Shown here: one piece after another, positions 1-58,438 of the stretch
How positions within the stretch are numbered: position 1 is the stretch's first letter
How the letters are laid out: each line of letters starts with the position of its first letter
The notes under the pieces: generated by a model
Seen by the model: the letters and a program-made list of their open reading frames with translations, nothing else
The model's database searches: none
What the model was told of the DNA's origin: nothing
Position numbers and translations under genes: made by a program
Source: a virus
Strand: one strand, 5' to 3'
Virus record (IMG/VR): IMGVR_UViG_3300045988_075769
Coordinates: 1 to 58,438 of that record
Length of the DNA stretch: 58,438 nt

Positions 1-47
1 CGCCGGACAGCTGCCGCAGCCCTTCTGGCTCGGTGCTGCCTGTGGCG
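1..47. repeat. Terminal direct repeat, left copy
   Basis: The 47-mer cgccggacag...cctgtggcg is identical to 58392..58438. The window is therefore a circularly closed (or terminally redundant) unit of 58,391 bp. Confidence 0.95.
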
Positions 48-266
48 GCGGCTCGTGTAGTCTTTCCGCCAGCGTTGCAAGGGCTTAATGCAGAACAGAT
101 AAAAGCTGTGATAAAACGTGCGCCGCTTGGGAGGTATGACCGGAAAATCGCCCGGTTGCGGTACGTTGACCAGCTATGTCAAGTTGATATTGCAGCGCGT
201 GTGCCGTATTGTCGGACATCAATCGGCAATAGGCTGAAAATTATTGACAAAACGCTTGGCGTGTGA
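33..266 (+). CDS. Small HTH protein, sigma-70 region-4-like (candidate late-gene regulator)
   Basis: 77-aa ORF with a GTG start. RLRYVDQLCQVDIAARVPYCRTSIGNRLKIIDKTL resembles a region 4.2 HTH. A terminator follows at 333-370, and the 5' end overlaps the wrap-around ORF 58297->88. Confidence 0.5.
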   Translation: MLPVAAARVVFPPALQGLNAEQIKAVIKRAPLGRYDRKIARLRYVDQLCQVDIAARVPYCRTSIGNRLKIIDKTLGV

Positions 267-332
267 TATAATATTCTTATAATCTAAGTGTATGTAGGAC
301 ACATATTTGAAGCTGATTCTACAAACGCAACA

Positions 333-370
333 AAGCGGCAGGCTATTCCAGAGCTTGCCGCTTTTATTTT
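333..370 (+). terminator. Rho-independent terminator
   Basis: AAGCGGCA(333-340) pairs with TGCCGCTT(356-363), followed by the run TTTTATTTTT. Confidence 0.7.
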
Positions 371-526
371 TGCACGATTTGTGGTATAATAATCTTAACA
401 AATCCACCCGGCCTATCGGAGAAGCGCATTAGGGCGGATATTTGAAAGGCTCCGGCCTTTGTAGAGAGCGGCATTGCCTGTGGGCAGTTCCGCTCTTGAT
501 TTTAGACTTTTCCGTTTTAGCAGCAC

Positions 527-564
527 AAAACCCCCGGTGTTCCGTTTGGAGCATCGGGGGTTTT
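527..564. terminator. Bidirectional hairpin terminator
   Basis: AAAACCCCCG(527-536) pairs with CGGGGGTTTT(555-564). A/T runs flank both sides, and it sits just downstream of minus gene 570-731. Confidence 0.65.
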
Positions 565-569
565 GCTGT

Positions 570-731
570 TTATACAATTCCGTATTTGTGCGCATACTCA
601 AGCAATTTCTTTTTTGCCCTTTCGTGGATATCCTTGGTTTTTTCACAAGGGTTTTGAGTGTAAGTGTAAAAACTTTCTTCTTCAAGATCAGAAAGAAAAT
701 CCAAAACCTTTTGATCAAATAACTCGTTCAT
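570..731 (-). CDS. Hypothetical small acidic protein (53 aa)
   Basis: ATG at 731 is preceded by GGAGG on the minus strand. The longer ORF reaching 815 has no RBS. Confidence 0.5.
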   Translation of the reverse strand: MNELFDQKVLDFLSDLEEESFYTYTQNPCEKTKDIHERAKKKLLEYAHKYGIV

Positions 732-770
732 AATGGTCCTCCAATATTTTGTTTTCCTTGCTGTGATTAT

Positions 771-876
771 AGTATAGCACTGTTTATAGTGTATGTAAAT
801 TGACATTTTCGACAATGTTTACAGTGCTCCATTGTGCATATTTGGCATTATAAACAGTGCTTTTTTGTGCTATACT
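771..876. promoter_or_regulatory. Mirror-symmetric divergent promoter/operator region
   Basis: GTGCTATACT at 867-876 and its reverse complement at 771-780 give outward-facing -10 TATACT boxes. ACAGTGCT occurs at 821-828 and 854-861, with an inverted copy at 776-783. Confidence 0.5.
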
Positions 877-905
877 AAAGAAAACGAAACGGGGGGGTAT
901 CTTTT

Positions 906-1091
906 ATGATTTCTGAAAAGAAAAAAGCATCCAATGCCAAATGGGACAAGAAAAACATGACAAGCTTGGCTTGCCGCGTAAAAAAGGATTACGCGGAAAA
1001 GTTTAAGGCGGCGTGCGCAGAGGCCGGCACGAGTCCGAATTCCGTATTAAAACAGGCGGTCGAAGAATTTTTGCAGGCGCATACAAAATAA
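906..1091 (+). CDS. Ribbon-helix-helix (CopG/Arc-like) DNA-binding protein
   Basis: 61 aa. MTSLACRVKKDYAEKFKAACAEAGTSPNSVLKQAVEEFL fits a beta-strand/helix/helix RHH pattern. The upstream RBS is GGGGGG. Confidence 0.5.
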   Translation: MISEKKKASNAKWDKKNMTSLACRVKKDYAEKFKAACAEAGTSPNSVLKQAVEEFLQAHTK

Positions 1092-1104
1092 TAGTTTAAA
1101 AGCC

Positions 1105-1147
1105 AAGCGCTCATGCGGATTTTTCCGTGTGGGCGCTTTTCTTTTTT
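1105..1147 (+). terminator. Rho-independent terminator
   Basis: AAGCGC(1105-1110) pairs with GCGCTT(1133-1138), followed by TTTTCTTTTTT. Confidence 0.5.
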
Positions 1148-1221
1148 GTCCTTTGTTGTACCTTCGTTGTCTTTCGCTTTTTGCTGACGCGGTACACTGG
1201 TCACATCAGGAGGGATGCATT

Positions 1222-1740
1222 ATGAGCTATTATCCAACACCCGGAGCACCCTACGTTCCGCAGCAGCCTGTCAATCCTTACGGCGGCATGGGCACGGTAG
1301 GCCTTGCCACTTCCCTGCCAAACACGCAGATGCAGCAAGCACAACCGCAGCGTCCGCAGCCGATGAATGGGCAACAGCCTGTTCAGCAGTCGGCACAGGA
1401 TGGCGGCTGGTTGCTTGGCAGACCTGTTTCTAGCAGGGAAGAATTTTTGGCAATACCGTCCGACCTATACGGCAGACCGACCTACTGCCCCGACCTGCGA
1501 AGCGGCGTGATCTACTGCAAGCGGCTGAACCCGGACACCTGTGAATCCTATGTACAGGAGTTTTACAGCCCGGAAGCGTGGCGGCAGATACAAGCGCAAC
1601 AGGCACAGCAGACCGCTGCACCGACACAGCAGTATGTGCCTGTTGAAGAGTATAACGCCCTCGTCCACAGGCTGGATGAACTGGAAAAGTGGCAGAAAAG
1701 CTTTTCTAAGCCCGCTGCCGCAACGAAGAAAGGAGAATAA
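1222..1740 (+). CDS. Hypothetical Q/P-rich protein
   Basis: ATG at 1222 follows AGGAGG (1208-1213). The N-terminal half is P/Q-rich low complexity and the C-terminal part contains Cys residues. Confidence 0.6.
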   Translation: MSYYPTPGAPYVPQQPVNPYGGMGTVGLATSLPNTQMQQAQPQRPQPMNGQQPVQQSAQDGGWLLGRPVSSREEFLAIPSDLYGRPTYCPDLRSGVIYCKRLNPDTCESYVQEFYSPEAWRQIQAQQAQQTAAPTQQYVPVEEYNALVHRLDELEKWQKSFSKPAAATKKGE

Positions 1741-1742
1741 CA

Positions 1743-1994
1743 ATGCCCTCTCCGTTTGATATGATTACGCACAGCCCCATCATGCAGCTTGCAAATCTGG
1801 CTCGCGCCGGGCAGAACCCAATGGGGCTTATCCAGCAGTTAAGCGGGCAGAATGCCCCCATCATGCAGGGTTTGAACTTGATTCAGGGCAAAAACGAAGC
1901 ACAGCTCCGAACGATGGCGCAGAACCTCGCCAAAGAGCGTGGCATTGACCTGAACCAGCTGGCAAGCGTCCTGAACCTGACGCTGCCCCGGTAA
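1743..1994 (+). CDS. Hypothetical protein (83 aa)
   Basis: ORF starts 2 nt after the previous stop, on the same strand within the same block. Confidence 0.55.
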   Translation: MPSPFDMITHSPIMQLANLARAGQNPMGLIQQLSGQNAPIMQGLNLIQGKNEAQLRTMAQNLAKERGIDLNQLASVLNLTLPR

Positions 1995-2116
1995 AGCATC
2001 CCTCTAAGCGAAACGCTTCTCAGTCTTGCGGACTTGATAAAAACCGCTTTTATCTGGCTTCGCCCATCGCACACGGCGGTGGGATAGCATAACGCAAAAC
2101 TGAAAGGAGTTTTGTT

Positions 2117-2989
2117 ATGGACGATTTTGCAACTGGCTATCTGGCTGGGCAGGACGGCGGTAATAACAACGGCGGATTCTTCGGCAACGAGGGTCTGTGG
2201 GCGGTTATCATCCTCGCCATCATCTTCGGCTGGGGCAACTACGGCAACGGGCGCAACGGCAGCGACAACGGTATGGCGAGCTACATCCCGTATCTTGTAG
2301 GCACCGGAGCAAGCGGTCAGGGCGGCGCAGACACCCGTGCGGCACTGTCTGAGGGCTTCTCCCAGCAGGATACCTCCCGTTCTCTGGCGGGCATCCAGAG
2401 CGGCATCTGCTCTCTGGGCTATGACCAGCTGGCACAGATGAACACCCTCAACGCTGCCATTGCGGGCGGCTTTGCTGGTACTAATCAAGCAATCTGTCAG
2501 CTCGGCTACCAGAACGCACAGCTCGTGAACGGTCTGGAACGCAGCGTGTCCAACGGTGACAACGCCATCAGCCTTGCCATCATGCAGGAGGGCAACGCGC
2601 GGCAGGCGGGTCAGACCGCTATCCAGACGCAGCTTGCGTCTTGCTGCTGCGAGAACAAGCAGCTCATCGGCGACCTGAAGTACACCATTGCACAGCAGGA
2701 CTGCGCTACCCGTCAGGCTATCGCAGACAACGCTCGTGCCATCGTGGACAACTGCAACGCCAACTTCCGCAGCATGATGGACTACTTCACGCAGGATAAG
2801 ATCGCCACTCTGACCGCTGAGAACCAGAGCCTGAAGTTTGCCGCTTCTCAGGATCGTCAGAATGCGCTTCTGACCACTGTGATGTCCCAGCAGACCGATA
2901 CCATCCTGAACCGGGTCAATCCTCGTCCGATTCCCGCTTATCAGGTGGCAAACCCCAACGTTGGCGTGAACTGCTGCGGCTGCTGCTAA
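2117..2989 (+). CDS. Cysteine-rich membrane protein ending in CCGCC
   Basis: RBS AAAGGAG. G/N-rich N-terminus, one TM helix (LWAVIILAIIFGWG) and 11 Cys, including the CCC and C-terminal NCCGCC motifs. Confidence 0.7.
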   Translation: MDDFATGYLAGQDGGNNNGGFFGNEGLWAVIILAIIFGWGNYGNGRNGSDNGMASYIPYLVGTGASGQGGADTRAALSEGFSQQDTSRSLAGIQSGICSLGYDQLAQMNTLNAAIAGGFAGTNQAICQLGYQNAQLVNGLERSVSNGDNAISLAIMQEGNARQAGQTAIQTQLASCCCENKQLIGDLKYTIAQQDCATRQAIADNARAIVDNCNANFRSMMDYFTQDKIATLTAENQSLKFAASQDRQNALLTTVMSQQTDTILNRVNPRPIPAYQVANPNVGVNCCGCC

Positions 2990-3074
2990 CCTACACACTC
3001 CCCGATAACACCGGGTGAACCATCGGGGCAGGGGTAAGACACCTCTGCCCCTGATTTTTTAGGAGGAAAATACT

Positions 3075-3446
3075 ATGGCTTGCAAAACAAGCTGCAAACT
3101 CTGCCCGCACTTGGTCATCAGTCAGGCAGTCACGTTTGCCGACGATACTCTGACCATCAACATCCCTGCTGGCGCATACCAGAACGGAGAGAAGTATTGC
3201 ATCGTGGTTGCCCAGAGCATCCCGGACACAACCACCATCAACGCCCCTGTGGTCATTACTATCGGTGCAGGCACGACCGCATACCCTCTGACCGACTGCA
3301 ACTGCGCTCAGGCGACCGCCGAGAGCATCCACACCCGCACCCGCTACGCTACCCGCGTTGCAACGTCTGCGACCGGCACCGGCACGTTCAAATATCTGGG
3401 CTGCTTCTGCCGCTCTCACGCTGGTGCGCCTGCGTCCATTTCTTGA
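3075..3446 (+). CDS. Small Cys-rich beta-rich protein with Cys clusters at both termini
   Basis: RBS AGGAGG. 123 aa with an N-terminal MACKTSCKLC and a C-terminal YLGCFCRSH around a T/V/I/A-rich core. Confidence 0.65.
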   Translation: MACKTSCKLCPHLVISQAVTFADDTLTINIPAGAYQNGEKYCIVVAQSIPDTTTINAPVVITIGAGTTAYPLTDCNCAQATAESIHTRTRYATRVATSATGTGTFKYLGCFCRSHAGAPASIS

Positions 3447-3459
3447 GGAGGTATAGATT

Positions 3460-4098
3460 ATGGGCAAGACTAATTTTCGCCGCATGATGATGCTCCGTGA
3501 CCACGACAAAAACCGTGAGCCGGAACGTGACCGCCTTGAGGAAGAACGTGACCGCAGGGAGCGTGAGATGGAACGCCGTCTGCGTAAGCTGGAAAGCGGC
3601 AACGACCGCTATCCTTACTATCCGCAGGAGGAGAACCGCTACATTGACCCCTACCCTATCCCCCGCTACCCTGACGTTGAGTATGGGCGCAAGATGCCGC
3701 AGATTGGCTTCTCGCAGAGCGGAGACTGGGACAAGCGGTCTGGACAGTATGAGCATGGCGGTGCGGACAGCCGCTCCATCAAGATGCCACGCAAGCACCT
3801 CACCCACGATGAAGCGGAAGAATGGTGCGACAGCATGGTGAACGCTGACGGCACTAAAGGCTGTCACTGGACACTGGAACAGACACAGGACGTTGCCAAA
3901 CAGCGCAATATCACCTGTGACCCGAACGATTTCTGGGCTGTCATGAACATGATGTACTCGGATTATTGCCAAGTCGCAAAGCGCCAGTCCGTTGACACTC
4001 CGGGCTTCTACGCTGACATGGCAAAAGCGTTCCTTGATGACACGGATGCCGCAGATGGTAAGGCGTATCTCTACTGGGATTGCATTACTGATAAGTAA
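3460..4098 (+). CDS. Hypothetical protein with a charged R/E/D N-terminus and a Cys-containing C-terminal domain
   Basis: RBS GAGGAGG. 212 aa, beginning REPERDRLEEERDRREREMERRLRK, followed by a globular C-terminal region. Confidence 0.65.
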   Translation: MGKTNFRRMMMLRDHDKNREPERDRLEEERDRREREMERRLRKLESGNDRYPYYPQEENRYIDPYPIPRYPDVEYGRKMPQIGFSQSGDWDKRSGQYEHGGADSRSIKMPRKHLTHDEAEEWCDSMVNADGTKGCHWTLEQTQDVAKQRNITCDPNDFWAVMNMMYSDYCQVAKRQSVDTPGFYADMAKAFLDDTDAADGKAYLYWDCITDK

Positions 4099-4102
4099 AA
4101 CA

Positions 4103-4146
4103 GAACCCCTGTACAGCCTTGATTGGTTGCACAGGGGTTTGTTCTT
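4103..4146. terminator. Bidirectional terminator between convergent blocks
   Basis: GAACCCCTGT(4103-4112) pairs with ACAGGGGTTT(4131-4140), followed by a T-rich run. Confidence 0.7.
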
Positions 4147-4559
4147 TAGCAAGTTCCGGTATCTCCGATTTTTTGCATAGTGCTTTTAAGATTTGGCACA
4201 TCTTCTTCCGGCATTTTACGTTTGATACCAATAATCGCTTGCGTGATTCCCGCTTTATTTAACTGGTTTACAGACTTACGAAATACAAAATCAATGTTCA
4301 TATTTGTCTTGATTGTTCCGTCATCTTCAAGATAACAGTTTGGAATCCACACGTTTTGATTGCTTCCGTTGATTTTGAAACGCTTTGCTTTGTAGCAACC
4401 GTAGTCCTCTCTTACAATCAGCTCAACAGGAATACCCTTGTAATACTGCGTGTCAGTATTGTACTCTTCAGCCAGTTTTGCTTTACGTTTTGCTACCTCT
4501 GCGTTTATTTTAGCTTGTTCCTCTTTGCTTCTGTGCTTGTGTGGCTTATATGTGCGCAT
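4146..4559 (-). CDS. Hypothetical protein (137 aa), last gene of the rep-par operon
   Basis: ATG at 4559 is preceded by GGAGAG. The 180-aa ORF extension upstream has no RBS. Confidence 0.6.
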   Translation of the reverse strand: MRTYKPHKHRSKEEQAKINAEVAKRKAKLAEEYNTDTQYYKGIPVELIVREDYGCYKAKRFKINGSNQNVWIPNCYLEDDGTIKTNMNIDFVFRKSVNQLNKAGITQAIIGIKRKMPEEDVPNLKSTMQKIGDTGTC

Positions 4560-4578
4560 TTTTCTCTCCTCACATAAA

Positions 4579-4848
4579 TTATTTTTCTTTTGTGTAGTAC
4601 AATTCCATATCTTCCTTGTACATATCAAGTTGTCTTTTGCTATCCATAAGTGTGTTAAAACTAATTCCCGCCGTAAAAGATACAGCAATGGACAAAATCA
4701 AGTGCGTTGCAACCCATTTACCAGCAAAGATAAACGGAATCTGAACTGCTACGGCAAAAGCATCGAGCAAAAGAACGTAAATGCCATGTTTAACCATTTT
4801 CTGTAAACGGATAATACTTCCTTCGTAAAATTCCTTCGACCTCATCAT
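4579..4848 (-). CDS. Small membrane protein (2 predicted TM helices)
   Basis: 89 aa with hydrophobic stretches GIYVLLLDAFAVAVQIPFIFAG and THLILSIAVSFTAGISF. It starts 3 nt after the AAA+ gene stop. Confidence 0.6.
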   Translation of the reverse strand: MMRSKEFYEGSIIRLQKMVKHGIYVLLLDAFAVAVQIPFIFAGKWVATHLILSIAVSFTAGISFNTLMDSKRQLDMYKEDMELYYTKEK

Positions 4849-4851
4849 GCG

Positions 4852-5733
4852 TCAATTCTCCAAGAAATCCTCTTGATTCAGAACTTGATTTACAATTCGT
4901 TCTGTACATTCTTTAATAACAGTAGATGCTGGGACGTGATCTTCATAAGCTATGTTTTCATATTGTGCTCCTGCATATTCAAAGAACCTTTTGGAAAGTA
5001 TTTCTGCATCCGCACGGCACAACGGCTTTAATTCGTATTGCAACGGAAATCTTCTTGTAAGCGCAGGGTCAATCCTATCAAATCGGTTTGTTGTTCCGAT
5101 AATGATGACATTGTTCGGCAATCTATCCATTTCTTGCATAATCGCAATAACAACACGGTTCATTTCCCCAACGTCATCTTTTTGCCCACGAGCCATTCCG
5201 ACCGCATCTATTTCATCAAAACAAAGAACGCAAGGAACGGTTCTCACATAATCAAAAATTCTTGCAAGGTTAGATTGTGTTTGTCCTAAGTGCGAATCAA
5301 CTAGACTTGAAAATTGAATCCTCAAAAACGGAAGTTTTGCTTTATGTGCGATATACCTAGCCAGCATGGTTTTTCCACATCCGCTTTGCCCATAGAGCAT
5401 CAATGCCGGCAAATAAGGAATGCCCATTTCATTCAATTTTTCAGATGCTCGATAAATGGCAACAGTTTTCTGCGTTATACTTTTTTCTTCGTTCCTAAGA
5501 AGGAATCTTGCTTCCGGAAATTCTTCTGTATCCTCTGCGATCAAAAGATGCTGTAAGTTATATGGCAATTCAATAAATTCTCTTTTGCTTTCCAACTTGC
5601 GAAGCATATTTTCTTTAAACCGCTCATCTTTTTTGGATGATATGGAATTCAAAATGGTTTTAACGGCTTTTTGCGCGTTTCGCATATCTCCATCGCAAAC
5701 AAATCGAATAAGGCATCGTTCACTATCATTCAT
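4852..5733 (-). CDS. AAA+ ATPase (classic clade)
   Basis: Walker A GQSGCGKT, Walker B VLCFDEID, sensor-1 IIGTTN and Arg residues PALTRRF. The start overlaps the upstream RHH gene stop by 8 nt. Confidence 0.85.
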   Translation of the reverse strand: MNDSERCLIRFVCDGDMRNAQKAVKTILNSISSKKDERFKENMLRKLESKREFIELPYNLQHLLIAEDTEEFPEARFLLRNEEKSITQKTVAIYRASEKLNEMGIPYLPALMLYGQSGCGKTMLARYIAHKAKLPFLRIQFSSLVDSHLGQTQSNLARIFDYVRTVPCVLCFDEIDAVGMARGQKDDVGEMNRVVIAIMQEMDRLPNNVIIIGTTNRFDRIDPALTRRFPLQYELKPLCRADAEILSKRFFEYAGAQYENIAYEDHVPASTVIKECTERIVNQVLNQEDFLEN

Positions 5734-6298
5734 CTAAGAAATCCTCCAACTCAATCTTCCCTTCTGCCGCCGCCACTGCCAGAGCATACACGAACTGTCC
5801 AATCGTCATTCCGTGCCGTCTTGCTTCACGGTTGATGTACTTGCGCTCTTCCTCGCTCATAAGGATTGTAATGCGTTTTGAACGCTTTCCGTCACCGCTT
5901 GCAACGCCTTGATGCGATTCCGGCATCGGGATTTTTTTCTTTGTCAAACCAGCTTCGGCTAGTGCGCCGGGAACATCACCTTGTTCGATAAGACGTTGAA
6001 CTTCTTTCGCCTGTTTCAGCTTCTTTGGCTTACTTTCGCTGACTATGGCACGGTTTGGCTGTGTTTCGCTGTCTTTGGCTTGCTTCGGCTTAATACTGCT
6101 TAATTCCGCTTCACTTGGCTGTGCATGGCTGTCTGTGGCTTCACTGGGCTTAATCGGTACTTGTTCGGCATTATTCGGCTTTATTTGGCTTACTTCTTCT
6201 TCCTTTGGCTCACTTCGGCTTAATGTCTGCTCCGAAAAAACAGGCTGGAAATCAAAGCCGCCAAGCAAGCCGGATGTTTTTTTGCTGGTTGACTTCAT
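5726..6298 (-). CDS. RHH protein, candidate ParG/omega-like centromere-binding partner of ParA
   Basis: C-terminal KRITILMSEEERKYINREARRHGMTIGQFVYALAVAAA is RHH-like. The N-terminus is a 10-aa-periodic K/P/S/E-rich tail. Confidence 0.55.
   Translation of the reverse strand: MKSTSKKTSGLLGGFDFQPVFSEQTLSRSEPKEEEVSQIKPNNAEQVPIKPSEATDSHAQPSEAELSSIKPKQAKDSETQPNRAIVSESKPKKLKQAKEVQRLIEQGDVPGALAEAGLTKKKIPMPESHQGVASGDGKRSKRITILMSEEERKYINREARRHGMTIGQFVYALAVAAAEGKIELEDFLDE
6011..6230. repeat. About 21 tandem decamers in strict 10-bp phase (NNNNTT[G/C]GCT)
   Basis: Counted directly. 16 of 22 consecutive 10-bp windows from 6011 (16 of the 20 in 6021-6220) end in GCT, 12 of them in GGCT (6030, 6060, 6080, 6090, 6120, 6130, 6140, 6150, 6180, 6190, 6210, 6220). 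Confidence 0.85.
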
Positions 6299-6657
6299 TT
6301 TTCTTTCTCCTTCTTACCGCCTATTCCTAGAACTTTAAGAATTTCTTCCGGGATTCCGCTTGCGGAATTGATTTTTTCTACAATTTCCATCAATTCATCT
6401 TTATTCAGCTGAACGGTTGCTATGTTTTCTTTGGAAGGACTTTCTGGCGCGTCCGTCCAGTATTCTACATCTTGCATATAAAAGTCGGTTTGAATGTTCC
6501 ACCACTGATACTCACCAGTATGAATATTGTAACAATATCTTGCTGTAAGATACGTTCCATATTTCGTATATACTAAAAAAACAAGATTTTCCCTATGATT
6601 GTACGAATCAAGTTTTGGTGGGTCGTATTTCGCACTATGCCATATCCGCTTGTTCAT
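6295..6657 (-). CDS. DUF551-like protein
   Basis: N-terminal WHSAKYDPPKLD ... YWTDAPE pattern is typical of DUF551. Start and stop overlap the neighbouring genes by 4 nt each. Confidence 0.55.
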   Translation of the reverse strand: MNKRIWHSAKYDPPKLDSYNHRENLVFLVYTKYGTYLTARYCYNIHTGEYQWWNIQTDFYMQDVEYWTDAPESPSKENIATVQLNKDELMEIVEKINSASGIPEEILKVLGIGGKKEKEK

Positions 6658-7424
6658 TTTGCATCCCCCTTTACAATCTTCTTTGCTAGTTCTTTGAAAT
6701 CCTCTGCGCTGGTACTCTTTGCCGTGTCACCGCAAAACAGGCTGTGACGCTCTGCCTGTGCCTTGCGAACGCCCATAGACGGTCTAATCTTCACGTCCAA
6801 CAGCCTTGTTCCCATGCTTTGTGCAATCACAGGAAGCTGCTCTACAACCTCTTTGGACAGATTCTCACGGCTCTTGTACTGGTTCAGAAGCAGACCTTCA
6901 ATCTTCAAAGTCGGGTTGAAGTATCTGCGAACGTCACCAATGGTCTGCGAAAGCTGGCTCAAACCAGCAAGTGCATATCGGTCTGCTGTAATGGGCACAA
7001 TGATGCTGTTGGCGGCAATCAGAGCGTTTACAAGCGCAAGACCGAGCTGCGGGGGAGTGTCCAGAACGATGTAATCGTACCGTTCTGACACGGATTCCAG
7101 CGCTTCACGCAGCCGGAAGTTCTTGCCAATGTCCCGGACAAGCTGCTCGTCAATGTCCTTCAATGCGCTGTCTGACGGCAGAATGTCACCAGCTTCACAG
7201 TGCTGTATTCCTTCTTCTACCGTACCCTGCCGGGTCATTACATCAAACAAAGTACACACTTCCTCTGTCTGCGCGCCGTAGGTGTCCGTTGCGTTGCACT
7301 GGGCATCGCAGTCCACCAGCAACACTTTCTTGCCAAGCAACTGCAATGCACCAGCCAGACAGGTGCTTGTGGTAGTCTTTCCTGTGCCGCCCTTCTGGTT
7401 GGCGACAGCTATGATTTTTGCCAT
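6654..7424 (-). CDS. parA: ParA/Soj-type partition ATPase (small, no N-terminal HTH)
   Basis: Deviant Walker A NQKGGTGKTTT, plus LLVDCDAQ and IVLDTPP motifs. 256 aa. Confidence 0.9.
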   Translation of the reverse strand: MAKIIAVANQKGGTGKTTTSTCLAGALQLLGKKVLLVDCDAQCNATDTYGAQTEEVCTLFDVMTRQGTVEEGIQHCEAGDILPSDSALKDIDEQLVRDIGKNFRLREALESVSERYDYIVLDTPPQLGLALVNALIAANSIIVPITADRYALAGLSQLSQTIGDVRRYFNPTLKIEGLLLNQYKSRENLSKEVVEQLPVIAQSMGTRLLDVKIRPSMGVRKAQAERHSLFCGDTAKSTSAEDFKELAKKIVKGDAK

Positions 7425-7426
7425 TT

Positions 7427-7666
7427 TTATTCTCCCCAGTCTATAAAATATCCGTTATAAACAAACTTTTTCGCTGCTTTACCAGCTTCGATTAGAGACT
7501 TCCCGACTTCAATCGCTTCGTCAGGCGTTAGTTCGCTGTAGCTTCTTTGCGGCAAAACCCTTACAGAAGCCTGATTTCCATGATGATTGAACCGAAACTG
7601 ATAATCAAACTTCTTTTCAAGGTCAAGTTCTGCTTTATTCAGAACGGAGTAGGGAACTTTTGCCAT
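7427..7666 (-). CDS. Hypothetical protein (79 aa)
   Basis: In-operon ORF ending 2 nt before the parA start. Confidence 0.55.
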   Translation of the reverse strand: MAKVPYSVLNKAELDLEKKFDYQFRFNHHGNQASVRVLPQRSYSELTPDEAIEVGKSLIEAGKAAKKFVYNGYFIDWGE

Positions 7667-7681
7667 TTTATCACTCTTTCT

Positions 7682-7891
7682 TTATTTTTCTGGTTCTTCA
7701 GGAAGCGGCATCCAATGGGTTACATCTTTTAGAACTTCGTTGTCCTTCCATACATCAACGGAATCCCTTTCCCACCACAACGAACCATATCTTCCTCTTG
7801 CCAAATGCCCAACGTCAATATGCTTTTCCGTAAAAACAATTACATTTTCCCTATAATTTGGCAACTCATCTTTCACACTAATCCATCCCAT
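7682..7891 (-). CDS. DUF551 protein
   Basis: MGWISVKDELP ... THWMPLPEEPE is the canonical DUF551 pattern. ATG at 7891 follows AAAGGAG, and an alternative start lies at 7912. Confidence 0.7.
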   Translation of the reverse strand: MGWISVKDELPNYRENVIVFTEKHIDVGHLARGRYGSLWWERDSVDVWKDNEVLKDVTHWMPLPEEPEK

Positions 7892-7931
7892 TCTTTCTCC
7901 TTTCTGCATCATCTGCTCAATGCGCTACGTC

Positions 7932-9011
7932 TTACTGCTCTTGTAACGCTTCAATGGAATAGAACGCTGGCATATACTTGTCTACGATACCCGCTTTGTC
8001 TACGCTTCTAATCAGATAGCCAACAGGTCTGTCAGGGAACGGAGACCTGTCCAAAGACAAGATGTCCTTATACGCCGCCTTCACCGTGTCGTAAACCGCT
8101 TCTCTGCGTCTCGGCAGCTTGATTTCTGGATGCTCTTTCTTCATCCACTTCTCAACTACCTTCGCCACGTCAATGCAGTCCTGCTTTTCCAATTCGTCAC
8201 ACACAGACCAATCAAAATCATCGTATCCGCTTCTACGGGGCTTTCTCACGGCTTTTTGAGGTTCTACCGGCACTTCGCTTGCCTGAGCTTCAATCAGCGT
8301 CTCAGACGCTTTAATTTTGGGCTTGAACTTGACCGCCACAGCCTTTCGTGCCACAAGAACCGGTTCATAGGTCACTACGATGTCAGACACGGCATTGATT
8401 TCATCTACTGCAACGTCAAGCACTCGTTTGCGGAGATTCTTGTAAACATCGTAGCTTGCTTCCATCGCACCGAGCTGTTCTCTCAGCTTTTTCAGACTGA
8501 TTTCATGCGGCTTGCTGTCCATGTTCAACCAGTCCCGAAGAATCGAATAAAGCAAAATGCTGTATTGAGACTTCATTCTTGACGTGTAACGCAGCCGATA
8601 CCGAACATAGCCGCTTTCAGCAATGTCAAAGAAAATAGGGCGAAGGTCAGGGTTGCAAGTGATTGCCACAACATAAGACCTTGTTTCCGGCACATAGTCC
8701 AGTTTTGCCCTTGTGAAAAGGACAAAGCTCTCAAATGTTCCCTTTTCTTTGTCAATGGGAATCGACACAGTGTTGCCCAAAAAGTGCTTGATCTGCGGCT
8801 CAATCCTTCGTGCATCAAGGCTTTTTAACCCCAGCAGGTCTCTGTACTCTGCCAACGAAAACTCCACACGGCTGCTGTTTGGGTCTCTTGGATTTATTCT
8901 TGACAAGTAAACCTCTAGCAACCGAAGCTCGCCTGCCGTGTAGTCCCTGAACTTTGCCCACACAAGAGATTTACTTTTTTCGACAAGGTTGTTGTCGGAT
9001 ATTTTTTGCAT
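7932..9011 (-). CDS. repB: Rep_3/RepB-family plasmid replication initiator
   Basis: The N-terminal region NLVEKSKSLVWAKFRDYTAGELRLLEVYLSRINPRD...RYRLRYTSRMKSQYSILLYSIL matches the Rep_3 pattern. Iterons lie immediately upstream. Confidence 0.8.
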   Translation of the reverse strand: MQKISDNNLVEKSKSLVWAKFRDYTAGELRLLEVYLSRINPRDPNSSRVEFSLAEYRDLLGLKSLDARRIEPQIKHFLGNTVSIPIDKEKGTFESFVLFTRAKLDYVPETRSYVVAITCNPDLRPIFFDIAESGYVRYRLRYTSRMKSQYSILLYSILRDWLNMDSKPHEISLKKLREQLGAMEASYDVYKNLRKRVLDVAVDEINAVSDIVVTYEPVLVARKAVAVKFKPKIKASETLIEAQASEVPVEPQKAVRKPRRSGYDDFDWSVCDELEKQDCIDVAKVVEKWMKKEHPEIKLPRRREAVYDTVKAAYKDILSLDRSPFPDRPVGYLIRSVDKAGIVDKYMPAFYSIEALQEQ

Positions 9012-9054
9012 CTGTTCGCCTCCTTTTCTAGCCTAAAAGCAGTATATCACATAT

Positions 9055-9534
9055 TGGGGGACAAGTCAATACATTCTGTCCCCCGTGGCTTGTCTTTTTG
9101 TCCCCCATAGGGTCGTCAAAACGTCCCCCATGACTTGTCAAAACGTCCCCCATGCTTTGTCATTTCGTCCCCCATCTACATATTATATATTAAACAAGAA
9201 ATAAACAAGAGGTTAAATATCATCGTTAAATAGGCGATGACGATAATTTTCAACAATTTCTTTATTTTCTCATTCCAGCTTGTGAATAACTCAACCTTTC
9301 ATTTGCTGAATAAAGTCTTTCCAGCAATGATTAGTCTTATCTAACGTGTACAAAAAGTGGATGAAAAACTTTTGAGCCGGTGTTATGGGGGACGGATTGA
9401 CGAGATGCTTAATTGCAAACAACAAATTAACGCCAATCCGTCATTTATTCCGTGCGAATGTTGTCGATTTACAGCCTATGGGGGACGGAATGACAAGGCA
9501 AATTTGCCCGATAGGTGTACAAAAAGTGGATGAA
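9055..9534. other. Plasmid-type origin region (iterons, AT-rich spacer, inverted iteron cores)
   Basis: Inverted cores TGGGGGAC occur at 9055, 9386 and 9479. The tract 9176-9260 is AT-rich. A perfect 20-mer GTGTACAAAAAGTGGATGAA occurs at 9346 and 9515. Confidence 0.7.
9078..9175 (+). repeat. Five direct iterons at 22-23 bp spacing (core GTCCCCCAT)
   Basis: Cores begin at 9078, 9100, 9123, 9145 and 9167. The best-matching units read GTCCCCCATGACTTGTCAAAAC. Confidence 0.85.
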
Positions 9535-9575
9535 CGAGGACAAAATGTTCTGCAAAAACTTCGATAATTCGACCA

Positions 9576-10169
9576 TCAGCCAGTTATATTATTGGGATTC
9601 ACGGTATAAGAATCATTGGACTTCATAGCAGCTTCCGTTCCGGCATCCTGTGCCTGATAGAGAATCTCCATCTTTGGGGCGGTTCCGTTCGGGTCTGGGT
9701 CTGTTCCGGTAGCCTGTGCTATCTCATAGCTGCCCGATACCATCCGGCAGACAGAGACCCTGTCCTTCAATGGCGTATGGAGGTTTGCCAGAACCTCCGT
9801 CAGAACACCTATATGGTCTGAACCGTGATCTCCGTACCGCATATACAACAAGGCATCTATCTCGTAGGAAGAACACTCCATCATGGCATCTATGAGAATC
9901 TTACGCTTTTCCATGTCGAAAAGGTCGTCCTCTAGATGCTCCAGCAATCCAGGATGAATGCAAGCGTCCATATATCGAGCCACTGATACGCCGCAGCAGG
10001 TAAACCAACGCATAGCCATTGGAAAGGAAATGGCTGCCAGACCTTGCTCCCAGTTGGCAATCGTGCCACGATTCACGCCCATCCGTGCTGCCAATTTCTG
10101 CTGGCTCAGACCGGAGCTCATCCGTGCCATCTCTAATGCTTTGGCCGTTCTTACCAAATATTCATCCAT
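9576..10169 (-). CDS. XRE-family HTH regulator with an extended C-terminal domain
   Basis: LSQQKLAARMGVNRGTIANWEQG is an HTH_3 motif. The start at 10169 was chosen because the upstream ORF extension looks non-coding. Confidence 0.65.
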   Translation of the reverse strand: MDEYLVRTAKALEMARMSSGLSQQKLAARMGVNRGTIANWEQGLAAISFPMAMRWFTCCGVSVARYMDACIHPGLLEHLEDDLFDMEKRKILIDAMMECSSYEIDALLYMRYGDHGSDHIGVLTEVLANLHTPLKDRVSVCRMVSGSYEIAQATGTDPDPNGTAPKMEILYQAQDAGTEAAMKSNDSYTVNPNNITG

Positions 10170-10311
10170 AAATTCACGCCATTTCAACAAAATTCTGCAA
10201 AACTGCCGGATTCGACAAGCCAAAAAATGGAAAAAGCTGCTATGGAGAACCAACAGCAGCCTGTGTTATAACTGTATTGTCAAAAAATTCCAAATAGAAA
10301 GGAAACACAAA

Positions 10312-10422
10312 ATGAAAGAAACTGTAATCTGGAACCATGAACGTATGCCGATCATCGATGGAATGCCTGCCAGCGTTCCCGATGGGCAACCACACACACC
10401 TGAACCGTGGGAGGAAAGTTAA
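10312..10422 (+). CDS. Hypothetical micro-protein (36 aa)
   Basis: ATG follows AGAAAGGAAA, and the stop overlaps the next start (TAATG). Confidence 0.35.
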   Translation: MKETVIWNHERMPIIDGMPASVPDGQPHTPEPWEES

Positions 10423-10886
10423 TGAACCGAACCGTAGATGCTCTGATTATTCCATACGCTCGTAGACGGACGCTGGAGCTTGTCCTGAGCCTTTCTGGGT
10501 ACGAAGCTGATAAAGATGCTTACCTCGAAGCAAAAGGCATCCTGGAACGTGCCGTAGCCGCCTTAGACGATGGACGCGACCCGGCAGATAACATCGAACG
10601 CATTGACGGACAGCTTGTGGAACTGCGAAAGGAGAAGAAGATGGACTTTACGAACGGATTCTATAAAACCGAAAACCCTGTTATTCTTGAAGAAGTAAAA
10701 ACCTTCCTCCAGTCAATGGAACGGCGTGGGGCAACCGTAAAAGACTTAGACGATGCCATTGTGCAGCTAAACAATGTTTCGCACAGCATCAGCACAAACG
10801 CTCTCGTCAAAGCAGATGTACTGGACGATTTACCGAATAACCCTTTTCGTTCCATGCTCAACGGAATGCTACAAAGCAAAAGGTAA
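10422..10886 (+). CDS. Hypothetical protein (154 aa)
   Basis: ATG at 10422 is preceded by GGAGGAAAG. Confidence 0.6.
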   Translation: MNRTVDALIIPYARRRTLELVLSLSGYEADKDAYLEAKGILERAVAALDDGRDPADNIERIDGQLVELRKEKKMDFTNGFYKTENPVILEEVKTFLQSMERRGATVKDLDDAIVQLNNVSHSISTNALVKADVLDDLPNNPFRSMLNGMLQSKR

Positions 10887-10997
10887 CTTAAATTTAATGT
10901 GGCTCTTAATCATTGTCATTGCAATTTTTGGTTTCCCCGATGCAAAGTAACGGATGCAAAGAAAACGTTCGATTTTTATGAAGTTGTTCAAACTGCA

Positions 10998-11025
10998 TTG
11001 ACTATACAACTGAAAGATGTATAAT
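10998..11025 (+). promoter_or_regulatory. Sigma-70-type promoter
   Basis: TTGACT (10998-11003), 16-nt spacer, TATAAT (11020-11025). A tandem GATGCAAAG x2 lies just upstream. Confidence 0.5.
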
Positions 11026-11072
11026 CGTATCAAATGAACATTCGTATTTGCTGATCGGGAGGATATGCTGCA

Positions 11073-11174
11073 ATGAGCGAACAAGAAAGAGCTAAGATTG
11101 ACAGGTTTATCGAATGGCTGTTGGAACATCCTGAAAAGATTCCGGCAGCGGAGCAAGCCCTAGACCTAGAATAA
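11073..11174 (+). CDS. Hypothetical micro-protein (33 aa)
   Basis: ATG follows GGGAGGA and the ORF ends at terminator 11177-11229. It is below the ORF-track length cutoff. Confidence 0.4.
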   Translation: MSEQERAKIDRFIEWLLEHPEKIPAAEQALDLE

Positions 11175-11176
11175 CA

Positions 11177-11229
11177 GAAAACCCCTTGCGCAGAGCTACA
11201 CCAGCCCGGCACAAGGGGTTTTTATTTTA
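11177..11229. terminator. Bidirectional terminator
   Basis: AAAACCCCTTG pairs with CAAGGGGTTTT, followed by TTTATTTT. Confidence 0.7.
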
Positions 11230-11234
11230 CCGGG

Positions 11235-11711
11235 TTAATCTTCACAGACTTTCATCAGCTCATTGAACCTAGAAGAATTTGCGCTTACGGTTTCGGATGC
11301 CTTGTGCCCGTCCTCGTAGGTGACATAGAACGTCACATCGGCTTTGGATTTTGCAGTAGCAGAGCCATAAATAGCACCAGGAAGCCCACCAACAGCACCG
11401 CCGACCGCTGTGCGAACAGCAGCGCTTCCTGCTTTCTTACTAACCCCAGAAGCGACAATCTTTGCTTTTATAGGCGTTTTGTACATTTTCTGCTTTAGCT
11501 TATTTTTCTCCATAAAAAGATTGTATTCCTTTTTGCCCTTAAAGAACAAAAACAGACCAACCGCCATACAAATGATAAAGGCAGTGGTTGAATACATCAG
11601 GAGAAGAAAGGAAAACACAATGAAAACCATTCCGAACGAGTACATAAACCTTGCACCCATGTGACTGCTTTTATCGTTAAGAAGCTCTTCTTTGCTGTGC
11701 TTTTTCATCAT
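11235..11711 (-). CDS. Membrane protein (2 TM) with a soluble C-terminal domain
   Basis: TM stretches FGMVFIVFSFLLLMY and AFIICMAVGLFLFF, with a G/A-rich segment. It lies between the two repressor genes. Confidence 0.6.
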   Translation of the reverse strand: MMKKHSKEELLNDKSSHMGARFMYSFGMVFIVFSFLLLMYSTTAFIICMAVGLFLFFKGKKEYNLFMEKNKLKQKMYKTPIKAKIVASGVSKKAGSAAVRTAVGGAVGGLPGAIYGSATAKSKADVTFYVTYEDGHKASETVSANSSRFNELMKVCED

Positions 11712-11861
11712 CCACCTCACTTAAAACCAGTGGTTCTTTCTTTTGCGGTAACGATATTTTCTGCCGTTGCCATATAGCGCACGGTCATTGCCTTTTAACA
11801 AGGCCTGCATGAACCAGAAGCAAAAGGCACATCCACACAATAGGTAATACAAAATCTTACC

Positions 11862-12191
11862 TCACATCTTCTCGATCAGGTTCATCAGCGCTTCACGCTG
11901 TTCCTTTGGCATAGATTCAAGCTTTTTTCTAATCCGCTCCAATGCTGCATCGACTTCACTTTGCGGCTGCTGGGGCGGGTTTTCTTTTTGTTCGCCATTG
12001 AGAAGGTAGTCTACCGATACGTTGAAGTAGGCTGCAATTTTAGAAAGAACCTCTGCGGACAGGCTCTTGGTTCTCCCGGATTTTAACTCGGAAAGAAAAC
12101 TACGGCGAATCCCGATGTTGGCACAAAGAGTTCCGTCTTTAATTCCCTCTTTTTCGCAGAGTGCATGGATGTTGTTGTACAAGTCCGACAT
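11862..12191 (-). CDS. CI-like XRE-family repressor
   Basis: The HTH is GTLCANIGIRRSFLSELKSGR. ATG at 12191 follows GGGAGTG, and the gene is divergent from a Cro-like gene. Confidence 0.75.
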   Translation of the reverse strand: MSDLYNNIHALCEKEGIKDGTLCANIGIRRSFLSELKSGRTKSLSAEVLSKIAAYFNVSVDYLLNGEQKENPPQQPQSEVDAALERIRKKLESMPKEQREALMNLIEKM

Positions 12192-12214
12192 AAGAACACT
12201 CCCATATTTGTGCA

Positions 12215-12350
12215 AGTATACAAATGCACAGAATTTTGTACAAAAGAGTTGACTTGTACAGAAGCCTGTACTATAATACAGACATGGGCAGTACAGAACA
12301 CTGTACGATATGAACTCTCTACACCATTATATTAGTACAGTTTTCCGTAC
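12215..12350. promoter_or_regulatory. Divergent promoters with three GTACAG-N4-C[T/C]GTAC operators
   Basis: Rightward promoter: TTGACT (12249-12254), 17 nt, TATAAT (12272-12277). Leftward promoter: TTGTAC, 17 nt, TATACT (reverse complement of 12215-12220). Operators lie at 12256-12271, 12291-12306 and 12335-12350, with the palindrome TTTTGTACAAAA at 12234-12245. Confidence 0.7.
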
Positions 12351-12384
12351 TTGTCAATAGATTTTAGCAAATGGAGGTGGAATT

Positions 12385-12606
12385 TTGAAAGAAAACTTCC
12401 GTTCTGGCTTTGAGCTGGAAGTGAAGATGAAGCTGTTGCAGCGAGGTATGAAGCAAACGGAGCTGATTCAGGAGGTTCAAAGCGATACTGGATTGTTCCT
12501 TGATGATTCGTACCTCTACAAGATTCTTCGTGGCGAGCGAAAGCCGGAGAAGATTATCCAGAGCATCTGTAAGATTCTGGAAATCGAGCAGAAACCCGAA
12601 AATTAA
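12385..12606 (+). CDS. Cro-like small HTH protein
   Basis: TTG start follows GGAGGTGG. 73 aa containing MKQTELIQEV, in the position expected for Cro. Confidence 0.55.
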   Translation: MKENFRSGFELEVKMKLLQRGMKQTELIQEVQSDTGLFLDDSYLYKILRGERKPEKIIQSICKILEIEQKPEN

Positions 12607-12666
12607 CCTGAACTGTGACAGCGAAAATATTTGAGCATGAAAACACAAAAAAGAAAGAGAGGAAAA

Positions 12667-13419
12667 ATGAACGAAATCGTACTATCCACGAAAAGTGGCG
12701 AACCGGTAGCGTCTAGCCGTCAGGTTGCCGAGAACTTCGGAAAGGAACACAAGGACACTTTGGAGAGTATACGGCAGATTTTGGCGGCGGAAAATTCCGC
12801 CACCAAATCCATGTTTTACGAAACCACGTTTGAGAACAGGGGCAAGCAGTACCCCATGTACCTGATGAACCGTGACGGCTTTACACTGCTGGCTATGGGC
12901 TTTACCGGAAAGGCTGCTCTTGAGTGGAAGCTCAAGTATATCGCAGCATTCAACGAGATGGAGAAGAAGCTGACCGAACAGCCGCAGCTTACCCGCTCGC
13001 AGCTCCTTGCAACTGCATTGATCGCAGCACACGAGGAACTGGAAGAAAAGGACAAGCAGATTGAAACCATGAAGCCGAAAGCGCTTTTCGCTGACGCTGT
13101 GAGCGCAAGCAGCCAAAGCATTCTTGTTGGTGAGATGGCAAAGCTGCTGTCGCAGAACGGCATCCAGATGGGGCAGAACCGCCTGTTCCAGTGGATGCGT
13201 GAGAACGGATACTTGATTAAAGACAAGAAGCGGACGGACTACAATATGCCAACGCAGAAGTCTATGGAACTTCGCTTGTTTGAAATCAAGGAAACGTCCA
13301 TTGCACATTCCGATGGGCACACTTCTATCAATAAGACCCCGAAGGTGACGGGTATCGGTCAAGTCTATTTCGTTAATTTCTTCTTAAAGACGGAGAAGAG
13401 CAAGAAAGCGGAGGGCTGA
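12667..13419 (+). CDS. Rha-family regulator with a KilAC/antirepressor C-terminal domain
   Basis: The N-terminus VASSRQVAENFGKEHKDTLESIR is pRha-like. The C-terminus LFADAVSASSQSILVGEMAKLL..NRLFQWMRENGYL is KilAC-like. Confidence 0.7.
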   Translation: MNEIVLSTKSGEPVASSRQVAENFGKEHKDTLESIRQILAAENSATKSMFYETTFENRGKQYPMYLMNRDGFTLLAMGFTGKAALEWKLKYIAAFNEMEKKLTEQPQLTRSQLLATALIAAHEELEEKDKQIETMKPKALFADAVSASSQSILVGEMAKLLSQNGIQMGQNRLFQWMRENGYLIKDKKRTDYNMPTQKSMELRLFEIKETSIAHSDGHTSINKTPKVTGIGQVYFVNFFLKTEKSKKAEG

Positions 13420-13421
13420 AC

Positions 13422-13796
13422 ATGGAACAGATTTTGACATTGAAGGTAGACCTTGAGCACCCGGACGATGCTCGCCACGCCATTAACAAGGCTGTGGAAG
13501 CCTACAATGAGAGCAAAAAGCACTGGGACGCTTTTGAACTTAACGAAGCCAAAAGCAAAGCACGAGATATTATGTACAACCTGTGCAATGAAGGCTACAG
13601 TATGATATGGACGGTCGCTGATGGCGCTGTTGGGCTGACGATTTGGGTGGATTTTGAGAAGCCAAGCGTTGGTCAGTGCTATATGATCGAAGAAGGACTG
13701 TATGATATCTGGGTCGAAAGGCTTGTTGCACTGTGCATTGCCACAGGTCGGGAAGTCCCGAAGTTCATCACAGACAAGGCTGGTGAGTGCTGGTGA
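13422..13796 (+). CDS. Hypothetical protein
   Basis: RBS GGAGGG. 124 aa. Confidence 0.6.
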   Translation: MEQILTLKVDLEHPDDARHAINKAVEAYNESKKHWDAFELNEAKSKARDIMYNLCNEGYSMIWTVADGAVGLTIWVDFEKPSVGQCYMIEEGLYDIWVERLVALCIATGREVPKFITDKAGECW

Positions 13797-13978
13797 TGAA
13801 ATTTCGTAAAGCGCAAAGCCACAAGCGCAGGCTGAAGCTTGCAATGGCTGCTGGCGTATCACGAAACGATGCCAACAAAGTGCTGTGGATGGAGAAGTCC
13901 ATCAACCAATGCTTTGAGCGCCATAATCGGGAAGCCAGACTGAAAGAGGAGACGCAACGTGGAAGAAAAGTACTGTGA
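13796..13978 (+). CDS. Hypothetical basic protein (60 aa)
   Basis: ATG overlaps the previous stop (TGATG). An alternative GTG start lies at 13787. Confidence 0.45.
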   Translation: MKFRKAQSHKRRLKLAMAAGVSRNDANKVLWMEKSINQCFERHNREARLKEETQRGRKVL

Positions 13979-14384
13979 GCGCTGCGGTCTGTATCTTGGC
14001 GCGGTTAGACCGACAAGACGGTATTGCAAAGAATGTGCGATATTGGTTCAAAAAGAAAAACAGACCGAACGCCGCGCTCCGTATGGCATTGTTCCGTGCG
14101 AATGGTGCAAAAGGCCGATGCGCAAATTATACAAGTATCAAAAATACCATAAGAAATGCGCAAACGCCGTAAAGCGAAAAAAGACCGCAGACTGGTGGAA
14201 AGAACACCCAGACTACATCAGAACTTCTTCCGATGAATTTAGACAGGAAGGAAATACAACGAAAGAAAAGCCGAAGTACAGTCTTAAACAGGTAAATGAC
14301 AAGGCGAAAGAACTTGGAATGAGTTATGGGCATTACAGCGACTTGCTTTCACAAGGAAAGGTAGACCCTCCCGATGAACGGTAG
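13959..14384 (+). CDS. Zn-ribbon protein
   Basis: GTG start follows GAGGAG. It contains three CxxC-type pairs (CERC, CKEC, CEWC...HKKC). Confidence 0.55.
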   Translation: MEEKYCERCGLYLGAVRPTRRYCKECAILVQKEKQTERRAPYGIVPCEWCKRPMRKLYKYQKYHKKCANAVKRKKTADWWKEHPDYIRTSSDEFRQEGNTTKEKPKYSLKQVNDKAKELGMSYGHYSDLLSQGKVDPPDER

Positions 14385-14464
14385 ATACTACGGAAAGCGA
14401 GAAATCCGCTGGCACGGCCGAGAGAAAGACCGTCTAGAACACATACATAATAGAAAGGGTAAAG

Positions 14465-14656
14465 ATGAAAGCACTTGTAGAAATCGTCCTGATCTGGGGA
14501 ATCGTCTTAGCGATGGTTCTCGCAGCGTTTCTGCTGAACTTATGGCTGATTCACCGGATTGATCTTCTGGTTGGCGTAAACGCAACGCGTGCAATCATTG
14601 GCATTGGCGCTCTGATGGCAACCATCTGGATTTTTGGACATTCAGTGAAAAGCTAA
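14465..14656 (+). CDS. Small membrane protein
   Basis: RBS AAGGGTAAAG. 63 aa with two hydrophobic helices. Confidence 0.55.
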   Translation: MKALVEIVLIWGIVLAMVLAAFLLNLWLIHRIDLLVGVNATRAIIGIGALMATIWIFGHSVKS

Positions 14657-14667
14657 GGAGAGAATAG

Positions 14668-14892
14668 ATGACATTGAAAGCAGCGCTTAAAAAGCGAAAC
14701 ATGAGCGCTCTTGAGCTTATTCACAGGAGCGGGTTATCCGAGCAAACAGTTTACAACATCACTAGTCCGAACAAACAACCATACAAGACTGGCGTTAAAA
14801 CTGAAACGCTTGCAAAGATAGCGCAGGTTCTGAACGCAACAATCGTGATAAACGAAAGAAAACCGTTTATGTTTGACATCATTTTGAACTAA
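14668..14892 (+). CDS. XRE-family HTH protein (74 aa)
   Basis: RBS AAGGAGAG. The HTH is MSALELIHRSGLSEQTVYNI. Confidence 0.6.
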   Translation: MTLKAALKKRNMSALELIHRSGLSEQTVYNITSPNKQPYKTGVKTETLAKIAQVLNATIVINERKPFMFDIILN

Positions 14893-14901
14893 GGAGAACC
14901 A

Positions 14902-15165
14902 ATGAAAACTTTGAAAGGAATGGCGCTTTCCATGCTTGGTCTGATCGCGGCTATCGCAGCAGTTGGCTGCGGTGATGCGATTCAGGGCTGTCAAACCACA
15001 GCGCAGATGCTTGGCTGGGTAATCGTGTCCTGCGGGTTTCTCGCAACGGCTATCTTGCTGTGTGCGTTGGCAGTTAGCGAGGAGATGGACGAACGCAGCG
15101 AGAAAAAATGCCGGAAAATCAAGCGTGTTGCCCACCACACCAGCGAGTGGAGGGATGCACAATGA
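14902..15165 (+). CDS. Small membrane protein
   Basis: RBS AAGGAGAA. Two TM helices. Confidence 0.55.
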   Translation: MKTLKGMALSMLGLIAAIAAVGCGDAIQGCQTTAQMLGWVIVSCGFLATAILLCALAVSEEMDERSEKKCRKIKRVAHHTSEWRDAQ

Positions 15166-15356
15166 AATGCCCGATGTGCGGTAGCGACAACATTACAACG
15201 GTTGATAGCCGGTCTGACCACGATAGCATCGTTCGCCGCAAGAAGTGCATTTCCTGTAACCATCGGTGGTCTACCATCGAAATCGACAAAGACCAGTGGT
15301 ACAGCGCACTGCAAATCAAAGAGGAACGCAAGAGAGGGAGACCCAAAGATGATTAA
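15162..15356 (+). CDS. NrdR-like zinc-ribbon protein lacking an ATP-cone
   Basis: MKCPMCGSDNITTVDSRSDHDSIVRRKKCISCNHRWSTIE parallels the NrdR N-terminal zinc ribbon. The protein is only 64 aa. Confidence 0.6.
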   Translation: MKCPMCGSDNITTVDSRSDHDSIVRRKKCISCNHRWSTIEIDKDQWYSALQIKEERKRGRPKDD

Positions 15357-15543
15357 CCTTGACAGATTCGGTGGCGTGACAGAACCGGAGGACGGCGTGT
15401 ATTTCCTAACCCGTGAGCAGGAAGCAGAAGCCAAAGAAGCTGACCGGCTGGCAGCGATTGAGGACTTACAGTCTGAGATTGAGGACAGGGAAGCAGAGCT
15501 GAAAGACCTCCGTGCGCAGTTGGCAGACCTGATGGCTGGTTGA
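15349..15543 (+). CDS. Hypothetical acidic coiled-coil protein (64 aa)
   Basis: ATG at 15349 overlaps the upstream gene end. Confidence 0.45.
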   Translation: MINLDRFGGVTEPEDGVYFLTREQEAEAKEADRLAAIEDLQSEIEDREAELKDLRAQLADLMAG

Positions 15544-15612
15544 TTTTGTACAGCCGAGTTAAGCCGAAGTAAGAATAATGAAGCCTAATGAAGCCGAAGA
15601 AAGGAAAGAAAA

Positions 15613-15999
15613 ATGGGCAAATACAAGAAAGAAATCAAGCACTGCGAAAAGTGCAATAAGCCTTTTTCGGTGTTCCCGAACAGCACCGAAACGCTCTGCG
15701 CGAAATGCAAGGAAGCAGTGATTGAAGATACGTTGCGAAAGAACGGTTATGCGCCGAAGCATAGATTTGTGAGAAGCAACATGGATTCTGTTTCAGAGCA
15801 GCATGCTATCGTAGAAGCAGAATTTAAGGCATCGTGCGATTCTAACACGAGCGTTCAGAGAATTTGCCGTGACTGCGGAAAAGCATTCGAAATTTCTCGT
15901 GCAGAGCGCATTTTCTTTGAATCACATAACATGGCATTGCCTAAGCGTTGCCCGGCTTGCCGTAAAGTGAGGAAAGAAGCGAGGAAGGAGAACAACTGA
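15613..15999 (+). CDS. Zinc-ribbon protein (zf-trcl-like C-terminus)
   Basis: CEKCNKPF...CAKC, then CRDCGKAFEISRAERIFFESHNMALPKRCPACR. Confidence 0.55.
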   Translation: MGKYKKEIKHCEKCNKPFSVFPNSTETLCAKCKEAVIEDTLRKNGYAPKHRFVRSNMDSVSEQHAIVEAEFKASCDSNTSVQRICRDCGKAFEISRAERIFFESHNMALPKRCPACRKVRKEARKENN

Positions 16000-16607
16000 T
16001 GGATAACAGCAAAATCCATGAAGCTCTGATGGCTGTTCAGTCAGAGCTGAAAGCCCCCAAAGGGCAGATGAACAAATTTGGCGGATACAAGTACCGCTCG
16101 TGTGAGGACATCCTCGAAGCGGTCAAGCCCATCTTGAAAGCGCATAGCCTTGTGCTGCGGCTTTCCGACAAGCCTGTTATCGTTGATAGCTGGCACTACA
16201 TCGAAGCCACTGCAACGGTTGAATCGCAGGATGGAGCCACCTATACGGTGACTGCATACGCTCGTGAGCCTGAGTTTAAGAAGGGCATGGACGATTCGCA
16301 GATTACCGGCACTGCAAGCAGCTACGCTAGAAAGTACGCCCTGAACGGTCTGTTCTGCATTGACGATACGAAGGACGCTGACACGGACGAGTACCAGAAG
16401 CAGACCACAAGCAGGGCAAGCAAGCCTGCGCAGAAGCAAACAGAATCGGAAACTATCCCCCCATGCGCTTGCTGCGGAAAGCAGTTGCAGCCTATTCAGT
16501 ACAACAACCGCACAGTCACTCCGCTGGAAACTGCAAGAAGCACAAAGAAACGCTTTGGGCGTGTCCTGTGTTGGGACTGTGCCCAGAAACAGCCGAAGGA
16601 GGGCTAA
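15999..16607 (+). CDS. erf: ERF-family single-strand annealing protein
   Basis: YKYRSCEDILEAVKPILKAHSL and TGTASSYARKYALNGLFCIDD match ERF motifs. A C-terminal CxxC...CxxC is also present. Confidence 0.8.
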   Translation: MDNSKIHEALMAVQSELKAPKGQMNKFGGYKYRSCEDILEAVKPILKAHSLVLRLSDKPVIVDSWHYIEATATVESQDGATYTVTAYAREPEFKKGMDDSQITGTASSYARKYALNGLFCIDDTKDADTDEYQKQTTSRASKPAQKQTESETIPPCACCGKQLQPIQYNNRTVTPLETARSTKKRFGRVLCWDCAQKQPKEG

Positions 16608-16610
16608 ACA

Positions 16611-17030
16611 ATGCTTAACTCTATCGCAATTCAGGGGCGTCTGGTTCACACGCCTGAAGCTAAGGTCACGAAGTCTGGCAAGGATGTTTGCACGTTCAGC
16701 ATTGCCTGCGACCGTCAGAGCGGCGGCCAGAAGGAAACCGACTTCTTCAACTGCACCGCATTTGGTAATACGGCACTGTTCGTTTCCAAGTGGTTCCAGA
16801 AGGGCAGCCTGATTTTGGTGACTGGTAGCATCCAGACCCGGAAGTATACCGACAAGCAGGGAAACAACCGCACCGCAACGGAAATCATGGCAAACAAGGT
16901 TGATTTCTGCGGTGGCAAGTCTGACAGCAAACCCGCCGATCGGGCGCAGGATGCACCACAGAACTATTCGCAGGGAAACGCAGATGACTTCTCTGTGATT
17001 GACGACAGTTCTGATCTCCCTTTTGACTAA
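16611..17030 (+). CDS. ssb: Single-stranded DNA-binding protein
   Basis: OB-fold pattern MLNSIAIQGRLVHTPE...TDFFNCTAFG...ILVTGSIQTRKYTDKQG, with an acidic tail ending DDSSDLPFD. Confidence 0.9.
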   Translation: MLNSIAIQGRLVHTPEAKVTKSGKDVCTFSIACDRQSGGQKETDFFNCTAFGNTALFVSKWFQKGSLILVTGSIQTRKYTDKQGNNRTATEIMANKVDFCGGKSDSKPADRAQDAPQNYSQGNADDFSVIDDSSDLPFD

Positions 17031-17068
17031 CGGTTACGCTACCGGAACAAAAGGCGAGAAAGGAATAG

Positions 17069-17635
17069 ATGGAGGAACTTTGGAAAGACATTCCGGGATA
17101 TGAGGGGCTTTATCAAGCATCGAATCTTGGAAGAATCAGAAGCGCACCGGGTAAAATAACATCTTCTGCAAGGTATAAAGTCAGAGTTTGGAAAACAAGA
17201 ATTATTAAGCCGAAAACAGAAAGAAGATACAGAGACTCAAAAGGGAACGCAGATGAACGAGTTGAACTTTGGAAAAGCGGCTCTCATAAAACTATGTTGG
17301 TTTCAAGGCTTGTCGCTATGGCTTGGGTTGATGGATACGAACCAAATTTGACAGTAAACCATATTGATGGCAATCCGTCAAACAACATTCCCGAAAATTT
17401 GGAATGGGTGACTATTGGAGAAAACGTAAAGAAGGGCTTCCAAGAAGGCCTTTTTGAAAAGTGCTGTAAAGATGTCGCGCTCATATCTCCAACTGGTGAA
17501 ATTCATTACTTTGGAACATTAAGAGCCGCTTCAAAATTTTTGGGAAAGAATAACGGCTATTTGAACGAACGCCAGAAGCGAAATTACAAGACTGGGATTG
17601 ATTCAAATGGTACGCATTGGCTAATTAGAGCCTGA
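17069..17635 (+). CDS. HNH homing endonuclease (NUMOD4 + HNH_3)
   Basis: WKDIPGYEGLYQASNLGRIRS is the NUMOD4 motif. VNHIDGNPSNNIPENLEWVTIGEN is the HNH motif. Confidence 0.85.
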   Translation: MEELWKDIPGYEGLYQASNLGRIRSAPGKITSSARYKVRVWKTRIIKPKTERRYRDSKGNADERVELWKSGSHKTMLVSRLVAMAWVDGYEPNLTVNHIDGNPSNNIPENLEWVTIGENVKKGFQEGLFEKCCKDVALISPTGEIHYFGTLRAASKFLGKNNGYLNERQKRNYKTGIDSNGTHWLIRA

Positions 17636-17688
17636 CCGCCTACCTTATATAAGAGCTGCGCTATCTGGCTGGACGGGCGTTTGGAAAG

Positions 17689-19599
17689 ATGAAACACTTG
17701 GGCGACATCACAAAGATTCACGGCGACAAGATAGAGCCTGTGGATTGCATCACGTTCGGTAGCCCATGTCAGGACTTGTCCATTGCTGGACGCAGGGCTG
17801 GACTTGCCGGAGAACGCTCCGGGCTATTCATAGAAGCGGTTCGAATCATAAAGGAAATGAGGTCAAGCACAAATGGATTGCATCCAACTTTCGCTATTTG
17901 GGAGAACGTGCCCGGAGCATTCAGTTCCAACGGAGGAGAAGATTTCAGAGCCGTGCTGGAAGAACTTGCCCGCATTGAACAGCCAGACGTTTCAATTCCT
18001 CGACCTTCGGGTAGGGGGGGCAGATGGAGCAAAGCTGGAGCAATCGCCGGAAATGGATGGAGCTTGGCTTGGAGACAGCTCGACGCTCAATATTGGGGAG
18101 TTCCCCAGAGAAGAAAACGTATCGCTCTTGTCGTGGATTTTGCAGGTCAACGCGCCGGAGAAATACTATTTGAGCGAACGAGCCTGTCAAGGCATCCTGA
18201 TTCGCGCATCCCGGCGTGGAAAGAAATTGCCGGACTTACTGCAAACTGCCCTGCTGGAAATGATGGAGTGGTGGGAGCCGGGCGCGGCCGCAAAGGCGAT
18301 GGAAATGCTGATTGCAGAAGAACAGAAACGGATAAGACGGGAGAAGCTGACCGCTCTGAACGAGAGGAAAGAACGGATAAGAGAGAAAGCAGAGAAGCAG
18401 CTGCGTACTCTCTTAAAATCCGCTCTGGCTGTGCCGGGGGCGGAAAGGGCGCACTTGTGCAAACAGAAAAAGTCGGGACGCTATCGACACTCCAAGACCA
18501 GACGATTTTCCAGCTAGTGCAAGCCGGGGAGATAATCCCAATAAACACACAAATCGCTACAAGACACATCTCGATGGGGGAAAAAACAGGTCTTGGAGTT
18601 GGAAAGAATGGAGACCCGTCCTTTACTCTACAGGCACGGCATGAACACGGCGTGTGCTATTGCATTGCGGGAAACATTGTTGACAGAGCCGATACGGCAG
18701 GGGCGAACGGCTTGGGCGCAAAAGAAGAAGTGGGCTATACACTGAACACAATCGACCGTCATGCAGTTGCGTATTCCATAAATCCGTTGTCAAGTAACAG
18801 CATGAAATCGGCAAATCCGTACAGCGGGTTCAATGAAACAGGTGTAAGTAAAACGCTCGACTGCTCTGACGCAAACCCAACGAAGAATCAGGGAGGACTT
18901 GCCATCGTTCAGCCGATTCCGATTCAAGACAAAACAGGAACCCTTTCGCCCGGCGCTCACGCTGGAAGCTACAATGGACAGGATGCTTACAACGATATGC
19001 TGGTAAGGTGCAGAGTTTTTGACGCAAGAGGTAATGGAAATGGAAAGATAGTTCCGACCATTACGGGAGATCACGAAAGCAGAATCACAGACTACACGGC
19101 AATCGTAACAGAACCGGAAGATTGTTTGACACCGTGGGATAATCAAGCTCGGAGGATATATAGCGAGAACGGAACGTTTCCAGCGCTGGCTGCAAGAGAA
19201 AAAGCGGGGCAAAATCAGCAGTCCGTCCTAACGGAAACGGAAATTAGGTGGATAGTCCGCAGACTGACCCCAACGGAATGCGAACGTCTGCAAGGCTACC
19301 CGGACGGCTGGACAGATATCGGAGAGTGGGTAGACACAAAGGGTAAGAAGCACAAGCCGACGGACAGTCCGCGCTATAAAGCGCTTGGAAATTCCATTGC
19401 ACTTCCTCAGTGGTTCTGGATTGCACAGAAGATGAAGCCTTATCTGAGCGAAAATTCCACGCTAGGCAGTCTGTTCGATGGTATAGGCGGCTTTCCGCTT
19501 GTTTGGCAAAAGACTTATGGAAACGGTACGGCACGATGGGCGAGCGAAGTTGATAGCTTCTGCATTGCCGTTACAAAAAGGAGATTCGGCGAAGAATGA
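17689..19599 (+). CDS. C5 cytosine DNA methyltransferase, circularly permuted (IV-X then I-II)
   Basis: Motif order along the ORF: GSPCQDLS (IV), FAIWENVPG (VI), VPQRRKRI (VIII), RRLTPTECERLQGYP (IX), YKALGNSIALP (X), and finally LFDGIGGFP (I) and WASEVD (II) at the C-terminus. Confidence 0.8.
   Translation: MKHLGDITKIHGDKIEPVDCITFGSPCQDLSIAGRRAGLAGERSGLFIEAVRIIKEMRSSTNGLHPTFAIWENVPGAFSSNGGEDFRAVLEELARIEQPDVSIPRPSGRGGRWSKAGAIAGNGWSLAWRQLDAQYWGVPQRRKRIALVVDFAGQRAGEILFERTSLSRHPDSRIPAWKEIAGLTANCPAGNDGVVGAGRGRKGDGNADCRRTETDKTGEADRSEREERTDKRESREAAAYSLKIRSGCAGGGKGALVQTEKVGTLSTLQDQTIFQLVQAGEIIPINTQIATRHISMGEKTGLGVGKNGDPSFTLQARHEHGVCYCIAGNIVDRADTAGANGLGAKEEVGYTLNTIDRHAVAYSINPLSSNSMKSANPYSGFNETGVSKTLDCSDANPTKNQGGLAIVQPIPIQDKTGTLSPGAHAGSYNGQDAYNDMLVRCRVFDARGNGNGKIVPTITGDHESRITDYTAIVTEPEDCLTPWDNQARRIYSENGTFPALAAREKAGQNQQSVLTETEIRWIVRRLTPTECERLQGYPDGWTDIGEWVDTKGKKHKPTDSPRYKALGNSIALPQWFWIAQKMKPYLSENSTLGSLFDGIGGFPLVWQKTYGNGTARWASEVDSFCIAVTKRRFGEE
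17873..18517 (+). CDS. Embedded +1-frame ORF (214 codons) inside the MTase gene; candidate overprinted gene
   Basis: ATG lies 10 nt after GAGG. The translation looks like a real protein (PEKYYLSERACQGILIRASRRGKKLP followed by a K/E/R coiled coil) over the stretch where the MTase frame turns low-complexity. Confidence 0.35.
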   Translation: MDCIQLSLFGRTCPEHSVPTEEKISEPCWKNLPALNSQTFQFLDLRVGGADGAKLEQSPEMDGAWLGDSSTLNIGEFPREENVSLLSWILQVNAPEKYYLSERACQGILIRASRRGKKLPDLLQTALLEMMEWWEPGAAAKAMEMLIAEEQKRIRREKLTALNERKERIREKAEKQLRTLLKSALAVPGAERAHLCKQKKSGRYRHSKTRRFSS

Positions 19600-19811
19600 T
19601 TACCTGTTGTCTCAACTGTACATCACGCTGCACAGCTTGCCACGACACTTGCGAGAAGTACAAGGCAGAGAAGAAAGACTTCGAGGAGCGCAAGGCGTTC
19701 GTGCATGAGCTGAATTATAGCCAAAGCGTGTACCACCGCGATTATGAGGACAAGCACCGGGAACGTGGCAAGAAGCGGTATCTCGGAAGTGAATTTAGAG
19801 GTGAACGATAA
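19596..19811 (+). CDS. Small Cys-rich protein (71 aa)
   Basis: ATGA overlap with the MTase stop. Contains CCLNCTSRCTACHDTC. Confidence 0.55.
   Translation: MITCCLNCTSRCTACHDTCEKYKAEKKDFEERKAFVHELNYSQSVYHRDYEDKHRERGKKRYLGSEFRGER
19790..19809 (+). repeat. 20-bp direct repeat, copy 1 (TGAATTTAGAGGTGAACGAT)
   Basis: A perfect second copy lies at 20085-20104. The two copies bracket gene 19812-20087. Confidence 0.9.
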
Positions 19812-20087
19812 ATGGGAGCGTTTATTGCAAGACAGCCTAACGGTTTGCTATGTCGGTTTTCTTCGGTGGTCGATTGTGTCACCGATTACAACATGACCGA
19901 AGAAGAATATATCGAGATGTGTGCTGAAAAGGCACGAAAAGAAGCACGAGATGTTCTTGACCATTATATTGAGCCGTTTGAAATGGTTGACAGGTGTTTC
20001 TTCCCGAACAACATGACAATCGAAGAACACAAGCGGATTATGAAGGAAATGGAAAAGCCTGCTGACAAGGCAACTCGTATTCCTTGA
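19812..20087 (+). CDS. Hypothetical protein (91 aa)
   Basis: RBS AGAGGTGA, located inside the repeat. Confidence 0.6.
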   Translation: MGAFIARQPNGLLCRFSSVVDCVTDYNMTEEEYIEMCAEKARKEARDVLDHYIEPFEMVDRCFFPNNMTIEEHKRIMKEMEKPADKATRIP

Positions 20088-20104
20088 ATTTAGAGGTGAA
20101 CGAT
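20085..20104 (+). repeat. 20-bp direct repeat, copy 2
   Basis: Identical to 19790-19809. Confidence 0.9.
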
Positions 20105-20462
20105 GATGATTTGTAAAGCAAACAATCTTGAGGAAAACACGCTTGAAGTTGTGCTTCCTGTTGGTTCGGACAAAATTTTTGAAAATGTACGTCGTGTTTC
20201 TGTAAAGACGTGCGATAGCAATTTGGCGAAATTTTTTCCTGAGGAAGCGTTTGGAGCGGAAGCGTGGATAAGAGTTGAGGATGAAAAGCCGAAATACGAT
20301 GAACCTCTCTTGATTTTGGTTGTAAGACCTAGCGGAGAATGCTTTAGAGACATCGGATGGCTTGACAGCAAAACAAAGGAATGGAACAGGACATACCAAT
20401 TAGCCGACGACACAATTACGCATTGGATGTATCTTCCCGGCTTTCCGGATTTTGAATCATGA
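20103..20462 (+). CDS. DUF551-like protein
   Basis: C-terminal EDEKPKYDEPLLILV...THWMYLPGFP is a DUF551-type pattern. Confidence 0.55.
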   Translation: MMICKANNLEENTLEVVLPVGSDKIFENVRRVSVKTCDSNLAKFFPEEAFGAEAWIRVEDEKPKYDEPLLILVVRPSGECFRDIGWLDSKTKEWNRTYQLADDTITHWMYLPGFPDFES

Positions 20463-20983
20463 ACACTGGCAAGCAGTTTGAAGCAGACTTCAAAGCGTCC
20501 GTGCCAAAGGATGCGTGGTGCTACCGCTTGAAAGACAGCGCCGCCACCTACTACGGCGGCAACGAGAACTTGTCCTTCTCCATCGACAACATTTGTGACT
20601 TCCTTGTGTACCGTTACCCGATGAACCACTTGTTTGAGCTGAAAACCATTGAAACGCCCTCTATCCCTCTGGAAAAGGTGTTCGGCAAGTACGACAAGGA
20701 AAAGTGCAAATATCGCAAGGAAAAGCACATCACGGACATGGTGGAAGCAATGGGGTACAGCGGTCAGACCGCCCATGTGATAGTCAATTACAGGGCGGTC
20801 AACCGCACCTTTGCAATCCCTGCCAGCAAGGTTCTGGCGTTTCGTTACAACGAGAGCCGCAAGAGCATCCATTGGCAGTGGGCAGAGCAAGAGGGGATAG
20901 AGGTCAAAGCAAAAAGGCTGCGTGTCCATTGGCGGTATGACGTGGATGCGCTGTTGAAAAGATTGGAGAAAGAGCATGGATGA
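20459..20983 (+). CDS. PD-(D/E)xK nuclease, RecU-like Holliday-junction resolvase candidate
   Basis: NTGKQFEADF...DNICDFLVYRYPMNHLFELKT gives a D...E-x-K arrangement similar to RecU. Confidence 0.45.
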   Translation: MNTGKQFEADFKASVPKDAWCYRLKDSAATYYGGNENLSFSIDNICDFLVYRYPMNHLFELKTIETPSIPLEKVFGKYDKEKCKYRKEKHITDMVEAMGYSGQTAHVIVNYRAVNRTFAIPASKVLAFRYNESRKSIHWQWAEQEGIEVKAKRLRVHWRYDVDALLKRLEKEHG

Positions 20984-21161
20984 AGTGTTTAAGTGTGACC
21001 GATGCGGCGAAACATTTAATATGGGCAATTGGTTCAACCTCAACATGATTGAAGCAAGGGTATACAGCACTGGATGCCCACAAGATTATAGTTTCAATCT
21101 TTGCCCCTCTTGCATGGCTGCATTGGCTGTCCTATGGCTGGTAGGGGGGCAGACAGCGTGA
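20976..21161 (+). CDS. Small Zn-ribbon protein
   Basis: CDRCGETF...CPSC. Confidence 0.45.
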   Translation: MDEVFKCDRCGETFNMGNWFNLNMIEARVYSTGCPQDYSFNLCPSCMAALAVLWLVGGQTA

Positions 21162-21165
21162 GTTT

Positions 21166-21351
21166 ATGCGCTGGCCTTCTTATGAAAAAATGTACATTTC
21201 TGCGTTTGAAAGAATGCTTGATGTCAGAAAAGCAAAAGGCTTGCCGTGCGACTGGCAGGCCGGCATGGACGTTTTCCGCTGGTGGATGGAAGACGACAAC
21301 ATCAGCGGTCAGTTGAGCATAGACGATTTGATGGAGGATAACAATGTTTGA
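21166..21351 (+). CDS. Hypothetical protein (61 aa)
   Basis: ORF within a tight + strand array. Confidence 0.45.
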   Translation: MRWPSYEKMYISAFERMLDVRKAKGLPCDWQAGMDVFRWWMEDDNISGQLSIDDLMEDNNV

Positions 21352-21526
21352 TTTTGCAACTCGCTGGCTGGTCTGCTTAGTCCTGCTGGCGGTAGTAGTT
21401 CAGTCTGAACGGACAATCAAGACCATGGCGAACAGCCTGTTTGAGGAACGGCAGGCAATGCTTGTCTGGCTGTTCGTCAACGTGTGTCTGGCCGTTTGTA
21501 CGGCTGTTGTGATGGGGTGGAAATGA
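21344..21526 (+). CDS. Small membrane protein
   Basis: Two hydrophobic helices. It overlaps both neighbouring genes. Confidence 0.45.
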   Translation: MFDFATRWLVCLVLLAVVVQSERTIKTMANSLFEERQAMLVWLFVNVCLAVCTAVVMGWK

Positions 21527-21714
21527 TGATTCAGGAAATTAACATGGTAGGGCGTGAAAGACTGGCTTTTCTGTATGGTCTTTATAGCGGCTGTGCGGAA
21601 TCCGAAACTGAGCTTAATATCAAAGGCATTTATCAGGAAATGGCTTCCGAGTTAGCTTGGTGTTTGGGATTCAACGAGAACGGCGGCAAATGTTATGAGA
21701 TGAACGGGGAATAA
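21523..21714 (+). CDS. Hypothetical protein (63 aa)
   Basis: ATG at 21523 follows GGGTGGAA and overlaps the previous stop. Confidence 0.45.
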   Translation: MMIQEINMVGRERLAFLYGLYSGCAESETELNIKGIYQEMASELAWCLGFNENGGKCYEMNGE

Positions 21715-21717
21715 CCA

Positions 21718-21882
21718 ATGGATAATGAACTTTACTGCCCGATGAAAATGACCAGCAATCCGCTTGGTCGGTGCATCTGTGAGAAAGAAAAGTGCGCGTG
21801 GTGGAACGAACTTGGTAGTTGTTGTTCCGTCTGGTGGATTGCAAGGAATCTGAACAACATCGAAACGAAGATGAAGAGGTGA
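21718..21882 (+). CDS. Small Cys/Trp-rich protein (54 aa)
   Basis: Translated by hand: MDNELYCPMKMTSNPLGRCICEKEKCAWWNELGSCCSVWW. It is below the ORF-track length cutoff. Confidence 0.45.
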   Translation: MDNELYCPMKMTSNPLGRCICEKEKCAWWNELGSCCSVWWIARNLNNIETKMKR

Positions 21883-21886
21883 GAAC

Positions 21887-22258
21887 GTGAAGCTGGTTGA
21901 TGTTGAGCCAATCATTGCGGCGTGGAAAACTGTTGGTGCTAGCAAAAAGAATGAAGCAAAGTCGTTTTTGGATAGCAAAAACTTCATCGTATACATACAA
22001 GGACAAATCAGAAGTAGCATTGGAGATGTGTTTTTAGATTTAGCCAACGTATTGGAAAAATCTGAGCCCGCCAATATATGGTTTGATTCCAAGAAAGTTT
22101 TACCCGAAAAAGACAAAGAAGTTCTCGTAAAAAGAGAAAAGTTTGGCATTGAAATTGCATTTTTATCTTATGAAGGATTATGGCAAGACAACGAGTGTTT
22201 TGTACTTGTGGATGTAACTCATTGGGCGTATCTTCCTGAACCACCAAAGGAGGTCTGA
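21887..22258 (+). CDS. DUF551 protein
   Basis: GTG start follows GAGGTGAG. C-terminal LPEKDKEVLV...THWAYLPEPPKE. Confidence 0.65.
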   Translation: MKLVDVEPIIAAWKTVGASKKNEAKSFLDSKNFIVYIQGQIRSSIGDVFLDLANVLEKSEPANIWFDSKKVLPEKDKEVLVKREKFGIEIAFLSYEGLWQDNECFVLVDVTHWAYLPEPPKEV

Positions 22259-22261
22259 CAC

Positions 22262-23017
22262 ATGGCAACACCCCCGAAGCGTGGTCGTGGCAGACCGCCG
22301 CTGACCGAAGCGGAAAAGAAAAAGCGTGAGAAGCGAGCGCAAAAGGCGAAAGAGCAAGCTGCTGCGAAGCGTGAGAAAGAACGTGAGAAGAAGAAACAAC
22401 AGATGCTTAACAAGCGGAAATCTATCCGCTCACAGGTGAGTAAAAAGGTGAAAGAACAGCAGGAATTGGCAATCACGAGGTCTAAGATGCTGAACACAGG
22501 CGATTTGCAGTCAAGAATCGGCGATGAAGAGGACAAGAAAGTTGTCGGCATGATTGCAGCCAAGTATTTTGGCGACCTTCCGAGCGTGGACATGAACAAC
22601 CCGATTGAAGTGCAGCAACGCCTTGATTTCTTCTTTGACGCTTGCATCGAAGCCAGAATCTCCCCTGTGGTGGAATGGATTGCGCTGGTGCTTGGCATTG
22701 AATGGCCTAGTCTTAGACAGATTATGACAGGCAAACGCCGTGACGACAGCTTGCAGCAGAAGTACATCTTGAAGCTGATTCTGCAAATGCAGTCCATGTG
22801 GGCGTACAACGGTATGTATGGTCAGGAAAACCCGGCAGAGTGGATTTTCCGAGCCAAGAACTATTTTGGCATGCGTGACAACGTGGAAGTCACCGTTGCG
22901 CCGCCTGAACAGCCGTTGGGTGATGCCCAGAGCGCAGAGCAGCTTGCCCAAAAGTACCAGACGGCTTTGCCGAAGGGGATTGACGTGGAGTACAGAGAGG
23001 TGGTGGAACATGACTAA
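22262..23017 (+). CDS. Terminase small subunit-like protein (Terminase_2-like) with an AT-hook-like basic N-terminus
   Basis: RLDFFFDACIEARISPVVEWIALVLGIEWPSLRQI and EWIFRAKNYFGMRD resemble TerS motifs. The N-terminus contains GRGRPP followed by a K/E run. Confidence 0.5.
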   Translation: MATPPKRGRGRPPLTEAEKKKREKRAQKAKEQAAAKREKEREKKKQQMLNKRKSIRSQVSKKVKEQQELAITRSKMLNTGDLQSRIGDEEDKKVVGMIAAKYFGDLPSVDMNNPIEVQQRLDFFFDACIEARISPVVEWIALVLGIEWPSLRQIMTGKRRDDSLQQKYILKLILQMQSMWAYNGMYGQENPAEWIFRAKNYFGMRDNVEVTVAPPEQPLGDAQSAEQLAQKYQTALPKGIDVEYREVVEHD

Positions 23018-23207
23018 CGGCGATTTTATCCGCTCCATGACGGACGAGGATATTACAGAAAACTTTACGCGGGGCATCTGCGAGCTTATCAAGAATCGAG
23101 ACCCGGAGCGTTGCCAGAACCGTGAGCATTGCTTCCATTGCGTCAAGGACTGGCTGAAAGAAAAAAACAAAATCATGGTGAGGGCTGACCAATGGAAAAT
23201 AAAATGA
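23010..23207 (+). CDS. Hypothetical protein (65 aa)
   Basis: ATG at 23010 overlaps the end of the upstream gene. Confidence 0.45.
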   Translation: MTNGDFIRSMTDEDITENFTRGICELIKNRDPERCQNREHCFHCVKDWLKEKNKIMVRADQWKIK

Positions 23208-23246
23208 GAAAAAGAATCAAAGCTCAGTGAATGAAAGGCTAAAAAA

Positions 23247-24020
23247 ATGAACTACGGGTATGCTCGTGTGAGTTCATCCGACCAAAACGAAGCACGGCAA
23301 ATAATCGCATTAAAAGAAGCCGGAATTGAAGAAAAAAGTATCTATGTAGATAAGCAGTCCGGCAAAAATTTCGACCGCCCTGCATGGAAACGGATGAAAA
23401 GAAAAATAAAAAAAGGCGATGTTCTTTTTATTAAAAGTCTTGACCGAATGGGACGAGATTACATAGATGTACAAGAACAGTGGCGACAGCTAAACAAAGT
23501 GAAGGGTGTTGACATTGTAATACTGGATATGCCGTTGTTAGACACACGAGCAGACAAGAATCTTGTGGGAACGCTTATTAGCGACATTGTGCTACAGCTT
23601 TTAGCTTTTGTTGCGCAAACAGAACGAGAAAACATTAAACAACGTCAACGCGAGGGCATCGATGCTGCAATGGCTCGTGGAGTTAGGTTTGGTCGTCCAA
23701 AGAGAGAATTGCCAGATGGATTTGAGGAAGCGTTCCAAGCGTATCTAAATGGGAAAATTGCAGGAACAGAAGCGGCAAAGAAATGCGGACTTCCTTATGG
23801 AACATTCTACACATACGCAAGGCAAAGGATTCCTGCTGGCGTGAAAATTCCAAAGCCACAGCCAAAAGAAAATCCGAAACCAAGAAAATTAAAAAAACCT
23901 GAACATTTTGACGAAGTATATTTTTCGTGGATAAATGGTGGAATGACAATGGAAGAAGCTGCAATGCTATTAGGAATTACAGAAAAGCGTTTTTATAGGC
24001 TTACGGAAGCGGAGGGATAA
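23247..24020 (+). CDS. Small serine recombinase (resolvase/invertase family)
   Basis: YARVSSSDQ catalytic-Ser motif, plus SLDRMGRD and QTERENIKQRQREGI, with a C-terminal HTH. Confidence 0.85.
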   Translation: MNYGYARVSSSDQNEARQIIALKEAGIEEKSIYVDKQSGKNFDRPAWKRMKRKIKKGDVLFIKSLDRMGRDYIDVQEQWRQLNKVKGVDIVILDMPLLDTRADKNLVGTLISDIVLQLLAFVAQTERENIKQRQREGIDAAMARGVRFGRPKRELPDGFEEAFQAYLNGKIAGTEAAKKCGLPYGTFYTYARQRIPAGVKIPKPQPKENPKPRKLKKPEHFDEVYFSWINGGMTMEEAAMLLGITEKRFYRLTEAEG

Positions 24021-24022
24021 AC

Positions 24023-24223
24023 ATGACAGAATGCCCCACTTGTGGTTCAAAAATGATTTTTCGCCACGACTACACGCAAAAATTCAGACATAACGGAAAA
24101 TGTGTAACGTTAAAAAAATTAAGCGGATGGTATTGCAATGAGTGCAAAGAAATTATCTATTCAGGAGAGGAAGCAAAACGAATTGAAAGAATTGTTCTTG
24201 AAAGAACAAAGAATGTTGATTGA
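24023..24223 (+). CDS. YgiT/MqsA-type zinc-finger protein (no HTH domain)
   Basis: CPTCGSKM...GWYCNECKEIIYSGEEAKR matches the MqsA N-terminal Zn-finger pattern. 66 aa. Confidence 0.55.
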   Translation: MTECPTCGSKMIFRHDYTQKFRHNGKCVTLKKLSGWYCNECKEIIYSGEEAKRIERIVLERTKNVD

Positions 24224-24992
24224 CTTCTCCGACCCATGCCTGCGCACGTTTCTGCCTGTTCTCTTGCAAGACCACACGACAGGCAAGAACATCATCTGGG
24301 CGACAGACCCGCCGCCTGAGCTTGGCGTTGGCTTTGCAGATGAAATCACGCTGGAACAACTGGACAAGGTTCAACTTGTTCCTCGTGTGCAGAAACGACT
24401 TGCAGACCAAAAGAAGCGCACCAGCAAGAAAGCAGAGGTGTTTACGCCGACTTGGGTTTGCAAGAAGATGGCAGAAGTTGCCGAAAACGACCTGAAGGGC
24501 GAGGACTGGAAGGAGTATATCAACAAGACTTGTCTTGAAGTAACCTGTGGAGAAGCGCCGTTCCTCACAAGCCGATACGACACCACCACAGGGCAGATGA
24601 TTGCCGTGCCGGACAGAATCGGTCTGCTGGATAGGAAACTAAATGTTCTGGCAGAGCAGTTCCATGACTACGATATGTGGATGTGCTGGGCAATCAGCGC
24701 CTACGCATCGACATACGGCTATGAGTGGCAGGGAGACAATGTCTTGCTGGCAAGGTGCAACCTGTTCCTGACGCTGGTCGAAAATTTTAGGTATCGGTTT
24801 GATGCTAAAAAGCTGGAAATCGGCAGTATGCCCATGTTTCTTGACTGTGTCGCAGACATCATCTCATGGAACGTCTGGCAGATGGATGGTCTGAAAAAGA
24901 CCATTCCCGGCACGGACATTCCGTGCAAAATAAAAGACTGGAAAGCCTACAAAGAAATCCTGTTTAAGGATGTTGGGGAGAACGAGCAATGA
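24213..24992 (+). CDS. MTase-fold-like protein lacking catalytic NPPY/DPPY
   Basis: AEVFTPTWVCKKM and LEVTCGEAPFL resemble N6-MTase N-terminal motifs, but I could find no (N/D)PP(Y/F/W). The start at 24213 overlaps the previous gene by 11 nt. Confidence 0.45.
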   Translation: MLIDFSDPCLRTFLPVLLQDHTTGKNIIWATDPPPELGVGFADEITLEQLDKVQLVPRVQKRLADQKKRTSKKAEVFTPTWVCKKMAEVAENDLKGEDWKEYINKTCLEVTCGEAPFLTSRYDTTTGQMIAVPDRIGLLDRKLNVLAEQFHDYDMWMCWAISAYASTYGYEWQGDNVLLARCNLFLTLVENFRYRFDAKKLEIGSMPMFLDCVADIISWNVWQMDGLKKTIPGTDIPCKIKDWKAYKEILFKDVGENEQ

Positions 24993-25189
24993 AAATCATT
25001 ACATATCCTGACGGTCGTTCGGAACAGGTTGGAACGCCATTAGAACTAGCGCAGTTTATGCTTGGCTTGATTGAATATCAAACTATGCAGAAGTTCAAGA
25101 ATCTGATTGATTCTATCCCACAGCAGATTGAAAGCCCAAATAAAAAACGCGCATCTAAAAAGAAAGCAGGCGAATTTAATGCAGACTGA
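24989..25189 (+). CDS. Hypothetical protein (66 aa)
   Basis: ATGA overlap with the upstream gene. Confidence 0.5.
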   Translation: MKIITYPDGRSEQVGTPLELAQFMLGLIEYQTMQKFKNLIDSIPQQIESPNKKRASKKKAGEFNAD

Positions 25190-25388
25190 CAGAGGAATCT
25201 ACCACAAGCGAGTGTGCGACCGCTGCGGAGCGGTACAGGGCGGCAGGATGATGAACCCTGACGAATACTTCAAAGACTGGGCGTGGCGCAGGGACACAGG
25301 CGACCTGTGCCCGGAGTGCTATGAAGAGTATAAGCGAGTGATCGGGCGGTTCAATGCCAACAGAAGGAGAAATAGAGGGCAGATATAA
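25179..25388 (+). CDS. Small Zn-ribbon protein
   Basis: CDRCG...CPEC. The ATG is at 25179. Confidence 0.45.
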   Translation: MQTDRGIYHKRVCDRCGAVQGGRMMNPDEYFKDWAWRRDTGDLCPECYEEYKRVIGRFNANRRRNRGQI

Positions 25389-25630
25389 TGGACGTTTACT
25401 GCACCACCGAACATTGCTCTTGCATTGGAATCAAGCAGTTCTCTGCTGGTAAGGCTATCCGATGCACGGCAGAATCCTGTAAGAACAAATCCGAGCCGTT
25501 CTGCGGCTCTTGCAAATGGTACGCAGAGCCGGAGGGCGTGTGTGTGAACGACCAGTCAAAACACGTTGCAGACTTTGTGTGGGATAAACGTGGGTGCAAG
25601 GAATGGGAGAAAAGAGAAAATGACAGCTAA
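25388..25630 (+). CDS. Cys-rich protein (80 aa)
   Basis: 10 Cys. TAATG coupling with the upstream gene. Confidence 0.5.
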   Translation: MDVYCTTEHCSCIGIKQFSAGKAIRCTAESCKNKSEPFCGSCKWYAEPEGVCVNDQSKHVADFVWDKRGCKEWEKRENDS

Positions 25631-25856
25631 AGAAACATTTGCCATATTTGTTTTGGGGTCGCTCATAACATTCTTTGTTGGAGCCTTTGTCACGATTTTT
25701 GAAATGTTTCTTTGGGATATGACCGATGACATTTCGCTTGGATGGTCGTGGAAGCACCCAGAACGCTCAACAATTGCTCATGCAATGATAATAGTGGCTA
25801 TTAACGCCACTGCCTTTGGCGGTGGTCTTCTGGCTGTATGGCTGGCGAAAGGATGA
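25620..25856 (+). CDS. Small membrane protein
   Basis: ATG at 25620. Two TM helices. Confidence 0.5.
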   Translation: MTAKETFAIFVLGSLITFFVGAFVTIFEMFLWDMTDDISLGWSWKHPERSTIAHAMIIVAINATAFGGGLLAVWLAKG

Positions 25857-25860
25857 GAAA

Positions 25861-26226
25861 ATGAGCTATGATATTTCGCTGTGCGATCCTGTAACGCATG
25901 AAACGCTTAAAGCGGATAGCGCACATTTTATCTCAGGCGGTATGAGAGCCATCGGCGGAACAAGGGAACTGTGGCTTAACGTCACATGGAACTATGCGGA
26001 CTTTTACTACCGTAAAGATGTGTTTGGAGAAAACGGCATCCGCTCCATCTACGGTAAAACAGGCGCAGAGAGCATCCCGATGCTGGAAAAGGCGATTGCC
26101 GCACTGGGCAATGATGTTGACGACAGCGACTATTGGAACGCAACAGAAGGCAATGCAAAGCGTGCGCTGTATGGGCTGCTGGCGTTTGCAAAGATGCGCC
26201 CGGATGGCGTATGGGAAGGTGATTGA
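25861..26226 (+). CDS. Hypothetical protein (121 aa)
   Basis: ATG at 25861 follows GGATGAGAAA. Confidence 0.55.
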   Translation: MSYDISLCDPVTHETLKADSAHFISGGMRAIGGTRELWLNVTWNYADFYYRKDVFGENGIRSIYGKTGAESIPMLEKAIAALGNDVDDSDYWNATEGNAKRALYGLLAFAKMRPDGVWEGD

Positions 26227-26466
26227 GTGAATAGCACGATATGGCATCCGGCAAGCGAACAGCCACGAGAACGGACGCAGCCTTTGCTGCTTGCGACTAA
26301 GACAATGTGGTGTGATAAAGATGGAAAAATGTTGCAAGGAATATCGCCGACAGCGTACTTTCTTGGCTGTTACGCAGACGGTCAGTTCTGGGACGAGATA
26401 GGCGAGAGGCTGCCGAAAAATGTGACAGTGACGCATTGGATGCGCATTGATGCGCCGGAGGAATGA
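26227..26466 (+). CDS. DUF551 protein
   Basis: GTG start follows GGAAGGTGA. WHPASEQP...VTHWMRIDAPEE. Confidence 0.6.
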   Translation: MNSTIWHPASEQPRERTQPLLLATKTMWCDKDGKMLQGISPTAYFLGCYADGQFWDEIGERLPKNVTVTHWMRIDAPEE

Positions 26467-26467
26467 T

Positions 26468-26701
26468 ATGAGTGACGAACTCAATGATTTTTTTAAAGCG
26501 TTTACGGAAGCAGCTGACAAGTTCTGCAATGAACTTGAAAAATTTGCAAAAGCAGTTAAGCAGTGCGAGACGCAATCAGGATGCTACAATCCGAAAGACA
26601 AAAGAAAGTCAAAGCACACACGCCCGGTCTACAGCAGAGGAAAGAAGCCTTGTGACGGGTTCAGGTCAACTATCAGAACGAGAGAGGGATTTAGAAAATG
26701 A
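26468..26701 (+). CDS. Hypothetical basic protein
   Basis: ATG at 26468. Confidence 0.45.
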   Translation: MSDELNDFFKAFTEAADKFCNELEKFAKAVKQCETQSGCYNPKDKRKSKHTRPVYSRGKKPCDGFRSTIRTREGFRK

Positions 26702-26910
26702 AAAACCTGTCAAAGAAGCACCTGAAACAGATTTACAGGCGCAGAAACAATTTCATAGGAAGCGTTGCTATGCTGAACCGGTTCTTCCGCTCTGCACCAA
26801 GTAATCGAGATGATTACAGCAAGATGATGGACTGGCGTTGGAGCATGTGTACGAACGTCTACTACATGATTCCGGGTGAGAAAATTAAGAGAAGGAGCAA
26901 AAGGACATGA
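26698..26910 (+). CDS. Hypothetical protein (70 aa)
   Basis: ATGA overlaps at both ends. Confidence 0.45.
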   Translation: MKNLSKKHLKQIYRRRNNFIGSVAMLNRFFRSAPSNRDDYSKMMDWRWSMCTNVYYMIPGEKIKRRSKRT

Positions 26911-27551
26911 GCATGGACAAAAAACGAGACAGCTTTACATTCCAACGATATTACTTTGAAGCCATCTCCACACTCAAAAGCAAAGAGAAGTTGGAACTCT
27001 ACGATGCAATCTGTGCATACATTTTTGAAGGAAAAGACGCAACTTTGAACTCAAAAAAGGCAGAATCTTGTTTCATTTTGATTAAGCATCTGCTCGATGA
27101 AGAACGGAAAAGAAGCGATATTTCGTCAAAAGGATGGTCTACACGAAAGTCGGCTCATCCTCATGTCATAAATGAGATGAAAGTCAGCTCATCTATGAGT
27201 TCAAAGTCGGATGAAAATGAGCCCATTGTATCGACTGACAGTCAGATGAACGTCAAGACCCTGCCAGAGAGTGCAGTCAAAAAGAAACCTGACATCTTCT
27301 CCGACTTTGCTCATGGCGATAAAGCCTTGCTGGAATCCCTGCGAGAGTTCGCACAGATGCGTACAAGAATCAAAAAGCCTATGACAGACCGGGCAAAACA
27401 GATGCTCTGCAACAAGCTGGAAAAGTTTGATCGGCATGATTGGAAAGCCATTCTCGACCAGAGCATCTATGCCGGGTGGCAGGACATTTACGCATTAAAA
27501 CAGGATGACCAGTACGAGCAAAGTACGGAGATGGAGTTTCCTAGACTATGA
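26907..27551 (+). CDS. Replisome organiser / DnaD-like replication protein
   Basis: N-terminal FQRYYFEAISTLKSKEKLELYDAICAYIFEG and C-terminal LREFAQMRTRIKKPMTDRA...IYAGWQDIY. It sits directly upstream of the helicase gene. Confidence 0.5.
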   Translation: MSMDKKRDSFTFQRYYFEAISTLKSKEKLELYDAICAYIFEGKDATLNSKKAESCFILIKHLLDEERKRSDISSKGWSTRKSAHPHVINEMKVSSSMSSKSDENEPIVSTDSQMNVKTLPESAVKKKPDIFSDFAHGDKALLESLREFAQMRTRIKKPMTDRAKQMLCNKLEKFDRHDWKAILDQSIYAGWQDIYALKQDDQYEQSTEMEFPRL

Positions 27552-28753
27552 CAATGGACGTTCAAACGGTATTTATCGGTGCGCTGATGCTCTGCAAGCC
27601 GGGCATTGTGGATGAAATCATACCAGACCTTGAACTTGACTTGTTCAGACCTGAGCTGAGAGACGCTTTTGCGGCTGTTCAGGGCTATTGGACGGCTAGG
27701 GGTAAGATAGATATAGTCGAGATAAACACGCAACATCCAGACGTAGCGCAGACACTCTTGGCGTGTGTACAAACCTGTGAATCAGAGTGTGTACGAATTG
27801 ATAAGGAGCAGATGCAGCGTTGGGTACAGCTTATCAGAGAACAAGCTGCACTCACTCGTGTGCAAGGTCTGGCATTTCAGATGACCAGCGAGCTTACCGA
27901 CTATTCTGATCTATCAGACATTTACCAGCAGATGGGCGAGGCGATGAGCCTGAAAGCTGAGGAAGAAGATGCGTGGACATACGAGGATGTGCTGAACGAC
28001 TATGTGCTTCACATGGACGAAAAGCCTGTGTACATCAAGACAGGCCTAGAGCGTCTGGATGAAGCACTGCACATCTCACCGGGTGATTTTATTATCATCG
28101 GCGGCAGACCGTCTGCTGGCAAGACAGCCCTGTCCTTGCAAATAGCAGCAAGCATGGCAAAGCAGGACTACACCGTGTACTATTTCAGCTTAGAAACCAG
28201 CAAACGCAAGCTGGGCGCACGTCTGATGGCCAATCAAATATACTGCCCTCTGGACACGGTGAAAAATAAGGCGGTCAGCTTAAATGAGATTGACGGACAG
28301 GCAAAAAACATGAAGATGCCCCTATATATACGCTCCGCTGCCGGAAAGAACGTGGCGTGGATGAAGGCGCAGGCTCTCCGTAAAAAGGCTCAAGTCATCT
28401 TTGTGGACTATCTTCAACTCATCCACGAAACAGGCGCAAAGGACAGATATGCCGCCATTACAGCTATATCCATTGCCCTGCACGAACTGGCACAGACCAC
28501 AGGAATTGTCGTGGTGGCACTGGCACAGCTCAATCGAAACCCATCCAAGCCCGGAGCAACGCCTACTAACTCCGACTTGCGAGAGAGCGGACAGATTGAA
28601 CAGGACGCAGATGCAATCATCCTTCTGTCCGGTGATAATCCCGACAAGTACCTGTTCCGGCTGAGCAAGAACAAGGAAGGCGAGATAGGCGACCTTCCCA
28701 TCATGTTTAACAAGCAGATTCAACGGTTCCAAGAGTACACTTGGATGGACTGA
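27548..28753 (+). CDS. dnaB: Replicative DNA helicase (DnaB family)
   Basis: Walker A GGRPSAGKT, Walker B IFVDYLQL, plus ALAQLNR and SDLRESGQIEQDADAIILL. Confidence 0.9.
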   Translation: MTMDVQTVFIGALMLCKPGIVDEIIPDLELDLFRPELRDAFAAVQGYWTARGKIDIVEINTQHPDVAQTLLACVQTCESECVRIDKEQMQRWVQLIREQAALTRVQGLAFQMTSELTDYSDLSDIYQQMGEAMSLKAEEEDAWTYEDVLNDYVLHMDEKPVYIKTGLERLDEALHISPGDFIIIGGRPSAGKTALSLQIAASMAKQDYTVYYFSLETSKRKLGARLMANQIYCPLDTVKNKAVSLNEIDGQAKNMKMPLYIRSAAGKNVAWMKAQALRKKAQVIFVDYLQLIHETGAKDRYAAITAISIALHELAQTTGIVVVALAQLNRNPSKPGATPTNSDLRESGQIEQDADAIILLSGDNPDKYLFRLSKNKEGEIGDLPIMFNKQIQRFQEYTWMD

Positions 28754-28768
28754 AAGGAGAACGAAAAG

Positions 28769-29056
28769 ATGACGCAGAATCGATACAAAAAACTGTTAAT
28801 GTCCATTGGCCTGCAACGCAATGAAGCTGATTTTGCCGTAAGACTTTTTATCGGGGCTCATCGGGGCGATGAAAGACGCCATGTAAACATCTTCCAGACG
28901 TACGATGGGCTTTGGGAGACATTTCAGTGGGTTATGAGAACACCTGTTGACCAGCTTCCGAAAATCACTCTGGTTGAAGAATTAGCGCAATACAACGAAC
29001 CGGCAAGAGCTGTTCTGTCAACTTATGACAGGATGGCTTTTTCTTGTTTCGCTTAA
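28769..29056 (+). CDS. Hypothetical protein (95 aa)
   Basis: RBS AAAGGAGAA. Confidence 0.55.
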   Translation: MTQNRYKKLLMSIGLQRNEADFAVRLFIGAHRGDERRHVNIFQTYDGLWETFQWVMRTPVDQLPKITLVEELAQYNEPARAVLSTYDRMAFSCFA

Positions 29057-29158
29057 ACACTGAGAGAAAGCCTGTTTTAAGGCGTTTTAGGTGTTGGACG
29101 ATAACTTTATCGACTTCATCGAAAAAACGCGCCACAGACGCTCGTAGGCGGCTCTCCG

Positions 29159-29362
29159 TTGATGCTGATGGCATATAGCAGACTGGGCTATGCAATCAGA
29201 CCGATGCAGGAGCGGGCAGAACAGCTTTTCAGGGTCAGACGTGAAAGTTATCGGGTCAATCAGAAAAACGCGGCAGACAGGCTCTTACACGCCTTTCCAG
29301 CGATGATAGCAGCCATATGGGCAGATGATAGTGACTATTCGTCTAATCGCAGGGCTGATTGA
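29159..29362 (+). CDS. Hypothetical protein (start uncertain)
   Basis: Last ORF before the gene-free island. It has no clear RBS. Confidence 0.3.
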   Translation: MMLMAYSRLGYAIRPMQERAEQLFRVRRESYRVNQKNAADRLLHAFPAMIAAIWADDSDYSSNRRAD

Positions 29363-29434
29363 GACGAAAGCAAGATGTGTGAGACGAAAAAACGCTTCGA
29401 CAATCACTTTCGGAAATGGCTTTCAAATTTTTGT

Positions 29435-29546
29435 CCCCTTTCCCCCTTGTTTCCTCTTCCCCCCTTTTGTCCCCCTCTTTCCCCTACAACCCCTATTACC
29501 CCCTATAATCCCCCTAGCATCTTCCGTGCTCCCCCTTTCCCTCCCC
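29435..29546 (-). repeat. Cluster of 11 C4-C6 tracts (G-tracts on the minus strand); G-quadruplex/i-motif-prone
   Basis: C-runs counted at 29435, 29442, 29459, 29471, 29481, 29490, 29499, 29510, 29531 and 29543 (plus a C3 run at 29539), all within 112 nt. Confidence 0.85.
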
Positions 29547-29763
29547 GTGTGTTTAGCGCGTCCGCGGGCGTTATACGCGCCAGCGCGCGCGTTGGCGGAG
29601 CCGGGTGTGCCACGATAGTTCAAAAGTGAATAAATAACAGTTATGCGAAATTGCAAGTTGGTTCTTTCCCCCTACAACCCTCTATCTCCAAAAGCCAGAC
29701 CGTTAGCCAGTAGAGCATACCGTAGGAAAGAACTAGCGTGAGGTTCGGACTGGTGGAAAGTCT

Positions 29764-30412
29764 ACGACTATTTCACATGAAGAATTGACTTCATTTTGTA
29801 GGCGGTTTGATATGTATAAATGTTGCATATCTGTATGAGCGGTTTATTACAAATTGAAAGCGTCTGACCGGTCGGATAGTCTTATTAAATAGTTAAAAGT
29901 ATTGAGATATTTGCTGAATGAGTAATCCTAGTTGGTTGGTATGATATAATTGTAGTTGTCAGTAATTAAATCGGAGTAGAACGAACCGAATCGGATGATA
30001 CGACTATTTCAGCAGAATAATAGTTAAAAAGATTGAGTAATTGTCTGCGACTATTATAATAAGTACGATTATTAAAGATTTTGAGGTAATGTGATTGGGA
30101 TTAAAATTGACAGGTGTCTTGATACATCTTGATTTTGGGAAGGTCGGATGACTTAGCGACTATCGCACCTCTCTTTCTCTAAAAGGCAAACAACTATTTC
30201 ACGCAAAAAAATACACGACTATTTAGCGATAATTCGCAAGAAAACGCTACGACTATTAATCTGCGACTATCAGCGAACAGATCGTTACTATACTATATAT
30301 AGGACTTTCAAACGCTAGTCATCTGACGACTTTGCGACTATTCTACGACTATCCGTCGGGAGAAGCTACGACTATTGGCTACGACTATTCCAGCCGGAAC
30401 GCTACGACTATT
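29764..30412 (+). repeat. Array of 13 same-orientation copies of [A/G]CGACTAT[T/C] (candidate lytic origin or centromere)
   Basis: Copies begin at 29764, 30000, 30047, 30156, 30190 (degenerate), 30215, 30249, 30263, 30334, 30345, 30368, 30381 and 30404. The background is AT-rich and spacing tightens toward the 3' end. Confidence 0.85.
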
Positions 30413-30419
30413 GCTGACC

Positions 30420-31037
30420 TCTATTAGCTATCGGGCGACAGCCCGAAAAGAGATACGGCGGTAGCCGTCAATGGTTCCGCGCCGCCAGCCGCTGGACTGC
30501 CCCACCGGGTGGAGCGTGTCAGCCGGTGCGCCCTGACCGCTAACCGGTGCCAGATCGCCGCCGGGCGTGGGAAGTATCGAGACCGCCGCCGGGCTGACCT
30601 TGTACAGGTGCAGACGTTACACCCCATCAGCGGGTGCGCCGGGTCTGTACTGCTGACGGTAGAAGCTGACCCCGCCGGGCTGGCATGGTCTGCGATATGC
30701 TGCACTGTCTGGCATAGATCCACGACAGGGGCGCACCCCTGCACCCTTATATATACCTTATTATAATAGGGCGGCTGTGCTGACCTACATAGCGTCCGGC
30801 GCGGCGGTGGTATCTGGGTATCGGTGCAAGGCGTCCGGGCGCGTGTGTGTGCTCCAGCGCGGCGCAGGCGGTGTTATATCCACTTTTGCCGGTCTGGTAT
30901 TTGTGGCGGTAGAATGTGGCAAATCTCAGAAAAAGCCACTGTAAAGCCCTGTGTACTGTTTTGTGATGTGGGTGGTATAACTGCATTAACGGAACAAAAC
31001 GCATTGCAAACGCTTGTATGCAGCTGTATTGCAACAG
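30420..31037. ncRNA. ORF-free GC-rich hairpin-dense block (candidate structured RNA; strand unknown)
   Basis: No credible ORF in six frames. Perfect small hairpins include TCGGGCgacaGCCCGA, ACGGCggtaGCCGT and CAGGGGcgcaCCCCTG. Repeated motifs include CCGCCGGGC x3 and GCTGACC x4. Confidence 0.3.
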
Positions 31038-31106
31038 GACAAAATAAAAGCCCTGCACCGTGTTAGATGCAAGGCAAAAGAAAAGCCCGGCCATTTCTGA
31101 CCGGGT
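31038..31106 (-). terminator. Tandem minus-strand terminators
   Basis: GCCTTGCA/TGCAGGGC followed by CTTTTATTTT, and CCCGG/CCGGG followed by CTTTTCTTTT (both read on the minus strand). They lie downstream of gene 31196-31459. Confidence 0.6.
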
Positions 31107-31195
31107 TGAATGCTTCTTATTTGGACGCTTTAAACAACGCCGAAAAAAACCAGAAGAAAAACAGGACACAAGATAAAATCACAGCTTGCACCCCC

Positions 31196-31459
31196 TTATA
31201 CCACGCTGAAGAGCTTGTAGGTGGTTTTACTGCTGCACTCTGCGTAAATATCCGGGTGCAGCGTCTTGAGTAGCTTGCTATCCAACCGGACGCTTTGAAC
31301 ATCCTTGTAAATGGCTTTTGCCGTACCCTGTGCCATCTCCGGTGCGCCCTGCATCATGCAGATAATATCTGCTTTAATGCTTTCGTTCATTGCTTCCAGC
31401 TCTTCCAAAAGCCGCTTGTTTTCGCGGTATTCGTTCACCTTTTCTTCGAACAACGTCAT
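31196..31459 (-). CDS. Hypothetical protein (87 aa)
   Basis: Clean ORF. N-terminal coiled coil MTLFEEKVNEYRENKRLLEELEAM. Confidence 0.6.
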   Translation of the reverse strand: MTLFEEKVNEYRENKRLLEELEAMNESIKADIICMMQGAPEMAQGTAKAIYKDVQSVRLDSKLLKTLHPDIYAECSSKTTYKLFSVV

Positions 31460-31472
31460 TTTTTAGCCCTCC

Positions 31473-31568
31473 TTAGCTGTTGAGGAATGCGATCATAACC
31501 AACGCACCGGAAATCATGCCGCCCACATACCAGATGGCGGCCCACTGGGTTGCATCAAGTATCAGCAT
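31473..31568 (-). CDS. Micro membrane protein (31 aa)
   Basis: ATG at 31568 lies 8 nt after GGGGG and immediately after the upstream stop. The sequence is hydrophobic: WAAIWYVGGMISGALVMIAFL. Confidence 0.4.
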   Translation of the reverse strand: MLILDATQWAAIWYVGGMISGALVMIAFLNS

Positions 31569-31569
31569 A

Positions 31570-31998
31570 TTACTGCACCCCCTTGCAATACAAGCCGTTG
31601 GTGCGGCAGATGGTGCGGATACGGTTGCAAGCCTGATACAGCGCACGGGCTTGCACGTCAAGCCACGTTTCCCGGCTGTTTGGGGCGTTCATGCCACCAT
31701 CGGTGCGCTTGAGTTCAGACGGGGTACAGACACGTGCGGCGATATCGGCATTGTAGCAGATGGAGCAACCGCCGTTGCTGTACTGCTCCCAGCAGCTTGC
31801 GCCGTTGAGCGCCCACCGCTCAAGCTCTGCACCGTCAAGGGGCAAGCGCTCCATATTGTCCGCGCCCTCCTGCACATCGTCCAACAGGTCGAGAGCGTAC
31901 AGCGTGACGGCCTTATTCCATGCGCTGCGGTCGTGGCGGGCGTTGAGTTCGGCGCGGATGGTATCTGTAAGTGCGGTATAGTCGATGGTCTTTTTCAT
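31570..31998 (-). CDS. Hypothetical protein (142 aa)
   Basis: ATG at 31998 follows GGAGG. The sequence looks like a conserved, globular protein. Confidence 0.6.
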   Translation of the reverse strand: MKKTIDYTALTDTIRAELNARHDRSAWNKAVTLYALDLLDDVQEGADNMERLPLDGAELERWALNGASCWEQYSNGGCSICYNADIAARVCTPSELKRTDGGMNAPNSRETWLDVQARALYQACNRIRTICRTNGLYCKGVQ

Positions 31999-32053
31999 GG
32001 TTTTTGTCCTCCTGTTTTGGTTCAATGGGGTTTGTTCTTGTTTGTGTCTTTAT

Positions 32054-32198
32054 TATACTATCAATAGGATGGTATGTCAATAGATAGATAGCAATTTACT
32101 ATCACAAGAAACAACAAAACATCCTTGTGATATTTGTTCATATTGCTATCAATATACCATGCCTGTGATAGAGCTATCACAATACGCATGATAGAGGA
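32054..32198. promoter_or_regulatory. Operator/recombination-site cluster built from ACTATCA / TGATAG
   Basis: Perfect palindrome TGTGATAG-AG-CTATCACA at 32164-32181. The 9-bp inverted repeat TATCACAAG/CTTGTGATA is at 32100-32132. Further ACTATCA copies lie at 32056 and 32146. Confidence 0.6.
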
Positions 32199-32474
32199 GT
32201 TGCCACGCCCTCCAGCCCACGCCGCCGTCCCGATCGTCCCTGCGTGGTCTGCCTTGCATCTGGCACGGTCTGCTCTGCTGCCTGTGATGTGTAGCCGTCC
32301 CGGGTGTGCTGGGGGGCTGGGGCTCCACCTCTGGGGTATATGAGGAGAGCCGGGGGTGGGGCGGTCGCCCCCTCGCGTAGAAAAAATTCAAAAAAGGCGC
32401 TTTTCATGGGTCGTGTCACAAACTACCCACCCCACCTTCACAAAACGAAATCCATCCGATTGTGCAAGTCTCCA

Positions 32475-32514
32475 AAAATTCCAAAAAATACAAAAAGACC
32501 CCTTTTGAGGTCTT
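32475..32514 (-). terminator. Minus-strand rho-independent terminator with no obvious gene to terminate
   Basis: AAGACC/GGTCTT hairpin followed, on the minus strand, by TTTTGTATTTTTT. Confidence 0.5.
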
Positions 32515-32567
32515 AGATGTGGTATAATCAGCTAAAGGCAATATGCCAAAGAAAGGAAGAATCAAAA

Positions 32568-33029
32568 ATGAGAAAGAGAATCATTGCGGCAGTTCTGATG
32601 GCTGTCTTGGCTTGCATTATGTTGGTTGGCTGCGATAGCGGAGACTTTGCGCCTGAAATCAGCGAGGATGCTTATAAGGCGCAGTGCCGGCAGATGGATT
32701 ACAAGGAACTGTTCCGCTATCCCGATAATTACAAAGGAACTAAGGTTATGGTCAAGGTCAGGGTGGCACAGATTGTAAGCGCAAACTTCTCCGGCAGCAG
32801 GAAAGCATGGAGAGCCTACACCGATAACAGCGGATACGGATTCTATGCAGATGATGAGTATTATATGCTGGACAAGCGTGGCAGTTCCGCCGTAAAGATT
32901 TTGACTGATGATATTGTCGTTGTCTACGGTGAGTTCACCGGTCTTGAAGAAGTAACAAGAGCGTTGACTGGCACGACCGATGAACTTCCTCGCATTGAAG
33001 TCAAGTACGCAGACCTTGTGGATGAATAA
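32568..33029 (+). CDS. Lipoprotein (moron-like)
   Basis: Signal peptide with lipobox MLVGC|D. RBS AAGGAAGAA. Confidence 0.7.
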   Translation: MRKRIIAAVLMAVLACIMLVGCDSGDFAPEISEDAYKAQCRQMDYKELFRYPDNYKGTKVMVKVRVAQIVSANFSGSRKAWRAYTDNSGYGFYADDEYYMLDKRGSSAVKILTDDIVVVYGEFTGLEEVTRALTGTTDELPRIEVKYADLVDE

Positions 33030-33039
33030 GGAGAACATA

Positions 33040-33243
33040 ATGGAAAACAAAACGCCTAAGAGCGATTTGATTCCTTGCGAACACTGCGGTCACATGATTT
33101 CTAAAACGGCTAAGACCTGTCCTGAATGTGGCGGCAAAAACAGAAAATATATAAGTGCTGGCAAAGTTGTGCTTATAGTTGTCATGCTTATTATCTTCGC
33201 TTACCTTGAATTTATGCTTTCCGCTTCGTTCGCAGCGGGTTAA
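33040..33243 (+). CDS. Zinc-ribbon protein with a C-terminal TM anchor
   Basis: CEHCGHMISKTAKTCPECG followed by the TM stretch VVLIVVMLIIFAYLEFML. RBS AAGGAGAA. Confidence 0.6.
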   Translation: MENKTPKSDLIPCEHCGHMISKTAKTCPECGGKNRKYISAGKVVLIVVMLIIFAYLEFMLSASFAAG

Positions 33244-33250
33244 TCTAAAC

Positions 33251-33296
33251 AAAAAAGCCAGCGGCTAGATGTTCTCTAACCACTGGCTTTTCTTAT
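33251..33296. terminator. Bidirectional terminator
   Basis: AAAAAAGCCAGCGG pairs with CCACTGGCTTTTCTT. Confidence 0.7.
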
Positions 33297-33303
33297 AGGA
33301 TGT

Positions 33304-33594
33304 TTACTTCACAATCTTATCGTGATAGGGATGGTACTCAACATTGGGCAAGGGCATCCAATACTTCACATCGTGCATGATGCACTTGCTGTCACGGAGC
33401 AGAACCGGCTCGATCTCGCCGTTTTCGTCCGGTTCAAAGGAAAGCTGACCGCTATCGACAACCTTTCCGTCACAAGCGATAACAGGCTCGTGGACGCACT
33501 CGCCGTAGTCAACGGTGCGCCAGAGTTTCAGCATGGTCTCGAAAGCGTAGTTGAGGTATTCCCCCATATCCTGAATCTTATCTGCGGTAAGCAT
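33304..33594 (-). CDS. DUF551-like protein
   Basis: C-terminal VKYWMPLPNVE. Confidence 0.5.
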   Translation of the reverse strand: MLTADKIQDMGEYLNYAFETMLKLWRTVDYGECVHEPVIACDGKVVDSGQLSFEPDENGEIEPVLLRDSKCIMHDVKYWMPLPNVEYHPYHDKIVK

Positions 33595-33607
33595 AGCTGT
33601 TCTCCTT

Positions 33608-34342
33608 TCAAACTGCCATCTGGGTCTGGCTATTGACGTTCTGAATCATCATTACGGTGTTTGCACAAGGCCGCCACCGTTCGATATAGGTGATGGCGTT
33701 GTCAAAATCCTTGCGAGGAACGTTGCTGATGCTGTTCACATGGAACCAGTCCTGTGCATCCTTGTTGCATTCACTGTAAACCTTGCACCGGGTGGACTTG
33801 TCAAGGTATGCAGGAGAGGTCTTGCCGCCAAGTGCTTCAACCACGACACGGTTTACCGCACGGCGAAGCGCACGCTGCTGCTCATAGTCCACTGTCATGT
33901 TGGTTTCAAGAGCAGAGATGCGCTTTTCGTGCTGCATGGAACGGTTGTCCAGAACGAAGATTGCTTGCAGTTCTTTGGATGCCCCTGCGAACTGGTTGAC
34001 GGCCACGTTCTTCTCAAGCTCAATCAGCTTCTGGCGAATCTCCATGCCCTGCGGCGTCCGCTGAATCATCGCAATGTGCTTTGCCATGTCAAGGCTAAGA
34101 ACATGGTCTGCGCTAGGACGGCCACCAAGAGGGTTTTGCTCATTTTTGAGCAAAACTGAAAAGTCCGTTCCTTCGACAAAACCAATGTCAATCATGCGCT
34201 TAATCCAGTCTTTGTATGCGGTCTTGATTTTGAGCCGTTCGTGCAGCTCACGACCCAGCACCACCTTTTCGCCGGTGTCGGTGTCGTAAACAGGAATAAC
34301 ATCTTCGGAGAAGATACGGATATTTTCAAGGCTATTATTCAT
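33608..34342 (-). CDS. Antirepressor (AntA N-terminal, ORF6C C-terminal)
   Basis: LGRELHERLKIKTAYKDWIKRMIDIGFVEGTDF is AntA-like. ALETNMTVDYEQQRALRRAVNRVV is ORF6C-like. Confidence 0.7.
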   Translation of the reverse strand: MNNSLENIRIFSEDVIPVYDTDTGEKVVLGRELHERLKIKTAYKDWIKRMIDIGFVEGTDFSVLLKNEQNPLGGRPSADHVLSLDMAKHIAMIQRTPQGMEIRQKLIELEKNVAVNQFAGASKELQAIFVLDNRSMQHEKRISALETNMTVDYEQQRALRRAVNRVVVEALGGKTSPAYLDKSTRCKVYSECNKDAQDWFHVNSISNVPRKDFDNAITYIERWRPCANTVMMIQNVNSQTQMAV

Positions 34343-34463
34343 AAAATTTTATCCTTATGTCTTGCGAGAGCAAGCCATCTTTGGTATAATAACCCAAAGA
34401 GGGTCTATACTCTCTGAGTGTGGATGATACGTTCGCTAAAGTTTGCCGACAGCAGCGGACGTA

Positions 34464-34640
34464 TCATTTTTCGTTTTCATTGGTAGAATCCATCGGATGT
34501 AGCGTAAAGAATGCTTCACGGAACGCAGCAGAAATGGAAACCCGGTTCTTGATGCAATATTCCTGCAAGCTTGCAAACTGCCGCTCCGTCACGCTGATGG
34601 TAACGGTGTGACCGTAACGCTCTGCATAAGGACTGCTCAT
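34464..34640 (-). CDS. RHH (CopG-like) small protein
   Basis: GHTVTISVTERQFASLQEYCIKNRVSISAAFREAF. The ATG at 34640 lies 8 nt after GGGGGTG. Confidence 0.5.
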   Translation of the reverse strand: MSSPYAERYGHTVTISVTERQFASLQEYCIKNRVSISAAFREAFFTLHPMDSTNENEK

Positions 34641-34742
34641 ACACATTCACCCCCTTTCGTTTTGCTGTGCAATAAGTGTAACCGCAAAATATTAGGATGT
34701 CAAGAAAATACACCCCATATATTGTGTTCACTAGTGCTGGCA

Positions 34743-34907
34743 TCAGATTTTTCCGTTCTGATTGGACGCTCCCGCTTCGTACCCTGCCCGGTAGTTCAGT
34801 TCGGACAGCTTACCCAGCGCTTCTGCGTACTCCCTGTCCTCGCTGGTCGGCTCTTTGCCGTGGGCGAGAGTTTTCAGAAATTCTTCGGTTGTCGTGGGAA
34901 AGTTCAT
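34743..34907 (-). CDS. Hypothetical micro-protein (54 aa)
   Basis: Translated by hand: MNFPTTTEEFLKTLAHGKEPTSEDREYAEALGKLSELNYRAGYEAGASNQNGKI. RBS AAAGGAGC. It is below the ORF-track length cutoff. Confidence 0.45.
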   Translation of the reverse strand: MNFPTTTEEFLKTLAHGKEPTSEDREYAEALGKLSELNYRAGYEAGASNQNGKI

Positions 34908-35084
34908 GTTTTTTGCTCCTTTCTATTGCAGACAGTCCATCAGCTTTTAGCTGGTGGATTTTTTGTTTGTGGAAATATTTTAAATCTTTGTCCCCTTTAG
35001 GTCAATTGAATAGAATGTCCGAATTTTTATATATAAAATGGTCGAAATAAACAATTTACGCAATTTCAACTATCAAAAATGTTA

Positions 35085-35113
35085 TTGACAGTACTATCAA
35101 AATGTGATATAAT
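35085..35113 (+). promoter_or_regulatory. Near-consensus extended -10 promoter overlapped by ACTATCA/TGATAG sites
   Basis: TTGACA (35085-35090), 17 nt, TGaTATAAT (35105-35113). GTACTATCA is at 35091 and TGTGATAG at 35115-35122. Confidence 0.7.
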
Positions 35114-35139
35114 CTGTGATAGAAAGAGAGGGCACAAAA

Positions 35140-35757
35140 ATGAAAGTTGGGTATGTAAGAGTTTCGACAGCCGGGCAAAACACGGCTCGTCAGGAAGTCA
35201 TTATGGAACAGCTTGGTGTTGAAAAAGTGTTCATTGACAAAATGAGCGGCAAAAACACCGACCGCCCGCAGTTGAAAGAGATGCTGGCGTTTGTTCGTGA
35301 GGGCGATACTCTTGTGATTGAGAGCTTCAGCCGTCTGGCTCGTTCCACAAAAGACCTTCTGGAAATCGTTGAAGAACTTGAAAAAAAGAATGTAAAGTTC
35401 GTCAGCCAGAAAGAGAACATCGACACTTCTACGCCTAACGGAAAATTTATGCTGACTGTGTTTGCAGCTCTGGCACAACTGGAACGCGAAACGATGTTGG
35501 CACGGCAGAAGGAGGGAATCGAAATCGCAAAAGCAGAAGGCAAGTATAAAGGCAGAAAGCCTGTCGAAGTTGACGAAGAGAAGTTTCGGCAGCTTTATAA
35601 CGACTGGCAGAATGGAAAGACCACGCCGAAGATTATGATGAACGAACTTGGGCTGAAATCTGCTACGTTCTGGCGCACGGTCAAAAAGTATCGTGAAAAG
35701 TATGGTATCACTGATGCGGCCACCACACGCAAGTATGCCAATAAAGAGGAAAAATAA
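35140..35757 (+). CDS. Small serine recombinase (Hin/Gin/resolvase-like)
   Basis: YVRVSTAGQ, SFSRLARS and AQLERETMLARQKEGI motifs, with a C-terminal HTH. ATG at 35140 follows AGAGAGGG. Confidence 0.85.
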   Translation: MKVGYVRVSTAGQNTARQEVIMEQLGVEKVFIDKMSGKNTDRPQLKEMLAFVREGDTLVIESFSRLARSTKDLLEIVEELEKKNVKFVSQKENIDTSTPNGKFMLTVFAALAQLERETMLARQKEGIEIAKAEGKYKGRKPVEVDEEKFRQLYNDWQNGKTTPKIMMNELGLKSATFWRTVKKYREKYGITDAATTRKYANKEEK

Positions 35758-35890
35758 AAAGCAGCGACCCACCACAGGCCGCTGCTACAAACAAGAACCA
35801 CCAATCCCTCAACAGGATGATAGTACATCAGTATTATACCATTTCTGTTGAGGTGTGGCAATATAAAATCAGCAGAAAGGGTATACTAAC

Positions 35891-36217
35891 ATGAAAAAAT
35901 CTAATTTGATAGCAGATTCTCCTTATGGGCATTTAATTGTAGCGGGTGGAAAAATCAAACTACGTTCAGTGTTCGACTTTTCCGGATGCACAGAACTGTT
36001 CTCGTTTTTGTATGTTTGCGAGCAAGCAAATTGCACTGTCGAATTTGAAAATGAGGAAATTATCGTAGAACCAAAGAATACAGACAACGCGATTCAAATT
36101 ATGCTCGCAGTTTATGTTTCATTTGGTCAAGACGATACAATCTTCAAAAGATACATAAACTATTTGACGAAACTCGGTTCAGATGGAAAGCGTGAGCCGA
36201 CTGTTTGCGATGAGTAA
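35891..36217 (+). CDS. Hypothetical protein (108 aa)
   Basis: RBS AGAAAGGG. Part of an AT-rich cassette. Confidence 0.55.
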   Translation: MKKSNLIADSPYGHLIVAGGKIKLRSVFDFSGCTELFSFLYVCEQANCTVEFENEEIIVEPKNTDNAIQIMLAVYVSFGQDDTIFKRYINYLTKLGSDGKREPTVCDE

Positions 36218-36229
36218 AAGGGGATTGCT

Positions 36230-36418
36230 ATGAAACAGATGAATTGGGAAGAATCGGAAGGTTGCAATCGGTTCATAAAAAACATAACCGCTGGTATATT
36301 AGAGTATGTTCTTGAAGTTGGAATTGACGAAGCGGTCAAAGAATGCGTCAAGGACAATCCGCTTTTGGACAAATGCCCTCATCTTGAATCCTACGCAAAG
36401 GAACACGGATTTATCTAA
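36230..36418 (+). CDS. Hypothetical protein (62 aa)
   Basis: RBS AAAGGGGA. Confidence 0.5.
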   Translation: MKQMNWEESEGCNRFIKNITAGILEYVLEVGIDEAVKECVKDNPLLDKCPHLESYAKEHGFI

Positions 36419-36463
36419 CCCGCCAGACATGGTATCGGATTGCTGAACAGAACAGGTGAATCT

Positions 36464-36625
36464 ATGAAGAAAGGGCTTTACAAGCGCAGGACAACAGGTG
36501 AATGCCACTATTGCGATTATAGATGCCGAAAGGGTCACAGATGCTCGTGGTATAAGCGGTATGTGAAGAAAACCATCGGGTCTGGATTGAAGCGAACTTT
36601 TGACATTGTTCGCAACCTAGAATAA
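36464..36625 (+). CDS. Small basic Cys/His-rich protein (53 aa)
   Basis: CHYCDYRCRKGHRC. The ATG is at 36464. Confidence 0.4.
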   Translation: MKKGLYKRRTTGECHYCDYRCRKGHRCSWYKRYVKKTIGSGLKRTFDIVRNLE

Positions 36626-36631
36626 AATCGA

Positions 36632-37864
36632 ATGAGAAAGGAGAATACATTGAAAACGATTAACGGAAAATATGCTTCCGCAAAGGTGTTCACAGACAAT
36701 ATTGAAGATAAGGCAACTGAGCAGATTTTGACGCTTTGCAATCAGAGCTTTGTTGACGGATGCAAGATTCGCATTATGCCAGATGTTCATGCTGGCTCTG
36801 GATGCGTTATCGGATTCACGGCAAACTTGGGCAAGAAGGTCATTCCCAATATTGTCGGCGTTGACATTGGCTGCGGAATGCTTGTCGCTGAACTTGGAAT
36901 TGAACATATCGACCCGGAAAAGTTGGATAAAGTAATCAGAGAACGAGTTCCGGCTGGAATGAATGTTCACGAATCGCAGAAAATGTCGGGAGCTTTTCTT
37001 AACCAACTTGACTGTAAAGATAGCTTGCATAATGTTGACTGGATTCTTCGTAGCATGGGTACTTTGGGTGGCGGAAACCATTTTATCGAACTGGACGAAG
37101 ATGAGGAAAAAAACCAGTACCTTGTTATCCATACTGGAAGCAGGAATCTCGGTAAACAAGTTGCAGAATATCATCAAAACGTAGCAATTTCTAATATCAA
37201 AGGAAAGAACAAAAGAAAAGAAGCTACGGAACGCCTGATTGAGGAACTGAAAAATCAAGGTCGTGAACAAGAAATCTCGCAAAAAATCAAAGAGCTGGAT
37301 ATTCAATTCCCCGATATTCCGAATGATCTTTGCTATCTTGAAGGGAAAGAACGTGATTCTTACCTTAACGATATGCGGATTTGTCAGGCATTTGCGAAAA
37401 TGAATCGGGCAAGAATTATGCACTCCATTTTAGATGGGGTTGGAATTGATTCTATGCTAACTCATGCGTCTTTCTTTGAAACCGTTCATAACTATATTGA
37501 TGAAACAGATAATATTATACGAAAAGGCTCTGTATCCGCTAGAAAGGGAGAGAAGCTAATCATTCCTCTTAATATGAGAGACGGAAGCCTTATCTGTGTT
37601 GGCAAGGGTAATCCTGATTGGAATTTCTCCGCTCCTCATGGTGCTGGAAGATTATATAGCAGAACAGCGGCTAAAAAAGCATTTAGCGTTGAGGAATACC
37701 AAAAACAGATGAACGGAATTTATACTACGTCAGCCGATGAATCCACGTTGGATGAATGCCCGATGGCATATAAGCCAGCACGGGAGATCATCAACGCAAT
37801 TTCTCCAACTGTTGATATTGTAAAGCATATTAAGCCGATTTACAATTTCAAAGCTGGAGAATAA
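36632..37864 (+). CDS. rtcB: RtcB-family RNA ligase
   Basis: MPDVHAGSGCVIG, VGVDIGCGM, GGGNHFIEL, HTGSRNLG and NFSAPHGAGR motifs. An alternative TTG start at 36650 has a better RBS (AAAGGAGAA). Confidence 0.9.
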   Translation: MRKENTLKTINGKYASAKVFTDNIEDKATEQILTLCNQSFVDGCKIRIMPDVHAGSGCVIGFTANLGKKVIPNIVGVDIGCGMLVAELGIEHIDPEKLDKVIRERVPAGMNVHESQKMSGAFLNQLDCKDSLHNVDWILRSMGTLGGGNHFIELDEDEEKNQYLVIHTGSRNLGKQVAEYHQNVAISNIKGKNKRKEATERLIEELKNQGREQEISQKIKELDIQFPDIPNDLCYLEGKERDSYLNDMRICQAFAKMNRARIMHSILDGVGIDSMLTHASFFETVHNYIDETDNIIRKGSVSARKGEKLIIPLNMRDGSLICVGKGNPDWNFSAPHGAGRLYSRTAAKKAFSVEEYQKQMNGIYTTSADESTLDECPMAYKPAREIINAISPTVDIVKHIKPIYNFKAGE

Positions 37865-37882
37865 AACCGAAAGGAAAGCGAC

Positions 37883-38044
37883 ATGAAAACTGCAAAATTG
37901 TCAGAACAGAGTTTGAAACTCATTGAAACGCTGTGCGATTACACCGACAAGCCCGATATTCTCAATGCCATCGCAGACGCTTTGTACTACGATGCGGACG
38001 AGCTGAAACGCAGGCTCAACCAGCTTGCAGAAGAAGTCAAATAA
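37883..38044 (+). CDS. Hypothetical micro-protein (53 aa)
   Basis: Translated by hand: MKTAKLSEQSLKLIETLCDYTDKPDILNAIADALYYDADELKRRLNQLAEEVK. RBS GAAAGGAAAG. Confidence 0.45.
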   Translation: MKTAKLSEQSLKLIETLCDYTDKPDILNAIADALYYDADELKRRLNQLAEEVK

Positions 38045-38133
38045 ACTGTGCAACCCATTTATTAAGGTGGATTTTAGCAAATAATTTTCTAAAGTGGCAT
38101 TATAAAACCGAATATTTGATTTTTGTGCAGTTG

Positions 38134-38175
38134 TAGGCACTCTTTACATTTTCAGGTAGGGGGTGCCTATTTTTT
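38134..38175 (+). terminator. Rho-independent terminator abutting the terL start codon
   Basis: TAGGCAC(38134-38140) pairs with GTGCCTA(38163-38169), followed by TTTTTT. The terL ATG follows at 38176. Confidence 0.65.
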
Positions 38176-39843
38176 ATGCAGCCAAAGCAGTGTATCGCCA
38201 TCATCGACAGCATCAAAGCGTATGCAAAACAGAATCCGACAGAAGCGCAGGTATATGAGGACTGGTTTCAGGCGGTGGTGAACTTAAGAGACGCTCTGCC
38301 GCAAGACAAGCGGTTCGATGCTTACAAATATTCTGGCGAACTGCGCTCTGTCTGCGCGGCCATGATGGGGAAGATGAAAACAGGCGAGGACGTGGCGAAG
38401 GTCTATGATATTATCAGCCGGACGTACCTGTTTGAAGCAAAGGATGTGTTCGACAGCTATTGCATTTACCTTGAATGGAATCGTGCGCCGGAGAAAAAGT
38501 TCTATCAGCCCAGACGCAGAGTGTTGAAAGTGCTGGCAGACGACCTAGAGGACTTGTTCTATAAGCGGATAGATTTCTTGGGGGTCAGTCTTCCGGCTCG
38601 TGTTGGCAAGAGTACGCTGTGCATTTTCTTCATCACATGGCTGATGGGAAACCGCCCTGACGTTGCATCGGTTATGAGCGGACATTCTGACAAGCTGACC
38701 AACGGCTTCTACGGCGAAGTGCTGTCCATCATCACCGACCCTGTAACTTACAACTGGGGCAAAATCTTCCCTGACGTTCAGCTTGTGGACAAAAGCGCAA
38801 AGGACGAAAGCGTTGACCTAAATCGAAAGAAACGCTTCCCCACCCTGACTTGCCGCTCCATTGGAGGTACGCTGACTGGTGCTGTTGAAATCGGCGAGGG
38901 CGGCGTGCTGTACAGTGATGACCTGATTGAGGACTTGGAGGAAAGCCTGAACGTTGAGCGTCTGAACAACAAGTACGATGCCTACCTGAACCAGCTAAAA
39001 GACCGTAAAAAGCAGGGCGCATTGGAGCTGATGGTCGGCACACGCTGGAACGTGCTTGACCCTCTGGGGCGCATCCAGAACCAGTACGCAGACAATCCTA
39101 AGTACAGATTTCGGGTGATTCCTGCGGTAGACGAGAACGGACACAGCAATTTCAATTATGACTACGGCGTGGGATTTGACGATGCTTACTATGCCGACAT
39201 GAAAGCAAGTATTGACGATGCAACATGGTGGGCAAAGTACATGGGCAAGCCTTATGTGCGTGAAGGTCTGCTGTTCCCTGCCGATGAACTTCGATACTTT
39301 AACGGTGTTCTGCCTGATGGTGAGCCTGATCGCAAGCTCATGGTTATGGATATTGCATGGGGCGGCGGTGACTTCACCGCCTGTCCTATCGCTTATGTGT
39401 ACGGCGATGCCGTGTTCATCCCTGACCTTGTGTTCAATAACGGCGACAAGACCGTGACCCGCCCGGAAGTCGTGGGTAAAATCATCCAGCACAAAATCAA
39501 CGTGGTGCGTGGCGAAGCCAACAACGGTGGCGATGAATACTGTGACGTAGTGGACAGCCAACTCCGGCAGCAAGGATACCACTGCTCTGTCCGCAGCCAG
39601 CGCGCACCCAGCGGTCAAAGTAAGCTGTCCAGAATCATCCAGTATGCGCCGGACATCAAACGGTTCTATTTCCTTGACGAAAAACACCAGTCAAAAGAGT
39701 ACAAGGCGTTCATGGAACAGGTGACAATGTTCACGCAGCTTGGCAAAGTTCCGCACGATGACGCACCGGATAGTCTGGCACAGCTTGCCGATGAACTGTA
39801 CAACGGAATCAGTAAAATTGAGCCTGTCAAGAGGCCTTTTTGA
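38176..39843 (+). CDS. terL: Terminase large subunit
   Basis: Walker A LPARVGKST, Walker B VLYSDDLIED, and nuclease acidic motifs MDIAWGGGDF, GEANNGGDEY and PHDDAPDSL. Confidence 0.85.
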   Translation: MQPKQCIAIIDSIKAYAKQNPTEAQVYEDWFQAVVNLRDALPQDKRFDAYKYSGELRSVCAAMMGKMKTGEDVAKVYDIISRTYLFEAKDVFDSYCIYLEWNRAPEKKFYQPRRRVLKVLADDLEDLFYKRIDFLGVSLPARVGKSTLCIFFITWLMGNRPDVASVMSGHSDKLTNGFYGEVLSIITDPVTYNWGKIFPDVQLVDKSAKDESVDLNRKKRFPTLTCRSIGGTLTGAVEIGEGGVLYSDDLIEDLEESLNVERLNNKYDAYLNQLKDRKKQGALELMVGTRWNVLDPLGRIQNQYADNPKYRFRVIPAVDENGHSNFNYDYGVGFDDAYYADMKASIDDATWWAKYMGKPYVREGLLFPADELRYFNGVLPDGEPDRKLMVMDIAWGGGDFTACPIAYVYGDAVFIPDLVFNNGDKTVTRPEVVGKIIQHKINVVRGEANNGGDEYCDVVDSQLRQQGYHCSVRSQRAPSGQSKLSRIIQYAPDIKRFYFLDEKHQSKEYKAFMEQVTMFTQLGKVPHDDAPDSLAQLADELYNGISKIEPVKRPF

Positions 39844-39882
39844 TTAAAAACACAATATATTGTGTTCGCTGGGTCTATTTAT

Positions 39883-39912
39883 TTGATTTCACCACTTGAC
39901 AAGGCTTATAAT
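39883..39912 (+). promoter_or_regulatory. Candidate promoter for the non-coding/tRNA spacer
   Basis: TTGATT (39883-39888), 18 nt, TATAAT (39907-39912). A 14-bp palindrome CACAATATATTGTG lies at 39851-39864. Confidence 0.45.
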
Positions 39913-39916
39913 GTAC

Positions 39917-40263
39917 GCAGGAAGTTTTGCAACTTCCCTTAAAGGAATAGCTTGCACGCGGGGTTTTGTCATTTTACTCGCGTGCGTGTCAACAAGCATA
40001 TTCCTCCTTTCACCGGTGGAGGTTTTCTCACTCTTTCACCTTCACCGGGCTTTATATGTTGCGTTTCCAATTGTTTGGGGAATGCCAGTCTGTCTCCCCC
40101 ACGGCTGGCAAGCAACGGTTCGATTCCGTTACGCAGCACAACCAACTACCTAGCTTTGCATGGACTTATTCTCCAAAACCTCCACCGCTATTCCCGGCTC
40201 TCAATGTAATGTTTAGGCATGACATTGCAAAGAGCAGCGGTTAACCAATCAAGCCGGGTTTTT
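39917..40263 (+). ncRNA. Structured non-coding transcript candidate (leader of the tRNA cluster)
   Basis: Hairpins lie at 39920-39937 (7 bp) and 39943-40005 (three-segment stem, 17 bp). A long-range complement pairs CGGTGGAGG (40014-40022) with CCTCCACCG (40179-40187). A closing stem CCCGGCT/AGCCGGG is followed by TTTTT at 40193-40263. Confidence 0.4.
40058..40138 (+). tRNA. tRNA-like element with an oversized anticodon loop (possible pseudo-tRNA)
   Basis: 7-bp acceptor stem GTTGCGT/ACGCAGC and a perfect T-arm AACGG-TTCGATT-CCGTT. The D-arm is TTCC/GGAA. The GCCAG/CTGGC stem encloses a 16-nt loop instead of the usual 7. Confidence 0.35.
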
Positions 40264-40265
40264 AT

Positions 40266-40343
40266 GCTACATTAGCTTAGTATGGTTAGAGCACTCGGCT
40301 CATATCCGAGCATACATTGGTTCAAATCCATTATGTAGCACCA
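40266..40343 (+). tRNA. tRNA with CAT anticodon (Met, or Ile2 after lysidine modification), CCA encoded
   Basis: Folded by hand: acceptor GCTACAT/ATGTAGC, D-stem GCTT/GAGC, anticodon arm CTCGG-CTCATAT-CCGAG, T-arm ATTGG-TTCAAAT-CCATT, then ACCA. G1-C72 argues against an initiator tRNA. Confidence 0.85.
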
Positions 40344-40512
40344 AAATTGCAGCTTACCCGTTTTACGTCTGTCCGACAACTGAATGTAAAGGCTGCAATG
40401 GTTTTCTTCGGGCGAAGAATAGCACGGCTGGAAGTGCGAACAGTTTCCCAGTAGCTTCTGACAGGTCTGTGCTCAACAGCCTGTTTCCAGAAATTTAAAG
40501 AAAGGAGCACAG

Positions 40513-40701
40513 ATGGTAGCAAAAGTCAGATGCAAGCGTCCTCGGAAAGACGCAAACGGCAATCCGTGTGATTGCGGACGTTATCTTGGCGAAGTGGAAG
40601 GTAAGTTCTCCCTTCTGTGTCCTCTTTGCCATTGGATTACAATTGGAGATTCCAACCTTCCAAAAGATACATGGGTCTCCGTACCGAAGTTTAAGAACTG
40701 A
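40513..40701 (+). CDS. Small zinc-ribbon protein (Com-like pattern)
   Basis: RBS AAAGGAGC. VRCKRPRKDANGNPCDCGRYLGEVEGKFSLLCPLCHW. Confidence 0.45.
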   Translation: MVAKVRCKRPRKDANGNPCDCGRYLGEVEGKFSLLCPLCHWITIGDSNLPKDTWVSVPKFKN

Positions 40702-40724
40702 ATAGCTTTTGAAGCGCAGTTGTA

Positions 40725-40775
40725 AGCGCAGTGAGATAGACCTTAACAGGTTTGTCTTGCTGCGCTTTTTATTTT
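40725..40775 (+). terminator. Rho-independent terminator just upstream of the portal gene
   Basis: AGCGCAG(40725-40731) pairs with CTGCGCT(40760-40766), followed by TTTTTATTTT. Confidence 0.65.
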
Positions 40776-40793
40776 GCCGGAAAGGAGGAACAC

Positions 40794-42320
40794 ATGGCTG
40801 AGTACCAGATGGTCGTTGGCGGCTTTTTGAATAATCCGCTGACCGGACGCAGACCGATTGAAACGCCGGAGACGGAAATCAATCGGGGAAATGTGCTGAA
40901 AGTGGTCATGGGCAAGGCAGAGCCTATTCATCTGCTAAACAAGAACGAAATCCGTTTCCTGCACAACTACTACTTGGGCAGTCAGCCCGTCCTCCTTCGC
41001 ACGAAGGAATACCACGCTGAAATCACGAACCGCATTGTAGAAAACCACGCCAACGAGTGCGTGGGCTTCTACACAGGTTATATGAGCGGCACGCCGTGCT
41101 CTTATGTGCGGTCTGAAACGGCAACTGGTGACGGTGAGGAAATCGCCCGCCTGTCCAACGCCTTGCAGTATGAAGGCAAGGACGCGCTTGATCGGCGGCT
41201 CTGGCAGTGGATGTTGGAGTGTGGACAGGGATACCGCATTGTTCTTCCTGACAAGGGGTATGGCGGCAACTACCCGGACGAAACACCCCTGCTGGTGGAT
41301 GTTCCCGACCCGGATATGGCGTATGTGATTTACAACTCCGGCATCGGACACAAGCCCATCGCCAACGTGCTGCACATCCCACGCAATTATCAGAACGACT
41401 TGAACGACCTGATTTGCGTGTACACGCCAAACCAGTACTTTGAAATCGACAACGGCAAGGTCACAAAATCTGAAAGCCATTCTCTCGGAATGCTGCCGAT
41501 GGTCGAATACAAGCTAAACCCGGAGCGCATGGGTCTGTTTGAACCGGCTATTCCCGTTCTCGATGCCATCAACGACCTAGAAAGCAACCGTCTGGACGGC
41601 GTGGCACAGTTCATCCAGTCCATCATGGTGTTTACGAACTGCCTTGTGGACGAGGATGCGCTCAACAAGGTTAAGGAACTTGGCGCAATGTGTCTGAAGT
41701 CCACCGCTGGTCTGCCCGCATCTGTTTCGCAGATTGCAAACGAGCTTGACCAGCAGCAGAGCCAGACCTTGCTTGATTCCATGTTGAATGTGTATCGCAG
41801 CCTGACTGCCATGCCCAGTGCCACTGGCAGCGAGAATGCAACGTCTGACAACGTGGGCGCAGTTATCGTCCGCAACGGCTGGAATCACACAGAAGCAAGG
41901 GCACAGCAGTACGAGAATATGTTCAAGTTCTCGGAACGCCAAAGCCTGTCTGTGATGCTGAAAATCCTGCGTGACACGGCTGATTCTAAACTGATGGCAA
42001 GCGACATCAACATCAAACTGCCCCGCCGTCAGTACGACAACCAGCAGAGCAAAGTTCAGATTTTTGCACAGATGCTTGGCCAGAGCATTGACCCGCAGTT
42101 GGCGTTCACAACGCCCGGTCTGTTCCCCGACCCGCAGGCTGCTTATGAAATGAGCAAGCCCTTCCTGATTGCCGCTGGCAAGCTGGGCGAGGACGGCAAA
42201 GCTCCGAAACCGCAAATTGAAAAGTCAAAACAGGATGTTCCCGACATAAATGCCGGGAACATGGCAAACAAACAGTCTGCCGATACCAACTCGGAGAACA
42301 GCGATGGAATCAAACAGTGA
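40794..42320 (+). CDS. Portal protein (SPP1 Gp6-like)
   Basis: ATG at 40794 follows AAAGGAGG. 508 aa, in the expected position and size, with the pattern NEIRFLHNYYLGSQP...NRIVENHANE. Confidence 0.8.
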   Translation: MAEYQMVVGGFLNNPLTGRRPIETPETEINRGNVLKVVMGKAEPIHLLNKNEIRFLHNYYLGSQPVLLRTKEYHAEITNRIVENHANECVGFYTGYMSGTPCSYVRSETATGDGEEIARLSNALQYEGKDALDRRLWQWMLECGQGYRIVLPDKGYGGNYPDETPLLVDVPDPDMAYVIYNSGIGHKPIANVLHIPRNYQNDLNDLICVYTPNQYFEIDNGKVTKSESHSLGMLPMVEYKLNPERMGLFEPAIPVLDAINDLESNRLDGVAQFIQSIMVFTNCLVDEDALNKVKELGAMCLKSTAGLPASVSQIANELDQQQSQTLLDSMLNVYRSLTAMPSATGSENATSDNVGAVIVRNGWNHTEARAQQYENMFKFSERQSLSVMLKILRDTADSKLMASDINIKLPRRQYDNQQSKVQIFAQMLGQSIDPQLAFTTPGLFPDPQAAYEMSKPFLIAAGKLGEDGKAPKPQIEKSKQDVPDINAGNMANKQSADTNSENSDGIKQ

Positions 42321-42633
42321 AATCCTTGCAAGGGATTGGGATGACGGTTTTGTCAAGAAGATGCAAAACCGAATCCTTGTCTCTCATTACAAGTATGGCT
42401 GGATGAGCCAAACTTACCCCGAATTGGCACAAGCTGTTAAGGAGATTCAACCACGCATTCAAAAATATCTCGAAACGGGAAATACCGAATGGCTGATTGA
42501 TGTGGCTAATTTTGCAATGATTGAGTATTTACATCCGAGTGTTAAAAATGCTCATTTCGTTGGAACGGATAGTGAAGAATCGCCCGGTCTGACTAGTGGG
42601 ATTAGCTACAAAGAGCTTGTGGACAATATGTAA
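42304..42633 (+). CDS. Hypothetical all-alpha protein (MazG-like pattern, weak)
   Basis: HYKYGW...TGNTEWLIDVANFAMIE. The start overlaps the end of the portal gene. Confidence 0.35.
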   Translation: MESNSEILARDWDDGFVKKMQNRILVSHYKYGWMSQTYPELAQAVKEIQPRIQKYLETGNTEWLIDVANFAMIEYLHPSVKNAHFVGTDSEESPGLTSGISYKELVDNM

Positions 42634-42740
42634 TCATCCCGAACTTTCGGGCTGATATATTCCGGCAGGGAAGCCGGGATACAAATTTCGCAGCGTTGCA
42701 GGGAAGCAACGGTAAAAAAACGCAGGAGGAAATTAACGAT

Positions 42741-43325
42741 ATGAAACTCAATGTGTTGCTTGGTGATGCCTACAAAGAGGGCATGACCGCCGATGAAATC
42801 ATTTCTGCGCTGGAAAAGGTTGCAGACCCTAACGCAGAAGTCGAGAAGCTGCGCAACGCCGTGACAAAAGCCAACGGCGAAGCCGCCGAGTACAAGAAGC
42901 AGCTCAAAGCAAAGCGCACCGATGACGAGAATGCCGCACAGGAACAGGCTGACAAGCTGGCAGAGATGCAGAAGCAGATTGAAGCCCTGACTGCCGACAA
43001 AGAGAACCTCGTCAAGGAAAAGACCCTTGCATCTTACCGTGAGAAGTTCGTTGCACAGGGCTATGACGCTGAACTGGCTGGCAAGGCTGCATCTGCACTG
43101 GCTGACGGCGACATGGATAAGGTGTTTAAGTTCCAGTCGGAGTTTATGACCGCCCATGACACTGCATACAAGGCTTCTCTACTGAAGGATATGCCCACAC
43201 CTCCGGGTGCGGATGGCAATGGTAACAGCGCAGATAGCGCAGGTGTTGCCTTTGCTAAACGCTTCGCACAGGAGCGTGCAGACGCAAACAAGGCATCGAG
43301 TGACGCAATGACTGCTTTCCATTAA
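42741..43325 (+). CDS. Scaffolding protein
   Basis: Alpha-helical and K/E/A-rich, positioned between portal and capsid genes. The ATG is at 42741. Confidence 0.7.
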   Translation: MKLNVLLGDAYKEGMTADEIISALEKVADPNAEVEKLRNAVTKANGEAAEYKKQLKAKRTDDENAAQEQADKLAEMQKQIEALTADKENLVKEKTLASYREKFVAQGYDAELAGKAASALADGDMDKVFKFQSEFMTAHDTAYKASLLKDMPTPPGADGNGNSADSAGVAFAKRFAQERADANKASSDAMTAFH

Positions 43326-43335
43326 GGAGGAAAAC

Positions 43336-43710
43336 ATGAAGTACACCAATACTCCGGTATCGGCTCCTGAAAGCACTATTCTGGCTGCTGATACCTACGT
43401 TGCCATTCCCTTTACCGTCAAGGAAACCAATGCCGTTCCGGCTGGTTATCCCATGGCAAAGACTGGTCTGAAAGCTGCTGCCACTACTGGCACTAGCGCT
43501 GCTGACGCAGCTACCGATGCCATTGGCATTCTGCTGCACACCGTTGACCCTGCCGTCAACCCCAATGGCGCACTGCTGATTCAGGGCGTTATTGATGTGG
43601 ACAAGGCAAAGCTGTCCGGCTTTACCTATTCTGCAAACGATATTGCCGCTCTGAAAAAGGCTGTTCCTGCCGTTTTCTGCCGTACTGATGTTGGCGCAAA
43701 GAGCGAGTAA
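43336..43710 (+). CDS. Head decoration/auxiliary capsid protein candidate
   Basis: 124 aa, A/T/G-rich and beta-rich, directly upstream of the MCP gene. RBS AAGGAGG. Confidence 0.4.
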   Translation: MKYTNTPVSAPESTILAADTYVAIPFTVKETNAVPAGYPMAKTGLKAAATTGTSAADAATDAIGILLHTVDPAVNPNGALLIQGVIDVDKAKLSGFTYSANDIAALKKAVPAVFCRTDVGAKSE

Positions 43711-43723
43711 GGAGGACTAAATT

Positions 43724-44800
43724 ATGGCACTGAATCTGAATGAAATCTTCTCCCCCGCTGCGATTGCCGCCTATTGGACGAATGACCCGACCAATGCGCA
43801 GCCCTATGCTTCTGATGCTCTGTTCCCTGCCCGTAAAAAAGTCAGCATGGAACTGAAGTGGCTGCGTGGTCACAAGGGCGTTGGCGTTTCGCTGAAGCCT
43901 AGCGTGTTTGACACTAAGGCTACGTTCCGTACTCGTCAGGGCATCAAAATGACCGAGACTAGTATGCCGTTCTTCCGTGAGGGCACTCACATTGACGAGG
44001 AAGACCGCCGCAAGATTATCTCTGTCCTGGCTACCAATCAGGAGTTTGCAGCAGATGTTATCAATCGTGTCTACGATGATACCGCACAGCTTATCACTGG
44101 CGCACGCATCGTTCCTGAGCGTATGGTGTGGCAGCTTCTGGCTCCCAAGACTGGCAAGCCCGGAATCTCCATCGAATCCAACGGCGTGAGTTACGTCTAC
44201 GATTACGACCCTGACGGCACTTGGCAGCAGTCCAATTACAAGGCTCTGGCTACCAAGGAGAAGTGGGATGCTCCTACTACTGCAACTCCCATCGCCACGA
44301 TGACCACTGCCGCAAACACCGTGCTGGCAAACACTGGTGAGATTATCACCGATGCCTACATGAACACCAACACTTTCCACAAGATGATTGCTGCGGATGA
44401 AATCAAGAACCGGTTCCTTACGGTTATGAAAACCGCCACCGCCGTTCTTGTCGATTCCGAGGCACGTTCTGTTGTTGAAAGCGCATCTGGCATCCGCATT
44501 CATCTGTACGACAAGATGTACAAGCCGGAGGAAACCGCAGCTGCTGAGAAGTATCTGCCTGATGGCTATGTCGTGCTGGCTCCTTCTGGCTCTCTGGGCA
44601 ATATGTACTATGTTGCCACCCCTGAGGAAGCCGACCTGATGGCTGGCATCTCCAACGCACAGGTTTCTGTTGTGAACACCGGCGTTGCCGTTACAACCGA
44701 ACAGACCGTGCATCCTGTCAACACTAACATTTACGTTTCTGAAATCGTCCTGCCGTCCTTTGAGCGCATGGACGCTGTGTACTGCATCAAGGCTTACTAA
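43724..44800 (+). CDS. Major capsid protein (E-like family)
   Basis: 358 aa. LFPARKKVSMELKWLRGHKG...FDTKATFRTRQG matches the Phage_cap_E pattern. RBS AAGGAGG. Confidence 0.85.
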   Translation: MALNLNEIFSPAAIAAYWTNDPTNAQPYASDALFPARKKVSMELKWLRGHKGVGVSLKPSVFDTKATFRTRQGIKMTETSMPFFREGTHIDEEDRRKIISVLATNQEFAADVINRVYDDTAQLITGARIVPERMVWQLLAPKTGKPGISIESNGVSYVYDYDPDGTWQQSNYKALATKEKWDAPTTATPIATMTTAANTVLANTGEIITDAYMNTNTFHKMIAADEIKNRFLTVMKTATAVLVDSEARSVVESASGIRIHLYDKMYKPEETAAAEKYLPDGYVVLAPSGSLGNMYYVATPEEADLMAGISNAQVSVVNTGVAVTTEQTVHPVNTNIYVSEIVLPSFERMDAVYCIKAY

Positions 44801-44820
44801 GGCGAAAGGAGGAAAGCAGC

Positions 44821-45165
44821 ATGGGAGACCAGTATTCTGAAGCGGCAGTCAAGCTGGGGCAGTACATCGCTCCTGCACTTGACCGTGAAATCACGGACGA
44901 GGACTACCCACTCTTTGACCTGCTGCTTGATTTCGCCAAGGACAAGATATTTGCACAGGGCTACCCCTTCGGCAACAGACCGGACGAGCTGCCTTTGCAG
45001 TATCAGTCGTTGCAGATACGCATTGCAGCGGAACTGTACAACCACATCGGCGCAAACGGACAGACGAGCTATACCAACAACGGTATCACTCGTGTGTGGG
45101 AAAGCTCCGATGTGGCACAATCCCTGCTTAACGAAGTGGTTCCGAGAGTAGGTGTTATCGGCTGA
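44821..45165 (+). CDS. Head-tail connector (gp6-like)
   Basis: Position and size fit. DEDYPLFDLLLDFAKDKI pattern. Confidence 0.6.
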   Translation: MGDQYSEAAVKLGQYIAPALDREITDEDYPLFDLLLDFAKDKIFAQGYPFGNRPDELPLQYQSLQIRIAAELYNHIGANGQTSYTNNGITRVWESSDVAQSLLNEVVPRVGVIG

Positions 45166-45614
45166 TGTTCAATGGAAGCCCGCTGGACAAGCGTCCGCTG
45201 TGGTATTCAAACCCGGTCGGAGAGAAAAAACCTGTTGTGGACGAGTGGGGAAACGAGACTGGCGAATCCGCATACGAATCGTGGAGTGACCCTGCAAAGC
45301 TGATGCTGAACGTCAGCCCGCCTACTGGTTCTGCGGAAGCAAGCCCTTTTGGAGCGTTCACGGATTACAGCTATGTGGTCAGCACGCCAAGAAAGAAACG
45401 GAGAAATTGGTTTCTTATTGGATATTCAAGGCTGGCATCAAGGGACGTTTTGGGTTCTTCCAGTAAACTCAACAATAATTCGCTTTGTGAGGGCAGCCAT
45501 GTCTGGTTTGGGATAAAACCGGACGTTCCTTACAACTACATTGTGGTCAAAGTCGCAGAGCATATCACGGATACGTTGTATGCGCTGAAGGAGGTGGCTG
45601 CAAGTGAAAATTAA
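45165..45614 (+). CDS. Head closure/adaptor protein candidate
   Basis: Called from gene order. The start overlaps the previous stop. Confidence 0.45.
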   Translation: MFNGSPLDKRPLWYSNPVGEKKPVVDEWGNETGESAYESWSDPAKLMLNVSPPTGSAEASPFGAFTDYSYVVSTPRKKRRNWFLIGYSRLASRDVLGSSSKLNNNSLCEGSHVWFGIKPDVPYNYIVVKVAEHITDTLYALKEVAASEN

Positions 45615-46146
45615 AGTGAGGTTGAGCGATGCCGGACTTCGTGATTCGGAACGTCAGATACAGGAGTACAAGACCACCCTGAACAAAAAGGCGCAGGAGT
45701 TTGCAAAGGCGTTGGCTGACAAAGGGCTTGACGTGGCGAAAGTTCGCTTTGCAAATGCAGAATATGCCGGTAGCAACGATGTTTCTTGCCATGTTGAGCA
45801 GAACGGGAACACCTGCACCATCATTGCCGAGGGCAAGGCAGTTGCTTTCATCGAGTTTGGCACTGGCGTTACGCATCAGGGATGGGGCGCTGCCGGAACG
45901 GTCGGCCCGCTCCCTTTGCCTGATAACATTGGTGAGCATGGCACATACGGTAAGGAAAACGGCAAGCATAAGCGCTGGTACTACTACGGCGACCCCGGCA
46001 ATGCCGGAACCTATGTGGATACCGTTCCCGGCAAAGGTCAGTTGAATTACACCAGCGGCAACGATGCAGCTATGGCTATGTGGGGGGCTGTTGAAGAAAT
46101 GGCTTCTCAAGTAGAAGCAACGTGGAGGGAGGTTTGGAATAGTTGA
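45604..46146 (+). CDS. HK97 gp10-like tail/neck protein
   Basis: GTG start follows GGAGGTGG. Contains AVAFIEFGTGV. Confidence 0.55.
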   Translation: MKIKVRLSDAGLRDSERQIQEYKTTLNKKAQEFAKALADKGLDVAKVRFANAEYAGSNDVSCHVEQNGNTCTIIAEGKAVAFIEFGTGVTHQGWGAAGTVGPLPLPDNIGEHGTYGKENGKHKRWYYYGDPGNAGTYVDTVPGKGQLNYTSGNDAAMAMWGAVEEMASQVEATWREVWNS

Positions 46147-46544
46147 TTGATTATTTCAATTCCATCTTCACGGCTGTTGCAACCGAACTTCGGAAACAGG
46201 TTCCCGGCATCTTTGTCACCGGTGAAATCAACGACAGCAACGTCAAGAAGTTTCCGTGTGTGCAGATAGAGGAAAACAGTAATCTTCCGGTTCATCGGGA
46301 TTCTGCCAGTCACAGCAAGTATGCCGCCGTTTCCCTGCGTGTGCGTGTCTATTCCAACAAAACCAGCGGGCGCATTGCAGAAGCACGCTCCATTGTGGAC
46401 ATCGTGGATTCTGTATTAGAACCGCTCAATTTTTATCGAAAATCGTTTGCCCCGTTGAATGGGCTGTACAACAATTCCGTCTATCGGATTGATTGCAGCT
46501 ATGGGGCAACAATCGGAGAGGACGGAATGATTTACCGAAACTAA
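46143..46544 (+). CDS. Tail completion protein candidate
   Basis: Called from gene order. TTG start. Confidence 0.45.
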   Translation: MIDYFNSIFTAVATELRKQVPGIFVTGEINDSNVKKFPCVQIEENSNLPVHRDSASHSKYAAVSLRVRVYSNKTSGRIAEARSIVDIVDSVLEPLNFYRKSFAPLNGLYNNSVYRIDCSYGATIGEDGMIYRN

Positions 46545-46559
46545 GGAGGTAAACATTCT

Positions 46560-46997
46560 ATGAGTACTGCTATCTCCGGTCTGAATACCACCCTTTATTG
46601 TGGCGACAGCGCAACCGCTCTGACGAAGCTGTGCGACATCAAGGATGTGCCCGACCTGATCTCCGACCCAAACCTTCTGGATGCGACCACCTTGTCTGAT
46701 GGTATGCAGAAGCAGATTTTCGGCATTGTTCAGGCTGACACTAAAGCCTTTACCGCCAACTACAACAAGACCGACTACGCCGCCGTCAAGGCTGCTGGTT
46801 ATGACGATACCTCTGAGAGCAACGTGGACAAGTACTACGCCCTGAAGATGCAGGACGGCTCCGGCTTCACTTGGCAGGGTATGCATCAGGTCGGTCTGTC
46901 CGGCTTTGGCGTGGACGAGGTCGTGGAAATGACCATCAATTGCATCTTCCACTCTACCCCGAAGTTCAGCGAGAGCCTGACCATTAATGGCGGCTAA
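46560..46997 (+). CDS. Major tail protein
   Basis: 145 aa. RBS AAGGAGG. Positioned just before the chaperone and TMP genes. Confidence 0.6.
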   Translation: MSTAISGLNTTLYCGDSATALTKLCDIKDVPDLISDPNLLDATTLSDGMQKQIFGIVQADTKAFTANYNKTDYAAVKAAGYDDTSESNVDKYYALKMQDGSGFTWQGMHQVGLSGFGVDEVVEMTINCIFHSTPKFSESLTINGG

Positions 46998-47081
46998 ACC
47001 GCAAAAATCGAATCAATCAAACCGGGCAGAACTGAACAACGGATTTGGTTCTGCTCCTATTTATAAAGGAGAGCATTTATT

Positions 47082-47429
47082 ATGGCTGCAAAGGTTATCA
47101 ACTTTCATTCCCCCGATGGCAAGAACACTTACGAGCTGACCTTCACCCGCGAGAGCGCCGAAGCTACCGAGCGTAACGGCTTCCAGATTTACGAGTTCTC
47201 CAACGGCATCAACCCTATCAAGAACACTTCTGCCCTGTTCTACGGCGCGTTCATTGCCCGCAACAAGGGCATCAGCCGAAAGACGGTCGATGATATGCTT
47301 GTGCACACCGAAAACAAGGAAGGTCTGATAGCCGCCCTGATGGAGATGTACGCAAATTCTATCAAAGCTCTGATTGCTACCGATGAAGAGGACAAGACCG
47401 CAAAAAACGCAACGTGGGAGATTGTGTAA
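47082..47429 (+). CDS. Tail assembly chaperone (G-like)
   Basis: Positioned before the TMP gene, with a slippery site near its 3' end. Confidence 0.7.
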   Translation: MAAKVINFHSPDGKNTYELTFTRESAEATERNGFQIYEFSNGINPIKNTSALFYGAFIARNKGISRKTVDDMLVHTENKEGLIAALMEMYANSIKALIATDEEDKTAKNATWEIV

Positions 47430-47839
47430 CTTCACAGTCTCAAGAACAGAACAGCCGCACAGAGCCATTCTCTGTGTCTAAGCTGTTCCACGATGTAGAA
47501 GCCTATTACATTTCCATTGGCATGACCTATGACCAGTTCTGGCGTGATGACGTCTGGCTGGCAAAGGTCTACCGGGACGCAGAAGAACTTCGCGCTCGCA
47601 GAGCCAATGTTGAAGCGTGGAGAAATGGCTTTTACATGAAATCTGCGCTTTCCTCTACGGTTGGCAATATGTTCCGCAAGAAAGGGTCTAGCTCTATCAA
47701 GTACATGGATAGACCGATTCCGCTCACGCAGAAAGAGCAAGACGAATACGAATACCAACGCGCAATGGAAGCGCAAGAACGCATCAAGAGGGCAATGTTC
47801 TCTATGATGAATCAGAAGGATGGTGGTAGTGATGGCTGA
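47082..47839 (+). CDS. Tail assembly chaperone G-T fusion (via a -1 frameshift at 47402-47408)
   Basis: Conserved siphovirus arrangement. The T part has no independent RBS. Confidence 0.6.
47402..47408 (+). promoter_or_regulatory. -1 programmed frameshift heptamer A_AAA_AAC
   Basis: The zero frame reads gcA AAA AAC, checked by codon phasing. The -1 frame is open from 47408 into ORF 47414-47839. Confidence 0.7.
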
Positions 47840-50800
47840 TGTTGATATTACAAGCTTATCCGTAGAAATCTCTGCGGAATCGCAGGGCGCAGAGCTTAAT
47901 ATCGACAAGCTCACTACCGCCATTTCTAATTTGCGGACAAAAGGCAGTGTTGGCAAGGTCTGTACAAGCCTTGATAAGCTGTCTAGTTCCATTTCCGCGC
48001 TGAAACAAGCGTCTGTCGGTATTTCCGGTCTGGATAAAGTCACAAACTTCCTGAATGGCATCTCTTCTGTCAACACAACCGCTGGCGTGAAGGGCGTTAA
48101 CTCTGTTGTAAATGCCATCAAGAAAATTCCAAACGCGGTATCTGCTCTGAACGGCGTGGACTTCTATTCTATGTCCGGTAGCATCACGCAGCTGACGAAT
48201 GCTCTTGCACCCCTGTCCATTTTGGACATTTCCGGCTTGAAATCGCTTGGCAGCGCGTTCAAGGCAATTGGCACCGTGCCAGACCTTACCGACAAGCTAA
48301 AAGCGGCAGACCTTGATTCTTTCGCGGATTCTTGCCAGAAAATATCCACCGCTCTCACTCCCCTTGCATCTCAGCTTGACAAAGTAGGCAACGCCTTTGC
48401 AAAGCTGCCGCCCCAGTTGAGCAAAGTGGTCACGCAGGCAAACCGTGTGACAGCTGCAAACGAACGGCAGAAAAAAAGCTTCATGAGCCTTACCAGTCAG
48501 CTGAACGGCTTCATGCGGTCTGCGGCAAAGCTGGTTTCGCTGAAAGCCATTGCAACCTATCTTGGAAACGCAGCGGAGAAGTTCAACAGCTACTATGAAG
48601 CCGCAAACCTGTTCGGCGTGTCCATGAAGGAGCTGACCGGAGAAGCAAGCACGTTCATCAACAAGATGGAGACCCTGCTTGGCATCGACCCCACCGAAGC
48701 CATGAACAACATGGCGACGATTCAAGGTCTGACCACCTCGTTTGGTATGGCAAGCGACAAGGCGTATGTGTTGTCAAAGAACCTGACGCAGCTTGGCTAT
48801 GACCTTGCTTCTTTGAAGAATATCCCTGTTGCGGAATCCTTTACGAAGATTCAGGCGGCTATCTCTGGCGAATTGGAACCCATTCGCCGTCTGGGCGTCG
48901 ATATTTCTAACGCACGGTTGCAGCAAGAATTGCTCAATCTTGGCTATTCGCAGAGCGTTTCTACCCTGTCTCAGGCTGATAAGGCTGTTCTGCGGTACAT
49001 TGCCATCATGAAGCAGACCACCGATGCACAGGGAGACTTTGCCCGCACTCTGTCCAGCCCTGCCAATATGATTCGCATTTTGCAGGCACAGCTGAACAGT
49101 CTGGCGCGTGCCGTTGGTTCTTTGCTCTACCCCGCCCTAAAATCTATCCTTCCACCGCTGATCGCAGCCGTTGAGCTAGTTAAAGAGCTAGTCACTGGCA
49201 TTGCATCCATGATGGGCGTGAAGGTGGAGTTCCCCGATTTTAGTAGCGCAAGCGATGCTGTTGGCGGCGTCACGGATGCGATGGACAATACCACCAAAGC
49301 GACCGGCAAGGCTGCAAAGGCGTTCAAGAACTACATCATGGGCTTTGATGAACTGAACGTCATCCAGAAGGACAAGGGTTCTTCCGGTGGTTCCGGCTCT
49401 GGTGCTGGCGCTGCTGGCAACCTCTTAGGCGATGTAGACTTGTCCGGTTATGATATGTTCAAGAACTACGTTGGTTCTTCCGTTGATGAAATCAAGGCAA
49501 AACTTGAAAAGCTGCTTCCGCTTGTCTCTGGAATTGCAGCCGGTTTTGCAACATGGGCAATTAGCAATGCCGTCCTTACTGCTCTTGAGAAAATCAAAGG
49601 TGAAGGGTCTTTGATTGAAGCGGTCTTGAAACTTTGGAAAAACCCGATAATGGCAGCTGCGGTTGCCGTTGGCATTATCGTTGCAAGATTTGTAAGCCTT
49701 TATCAGAATAGCGAAAAATTCCGAAAAGGTCTTGAGCGTGTAAGGGCTCTTGTCTACCTCGCAGCAGAAGGATTCAAACAGGGCTGGAACATATCGCTTG
49801 CCGATGGGAAACTCGGAGAATCCATTGAATACCTGAAAGAATCTCTTTCCAATCTTGGGCAATCTATCCTGAATTTGCTCCCCGAAAGCTGGCAGGAAGG
49901 AATCACTTCCGCGTTCGATTCCATTTCAAAAGTTGTGAAAAAACTCAACCTTGACGTTTGGGATTTAGTTACAACGCTTGCTGGTATCGGACTTATCGTA
50001 TCCGGTCATCCTGTTGCGGGTCTTGCGGTTATAGGCTTTGAAGCTATTTCCGTAGCCGTTCGCGGACTTGGAAGCGAAAACCAAAAAACAGCTTTCGGAA
50101 TGGAAACCGACTGGTTCAATTCCTTCAAGTCTATTGGCGAAAGCGTTGCAAACTTTGCGGCTGCTGCCGTTACCGCGATTGGGAACATCATTAACGATAT
50201 TGCAATCTTTGTTGGTTGGATTAAAAACGGAGTTTCCGAAACAGACCGCTTGGATTTGCAGATGAACGGCAACTTCATCGAAAATTTTGTAATGGGCATC
50301 GCCCAAACAATCCACAATATAGGCGTTTTTGTTGGTTGGATCACAAGCGGCGTTGATGAAGCTGACCGGTTGGCAATTGCAGCGAACGGAAATTTTGCAG
50401 AAAAGTTTATTCTTCTGATTGCTGATGTTATCAACGGAATCAAAGAAGCCGTAAAATGGTTCGGGAAGTTAATCGAAAAAATCTCCAAGTTCAATCCTGT
50501 TAGCGTTGGCAAAAACATCATAGATGGCATCACAAAAGGCATTGTTGGCAAAAAAAACGTTGCAGATGATGCTGTCAAGGTTGTAACGGACGGAATCAAA
50601 GAAAAAGCACAGACTGAACTTGAAATCCACTCCCCTTCCAAAGTCTTTAAGGGCTACGGTGGTTACATCGTAGAAGGTCTTGCCAACGGCATCTCCGCTG
50701 CCAAAGACCTTGCGGTAAACGCTATCCAGTCCGTGTCTGACGCGGTAAAGACCATCGGCTCTCAGCTGGCAGATGAGAACTACGGATTGGGCAATGGTTC

Positions 50801-52055
50801 TATCAGTTTTTCCATTGATGCAAGCGGTAAGTCCATGATGGAAACCGCAAACGCACTGAAACGTTCTGTGCGCACCACCAATGATAGCTTTGGTGGCTGG
50901 TTCAAGAAGGTAAAGACCGACCTGAACGATTTCACAGAGGGCATTGACGCTGTGACTAAGGCGGGCAAGGATATCTCCAACGGCTTCAAATCTTCTATTG
51001 ACGCCCTTACCGCTGCATCAAAGTCCATCCTGAACACGCATGATGGTTTTGTGAGCGCGGTTTATGATATCCGGTCTTTTGTAAAGACGAGCGTTGCGGA
51101 GATTGAAAACGAGTACCAGTACAACGGCTTCTTTGGTGCTGCCGGTCTTGCCATCCAAAAGGCGTTTGAGGGTATCTACCTTGTCTTTACTAAGGTTTCT
51201 ACTGCCATCAAGAACGTGTCTGACACCATCGACAGCGTGAAGAACGTCATTACCACCTTTAATGCTCTGAAAACCAAAGTTGGTGAGGTCATCGACCAAG
51301 TTCCTCTTTTGAAGCAGGCGTATGGTGGGTTGAAATCCTTCTTCAGCGATTTGTTTGACAAAGACAAAGGCATTGGCAAAATCGTGTCTGACGGCTTCGA
51401 TTACATCTTATCAAAGGGCGCTGCGGTTATAAACTGGCTTAAGGAAAAGCTTGGCATTGGAAGCGCTGGCGCTTCTTCTGCTGGCTCGGCAGGAGCTGAT
51501 GTGTTAGGCACAATTGGAGGTACAGCGGCTTCAAGCGGCGCTTTGTCACATCTTGGCGCATACGGTGGCATAGGAATTGGTGTTGGCCTTGGCGCTGCTG
51601 GTGGCGTCCAGTGGTGGAAGGACATGATAGGCACTTGGAGTGATTCTAACAAGTCTACCGGCACGAAGCTTTTAGAGACCGCGAAGCATACCCTTTGGGA
51701 TTTATCTCCTATTGGCGCACTGTGGAATCTCGGAAAAAGCATCTTCGGCTTTGCGGACGGCGGCTTCCCAGATGCCGGGCAGCTGTTCATTGCGCGCGAG
51801 GCCGGTGCTGAGATGGTCGGCTCTTTGGGTGGCCACACAGCAGTTGCCAACAATGACCAAATCGTTGAGGGCATCCGCGAAGGTGTTGAAGCCGCAATGG
51901 AACGTCAGAACCAGCTTCTGCGCCGTCAGAACGAGCTGTTGCAGGCTCTGCTTGAGAAGGAAGGAAGCGCAGAGGTCAACGTGTCCAGCTTCTATCAGGC
52001 AGTGAACAGAACGAACCAGCGCAACGGCAAAACGATTATCCCGGTAGGTACTTAA
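47832..52055 (+). CDS. Tape measure protein (1,407 aa)
   Basis: Size, position, long helical segments and G/A-rich TM-like stretches. An internal tandem 120-nt repeat lies at 50195-50434. Confidence 0.9.
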   Translation: MADVDITSLSVEISAESQGAELNIDKLTTAISNLRTKGSVGKVCTSLDKLSSSISALKQASVGISGLDKVTNFLNGISSVNTTAGVKGVNSVVNAIKKIPNAVSALNGVDFYSMSGSITQLTNALAPLSILDISGLKSLGSAFKAIGTVPDLTDKLKAADLDSFADSCQKISTALTPLASQLDKVGNAFAKLPPQLSKVVTQANRVTAANERQKKSFMSLTSQLNGFMRSAAKLVSLKAIATYLGNAAEKFNSYYEAANLFGVSMKELTGEASTFINKMETLLGIDPTEAMNNMATIQGLTTSFGMASDKAYVLSKNLTQLGYDLASLKNIPVAESFTKIQAAISGELEPIRRLGVDISNARLQQELLNLGYSQSVSTLSQADKAVLRYIAIMKQTTDAQGDFARTLSSPANMIRILQAQLNSLARAVGSLLYPALKSILPPLIAAVELVKELVTGIASMMGVKVEFPDFSSASDAVGGVTDAMDNTTKATGKAAKAFKNYIMGFDELNVIQKDKGSSGGSGSGAGAAGNLLGDVDLSGYDMFKNYVGSSVDEIKAKLEKLLPLVSGIAAGFATWAISNAVLTALEKIKGEGSLIEAVLKLWKNPIMAAAVAVGIIVARFVSLYQNSEKFRKGLERVRALVYLAAEGFKQGWNISLADGKLGESIEYLKESLSNLGQSILNLLPESWQEGITSAFDSISKVVKKLNLDVWDLVTTLAGIGLIVSGHPVAGLAVIGFEAISVAVRGLGSENQKTAFGMETDWFNSFKSIGESVANFAAAAVTAIGNIINDIAIFVGWIKNGVSETDRLDLQMNGNFIENFVMGIAQTIHNIGVFVGWITSGVDEADRLAIAANGNFAEKFILLIADVINGIKEAVKWFGKLIEKISKFNPVSVGKNIIDGITKGIVGKKNVADDAVKVVTDGIKEKAQTELEIHSPSKVFKGYGGYIVEGLANGISAAKDLAVNAIQSVSDAVKTIGSQLADENYGLGNGSISFSIDASGKSMMETANALKRSVRTTNDSFGGWFKKVKTDLNDFTEGIDAVTKAGKDISNGFKSSIDALTAASKSILNTHDGFVSAVYDIRSFVKTSVAEIENEYQYNGFFGAAGLAIQKAFEGIYLVFTKVSTAIKNVSDTIDSVKNVITTFNALKTKVGEVIDQVPLLKQAYGGLKSFFSDLFDKDKGIGKIVSDGFDYILSKGAAVINWLKEKLGIGSAGASSAGSAGADVLGTIGGTAASSGALSHLGAYGGIGIGVGLGAAGGVQWWKDMIGTWSDSNKSTGTKLLETAKHTLWDLSPIGALWNLGKSIFGFADGGFPDAGQLFIAREAGAEMVGSLGGHTAVANNDQIVEGIREGVEAAMERQNQLLRRQNELLQALLEKEGSAEVNVSSFYQAVNRTNQRNGKTIIPVGT

Positions 52056-52068
52056 AGGAGGGGCATTT

Positions 52069-52446
52069 ATGGAGTTTGACCAGTACAATCCGATTCGGAG
52101 CGTGGATGGGCAGTATCTTAAATGCCCCTCTTCTTATCAGTGGCGGTTACAGGACATTTCAGCATCCGATGCCGGACGCACAGAGGACAACAAGATGGAC
52201 AAGAAACGTCTTGGACAGTGCGTCAAGCTGGAACTGGAATGGAAGTACACCACGATAAAAGAAGCCGCTATTATCCTGAAAGCGTTCAACCCGGAGTACA
52301 TCAACGTTACCTATCTTGACGCAATGGCTGGCGATTGGAAAACCAGCGAGTTCTACGTTGGCGACCGTGCTGTCCCTATGTACAATTCGCGGATGAATCG
52401 CTGGGAAGGGATATCTTTTAACATCATCGAAAGGGCTGCACACTGA
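52069..52446 (+). CDS. Small distal tail protein candidate
   Basis: Called from gene order after the TMP gene. RBS AAAGGAGG. Confidence 0.4.
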   Translation: MEFDQYNPIRSVDGQYLKCPSSYQWRLQDISASDAGRTEDNKMDKKRLGQCVKLELEWKYTTIKEAAIILKAFNPEYINVTYLDAMAGDWKTSEFYVGDRAVPMYNSRMNRWEGISFNIIERAAH

Positions 52447-54461
52447 TGGTCAATGTATCGCAAGATATCATAAAATCCTTCAACGAGGGCAATCAACAGA
52501 CTGCTCTTATTGAGGTTACTTCTGGCAGCAAGACGTTTACCATCACGGAAGCGGATATTATTCAGGGCGGTTTGAAGATTGACCGATACTGCGTGACCAA
52601 CAGTAAAATCGAGGTCGGCTCTGCGGTTGCGTCTGAACTATCCTTGAAACTGCGTAACTACGATGGCAAGTTCAACGATGTTTCCTTTGAGGGCGCTGTC
52701 CTGAACGTTAAAATCGGCATCAAGCTTGCCAGTGTCCTTGATGGCGCAACTCTTGGCAAGGGTGTTCTTGGGCGCATGATTCTTGGTTCTGCATCTTCCG
52801 ATCAAGACGTTGCATACGTTCCTTGTGGTCTGTTCATCGTGGACACGCCGCCCCGCAAGCTGAGCACAATAAGCATCTCCGCACTGGACTACATGGTCTT
52901 GTTCGACCGTGAAGTAAACGCATCTGCTCTCTCCTTCCCTATCCATGTTGACGCGCTTATTCAGAAAATCTGCTCCATCTGCAATGTCACGCTTGCAACG
53001 GATGTTTCGGTGCTGCCAAACCACTATTTCAGCATCGGCGGTCTGCCGGACACAAACCAGAAGCTGACATACCGCCAGCTTTTGCAATGGTGTGCACAGC
53101 TTACCGGCACTTGCGCGTTCATGGATGGCAGCGGACGGCTTGTGCTGAAATGGTATGAGCAGACCGGCGTGACCATTACCGCAAGTGAGCGCTATTCCAG
53201 TGATATGCTGGAAAACGATATCACCATTACCGGCTTCACCTGTGACGATGGCAAGGGCAACACATACCTGTCCGGTACAGCAGATTACACGCTTGACCTA
53301 AGTGACTGCGGTTTCCTGACCAACGCCTACGAGGGTGTCTTGAAGGAATTGCAAGCTGCACGCGGTGGGTTTGCCTACCGCCCATACAGCGCTACCATCA
53401 AATCCGCTCCGTATTTGTTCCCGCTTGACATGATACGCTACAAGGACAAAGACGGCGTTGTGCACGATACCATTGTTACCAACGTCACGCTTGCTTTGAA
53501 CTGCAACACGGCGATTTCCGGCGCTGGCGAAACGGTCACAAGTTCTTCCTACGCGCAGTCTACAAGCGGTGTTACAAGCCAACAGGCGGCAACGGACAGG
53601 GCAAACCTCGAAAAGATAAACCAGAACGCCACGCAGACGAACCAGACCAAGAACGACTTGGTGCAGTTCAAGACGCAATATTCTTCTGATTTTGAAAAGA
53701 CGCAAGCTGCCATTGAATCCCGCGTCACGAAGGAAACGTACCAAACTGACATGGCTGGCGTTTCTACGCGTATCGGTGCAGCGGAAACAAAGATTTCTCA
53801 AAACGCTGATGCTATTACTCTGCGCGCAACAAAAGAAGAGCTTTATAGCATGATAACGTTTACTCCTGAAAATGGGTTGGTCGTCACTCGTAGCGACTGG
53901 GAAGGCAAAGTTCAAATCACCGGTCAAAACGTACAAGTCATTCGCGGAAACAATAAAGTTGTTATAAACGACAATGGCATAGACATAACGAATGCCTATG
54001 GAAGTGTTTCTATATACAGCGATGGCATATCTTTTCATGGCATTCGCAACAGTAAGATTTTTGAATGGCCTTATCAAAAGGATTCTTATGGCAACCAAAT
54101 AGGAGAATTTACTGCACAAACAACAAAAATCGACCTTTCTTCCTACTCGTCTGTAATGCTGGTCTATGACACGCATAAAGACGGAACATGGTTCGCAAAT
54201 GGCGGCAGCGCTGGCAGGCTTACGGTCATTCTTCCTGTTAATGGGCAGACGTACTCCTATGCGTATCCATGGAATACGGTACACTGGCGAGAGGTAACAG
54301 TATCATATAATGGCATCACTTTTGGAGATGGAAATGAGAGAACGTCCGACTATAAAAATAACGTTATAACTGGCGTGATACATTTGGAAGTTCCTATTTC
54401 TGATGGTGTTAAGAAAAACGATAAGGTTTGCCGCCCGTTGGAACTATACGGCTTTATGTAA
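52446..54461 (+). CDS. Tail tip/baseplate protein
   Basis: 671 aa, immediately after the distal tail gene. Confidence 0.55.
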   Translation: MVNVSQDIIKSFNEGNQQTALIEVTSGSKTFTITEADIIQGGLKIDRYCVTNSKIEVGSAVASELSLKLRNYDGKFNDVSFEGAVLNVKIGIKLASVLDGATLGKGVLGRMILGSASSDQDVAYVPCGLFIVDTPPRKLSTISISALDYMVLFDREVNASALSFPIHVDALIQKICSICNVTLATDVSVLPNHYFSIGGLPDTNQKLTYRQLLQWCAQLTGTCAFMDGSGRLVLKWYEQTGVTITASERYSSDMLENDITITGFTCDDGKGNTYLSGTADYTLDLSDCGFLTNAYEGVLKELQAARGGFAYRPYSATIKSAPYLFPLDMIRYKDKDGVVHDTIVTNVTLALNCNTAISGAGETVTSSSYAQSTSGVTSQQAATDRANLEKINQNATQTNQTKNDLVQFKTQYSSDFEKTQAAIESRVTKETYQTDMAGVSTRIGAAETKISQNADAITLRATKEELYSMITFTPENGLVVTRSDWEGKVQITGQNVQVIRGNNKVVINDNGIDITNAYGSVSIYSDGISFHGIRNSKIFEWPYQKDSYGNQIGEFTAQTTKIDLSSYSSVMLVYDTHKDGTWFANGGSAGRLTVILPVNGQTYSYAYPWNTVHWREVTVSYNGITFGDGNERTSDYKNNVITGVIHLEVPISDGVKKNDKVCRPLELYGFM

Positions 54462-54469
54462 GGAGAACT

Positions 54470-54748
54470 ATGAAACACTTTAAATTCAAGTGCAGGGTCT
54501 GCTCTGATGGGCGGCTGTATGCAGGCGGCTGGTGCCACGAAAGCGTTATTCCAAACCCGCTGCCGCCTGATGAGATTTTGTTTGATGACCTGTCAGGGAT
54601 GACAGAAGGGTTTTATACAGACTATTTGTGGGATGGAAGCAATTTGATATACAGTCCCGCGCCAACAGTCGATGAACCTACTGATACCAAAACAGAAACG
54701 GTTTTTACACAAACCAATGAAAATGAAGAGGAGGTAACTTATCAATGA
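54470..54748 (+). CDS. Hypothetical tail-associated protein (92 aa)
   Basis: RBS AAGGAGAA. Confidence 0.45.
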   Translation: MKHFKFKCRVCSDGRLYAGGWCHESVIPNPLPPDEILFDDLSGMTEGFYTDYLWDGSNLIYSPAPTVDEPTDTKTETVFTQTNENEEEVTYQ

Positions 54749-55296
54749 GCTATCAAAAGCAAAACTTTGCAAACGGCGAAGTGCTTACCGCTCCGCAGCT
54801 AAACCACATTGAGGATGGCATTGTTGACCTTGAATCTGCTGTCAATGAAAACAAAGGTGTTGTCGATAAAATCATCGACCCCACCCTCTCCCTCTCCGGC
54901 AAGGCGGCGGATGCAAAGGCGACTGGTGACGCGATCCGTGGCGTAAGGGATGACCTTACCGCCGAGACCGCTCGCGCACAGGCAGCGGAAAAGGCCAACG
55001 CCGACAGCATCGCGGCTGAGGTCGAGCGCGCACAAGCCGCCGAAAGCGCTCTGTCCACTAAAATCACGGAGGAGACGGAGCGGGCAAAGGCTGCAGAACA
55101 GGCGAACGCGGACGGGATTGCCGCTGAAGCATTCCGCGCCAAGGGCGAGGAGCAGCGCTTGGACACTGCCATTACCGCCGAAAAGACCCGCGCGGAACAG
55201 GCAGAGCAGGCGCTGGATACGCGCACCGCAGCCCTCGAATCCTGCGGATTTGTCGTTGTAGACGGCAAAATCTGCGTAAAATACGTCAAACGTTGA
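54745..55296 (+). CDS. Tail fibre coiled-coil protein
   Basis: N-terminal LTAPQLNHIEDGI, with repeated ERAQAAE/ERAKAAE heptads. Confidence 0.55.
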   Translation: MSYQKQNFANGEVLTAPQLNHIEDGIVDLESAVNENKGVVDKIIDPTLSLSGKAADAKATGDAIRGVRDDLTAETARAQAAEKANADSIAAEVERAQAAESALSTKITEETERAKAAEQANADGIAAEAFRAKGEEQRLDTAITAEKTRAEQAEQALDTRTAALESCGFVVVDGKICVKYVKR

Positions 55297-55310
55297 AAGG
55301 AGCAAAACAC

Positions 55311-56591
55311 ATGGCTGATAACATTGAGACTGTAGCTGCAGCGGGAACTCTCGTAACCGAGCCCCCCTATCTGGACAAGACCGCAAAAGACAACGGCAGA
55401 AAGCTTGACCAGATGACCGCCGCCCTGCTGGGTATGTCCAGCTCGCTAGGCGTGATCGCGCAGGCACAGACCGGCGTGGTGGAAGAGATGGACTATAACG
55501 GCATCAAGGCCGTGGTGGCTGCCGGTAACGCACCGGCAGTTTTCCCGGTTGGCACCCAGCTTGTCAACACCTACACCGGCAAGGACGGCAAATCCTACGA
55601 CTGCCCTTGGGATGTGGTGCAGCCGGACGATACCGCAGAGGGTGAGACCGGCACCACCGCACCCGCAATGGTGCTGCAGATGCACTACGCATCTCTGGAA
55701 GATATCCAGTTTTCTGCATATCAGGCTTTTTATGTGGTGCAAGAATCCGGCCTTGCTGCTGGTACCTACAACGTCAAGATGGGCTTAGACTGGGGCACCA
55801 ACGTCAAGAACGGCACCGTCTACCAGTTTACCCTGACCAAGAACGCCCCCGCAGGCGCACGCCTGACCGGCTTCTACAACGCCCCGGATACCGCACCCAC
55901 CAGCTGGAAGGTGTACGTCTACAAAGACCAAAACAAGAGCGAGCTGCTGGAAACCTGCAACGTCTCTGCTGGCAGCGCGGGTATGAATCTCGGCACGTTC
56001 CTCGCAAAGCCCAACGGCAAGCTGAACGGCTTGCATCCGGTTAGCTGCGGCGACAACCGGTGGTATAAGTCCGCATACCGCCAGTACCTCAATAGCGACC
56101 TGCCCGCAAAAGAGTGGTGGACTCCGCAGGACGAGTGGGACATGAAGCCCGATCAGGCAGACACCGTGCCCGGCTTCCTCGCGGGCTTCTCCGATGACTT
56201 CAAAAATGCCCTGTCCCGCGTGAAAGTCGTGACCTACGGCAACAGCGTCACCGATGACGGCAGCGCCGTTGTAACCTATGACAAGGTTTTCCTGCCCTCC
56301 CTGCAGGAGATCTATTGCAGCCCGCAGGTGTCCGGTGAGGGCACCTATTGGCCCTACTGGAAGGAACGCACCGGCGCAAAGACCCCGCAGGCCCTGTTGG
56401 AGGCCTATCCCCTGCGCATTACCCGCGATCTGGCACAGCGTACTGTGGGCCGCAATGTGCAGCTGCGCTCTGCGCTTCGTGGCAACGGCTGCCACGCTTT
56501 CTACGTCAACGGTTCCGGCGATGTGTACAGCTGGTACGCGATCAGCGCGCACCGCAGCGCCCCGGCTTGCGAAATGACTACGTTAGGCTAA
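55311..56591 (+). CDS. Receptor-binding tail fibre tip candidate
   Basis: ATG at 55311 follows GAAAGGAG. 426 aa in the last structural position. Confidence 0.45.
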   Translation: MADNIETVAAAGTLVTEPPYLDKTAKDNGRKLDQMTAALLGMSSSLGVIAQAQTGVVEEMDYNGIKAVVAAGNAPAVFPVGTQLVNTYTGKDGKSYDCPWDVVQPDDTAEGETGTTAPAMVLQMHYASLEDIQFSAYQAFYVVQESGLAAGTYNVKMGLDWGTNVKNGTVYQFTLTKNAPAGARLTGFYNAPDTAPTSWKVYVYKDQNKSELLETCNVSAGSAGMNLGTFLAKPNGKLNGLHPVSCGDNRWYKSAYRQYLNSDLPAKEWWTPQDEWDMKPDQADTVPGFLAGFSDDFKNALSRVKVVTYGNSVTDDGSAVVTYDKVFLPSLQEIYCSPQVSGEGTYWPYWKERTGAKTPQALLEAYPLRITRDLAQRTVGRNVQLRSALRGNGCHAFYVNGSGDVYSWYAISAHRSAPACEMTTLG

Positions 56592-56601
56592 GGAGGATTC
56601 T

Positions 56602-56763
56602 ATGGAAATTATTCACAACACCGGAAGCATCAAGGCCCGGCAGGAAGAAGAAAACCGCGCGGCAGACCTTGCCAACGCCGTAGCAAAGGTGGAGTTTCTC
56701 TGCCTGTTGGAGGGCGTTCCGGTAGAGGATACCGCAGAACAGGAGGGCGCATACCATGACTGA
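56602..56763 (+). CDS. Hypothetical micro-protein (53 aa)
   Basis: Translated by hand. RBS AAGGAGGA. Confidence 0.45.
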   Translation: MEIIHNTGSIKARQEEENRAADLANAVAKVEFLCLLEGVPVEDTAEQEGAYHD

Positions 56764-56902
56764 TCGCAGCAACGGCTACTATATGGCAAAGAAAAACTAC
56801 GAAAACGGGATGTGGAGCAAAGCTATGCTGCAAATGCTGGTAGCCCGCGACCGCCTGACCGCAGCGGAATATGAGGAAATAACGGGGGAAGTGTATGCCT
56901 AA
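56756..56902 (+). CDS. XkdX-like small protein (48 aa)
   Basis: Translated by hand: MTDRSNGYYMAKKNYENGMWSKAMLQMLVARDRLTAAEYEEITGEVYA. This follows the XkdX pattern. Confidence 0.5.
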   Translation: MTDRSNGYYMAKKNYENGMWSKAMLQMLVARDRLTAAEYEEITGEVYA

Positions 56903-57575
56903 TATCATTATGGACGTTTCACGCTGGCAGAAGCGCATCGACTGGGATGCGGTCAAGGCAAGCGGGCTTGTCTCCGGCGTGATGCTGCGGGCACTGGGCA
57001 ACAGCTCCAAAGACGCACCCAGCAAGCCGTACATTGACCCTACCTTTGAGCGCAACTATGCCGCGTGCCAGCGGCTTGGCATCCCCTGCGGCGTGTACTA
57101 CTACTGCAAGGCGGTCAACGTGGCAGAGGCTGACGCAGAGCTTGCCCTGCTGCGCCAGATGCTGACCGGCAAAACGGTGCAGCTTCCTGTGGCGGTGGAC
57201 ATTGAGGACACCTATGTGCAAGCGCCGCTCGACAAGCAGACCCTGACCGACATTGCAGCGCATGCGCTGGCGGCTATCGAGCAGATGGGCTTTTACGCCA
57301 TGCTGTACACCGGTTTGTACTTTGGCCGTGATAACCTGTACATGACCGGCGCGGCGCTGAAAAAGTACGATGTGTGGCTTGCAGCCTACCGCAGCAAAAA
57401 GCCTGCACCGGACTGGCCGTTCGGCTTGTGGCAGTACACCAGCAAGGGCAAGATTCCCGGTGTTGTGGACGCGATACCGGGCAAGATTTCCGGCGTGGAC
57501 TTGTCTGTGCCCTACAAGGACTATGCAAAAATCATTGCAAAGAAGGGTCTGACCCGTCTCCGGGAGGGCGCATGA
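56895..57575 (+). CDS. Endolysin, GH25 muramidase
   Basis: IIMDVSRWQKRIDWDAVK, LPVAVDIED and FGLWQYTSKGKIPG...VDLS are typical of Glyco_hydro_25. Confidence 0.85.
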   Translation: MPNIIMDVSRWQKRIDWDAVKASGLVSGVMLRALGNSSKDAPSKPYIDPTFERNYAACQRLGIPCGVYYYCKAVNVAEADAELALLRQMLTGKTVQLPVAVDIEDTYVQAPLDKQTLTDIAAHALAAIEQMGFYAMLYTGLYFGRDNLYMTGAALKKYDVWLAAYRSKKPAPDWPFGLWQYTSKGKIPGVVDAIPGKISGVDLSVPYKDYAKIIAKKGLTRLREGA

Positions 57576-57964
57576 GCGAAAAACAAGCTCTTATCTGGGT
57601 GCTGGGCATCCTTGGCAGTGTGTGCGCTGCAGCGATCACGCTGGACAAGGTGCTGGACATCATCCACAAGTACATCAAAAAGGCACAAGCGCCGGACGCA
57701 GCACAGGACAAGCGTCTTGACGAGATGGAAAGGCGCATCGGTGCACTGGAACAGGGACAGCTGCAGCATGGTGCTGCCCTGACCCGCGACCTTGGGCGAT
57801 TTGGAGAAATTGACGAGGTGAACCGCCTGACGCTTGAAGCCGTCCGCGCCCTGCTGGAATCGCAGCTGACCGGAAACAACGTTGCAGCCATGCAAGCCAG
57901 CAAAGCGAAAATCGACAACTATTTAATGGAAGGGGTAACCAAACATGGAAACACTAGTAACTAA
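57572..57964 (+). CDS. Holin-like protein (N-terminal TM plus coiled coil)
   Basis: ATGA overlap with the endolysin stop. The TM stretch is LIWVLGILGSVCAAAITL. Confidence 0.45.
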   Translation: MSEKQALIWVLGILGSVCAAAITLDKVLDIIHKYIKKAQAPDAAQDKRLDEMERRIGALEQGQLQHGAALTRDLGRFGEIDEVNRLTLEAVRALLESQLTGNNVAAMQASKAKIDNYLMEGVTKHGNTSN

Positions 57965-58286
57965 GCTTTTGTCTGTTCTTCCCGCATGGGCGGCGCTGCT
58001 GCTCATGCTGGGCGGGTTCGTTTTCTACGCCTTGGGCGGCATCCGTCTGGGCTACGGCGCAGCGGTCAAGACGCTTGTGCTTAACCTTATCGACCAAGCG
58101 GAGCGGGAGATTCAGGGCACCAAGCGCGGCGCAGAGCGCAAGGCATGGTGCGTCAGGATGCTGCGCACCTACTTGAACAACAGCCGGTGGGGCAAGCTGG
58201 TAAGCTGGGCAATCACGGAAGAGACCATGAGCAAGGTCATCCAATTTTTCTTTGACAGGGCAAGAGCAGCCCTGCAAAAGCAGTAA
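57945..58286 (+). CDS. Holin (LL-H-like)
   Basis: N-terminal TM PAWAALLLMLGGFVFYALGG, followed by an ...AEREIQGTKRGAERKAW pattern. Confidence 0.5.
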   Translation: METLVTKLLSVLPAWAALLLMLGGFVFYALGGIRLGYGAAVKTLVLNLIDQAEREIQGTKRGAERKAWCVRMLRTYLNNSRWGKLVSWAITEETMSKVIQFFFDRARAALQKQ

Positions 58287-58296
58287 GGAGGATATC

Positions 58297-58438
58297 ATGG
58301 CAAGCACTACATACGAGCAGAAACGATTTTGCGAAATCAAGAGATGCGGCGAAATTGACCATCTCGGTAACGTCCCCGTGATGGTGCGCAACGCCGGACA
58401 GCTGCCGCAGCCCTTCTGGCTCGGTGCTGCCTGTGGCG
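58297..58438 (+). CDS. Small ORF running through the circular junction (ends at position 88)
   Basis: RBS AAGGAGGA. The frame continues in the terminal repeat and stops at TAA 86-88, giving about 60 aa. Confidence 0.4.
   Translation, partial: MASTTYEQKRFCEIKRCGEIDHLGNVPVMVRNAGQLPQPFWLGAACG
58392..58438. repeat. Terminal direct repeat, right copy
   Basis: Identical to 1..47. Confidence 0.95.

Follow-up and report, generated by a model that had tools for sequence, protein, structure and literature searches.

The window, i.e., the whole stretch of 58,438 nucleotides of viral DNA that was analysed, carries a gene for a C5 cytosine DNA methyltransferase (MTase) with several target-recognition domains (TRDs), located among replication and modification genes (SSB, HNH, MTase). 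The MTase also matches TIGR00675 (NCBIfam), is recovered as an orphan MTase in a PADLOC scan (E 1e-107) and displays the motifs expected of a PF00145 member (GSPCQ, WENVPG, QRRKR, RRLTPxECERLQG, GNS and LFDGIGG). The protein is circularly permuted: motifs IV to X come first and motifs I-II lie at the C-terminus, where the last 42 amino acids align with the N-terminus of the canonical form (motifs I-II). It is encoded by one 636-aa ORF and thus does not correspond to a split C5-MTase of the M.AquI type. The features of the locus are as follows:

17689..19599, + strand: multi-TRD C5 cytosine DNA methyltransferase gene (host gene), 636 aa; PF00145, E 1.4e-33
17859..17862, + strand: Shine-Dalgarno core GAGG, 10 nt 5′ of the +1 ATG; MTase codons ..ATG AGG (Met-Arg of K-E-M-R)
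17873..18517, + strand: putative embedded +1-frame gene, 214 codons plus stop (TAG), ATG start, nested in 17689..19599
17873..18112, + strand: aa 1-80 of the +1 protein, a predicted disordered N-terminal part, over MTase motifs VI-VIII
18014..18020, + strand: G7 homopolymer in the overlap, length-polymorphic; relatives switch frames here
18113..18172, + strand: doubly constrained stretch, +1 S.LS.IL..N.PEKYYLS over MTase-frame KRIALVVDFAGQRAGEILFE, with low diversity at all three codon positions
18173..18277, + strand: ERACQGILIRASRRGKKLPDLLQTALLEMMEWW, completing the conserved three-helix module; selection acts on the +1 frame, the MTase frame being a passenger linker, stop-free only
18278..18412, + strand: clade-specific K/E/R-rich long helix, about aa 136-180, carried by an insertion whose MTase-frame reading is a low-complexity linker
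18413..18517, + strand: passenger tail of the +1 ORF, about aa 181-214, and its TAG stop, over the conserved MTase segment YSLKIRSGCAGGGKGALVQTEKVGTLSTLQDQ

The start of the embedded ORF lies 184 nt from that of the MTase gene (17873-17689), placing it in the +1 frame. This frame contains 24 stop codons over the MTase gene and none in 17873-18514; the nearest ones are found just upstream (17849 and 17858) and just downstream (18515, 18533 and 18542), and the +2 frame has 11 stops over the same span. The original prediction of a 214-codon +1 ORF preceded by GAGG 10 nt before its ATG is therefore correct in its coordinates, as are the peptides that it had quoted as readings of MTase motifs shifted by one base (FAIWENVPGAFS giving SLFGRTCPEHS, and YWGVPQRRKR giving IGEFPREENV). 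Across about 18275-18400, the MTase frame reads GRGRKGDGNADCRRTETDKTGEADRSEREERTDKRESRE.

Conservation of the open frame and selection on its product

Three sets of homologous loci (88 from phages and metagenomes, 77 from Bacillota genomes and 83 P1-like) were collected with queries from the MTase frame only. The 88 phage and metagenome loci have a +1 frame open from relative nucleotide 173, with an ATG at relative position 184; it is open over 133-181 codons in 77/77 Bacillota genome loci and over 153-172 codons in 83/83 P1-like loci, the latter being close kin that provide little independent evidence on selection. Across all three sets, the frame is thus open for at least 133 codons in nearly every locus, and the scattered +1 stops that would be expected in homologous MTase genes if the ORF were noise are not seen. 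Given the MTase protein and background synonymous codon usage, the probability of such an open frame is 0.039 (median) in the phage set and 0.026 in the genome set; for the N-terminal part alone it is 0.076 in the genome set, where this part is open in all loci. Per 128 codons, the +1 frame has 0.00-0.01 stops in the overlap, compared to 4.8-6.7 for the +2 frame at the same place and 5.0-8.2 for the +1 frame elsewhere in the gene. The +1 ORF is therefore conserved well beyond what the MTase protein would impose. Conversely, frame 0 is open through the segment encoding the module in 66/71 loci, compared to an expectation of 0.08.

Clustered at 90% identity, the family of +1 proteins comprises 3733 clusters; at 50%, the number is 2584. 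Stand-alone hypothetical proteins of this kind, mentioned in the original prediction, do exist in databases (986 and 3733 matching protein clusters), for instance a 'hypothetical protein [Catenibacterium mitsuokai]' and an 'Uncharacterised protein [Roseburia hominis]' at NCBI. Every tblastn match that we checked in annotated phages corresponds to the +1 frame of an MTase gene, and the searches made recovered no +1 ORF outside the nested-type MTase clade.

The distribution of diversity along the overlap indicates which frame is selected. Over the module, the maximum of diversity shifts from position 3 of the MTase codons to position 1, which is position 3 in the +1 frame, in two independent data sets. 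The +1 pNN/pNS ratio (OLGenie-type) is 0.29 in both (CI 0.19-0.41 and 0.21-0.39), with flank controls of 0.61-0.66 and 0.93, whereas the pNN/pSN ratio of the MTase frame over the same segment is near neutral (0.89 and 0.75). The +1 frame is thus under purifying selection, accompanied by reduced synonymous change in the MTase frame; the suppression of synonymous variation proposed as a test in the original prediction is indeed present, with +1 periodicity over 18173-18412. In the N-terminal part (17873..18112), selection is dominated by the MTase frame, yet the +1 frame stays stop-free. Diversity there peaks at MTase position 3 but is lowered, and the phage and genome sets give +1 pNN/pNS values of 0.44 and 0.75, respectively (flank values of 0.61-0.66 and 0.93), so that the 80 N-terminal residues of the +1 protein appear to be under weak constraint. 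This profile agrees with the earlier proposal that MTase motifs dominate the first third of the ORF and not the remainder.

Codon usage in the doubly constrained stretch leads to the same conclusion. At the MTase-frame motif [EK]ILF[EK], isoleucine is encoded by ATA in 68/70 and 40/43 cases, leucine by CTA or TTA in 60/70 and 38/43, and phenylalanine always by TTT; these codons keep KYYL in the +1 frame. The module consensus is S.LSQILE..P.KYYLS.KAC.GILRRA..RGK.LP..L..AL.

The +1 proteins differ in what follows the module. Short-form homologues (+1 ORF of 137-143 aa) are devoid of the K/E/R insertion and stop before the segment corresponding to 18413..18517, while +1 forms of 175-183 aa carry an insertion different from that of the window. 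In the long-form clade, the same shift of periodicity to +1 third positions is observed over aa 101-180. A pooled OLGenie-type test of the K/E/R helix gives 0.63, not distinguishable from the control (0.61-0.66), because two unrelated types of insert were aligned together; only the within-clade periodicity speaks for selection on this helix. In the tail (18413..18517), the periodicity returns to the MTase frame, and amino acid identity is 0.72 for the +1 frame versus 0.89 for the MTase.

One may ask whether a stop-poor, purine-rich sequence read out of frame could suffice, its conservation and its apparent homologues being by-products of MTase conservation and gene-caller artefacts. MTase motifs VI-VIII do impose the sequence of the first third of the ORF, and short contigs account for many database entries, as do gene callers that chose the +1 ORF over an open MTase frame. 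Nevertheless, a frame with a probability of being open of about 0.03 per lineage is open in nearly all loci of three sets, which leads us to reject this explanation; the periodicity and the pN/pS-type ratio reveal selection on the +1 frame over a module where the MTase is near neutral, and rare codons that maintain KYYLS and the Shine-Dalgarno sequence are fixed. A chance ORF, one of the options originally listed, is therefore extremely improbable, and the open frame, the selection and the codon signals agree on a true overlapping gene.

The region 17873-18517 thus very probably encodes a genuine protein, from a gene that is nested in the +1 frame of the multispecific C5-cytosine methyltransferase gene of this phage. 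Both frames are kept open across a very large clade of MTase genes from phages and other mobile genetic elements (MGEs), which includes those of Bacillota and of proteobacterial phages, among them dmt of P1. The two frames divide the DNA in a complementary manner: MTase motifs VI-VIII lie over a weakly constrained +1 arm, predicted to be disordered, and the conserved three-helix module of the +1 protein lies over an MTase linker that is stop-free and evolves almost neutrally. In the phage clade of the window, an insertion in this linker adds the long K/E/R helix to the +1 protein.

Translation start and homopolymer tracts

An SD-like core is present 6-13 nt upstream of the ATG in 27/27 distinct start contexts of the phage set and in 58/63 of the genome set. 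The arginine codon located at this site is AGG in 46 cases, AGA in 16 and CGN in one, with a background of 18% for AGG. The two signals covary, AAGGAG occurring with AGA and a nearer ATG, versus GAGG formed by the rare AGG at 10 nt. In P1, a GGAG is found 7 nt before the ATG at position 2240 of locus L176, and in Vibrio phage 138 a GGAG is located 9 nt before its ATG. The +1 ORF thus has its own initiation signals, i.e., a conserved Shine-Dalgarno sequence and ATG with forced AGG or AAGGAG codons. These signals strongly suggest that translation of the +1 protein starts on the MTase mRNA at this Shine-Dalgarno sequence and ATG, independently of the MTase.

The original prediction had also considered a frameshift-dependent isoform, in which the +1 frame would be read only as part of trans-frame proteins derived from the MTase, through ribosomal frameshifting or slippage at the G7 tract. 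Natural fusions of the two reading frames are consistent with this idea: some join the N-terminal part of the MTase to the +1 domain (P0083, P0117 and P0245), others put the first part of the +1 protein before the remainder of the MTase (L046, L048 and orf49 of phage Lelie), and two sequences are of both kinds (P0137 and P0192), P0192 being an in-line variant identical in five samples. Several of these fusions may nonetheless be assembly errors at homopolymers. The length of the G tract, which varies from G6 to G14 among relatives, also fits: G7 is present in 66/87 loci, loci with G8 are frameshifted (L046, L048 and L067), one with G10 is in frame (L047), and the Faecalibacterium phage Lelie has G14. 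However, an in-phase slippery heptamer X_XXY_YYZ near the end of the +1 ORF is present in 4/69 sequences only, and the Bacillota genome and P1-like sets keep the ORF equally well, although homopolymers are enriched in the overlap in the phage clade of the window only. This also led us to discard homopolymer-driven frame toggling as a mechanism common to the family. Furthermore, the ATG and the Shine-Dalgarno sequence are conserved with forcing at the codon level, and the stops at 17849 and 17858 close the ORF directly upstream of the ATG, which entry by frameshifting alone would not need. Programmed frameshifting is thus not apparent here, and an isoform that depends on it is unlikely as a general mechanism.

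Product of the nested gene and its relation to the methyltransferase

AlphaFold2 (AF2) leaves residues 1-74 of the +1 protein at pLDDT <50 and predicts the three helices of the module (83-92, 102-115 and 121-134) with a pLDDT of about 90 and the K/E/R helix (138-185) with a pLDDT of 90-97. Scans of the +1 protein against Pfam, NCBIfam and PADLOC gave no family match, a profile search of PDB sequences gave nothing at E ≤ 10, and Foldseek gave no significant match to the AF2 model of the window protein. In PHROGs, the only match is phrog_16143, a family annotated as 'DNA methyltransferase', with E 0.014 for the window protein and 2.4e-7 for a homologue from the genome set. For lack of a match to any family, PDB sequence or structure, the function of the +1 protein is not tied to that of any characterised protein. 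In particular, no HTH or restriction-modification controller (C) protein domain was found (no Pfam, NCBIfam, PADLOC or significant structural match), no family match to a Vsr endonuclease domain was obtained, and the N-terminus, MDCIQLSLFGRTCPEHS, has no lipobox. The predicted tryptic peptides of the P1 +1 translation include ACAGILR and LPDILQTSLSDLAMIQT.

One line of evidence links the +1 protein to MTases themselves. A module HMM scores 11.7 bits against the in-frame LREILEEYVDEKYYLSE of the rho11s MTase, compared to 5.1 bits for the best of 4000 shuffles, the similarity spanning only 17 residues. This match bears out the remark, made in the original prediction, that m5C MTases commonly have an EKYYLS-like element where their target-recognition domains begin; in the classical enzymes, this is the start of the variable (TRD) region. 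We also tried the segment that follows motif VIII in E. coli Dcm; it is at the expected place, but its score of 2.9 bits is within the shuffle range and the candidate was rejected. No in-frame copy of the module was found in nested-type MTases. We suggest, with moderate confidence, that the module derives from the in-frame 'LxEILE..EKYYLSE' element found after motif VIII and ahead of the first TRD in classical multispecific MTases.

Split variants of the enzyme provide a second link. In loci L155, L159, L169 and L175 (Angelakisella massiliensis type strain), the +1 domain runs on into the TRDs and motifs IX-X. The in-line variant P0192 also connects the +1 domain with the MTase. Foldseek gave nothing significant for a protein of the split type, with weak MTase matches to its motif IX-X part only, and the AF2 model of the split-type protein P0186, with TRDs of low confidence and no inter-domain information, is uninformative as to docking of the module on the TRD and motif IX-X half.

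In our view, the most likely role of the +1 protein, to which we give moderate confidence, would be that of a subunit or modulator supplied in trans to the half of the MTase formed by the TRDs and the small domain. It probably works with the MTase, since the polypeptide of nested-type MTases lacks the in-frame element, and a role as partner is supported by the split variants, where the TRDs and motifs IX-X belong to a polypeptide that begins with the +1 domain. We more tentatively raise the possibility that MTases of the nested clade, including Dmt of P1, are two-protein enzymes, in which the linker element between motif VIII and the TRDs would have moved to the +1 frame as a separate protein that the MTase needs or that regulates it. 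Since both frames are stop-free, single indels, for instance in the G7 tract, would interconvert nested, split and in-line architectures while leaving both reading frames intact.

Two other readings of the product deserve consideration. The nested gene could encode a protein that functions independently of the MTase, such as a small, controller-like helical protein that binds DNA and regulates the MTase or early operon, or an anti-defence factor for which the MTase gene is no more than coding space. The three-helix bundle of 50 residues, rich in Arg and Lys (RRA..RGK), has a size typical of DNA-binding modules, the coiled-coil-like helix of the window clade could mediate oligomerisation, and no catalytic or MTase family signature was detected in the +1 protein. 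We regard such an independent product as conceivable but somewhat doubtful: the searches recovered no HTH or regulator family and no +1 ORF outside the nested-type clade, the split variants join the +1 domain covalently to the half comprising the TRDs and motifs IX-X, and the first motif of the module matches the in-frame MTase element missing from the host polypeptide.

Alternatively, the ORF could be an evolutionary relic, i.e., the decaying N-terminal remnant of a subunit of a once-split MTase, non-functional in nested genes. Split forms in which the domain heads the C-terminal subunit do exist, and the tail of the window ORF (aa 181-214) is unconstrained read-through. But the module is under strong purifying selection in the nested forms themselves, in sets where synonymous divergence is saturated, and both the start signals and the position of the stop at the entry to the first TRD motif are conserved, so that a relic is very improbable. 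A partner of the MTase, rather than an independent protein or a remnant, is thus the reading that we retain.

Comparison with known systems

To our knowledge, few long genes nested on the same strand have solid evolutionary support in bacteria and phages, and full-text searches of the openly accessible literature returned no account of an ORF inside C5-MTase genes or inside dmt of P1. The gene described here is very widespread, with thousands of sequence clusters in prophages of gut Bacillota, ICE-like elements and proteobacterial phages such as P1. It is mostly unannotated, and metagenome gene callers often pick it over part of the MTase gene, which leads to truncated MTases. It provides a clean case of division of labour between two frames, with an ordered module over a neutral linker and a disordered arm over catalytic motifs. 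If the +1 protein is indeed a partner of the MTase, the cloning, expression and interpretation of phage and orphan multispecific MTases would change, and recoding or codon optimisation of the MTase gene would silently destroy a second protein. Phage P1 is a model system in which the nested gene can be tested directly.

Among known overlapping genes, the lambda spanin genes Rz and Rz1 offer a parallel. Rz1 is wholly embedded in the +1 frame of Rz and the two products cooperate. In both cases, a gene with its own start signals is nested on the same strand in the +1 frame of a larger one, and cooperation with the product of the surrounding gene would be a further common point, if the role proposed here for the +1 protein is correct. 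There is no sequence or functional relation between the two systems: Rz1 is a lipoprotein of a lysis cassette, a context absent around the +1 gene, and the host is here a DNA methyltransferase. In addition, the MTase overlap covers catalytic motifs and is conserved across elements of Bacillota and Proteobacteria. The E. coli dcm-vsr pair also combines a C5-MTase gene with an overlapping +1-frame gene functionally tied to cytosine methylation; in that case, the overlap is only 20 nt long at the 3′ end (2900-2919 of L262), and the Vsr endonuclease is dissimilar to the +1 protein.

Other comparisons concern MTases themselves. M.AquI is a split C5-MTase whose alpha and beta subunits are encoded by two overlapping ORFs, the split being located in the variable region. 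In relatives of the window gene (L155, L159, L169, L175 and L119), ORF A similarly carries motifs I-VIII and overlaps an ORF B made up of the +1 domain, the TRDs and motifs IX-X; the enzyme is thus interrupted between motif VIII and the TRD. By contrast, the window encodes its MTase as one chain, the two frames overlap over about 125-215 codons instead of a few, and the +1 product of nested forms is a separate small protein without MTase motif IX or X. The classical multispecific MTases of Bacillus phages (rho11s, SPR, phi3T and H2) are multi-TRD enzymes like that of the window; where their variable region begins, an in-frame LREILEEYVDEKYYLSE matches the first part of the +1 module. In rho11s, some 55 residues separate motif VIII from this element, which is read in the MTase frame, and stops abound in the +1 frame. 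In the window, by contrast, the element is encoded by the +1 frame, right on top of motif VIII, and the MTase polypeptide lacks it.

Finally, the G7 tract within the window ORF may be compared with the homopolymer tracts of phase-variable MTases (phasevarions): its length varies from G6 to G14 among relatives, with changes of frame, some of which are possibly assembly errors. The tract is limited to the phage clade of the window, no switching inside a population was seen, and as both frames are open, a slip in the G tract would yield chimeric proteins instead of simple truncations.

The embedded reading frame and its conservation

The C5 cytosine methyltransferase (MTase) gene of the window contains a long second reading frame, located in the following context:

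16611-17030, SSB
17069-17635, plus strand, HNH homing-endonuclease-like gene (NUMOD4 and HNH_3), 53 nt upstream of the MTase start
17689-19599, plus strand, C5 cytosine MTase gene, 636 aa (PF00145, E 1.4e-33; TIGR00675; PADLOC 'orphan MTase')
17859-17862, plus strand, GAGG, 10 nt upstream of the +1 ATG
17873-18517, plus strand, +1-frame ORF of 214 codons with an ATG start, offset by one base inside the MTase ORF
18014-18020, G7 homopolymer inside the dual-coding region, conserved in 66/87 loci of the window's clade

An ORF listing reproduced the coordinates of the +1 ORF and its ATG as given in the original prediction, and the GAGG lies where stated there. The peptides quoted there were correct, as were the correspondences described as mechanically dictated by the MTase frame (FAIWENVPGAFS giving SLFGRTCPEHS and YWGVPQRRKR giving IGEFPREENV). 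The +1 frame has 24 stops across the MTase gene and none between 17873 and 18514, the flanking ones lying directly upstream (17849 and 17858) and directly downstream (18515, 18533 and 18542). Over 17873-18514, 11 stops occur in the +2 frame.

Relatives were retrieved by MTase-frame queries only, so that the state of the +1 frame played no part in the sampling. Set A comprises 80 IMG/VR phage contigs plus metagenome loci, with MTase identities of 58-100%. Set B consists of 80 loci drawn from different genomes of Bacillota, some of them type strains or complete genomes, and set C of 83 loci from P1-like and proteobacterial phages. In nearly all loci of set A, the +1 frame is open from relative nt 173, with an ATG at relative nt 184, and encodes 137-143, 175-183 or 210-220 aa; the exceptions are an internal stop (L012) and a lost ATG (L025). 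The frame is open for 133-181 codons in 77/77 set B loci with recognisable ENV..QRR motifs, in most of set B with the ATG 26 nt upstream of the WENV Trp codon, and for 153-172 codons in 83/83 loci of set C. Its stop density inside the overlap is 0.00-0.01 per 128 codons, against 4.8-6.7 for the +2 frame over the same span and 5.0-8.2 for the +1 frame elsewhere in the gene.

The possibility of a chance ORF was assessed with a model in which each MTase protein is fixed and synonymous codons are sampled from background usage. The median probability of an open +1 frame was 0.039 in set A and 0.026 in set B (0.076 for the +1 N-terminal part alone in set B), yet the frame is open in nearly all homologues. 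Position-3 diversity in the flanks of set B is about 0.6, i.e., synonymous sites are saturated between genomes, so that these lineages are close to independent at the relevant sites.

The +1 protein and selection on the two frames

The +1 products align well (consensus M..IQ....GK.SPEHS..T.E.TS..S.K......FL.L...G...E.SWE....L.G....LN.GE.P.EE..S.LSQIL...VPEKYYLS.KAC.GILRRA..RGKELP..L..ALE.QA.), with invariant positions mostly within the last 50 residues. For the window protein, AlphaFold2 (61 sequences) predicted disorder over residues 1-74, helices at 83-92, 102-115 and 121-134 (pLDDT about 90) and a further, long helix at 138-185 (pLDDT 90-97). This K/E/R-rich helix is carried by an insertion that short-form relatives lack and that takes another form in a third group; the conserved three-helix part is called the module below. 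The family is large, with 986 matches to the window protein, 3733 clusters (90% identity) matching a profile, and 2584 representatives at 50% identity. NCBI entries for a few members (Catenibacterium, Roseburia) list them as stand-alone hypothetical proteins, in agreement with the original prediction. The +1 protein gave no match in Pfam, NCBIfam, PADLOC or the PDB, and its model no significant match in Foldseek.

Outside the overlap, nucleotide diversity by codon position follows the usual pattern, being highest at MTase position 3 (0.2-0.6). Inside the overlap, MTase position-3 diversity falls, the suppressed synonymous variation expected of an overlapping gene, and +1 periodicity appears over the module: at window 18169-18288 the peak shifts to MTase position 1 (+1 position 3) and the minimum lies at MTase position 3 (+1 position 2). 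This switch was found independently in sets A and B; in set C it is seen where the strongly conserved block ends. Among the 23 distinct sequences of the long-form clade, +1-type periodicity covers aa 101 to about 180 (window 18173-18412), K/E/R helix included, and MTase-frame periodicity resumes over the last ~34 codons of the +1 ORF.

Selection on the two frames (OLGenie-type site-class analysis with codon bootstrap)
Module, set A: +1 pNN/pNS 0.29 (0.19-0.41); MTase-frame pNN/pSN 0.89
Module, set B: +1 pNN/pNS 0.29 (0.21-0.39); MTase-frame pNN/pSN 0.75
Flank controls: +1 pNN/pNS 0.61-0.66 (set A), 0.93 (set B); MTase-frame pNN/pSN 0.10-0.28
+1 N-terminal part: +1 pNN/pNS 0.44 (set A), 0.75 (set B); MTase frame strongly constrained

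Codon choice in the MTase-frame pentapeptide [E/K]-I-L-F-[E/K] is similarly biased: ATA encodes Ile in 68/70 and 40/43 sequences, against a background of 23-28%; CTA or TTA encodes Leu in 60/70 and 38/43, against 10-18%; TTT encodes Phe without exception; and the first codon varies at its first base only. These are exactly the choices required for KYYL in the +1 frame. Conversely, given the +1 protein, the probability of a stop-free MTase frame through the module segment is 0.08; 66/71 distinct sequences keep it open. Hence both frames are maintained, although over this segment the MTase frame serves only as an open spacer. Open-frame conservation and selection on the +1 frame support a true overlapping gene, the main reading of the original prediction, and we have little doubt that the +1 ORF is protein-coding and under purifying selection.

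Probable translation start and frameshift variants

A Shine-Dalgarno-like core lies 6-13 nt upstream of the +1 ATG in 27/27 (set A) and 58/63 (set B) distinct start contexts and is encoded by the MTase K-E-M-R codons. When Lys-Glu is AAA/AAG GAA, Arg is the uncommon AGG, giving GAGG 10 nt from the ATG; when it is AAG GAG (AAGGAG), Arg is AGA and the ATG is nearer. The totals for this Arg are AGG 46, AGA 16 and CGN 1, against backgrounds of 18%, 26% and 56%. P1 dmt has GGAG 7 nt upstream of an ATG, and the +1 ATG of Vibrio phage vB_VchM-138 gp12 lies 9 nt after GGAG. The +1 stop coincides with the entry of the MTase frame into the first conserved target-recognition domain (TRD) motif (CLNDQGG or YTLKIRSGC).

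A frameshift-dependent MTase isoform was another option in the original prediction. Many database proteins are chimeras in which a one-base change joins both open frames (P0083, P0117, P0137, P0214, P0221, P0245). The G tract varies among relatives, from G6 to frameshifted G8 (L046, L048, L067) and in-frame G10 (L047), reaching G14 in the cultured Faecalibacterium phage Lelie (L178, about 2640), whose annotated orf49 starts at the +1 ATG and passes into the MTase frame at this tract. The G7 tract may mutate at a high rate or be phase-variable, or it may reflect homopolymer sequencing errors, and some frameshift variants may be assembly errors. Because homopolymers are not enriched in sets B and C, slippage can be no more than an overlay specific to this clade and was rejected as the reason for +1 conservation. 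No conserved slippery heptamer was found near the +1 ORF end (present in 4/69 sequences). Together with the conserved start signals, this favours independent initiation, and conservation suggests that the +1 protein is probably initiated in this way on the MTase mRNA. Overall, a genuine nested gene with a translation start of its own, this mechanism included, is very likely.

In metagenome contigs L001-L008 (gene at 4001-4642), public calls give the +1 ORF and a truncated MTase C-terminus of 252/326 aa, so that the N-terminal third of the MTase is missing; in L001, which was the locus inspected, the MTase frame is nevertheless open over its whole 631 aa. These calls are a systematic annotation artefact of the dual-coding region.

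Gene architectures and comparison with known systems

The window MTase is circularly permuted: it begins just upstream of motif IV (GSPCQ), with motifs I-II (LGSLFDGIGGFPLV...WASEVDSFCIAVTKRRF) at its end, and its C-terminal segment (about 19462-19587) aligns with the N-terminus of non-permuted relatives (52% identity, E 9e-10). The permuted order is common to all phage-clade relatives and the canonical order is found in Bacillota genome homologues. Several TRD-like repeats occur at window 18420-19400 (...TL... modules, e.g., VGTLSTLQDQ, SFTLQARHEH, GYTLNTIDRH and IVPTITGDHESRITDYTAIV), and homologues vary from 425 to 704 aa via gain or loss of such modules, as expected of a multispecific MTase. 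The HNH gene is absent from related loci such as L001, where a stretch of ~420 nt (3342-3760) stands instead; public gene calls give nothing or one short 60-81-aa ORF there. A P1-like contig (L182) encodes, in the MTase frame and ~100 codons before WENV, ...EVEGDHSYILNGAVVHN directly followed by CQAFSIAG; this resembles an intein's C-terminal splice junction at the motif IV catalytic Cys of the Dmt C5-MTase domain. Dmt as annotated in OP279344 has 1013 aa.

For P1 dmt, Vibrio phage 138 gp12 and Streptococcus phage Javan102, tblastn places the matches in frame +1 relative to the MTase CDS as annotated. In the classical multispecific MTase of Bacillus phage rho11s, the module HMM detects an in-frame segment, LREILEEYVDEKYYLSE, between motif VIII and the first TRD (11.7 bits; best of 4000 shuffles 5.1). 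Stops are abundant in the +1 frame of the rho11s gene. E. coli Dcm aligns weakly at the equivalent place (2.9 bits). No in-frame module copy was found in nested-type MTase polypeptides, including that of the window (best 3.0 bits).

Three architectures occur naturally, of which the nested one is in the majority and includes the window. In the split architecture (e.g., L119, L155, L159, L169 and L175, the last from the Angelakisella massiliensis type strain), ORF A carries motifs I-VIII and ends ~105 codons past WENV, and the +1 ORF runs on across the TRDs and motifs IX-X over 469-541 aa. The in-line architecture is represented by P0192 (539 aa; L091 3001-4620), identical in five samples, with the order MTase N-part, +1 domain, C-half. 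Its motif VIII segment remains stop-free in the -1 frame, and the two junctions carry C6 and G9 tracts.

Because the split form joins them, a gene-fusion argument suggests that the module works with the TRD/small-domain half of the enzyme. From this we infer, tentatively and at somewhat less than even chances, that the +1 protein could be a trans-acting partner, subunit or modulator of the MTase; it may instead act without the MTase, for example in DNA-binding regulation as a small protein or as an anti-defence factor.

Full-text searches of the freely accessible literature turned up no account of such an ORF within C5-MTase genes or P1 dmt. Phage genes that contain another gene in their +1 frame are already known, lambda Rz/Rz1 among them, and the nearest MTase precedents are M.AquI, a split C5-MTase with overlapping ORFs, and the short dcm-vsr overlap. 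The window case lies outside these families; its new aspects are a deeply conserved nested gene within an enzyme gene, whose product seems to have originated as part of that enzyme, and a reciprocal order/disorder split between the two frames.

Follow-up and report, generated by a model that had tools for sequence, protein, structure and literature searches.

A same-strand repeat array in a gut phage-plasmid as a probable packaging recognition site of its small terminase

Thirteen copies of the short motif RCGACTATY, all on one strand, are found at positions 29764-30412 of the window, i.e. of the whole 58,438-nucleotide stretch of viral DNA analysed here (IMG/VR record IMGVR_UViG_3300045988_075769). 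This array is probably a pac-type recognition site, comparable to cosB of lambda, for the small terminase encoded at 22262-23017. Computational analysis showed that the array is conserved and has a strict strand polarity matching that of terS, that many independent phages have arrays of this kind in physical linkage with terS, and that the motif changes between TerS clades and the array is independent of the allele of the replication genes. A pac-type site had been listed as an alternative in the first-pass annotation, and it is favoured by the comparative data, in which homologous arrays adjoin terS.

Inspection of the sequence recovered all 13 same-orientation copies of the first-pass annotation, 12 of them exact and one degenerate. 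The motif had been described as starting with A, which is true for most copies; because those at 30047, 30156, 30263 and 30334 begin with G, it is RCGACTATY rather than ACGACTATY. The latter form is present in eight exact copies, all on the plus strand and all within 29764-30412 (0.5 expected; eight or more in 0 of 100 shuffles). The core CGACTAT has 12 exact plus-strand copies between 29765 and 30411 and a count of 18 in the whole window, compared with 3.27 expected, a value that none of 100 shuffles reached. In an unbiased k-mer scan the array was the densest repeat cluster of the entire window. A frequent form of the motif is CTACGACTATT, and the degenerate copy at 30190 reads ACAACTATT. 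As had been described, there are partial copies at 30064 (TACGATTATT) and at 30326 (GACGACTTTG), and near 29874 there is an inverted one (GGATAGTC), which is likewise partial. The right end of the main cluster is partly made up of a 36-bp tandem unit, and the spacing of the array is only weakly phased with the DNA helix (resultant about 0.28). A Chi-like site was considered and rejected, as 56 genome loci, from Clostridia and others, showed no enrichment of the motif.

The locus was correctly described as gene-free: between about 29363 and 31050 there is no credible ORF, and those listed have Arg/Cys/Pro-rich, non-protein-like translations with no family match. The stretch is AT-rich, with 29-40% GC over 29750-30350; the GC content then rises to 48-52% at the right end. 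The second repeat family that had been noticed is real at three sites (29882-29916, 30019-30047 and 30069-30095), which are, however, only 74-79% alike. The left border block is kept in about 68-73 of 85 relatives, and the DNA further left is mosaic. Within the locus, TATAATAAGTAC is invariant in a three-sequence alignment and strongly conserved across the 48 sequences of the family alignment. The element at 30051-30063, which overlaps a promoter-like match (TTGAGT-16-TATAAT, 30033-30060), may serve as the -10 box of a promoter, as a site of bending or as the cleavage region. The second of the GC hairpins at the right edge was flagged as terminator-like on the minus strand. For the GC-rich region 30470-30900 there was neither an RNA-fold signal (z = -1.25 on both strands) nor an Rfam match. 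Rfam and tRNA scans returned only a tRNA-Met at 40266, and a sub-threshold match to a toxic sRNA at 31077-31170 is probably due to chance. Coordinates of the array and of associated features are compiled in Table 1.

Table 1. Features of the array locus and of the genes discussed together with it
Feature	Position	Strand	Remarks
Terminase small subunit (TerS) gene	22262-23017	+	251 aa; P22 gp3/GP3_package type by homology; proposed reader of the array
DNA between terS and array	23247-29362	+	Recombinase, small ORFs, initiator, DnaB; context, outside the proposed mechanism
Serine recombinase	23247-24020	+	Within the terS-array interval
O-like initiator	26907-27551	+	Within the terS-array interval
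DnaB	27548-28753	+	Within the terS-array interval; followed there by two small ORFs
Left border block	29654-29763	+	Directly left of first copy; imperfect inverted repeat 29654-29669 / 29725-29740
Three dispersed motif copies	29764-30055	+	29764 ACGACTATT, 30000 ACGACTATT, 30047 GCGACTATT
AT-rich spacer	29775-30150		29-35% GC; contains second, weaker repeat family; middle variable among relatives
CTATTATAATAAG element, TATAAT-like	30051-30063	+	Perfect 13-bp inverted repeat with 30757-30769
Main cluster, ten copies	30156-30412	+	30156, 30190 (degenerate), 30215, 30249, 30263, 30334, 30345, 30368, 30381, 30404
Two short conserved GC hairpins	30430-30468		CGGGCGACAGCCCG and ACGGCGGTAGCCGT (second hairpin); array right edge
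GC-rich stretch	30470-30900		60-74% GC; GCCGCCGGGCTGACC-like motif every 86-100 bp; in conserved module
CTTATTATAATAG, inverted partner of 30051-30063 element	30757-30769	-	Block kept in >70 of 85 relatives
Terminase large subunit (TerL)	38176-39843	+	phrog_38, E 1.8e-55; Pfam Terminase-T7_RNaseH-like; presumed nuclease/motor partner of TerS
SPP1-type portal	40752-42320		Pfam SPP1_portal

Absence of the array from related genomes had been named as a result that would speak against a function; the array was found with fixed spacing in several hundred human-gut relatives of this phage-plasmid of about 58 kb. Matching stretches in IMG/VR number about 300 for the window-type replication allele and 244 for the L001-type allele, and most of the contigs listed are 50-60 kb long. 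The spacing 34, 24, 34, 14, 71, 11, 23, 13, (21), 23 is conserved across 47 distinct relatives, the spacings of the dispersed copies (236 and 47) are found again in relatives, and in the family alignment the motif columns are 93% conserved, as compared with 83% for the spacer columns. Of 142 family loci that bear an array, 133 encode a full-length TerS upstream of it in the same orientation; in the 133 loci with conserved spacing the distance between the two is 4.8-8.9 kb. In L085, whose TerS is 42% identical, at least 25 motif copies are separated by unrelated spacers, and an analogous AT-rich block with TTGCTTATTTTTTGAAGATTTTGAG repeats is located directly left of the array. A viral scan with the L085 initiator (P0045) yielded the window family again and nothing else, and no plasmid in PLSDB matched the locus. 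The small proteins encoded at 25388-25630, 26227-26466 and 28769-29056, which are common to the window and L085, have no family match; p95 is missing from most relatives. A RepA_N-type initiator cassette often adjoins the array. The contig ends of relatives were inspected as a possible trace of a physical DNA end. They cluster in a C-rich tract at 29499-29668, outside the array (seven unique contigs), and some of them bear Nextera adapter sequence; this hot spot is ambiguous and probably an assembly effect.

The protein encoded at 22262-23017 has no direct match in Pfam or PHROG. It is related to a protein of L244 (tblastn E 7.7e-18), and five of eight aligned homologues match PF16677 (best 1.2e-14) and phrog_606 'terminase small subunit'; of 247 homologues in a large database, most of the 120 that were listed carry PF16677. 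Based on these matches we assign the homologue family to the terminase small subunits (Pfam GP3_package, P22 gp3 type). An AlphaFold model of the core (pLDDT 82.7) has P22 gp3 (3p9a) as its best structural match by probability (TM 0.43-0.55, prob 0.6), which at E = 1.8 is not significant. The N-terminus is extended by a long basic segment with the AT-hook PKRGRGRPP (nt 22274-22300). No second TerS candidate was found in the window upstream of TerL. The protein is the sole candidate for the TerS partner of the TerL encoded by the same genome, an assignment with which the synteny terS...recombinase-TerL in L388, L475 and L477 is consistent.

Arrays outside the window family were detected by DNA-only scans for CGACTATT clusters in L244, L379, L381/L388, L385, L462 and L417; the spacing of an array in L403 matches that of L381/L388. 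In five DNA-found lineages the array begins at or inside the 3' end of the homologue of 22262-23017 and is on the same strand, and in L417, where the match to a TerS-like protein is weak, it is located 1.2 kb downstream. A look-up by protein alone gave six TerS homologues; in all six an array on the same strand spans or follows the terS stop codon, with seven copies of CGACTAT(T) in L475 and L477 and three to six CGACTTTC-type copies in L479-L482. Among 31 lineages retrieved by two IMG/VR protein scans, seven have at least four CGACTWTY copies downstream of terS and none reaches this number upstream. The summed counts are 45 (plus strand) and 1 (minus strand) downstream, and 12 and 2, respectively, upstream. 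No obvious array was seen in at least 16 of these 31 protein-first lineages in the 750 bp examined, which we count against a packaging site. Homologous arrays are within or next to terS in L244, L379, L381, L388, L385, L462, L475, L477 and L479-L482, and terS is the only constant neighbour of the array across lineages. Pattern matches in L233 and L243 were discarded as chance occurrences in Cys-rich coding 9-bp repeats; many metagenome matches pointed to coding tandem repeats because their spacings are multiples of 3.

In more distant TerS clades different repeats occupy the same place, namely nine copies of GTAACTTTC in L516 and 12 copies of CGTGTAGTT in L517. The motif varies by TerS clade (CGACTATT, CGACTTTC, GTAACTTTC, CGTGTAGTT) at a constant position. 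The covariation is imperfect in that the clade-B TerS of L385 goes together with a mixture of CGACTATT and CGACTTTC. The window, L388, L475 and L477 have in common a module in which a few copies are followed by a ATTATTATAAT/AT-rich segment, the main cluster, GC-rich DNA, minus-strand genes, a serine recombinase and TerL. In L388, L475 and L477, elements of the ATTATTATAAT type separate the first copies from the main cluster, and in L085 they are found within the array; GC-rich DNA is likewise found 3' of the arrays in L388, L475, L477 and L519. Judged by this order, the array modules of the window, L388, L475 and L477 are homologous.

The layout of the window is atypical for known pac sites because the array is 6.7 kb from terS (terS end 23017, first copy 29764), neither within nor next to it, and because terS, as part of an early operon, is 15 kb from TerL. 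What is unusual in the window family is that a block of recombinase and replication genes separates terS from the array. This block (23247-29362) is missing in L388, L475, L477 and L479-L482, where the array abuts terS.

Taking into account these data, we infer TerS binding, ring wrapping, cut position and packaging direction at the array as follows. TerS is predicted to form a ring-shaped oligomer like other small terminases of the P22 gp3/SPP1 G1P type, whose helix-turn-helix domains would contact 10-13 same-orientation RCGACTATY sites; the N-terminal AT-hook may assist on the adjoining AT-rich DNA. The resulting nucleoprotein complex would recruit TerL, which would cut concatemeric DNA near the array, perhaps in the AT-rich/TATAAT-like segment that separates the dispersed copies from the main cluster. 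Headful packaging would then begin, probably rightwards in the direction of the structural genes.

The principal alternative is that of the first-pass annotation, i.e. a lytic origin with the repeats serving as iterons for the O-like organiser (26907-27551) or for an optional RepA_N-like protein, adjacent to AT-rich DNA that melts and allows DnaB to be loaded. We consider it unlikely. The replication context had been described correctly, with a Rep_3 initiator and 22-bp iterons near 9.1 kb (9078-9175) and O-like and DnaB genes at 26907-28753. The array resembles iteron origins (lambda ori, the SaPI ori downstream of pri-rep, plasmid iterons) in having short same-orientation repeats, here beside a stretch of 29-35% GC, with replication genes nearby: it is downstream of O-like/DnaB genes in the window family and L085, 74 of 166 window-type loci have a RepA_N/DnaD-like gene whose end is about 110 bp left of the first copy (L085 has one just upstream of its array), the window-type O-like gene has no internal iterons, and the L417 array is at the 3' end of a separate ORF that looks Rep-like by its translation alone. 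Iterons, however, are inherited with the DNA-binding domain of their initiator, and the array is not. The same array with identical spacing is found behind two initiator alleles that share a Pfam family but no BLAST similarity (their DnaB proteins are 56% identical), and 73 of 73 L001-type loci with enough sequence 3' of dnaB retain it. The L001-type initiator gene has internal ATGCAAAYG repeats of its own; lambda ori, too, lies inside O. The RepA_N-like gene is optional, occurs as two alleles with only 33% identity to each other, and is missing from almost all L001-type genomes. Kept with two dissimilar initiator alleles, and with or without the RepA_N-like gene, the array does not follow the initiator. 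Moreover, phages whose replication modules are of the DUF927, D5_N/DUF5906 or VapE-like kind have arrays of this or a related motif directly at terS, the D5_N- or VapE-like proteins being encoded on the opposite strand upstream of terS, and 56 Clostridia genome loci with relatives of the initiator C-terminal domain contain no CGACTAT array. Modelling of the O-like initiator gave two confident domains with no significant PDB match. As to distant initiator homologues, repeats in L086 and L227 proved to be coding peptide repeats, and contigs with P0065 end right after the gene.

The array might also be a regulatory or architectural element bound by a TerS-like protein or another factor without being the start of packaging, for example in late-transcription control at the TATAAT-like element or in TerS sequestering or packaging silencing in the plasmid state. 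The location of terS in an early operon distant from TerL, the conserved promoter-like TTGAGT-16-TATAAT inside the locus, the position of the array between convergent transcription units (with minus-strand terminators at 31105-31050) and a copy number of 10-25, far above that of known pac sites, are compatible with such a role. Yet across lineages the array is not consistently accompanied by any regulator gene, and the linkage to terS is accounted for less simply than by a pac site; this alternative is quite improbable. We regard as similarly improbable a role of TerS and the array that goes beyond starting packaging, namely as a joint control hub of lytic ori and pac. Its premise is that in the window family and L085 terS has moved to the early operon and a replication module has been inserted before the array. 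TerS might then compete or cooperate with replication proteins and switch from Rep_3 plasmid-mode maintenance to concatemers and packaging.

The centromere proposed as a further alternative by the first-pass annotation would be a parS/parC site for ParA (6654-7424) bound by the RHH protein (5726-6298). In its favour, type Ib/II centromeres consist of short direct-repeat arrays (R1 parC, pB171 parC1/2, pSM19035 heptads), and the parA promoter region (7380-7960) contains no array. A centromere is nevertheless very unlikely: 23 kb separate the array from the par operon (5726-7424), the RHH gene of that operon contains a better candidate at 6010-6225 (about 15 TTNGGCT copies in one orientation), and in contigs from other types of phage the motif of the array goes with terS. 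Hardly to be expected at all is a non-coding 'sponge' RNA that is transcribed from the TATAAT-like promoter and offers CGACUAUU motifs to an RNA-binding protein: every motif is on one strand, with a promoter-like site (30033-30060) upstream of the main cluster and hairpins (30430-30468) downstream, but 30066-30475 has no structure signal (z = -0.65) or Rfam match, and in relatives the first copies lie within the coding region of terS and the arrays lack a promoter or terminator common to them.

As a packaging site, the array would resemble known pac/cosB-type sites in its clustering of short repeats at one phage locus, here 13 in 650 bp. In SPP1, the direct repeats of pac form three sets at the gene for TerS, whose rings present helix-turn-helix motifs about one DNA turn apart; DNA is proposed to wrap around the ring (PMC4737164). 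Like the SPP1/SF6 pac (pacL-pacC-pacR; boxes a, b and c; TerS G1P), the array is a cluster of short direct repeats that would be a candidate docking region for TerS, with a candidate cleavage segment between repeat sets. It differs in that SPP1 has three box pairs at the promoter and 5' end of terS, as opposed to 10-25 copies of one motif at or after the 3' end (or, in the window family, several kilobases away), and in that the SPP1 TerS belongs to the G1P family and that of the window to the P22 gp3 family. The DNA-binding domains of SF6 TerS bind pac DNA with little sequence specificity (PMC4737164); repeats near terS are therefore not always binding determinants. In lambda, cosB contains three TerS-binding R sites, and recognition helix and site sequences differ together among lambda, 21 and N15 (PMC4669245), the last of which is a phage-plasmid, as is the window element. 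In cosB (R3, R2, R1, IHF site I1; gpNu1), as proposed for the array, repeated TerS sites anchor TerL for a nearby cut. By contrast, lambda uses a cos rather than a headful system, and its three sites, of which one is inverted, adjoin cosN upstream of terS, whereas the array has one orientation, many more copies and no known cohesive-end site.

P1, another phage-plasmid, has a pac inside pacA in which short repeats bound by PacA flank the cut site, arranged as two groups on either side of a central segment; they are seven TGATCA/G hexamers controlled by Dam methylation. The array differs from it by a motif of 8-11 bp, 13 copies and a non-coding site. P22 has its pac within gene 3 (terS), and shares with the window a TerS of the GP3_package family and a site associated with the terS gene; that site, however, is a single asymmetric one and no array. 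The reverse complement of the 22-bp P22 pac is GAAGATTTATCTGAAGTCGTTA (PMC5261728). The ACGACTTCAG within it resembles the array variant CGACTTTCAG, a likeness that may be due to chance and is taken as a lead only.

For annotation, the locus is a reminder that a repeat array near AT-rich DNA and replication genes may mimic an origin. To our knowledge, pac sites have been experimentally defined for only a handful of phages. The fragment 29.65-30.47 kb and the protein encoded at 22262-23017 are now singled out as a concrete pair, and they belong to a family that is very common in human-gut data. If our reading is true, an array would be the mark of the packaging signal for a whole group of P22-gp3-type small terminases in gut Clostridia phages. 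With its 8-25 repeats on one strand, located at the terS stop codon or behind it, such a signal would be easy to recognise, and packaging specificity, and hence transduction and helper/satellite relationships, would become predictable from sequence.

The repeat array is real and is more than the curiosity of one genome. All eight copies of ACGACTATY in the window lie on the plus strand within the array at 29764-30412 (0.5 expected; none of 100 shuffles reached eight). Twelve plus-strand copies of the core CGACTAT lie between 29765 and 30411, and its whole-window total is 18 as against 3.27 expected. Four array copies begin with G and one, at 30190, is degenerate, the consensus being (CT)RCGACTATY. 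The sequence bears out the whole and partial copies described in the first-pass annotation; the inverted copy listed there is a partial one, and the second repeat family is present, though weaker. Distances of 11 and 21-23 bp between copies are the commonest, with weak overall phasing. The GC content of the stretch is 29-40%, ORF inspection of the window found no credible ORF within about 29363-31050, and convergent transcription units flank the array. It was found in nearly all relatives whose contig extends far enough, with a common spacing of 34, 24, 34, 14, 71, 11, 23, 13, (21) and 23, and column conservation among them is 93% in the motif versus 83% in the spacers. In the distant relative L085 (initiator 47% and DnaB 72% identical to those of the window) at least 25 same-strand CGACTATT copies are separated by unrelated spacers and adjoin an AT-rich block of their own. 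Thus, it is the motif itself that is under selection.

The window represents a siphovirus-like phage-plasmid of about 58 kb whose family is very common in the human gut. One IMG/VR scan with its O-like protein gave 302 matching stretches; among the 80 loci listed, mostly on contigs of 50-60 kb, this protein is 95-97% identical, and its closest cellular relatives belong to Oscillospiraceae and other Clostridia. The Rep_3 plasmid origin proposed earlier was confirmed at 9055-9561, iterons and inverted copies being present. TerL is immediately preceded by an RtcB-type RNA ligase gene, and a tRNA-Met gene stands between it and the portal gene. Two public IMG/VR viral contigs, L148 and L159, carry Nextera adapter sequence (CTGTCTCTTATACACATCT...) at their ends.

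Features of the phage-plasmid and two relatives (window coordinates unless a locus is named)
Feature	Position	Strand	Remark
RHH (NikA-like) gene	5726-6298	-	last gene of ParA operon
TTNGGCT(T/G) repeats	6010-6225		about 15, same orientation
ParA	6654-7424		plasmid function
Rep_3 initiator	7932-9011		plasmid function
22-bp iterons of Rep_3 origin	9078-9175		inverted copies 9384-9404, 9477-9497
Second repeat of Rep_3 origin region, GTGTACAAAAAGTGGATGAA	9343-9371, 9512-9540
TerS AT-hook	22274-22300		PKRGRGRPP
Serine recombinases	23247-24020, 35116-35757		flank region dividing terS from TerL
O-like replisome organiser (DUF6291 N-terminal domain) and DnaB	26907-28753
Early/replication operon	end near 29362	+	left of array
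C-rich tract	29435-29548, 29666-29680
13-bp inverted repeat, perfect	30051-30063 (CTATTATAATAAG), 30757-30769 (CTTATTATAATAG)
GC-rich stretch	30470-30900		GC 60-74%
Minus-strand gene block	antirepressor gene 34342 down to 31196	-	right of array; terminators 31105-31050
RtcB-type RNA ligase gene	36632-37864
Structural genes	from TerL 38176		then SPP1-type portal, capsid gene, tape-measure-sized ORF
tRNA-Met gene	40266-40343
Optional RepA_N/DnaD-like cassette	L001 5280-5999; L085 5387-6094

Assignment of the ORF at 22262-23017 as small terminase gene (terS) depends on its homologues, the window ORF having no direct family match. Five of eight aligned homologues match Pfam GP3_package (PF16677, best E 1.2e-14) and phrog_606 'terminase small subunit', and PF16677 is borne by most of the homologues listed from a large protein database, the listing covering 120 of 247. 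The best structural match of the confidently modelled core is the P22 small terminase, at a non-significant E-value, and no other TerS candidate was found upstream of TerL in the window. The N-terminal AT-hook is canonical and begins a lysine/arginine-rich extension of about 90 aa; TerS of the non-family locus L462 likewise has an AT-hook, and the short TerS homologues (about 185 aa) are without the extension.

A DNA-first search for CGACTATT clusters in viral and metagenome contigs returned family members, coding tandem repeats and, in addition, a number of short, unrelated contigs whose arrays are irregular. These non-family arrays are L244, L379, L381/L388 (same spacing in L403), L385, L462 and L417. 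For L244, L379, L381, L388, L385 and L462, the array has its start at or within the 3' end of a gene that is homologous to the window terS and runs on the same strand; the L417 array is found 1.2 kb downstream from a weak TerS match (E 8.6e-8). A protein-first control, in which six TerS homologues were taken by exact protein look-up, gave the same picture: all six have a same-strand array spanning or just past the stop codon, composed of seven CGACTAT(T) copies in L475 and L477 and of three to six copies of a CGACTTTC(A)-type motif in L479-L482. Two more IMG/VR scans with TerS proteins extended the comparison to 31 lineages, in which the 750 bp around and after the stop codon were compared with upstream sequence. 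At least four CGACTWTY copies occur downstream in seven of the 31 lineages and upstream in none; in total, 45 plus-strand copies and one minus-strand copy stand downstream versus 12 and two upstream. Gene order is shared as well. In L388, L475 and L477, terS, whose 3' end holds the first copies, is followed by an AT-rich segment with ATTATTATAAT, the main cluster, GC-rich DNA, a minus-strand gene block, a serine recombinase and TerL. The window has this same order from the array rightwards, the second serine recombinase (an invertase) included. The window family and L085 differ by a recombinase and replication module lying between terS and array; in 133 of the 142 family loci that bear an array, a full-length TerS is encoded on the array strand, 4.8-8.9 kb upstream.

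The pac-type site that the first-pass annotation had listed as an alternative is thus favoured by arrays adjoining terS in independent phages, with motifs that differ by TerS clade. We consider the array to be probably the recognition site of the small terminase, with our confidence kept moderate because all evidence is comparative. TerS binding, cut site and packaging direction are what we infer by analogy with established systems: TerS oligomers would bind the repeats and may place TerL so as to make the initial cut of headful packaging.

The reading preferred in the first-pass annotation, iterons of a lytic replication origin bound by the initiator, is not supported and seems unlikely. The same array stands behind both initiator alleles of the family. 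The L001-type initiator has a Pfam family in common with that of the window and no BLAST similarity to it, and DnaB is 56% identical; the backbone is otherwise alike (Rep_3 96%, ParA 95% identical). Searching IMG/VR with the L001-type initiator yielded 244 matching stretches, and of these loci the 73 that reach far enough past dnaB all keep the array. No such array is present at 56 genome loci that encode relatives of the conserved C-terminal domain of the initiator. Iterons should travel with the DNA-binding domain of their initiator, and these repeats do not. Moreover, the L001-type initiator gene, encoding a DUF6291 replisome organiser, holds ATGCAAAYG about seven times in its linker-coding part (L001 2593-2755), and the same part of a more distant DUF6291 homologue in L225 (2448-2612) holds 11 copies of AGCAAAC with a period of 11 bp. 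By analogy, this looks like a lambda-type origin within the initiator gene; the window allele has no such internal repeats. A RepA_N/DnaD-like gene, which stops roughly 110 bp to the left of the leftmost array copy at 74 of the 166 window-type loci, is optional; its two alleles are only 33% identical, and nearly all L001-type genomes lack it. Gene replacement has a hot spot between dnaB and the array, where 0.8-3.6 kb of differing content is found.

A plasmid centromere, the other alternative raised earlier, is not supported either, as parA is 23 kb from the array and the TTNGGCT repeats, within the part of the RHH gene that encodes the N-terminus, make a better candidate: a partition centromere that would lie inside the gene for the protein binding it. 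As to a physical genome end, the contig ends of relatives (seven unique IMG/VR contigs) cluster in C-rich sequence at 29499-29668, outside the array, and most simply reflect an assembly effect. A structured or sponge RNA is very unlikely, with fold signal and Rfam family both absent.

The TCCCCC/GTCCCCC motifs of the strongly C-rich tract resemble the Rep_3 iteron core GTCCCCCAT; the 29435-29548 part occurs in about half of the relatives, and candidate explanations for it are an accessory Rep-binding (copy-control) locus, a recombination scar and mere assembly-breaking sequence. The 13-bp inverted repeat encloses the main cluster and the GC-rich stretch, and the arrays of L085, L388, L475 and L477 contain similar ATTATTATAAT elements. 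The GC-rich stretch (genome 47%) has a GCCGCCGGGCTGACC-like motif each 86-100 bp and is devoid of credible ORF, Rfam match and RNA-fold signal; its middle (30500-30700) differs among relatives, and GC-rich DNA also lies 3' of the arrays in L388, L475, L477 and a further locus, L519.

In lambda, TerS binds three R sites in cosB, and related phages differ in the sequences of both site and recognition helix (PMC4669245). Read on the opposite strand, the P22 pac sequence GAAGATTTATCTGAAGTCGTTA (PMC5261728) includes ACGACTTCAG, one base from the CGACTTTCAG variant found 3' of terS in clade-B loci L480-L482, possibly by chance. The match between motif and TerS clade is imperfect, with two variants mixed in L385. 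In more distant TerS clades the same place is occupied by nine copies of GTAACTTTC (L516) or 12 of CGTGTAGTT (L517), non-coding and on the terS strand; therefore, the architecture seems general, with a motif that varies from clade to clade. As a packaging site, the array would stand apart from known ones by its many more copies, its position 3' of terS and, in the family studied here, its separation from terS.
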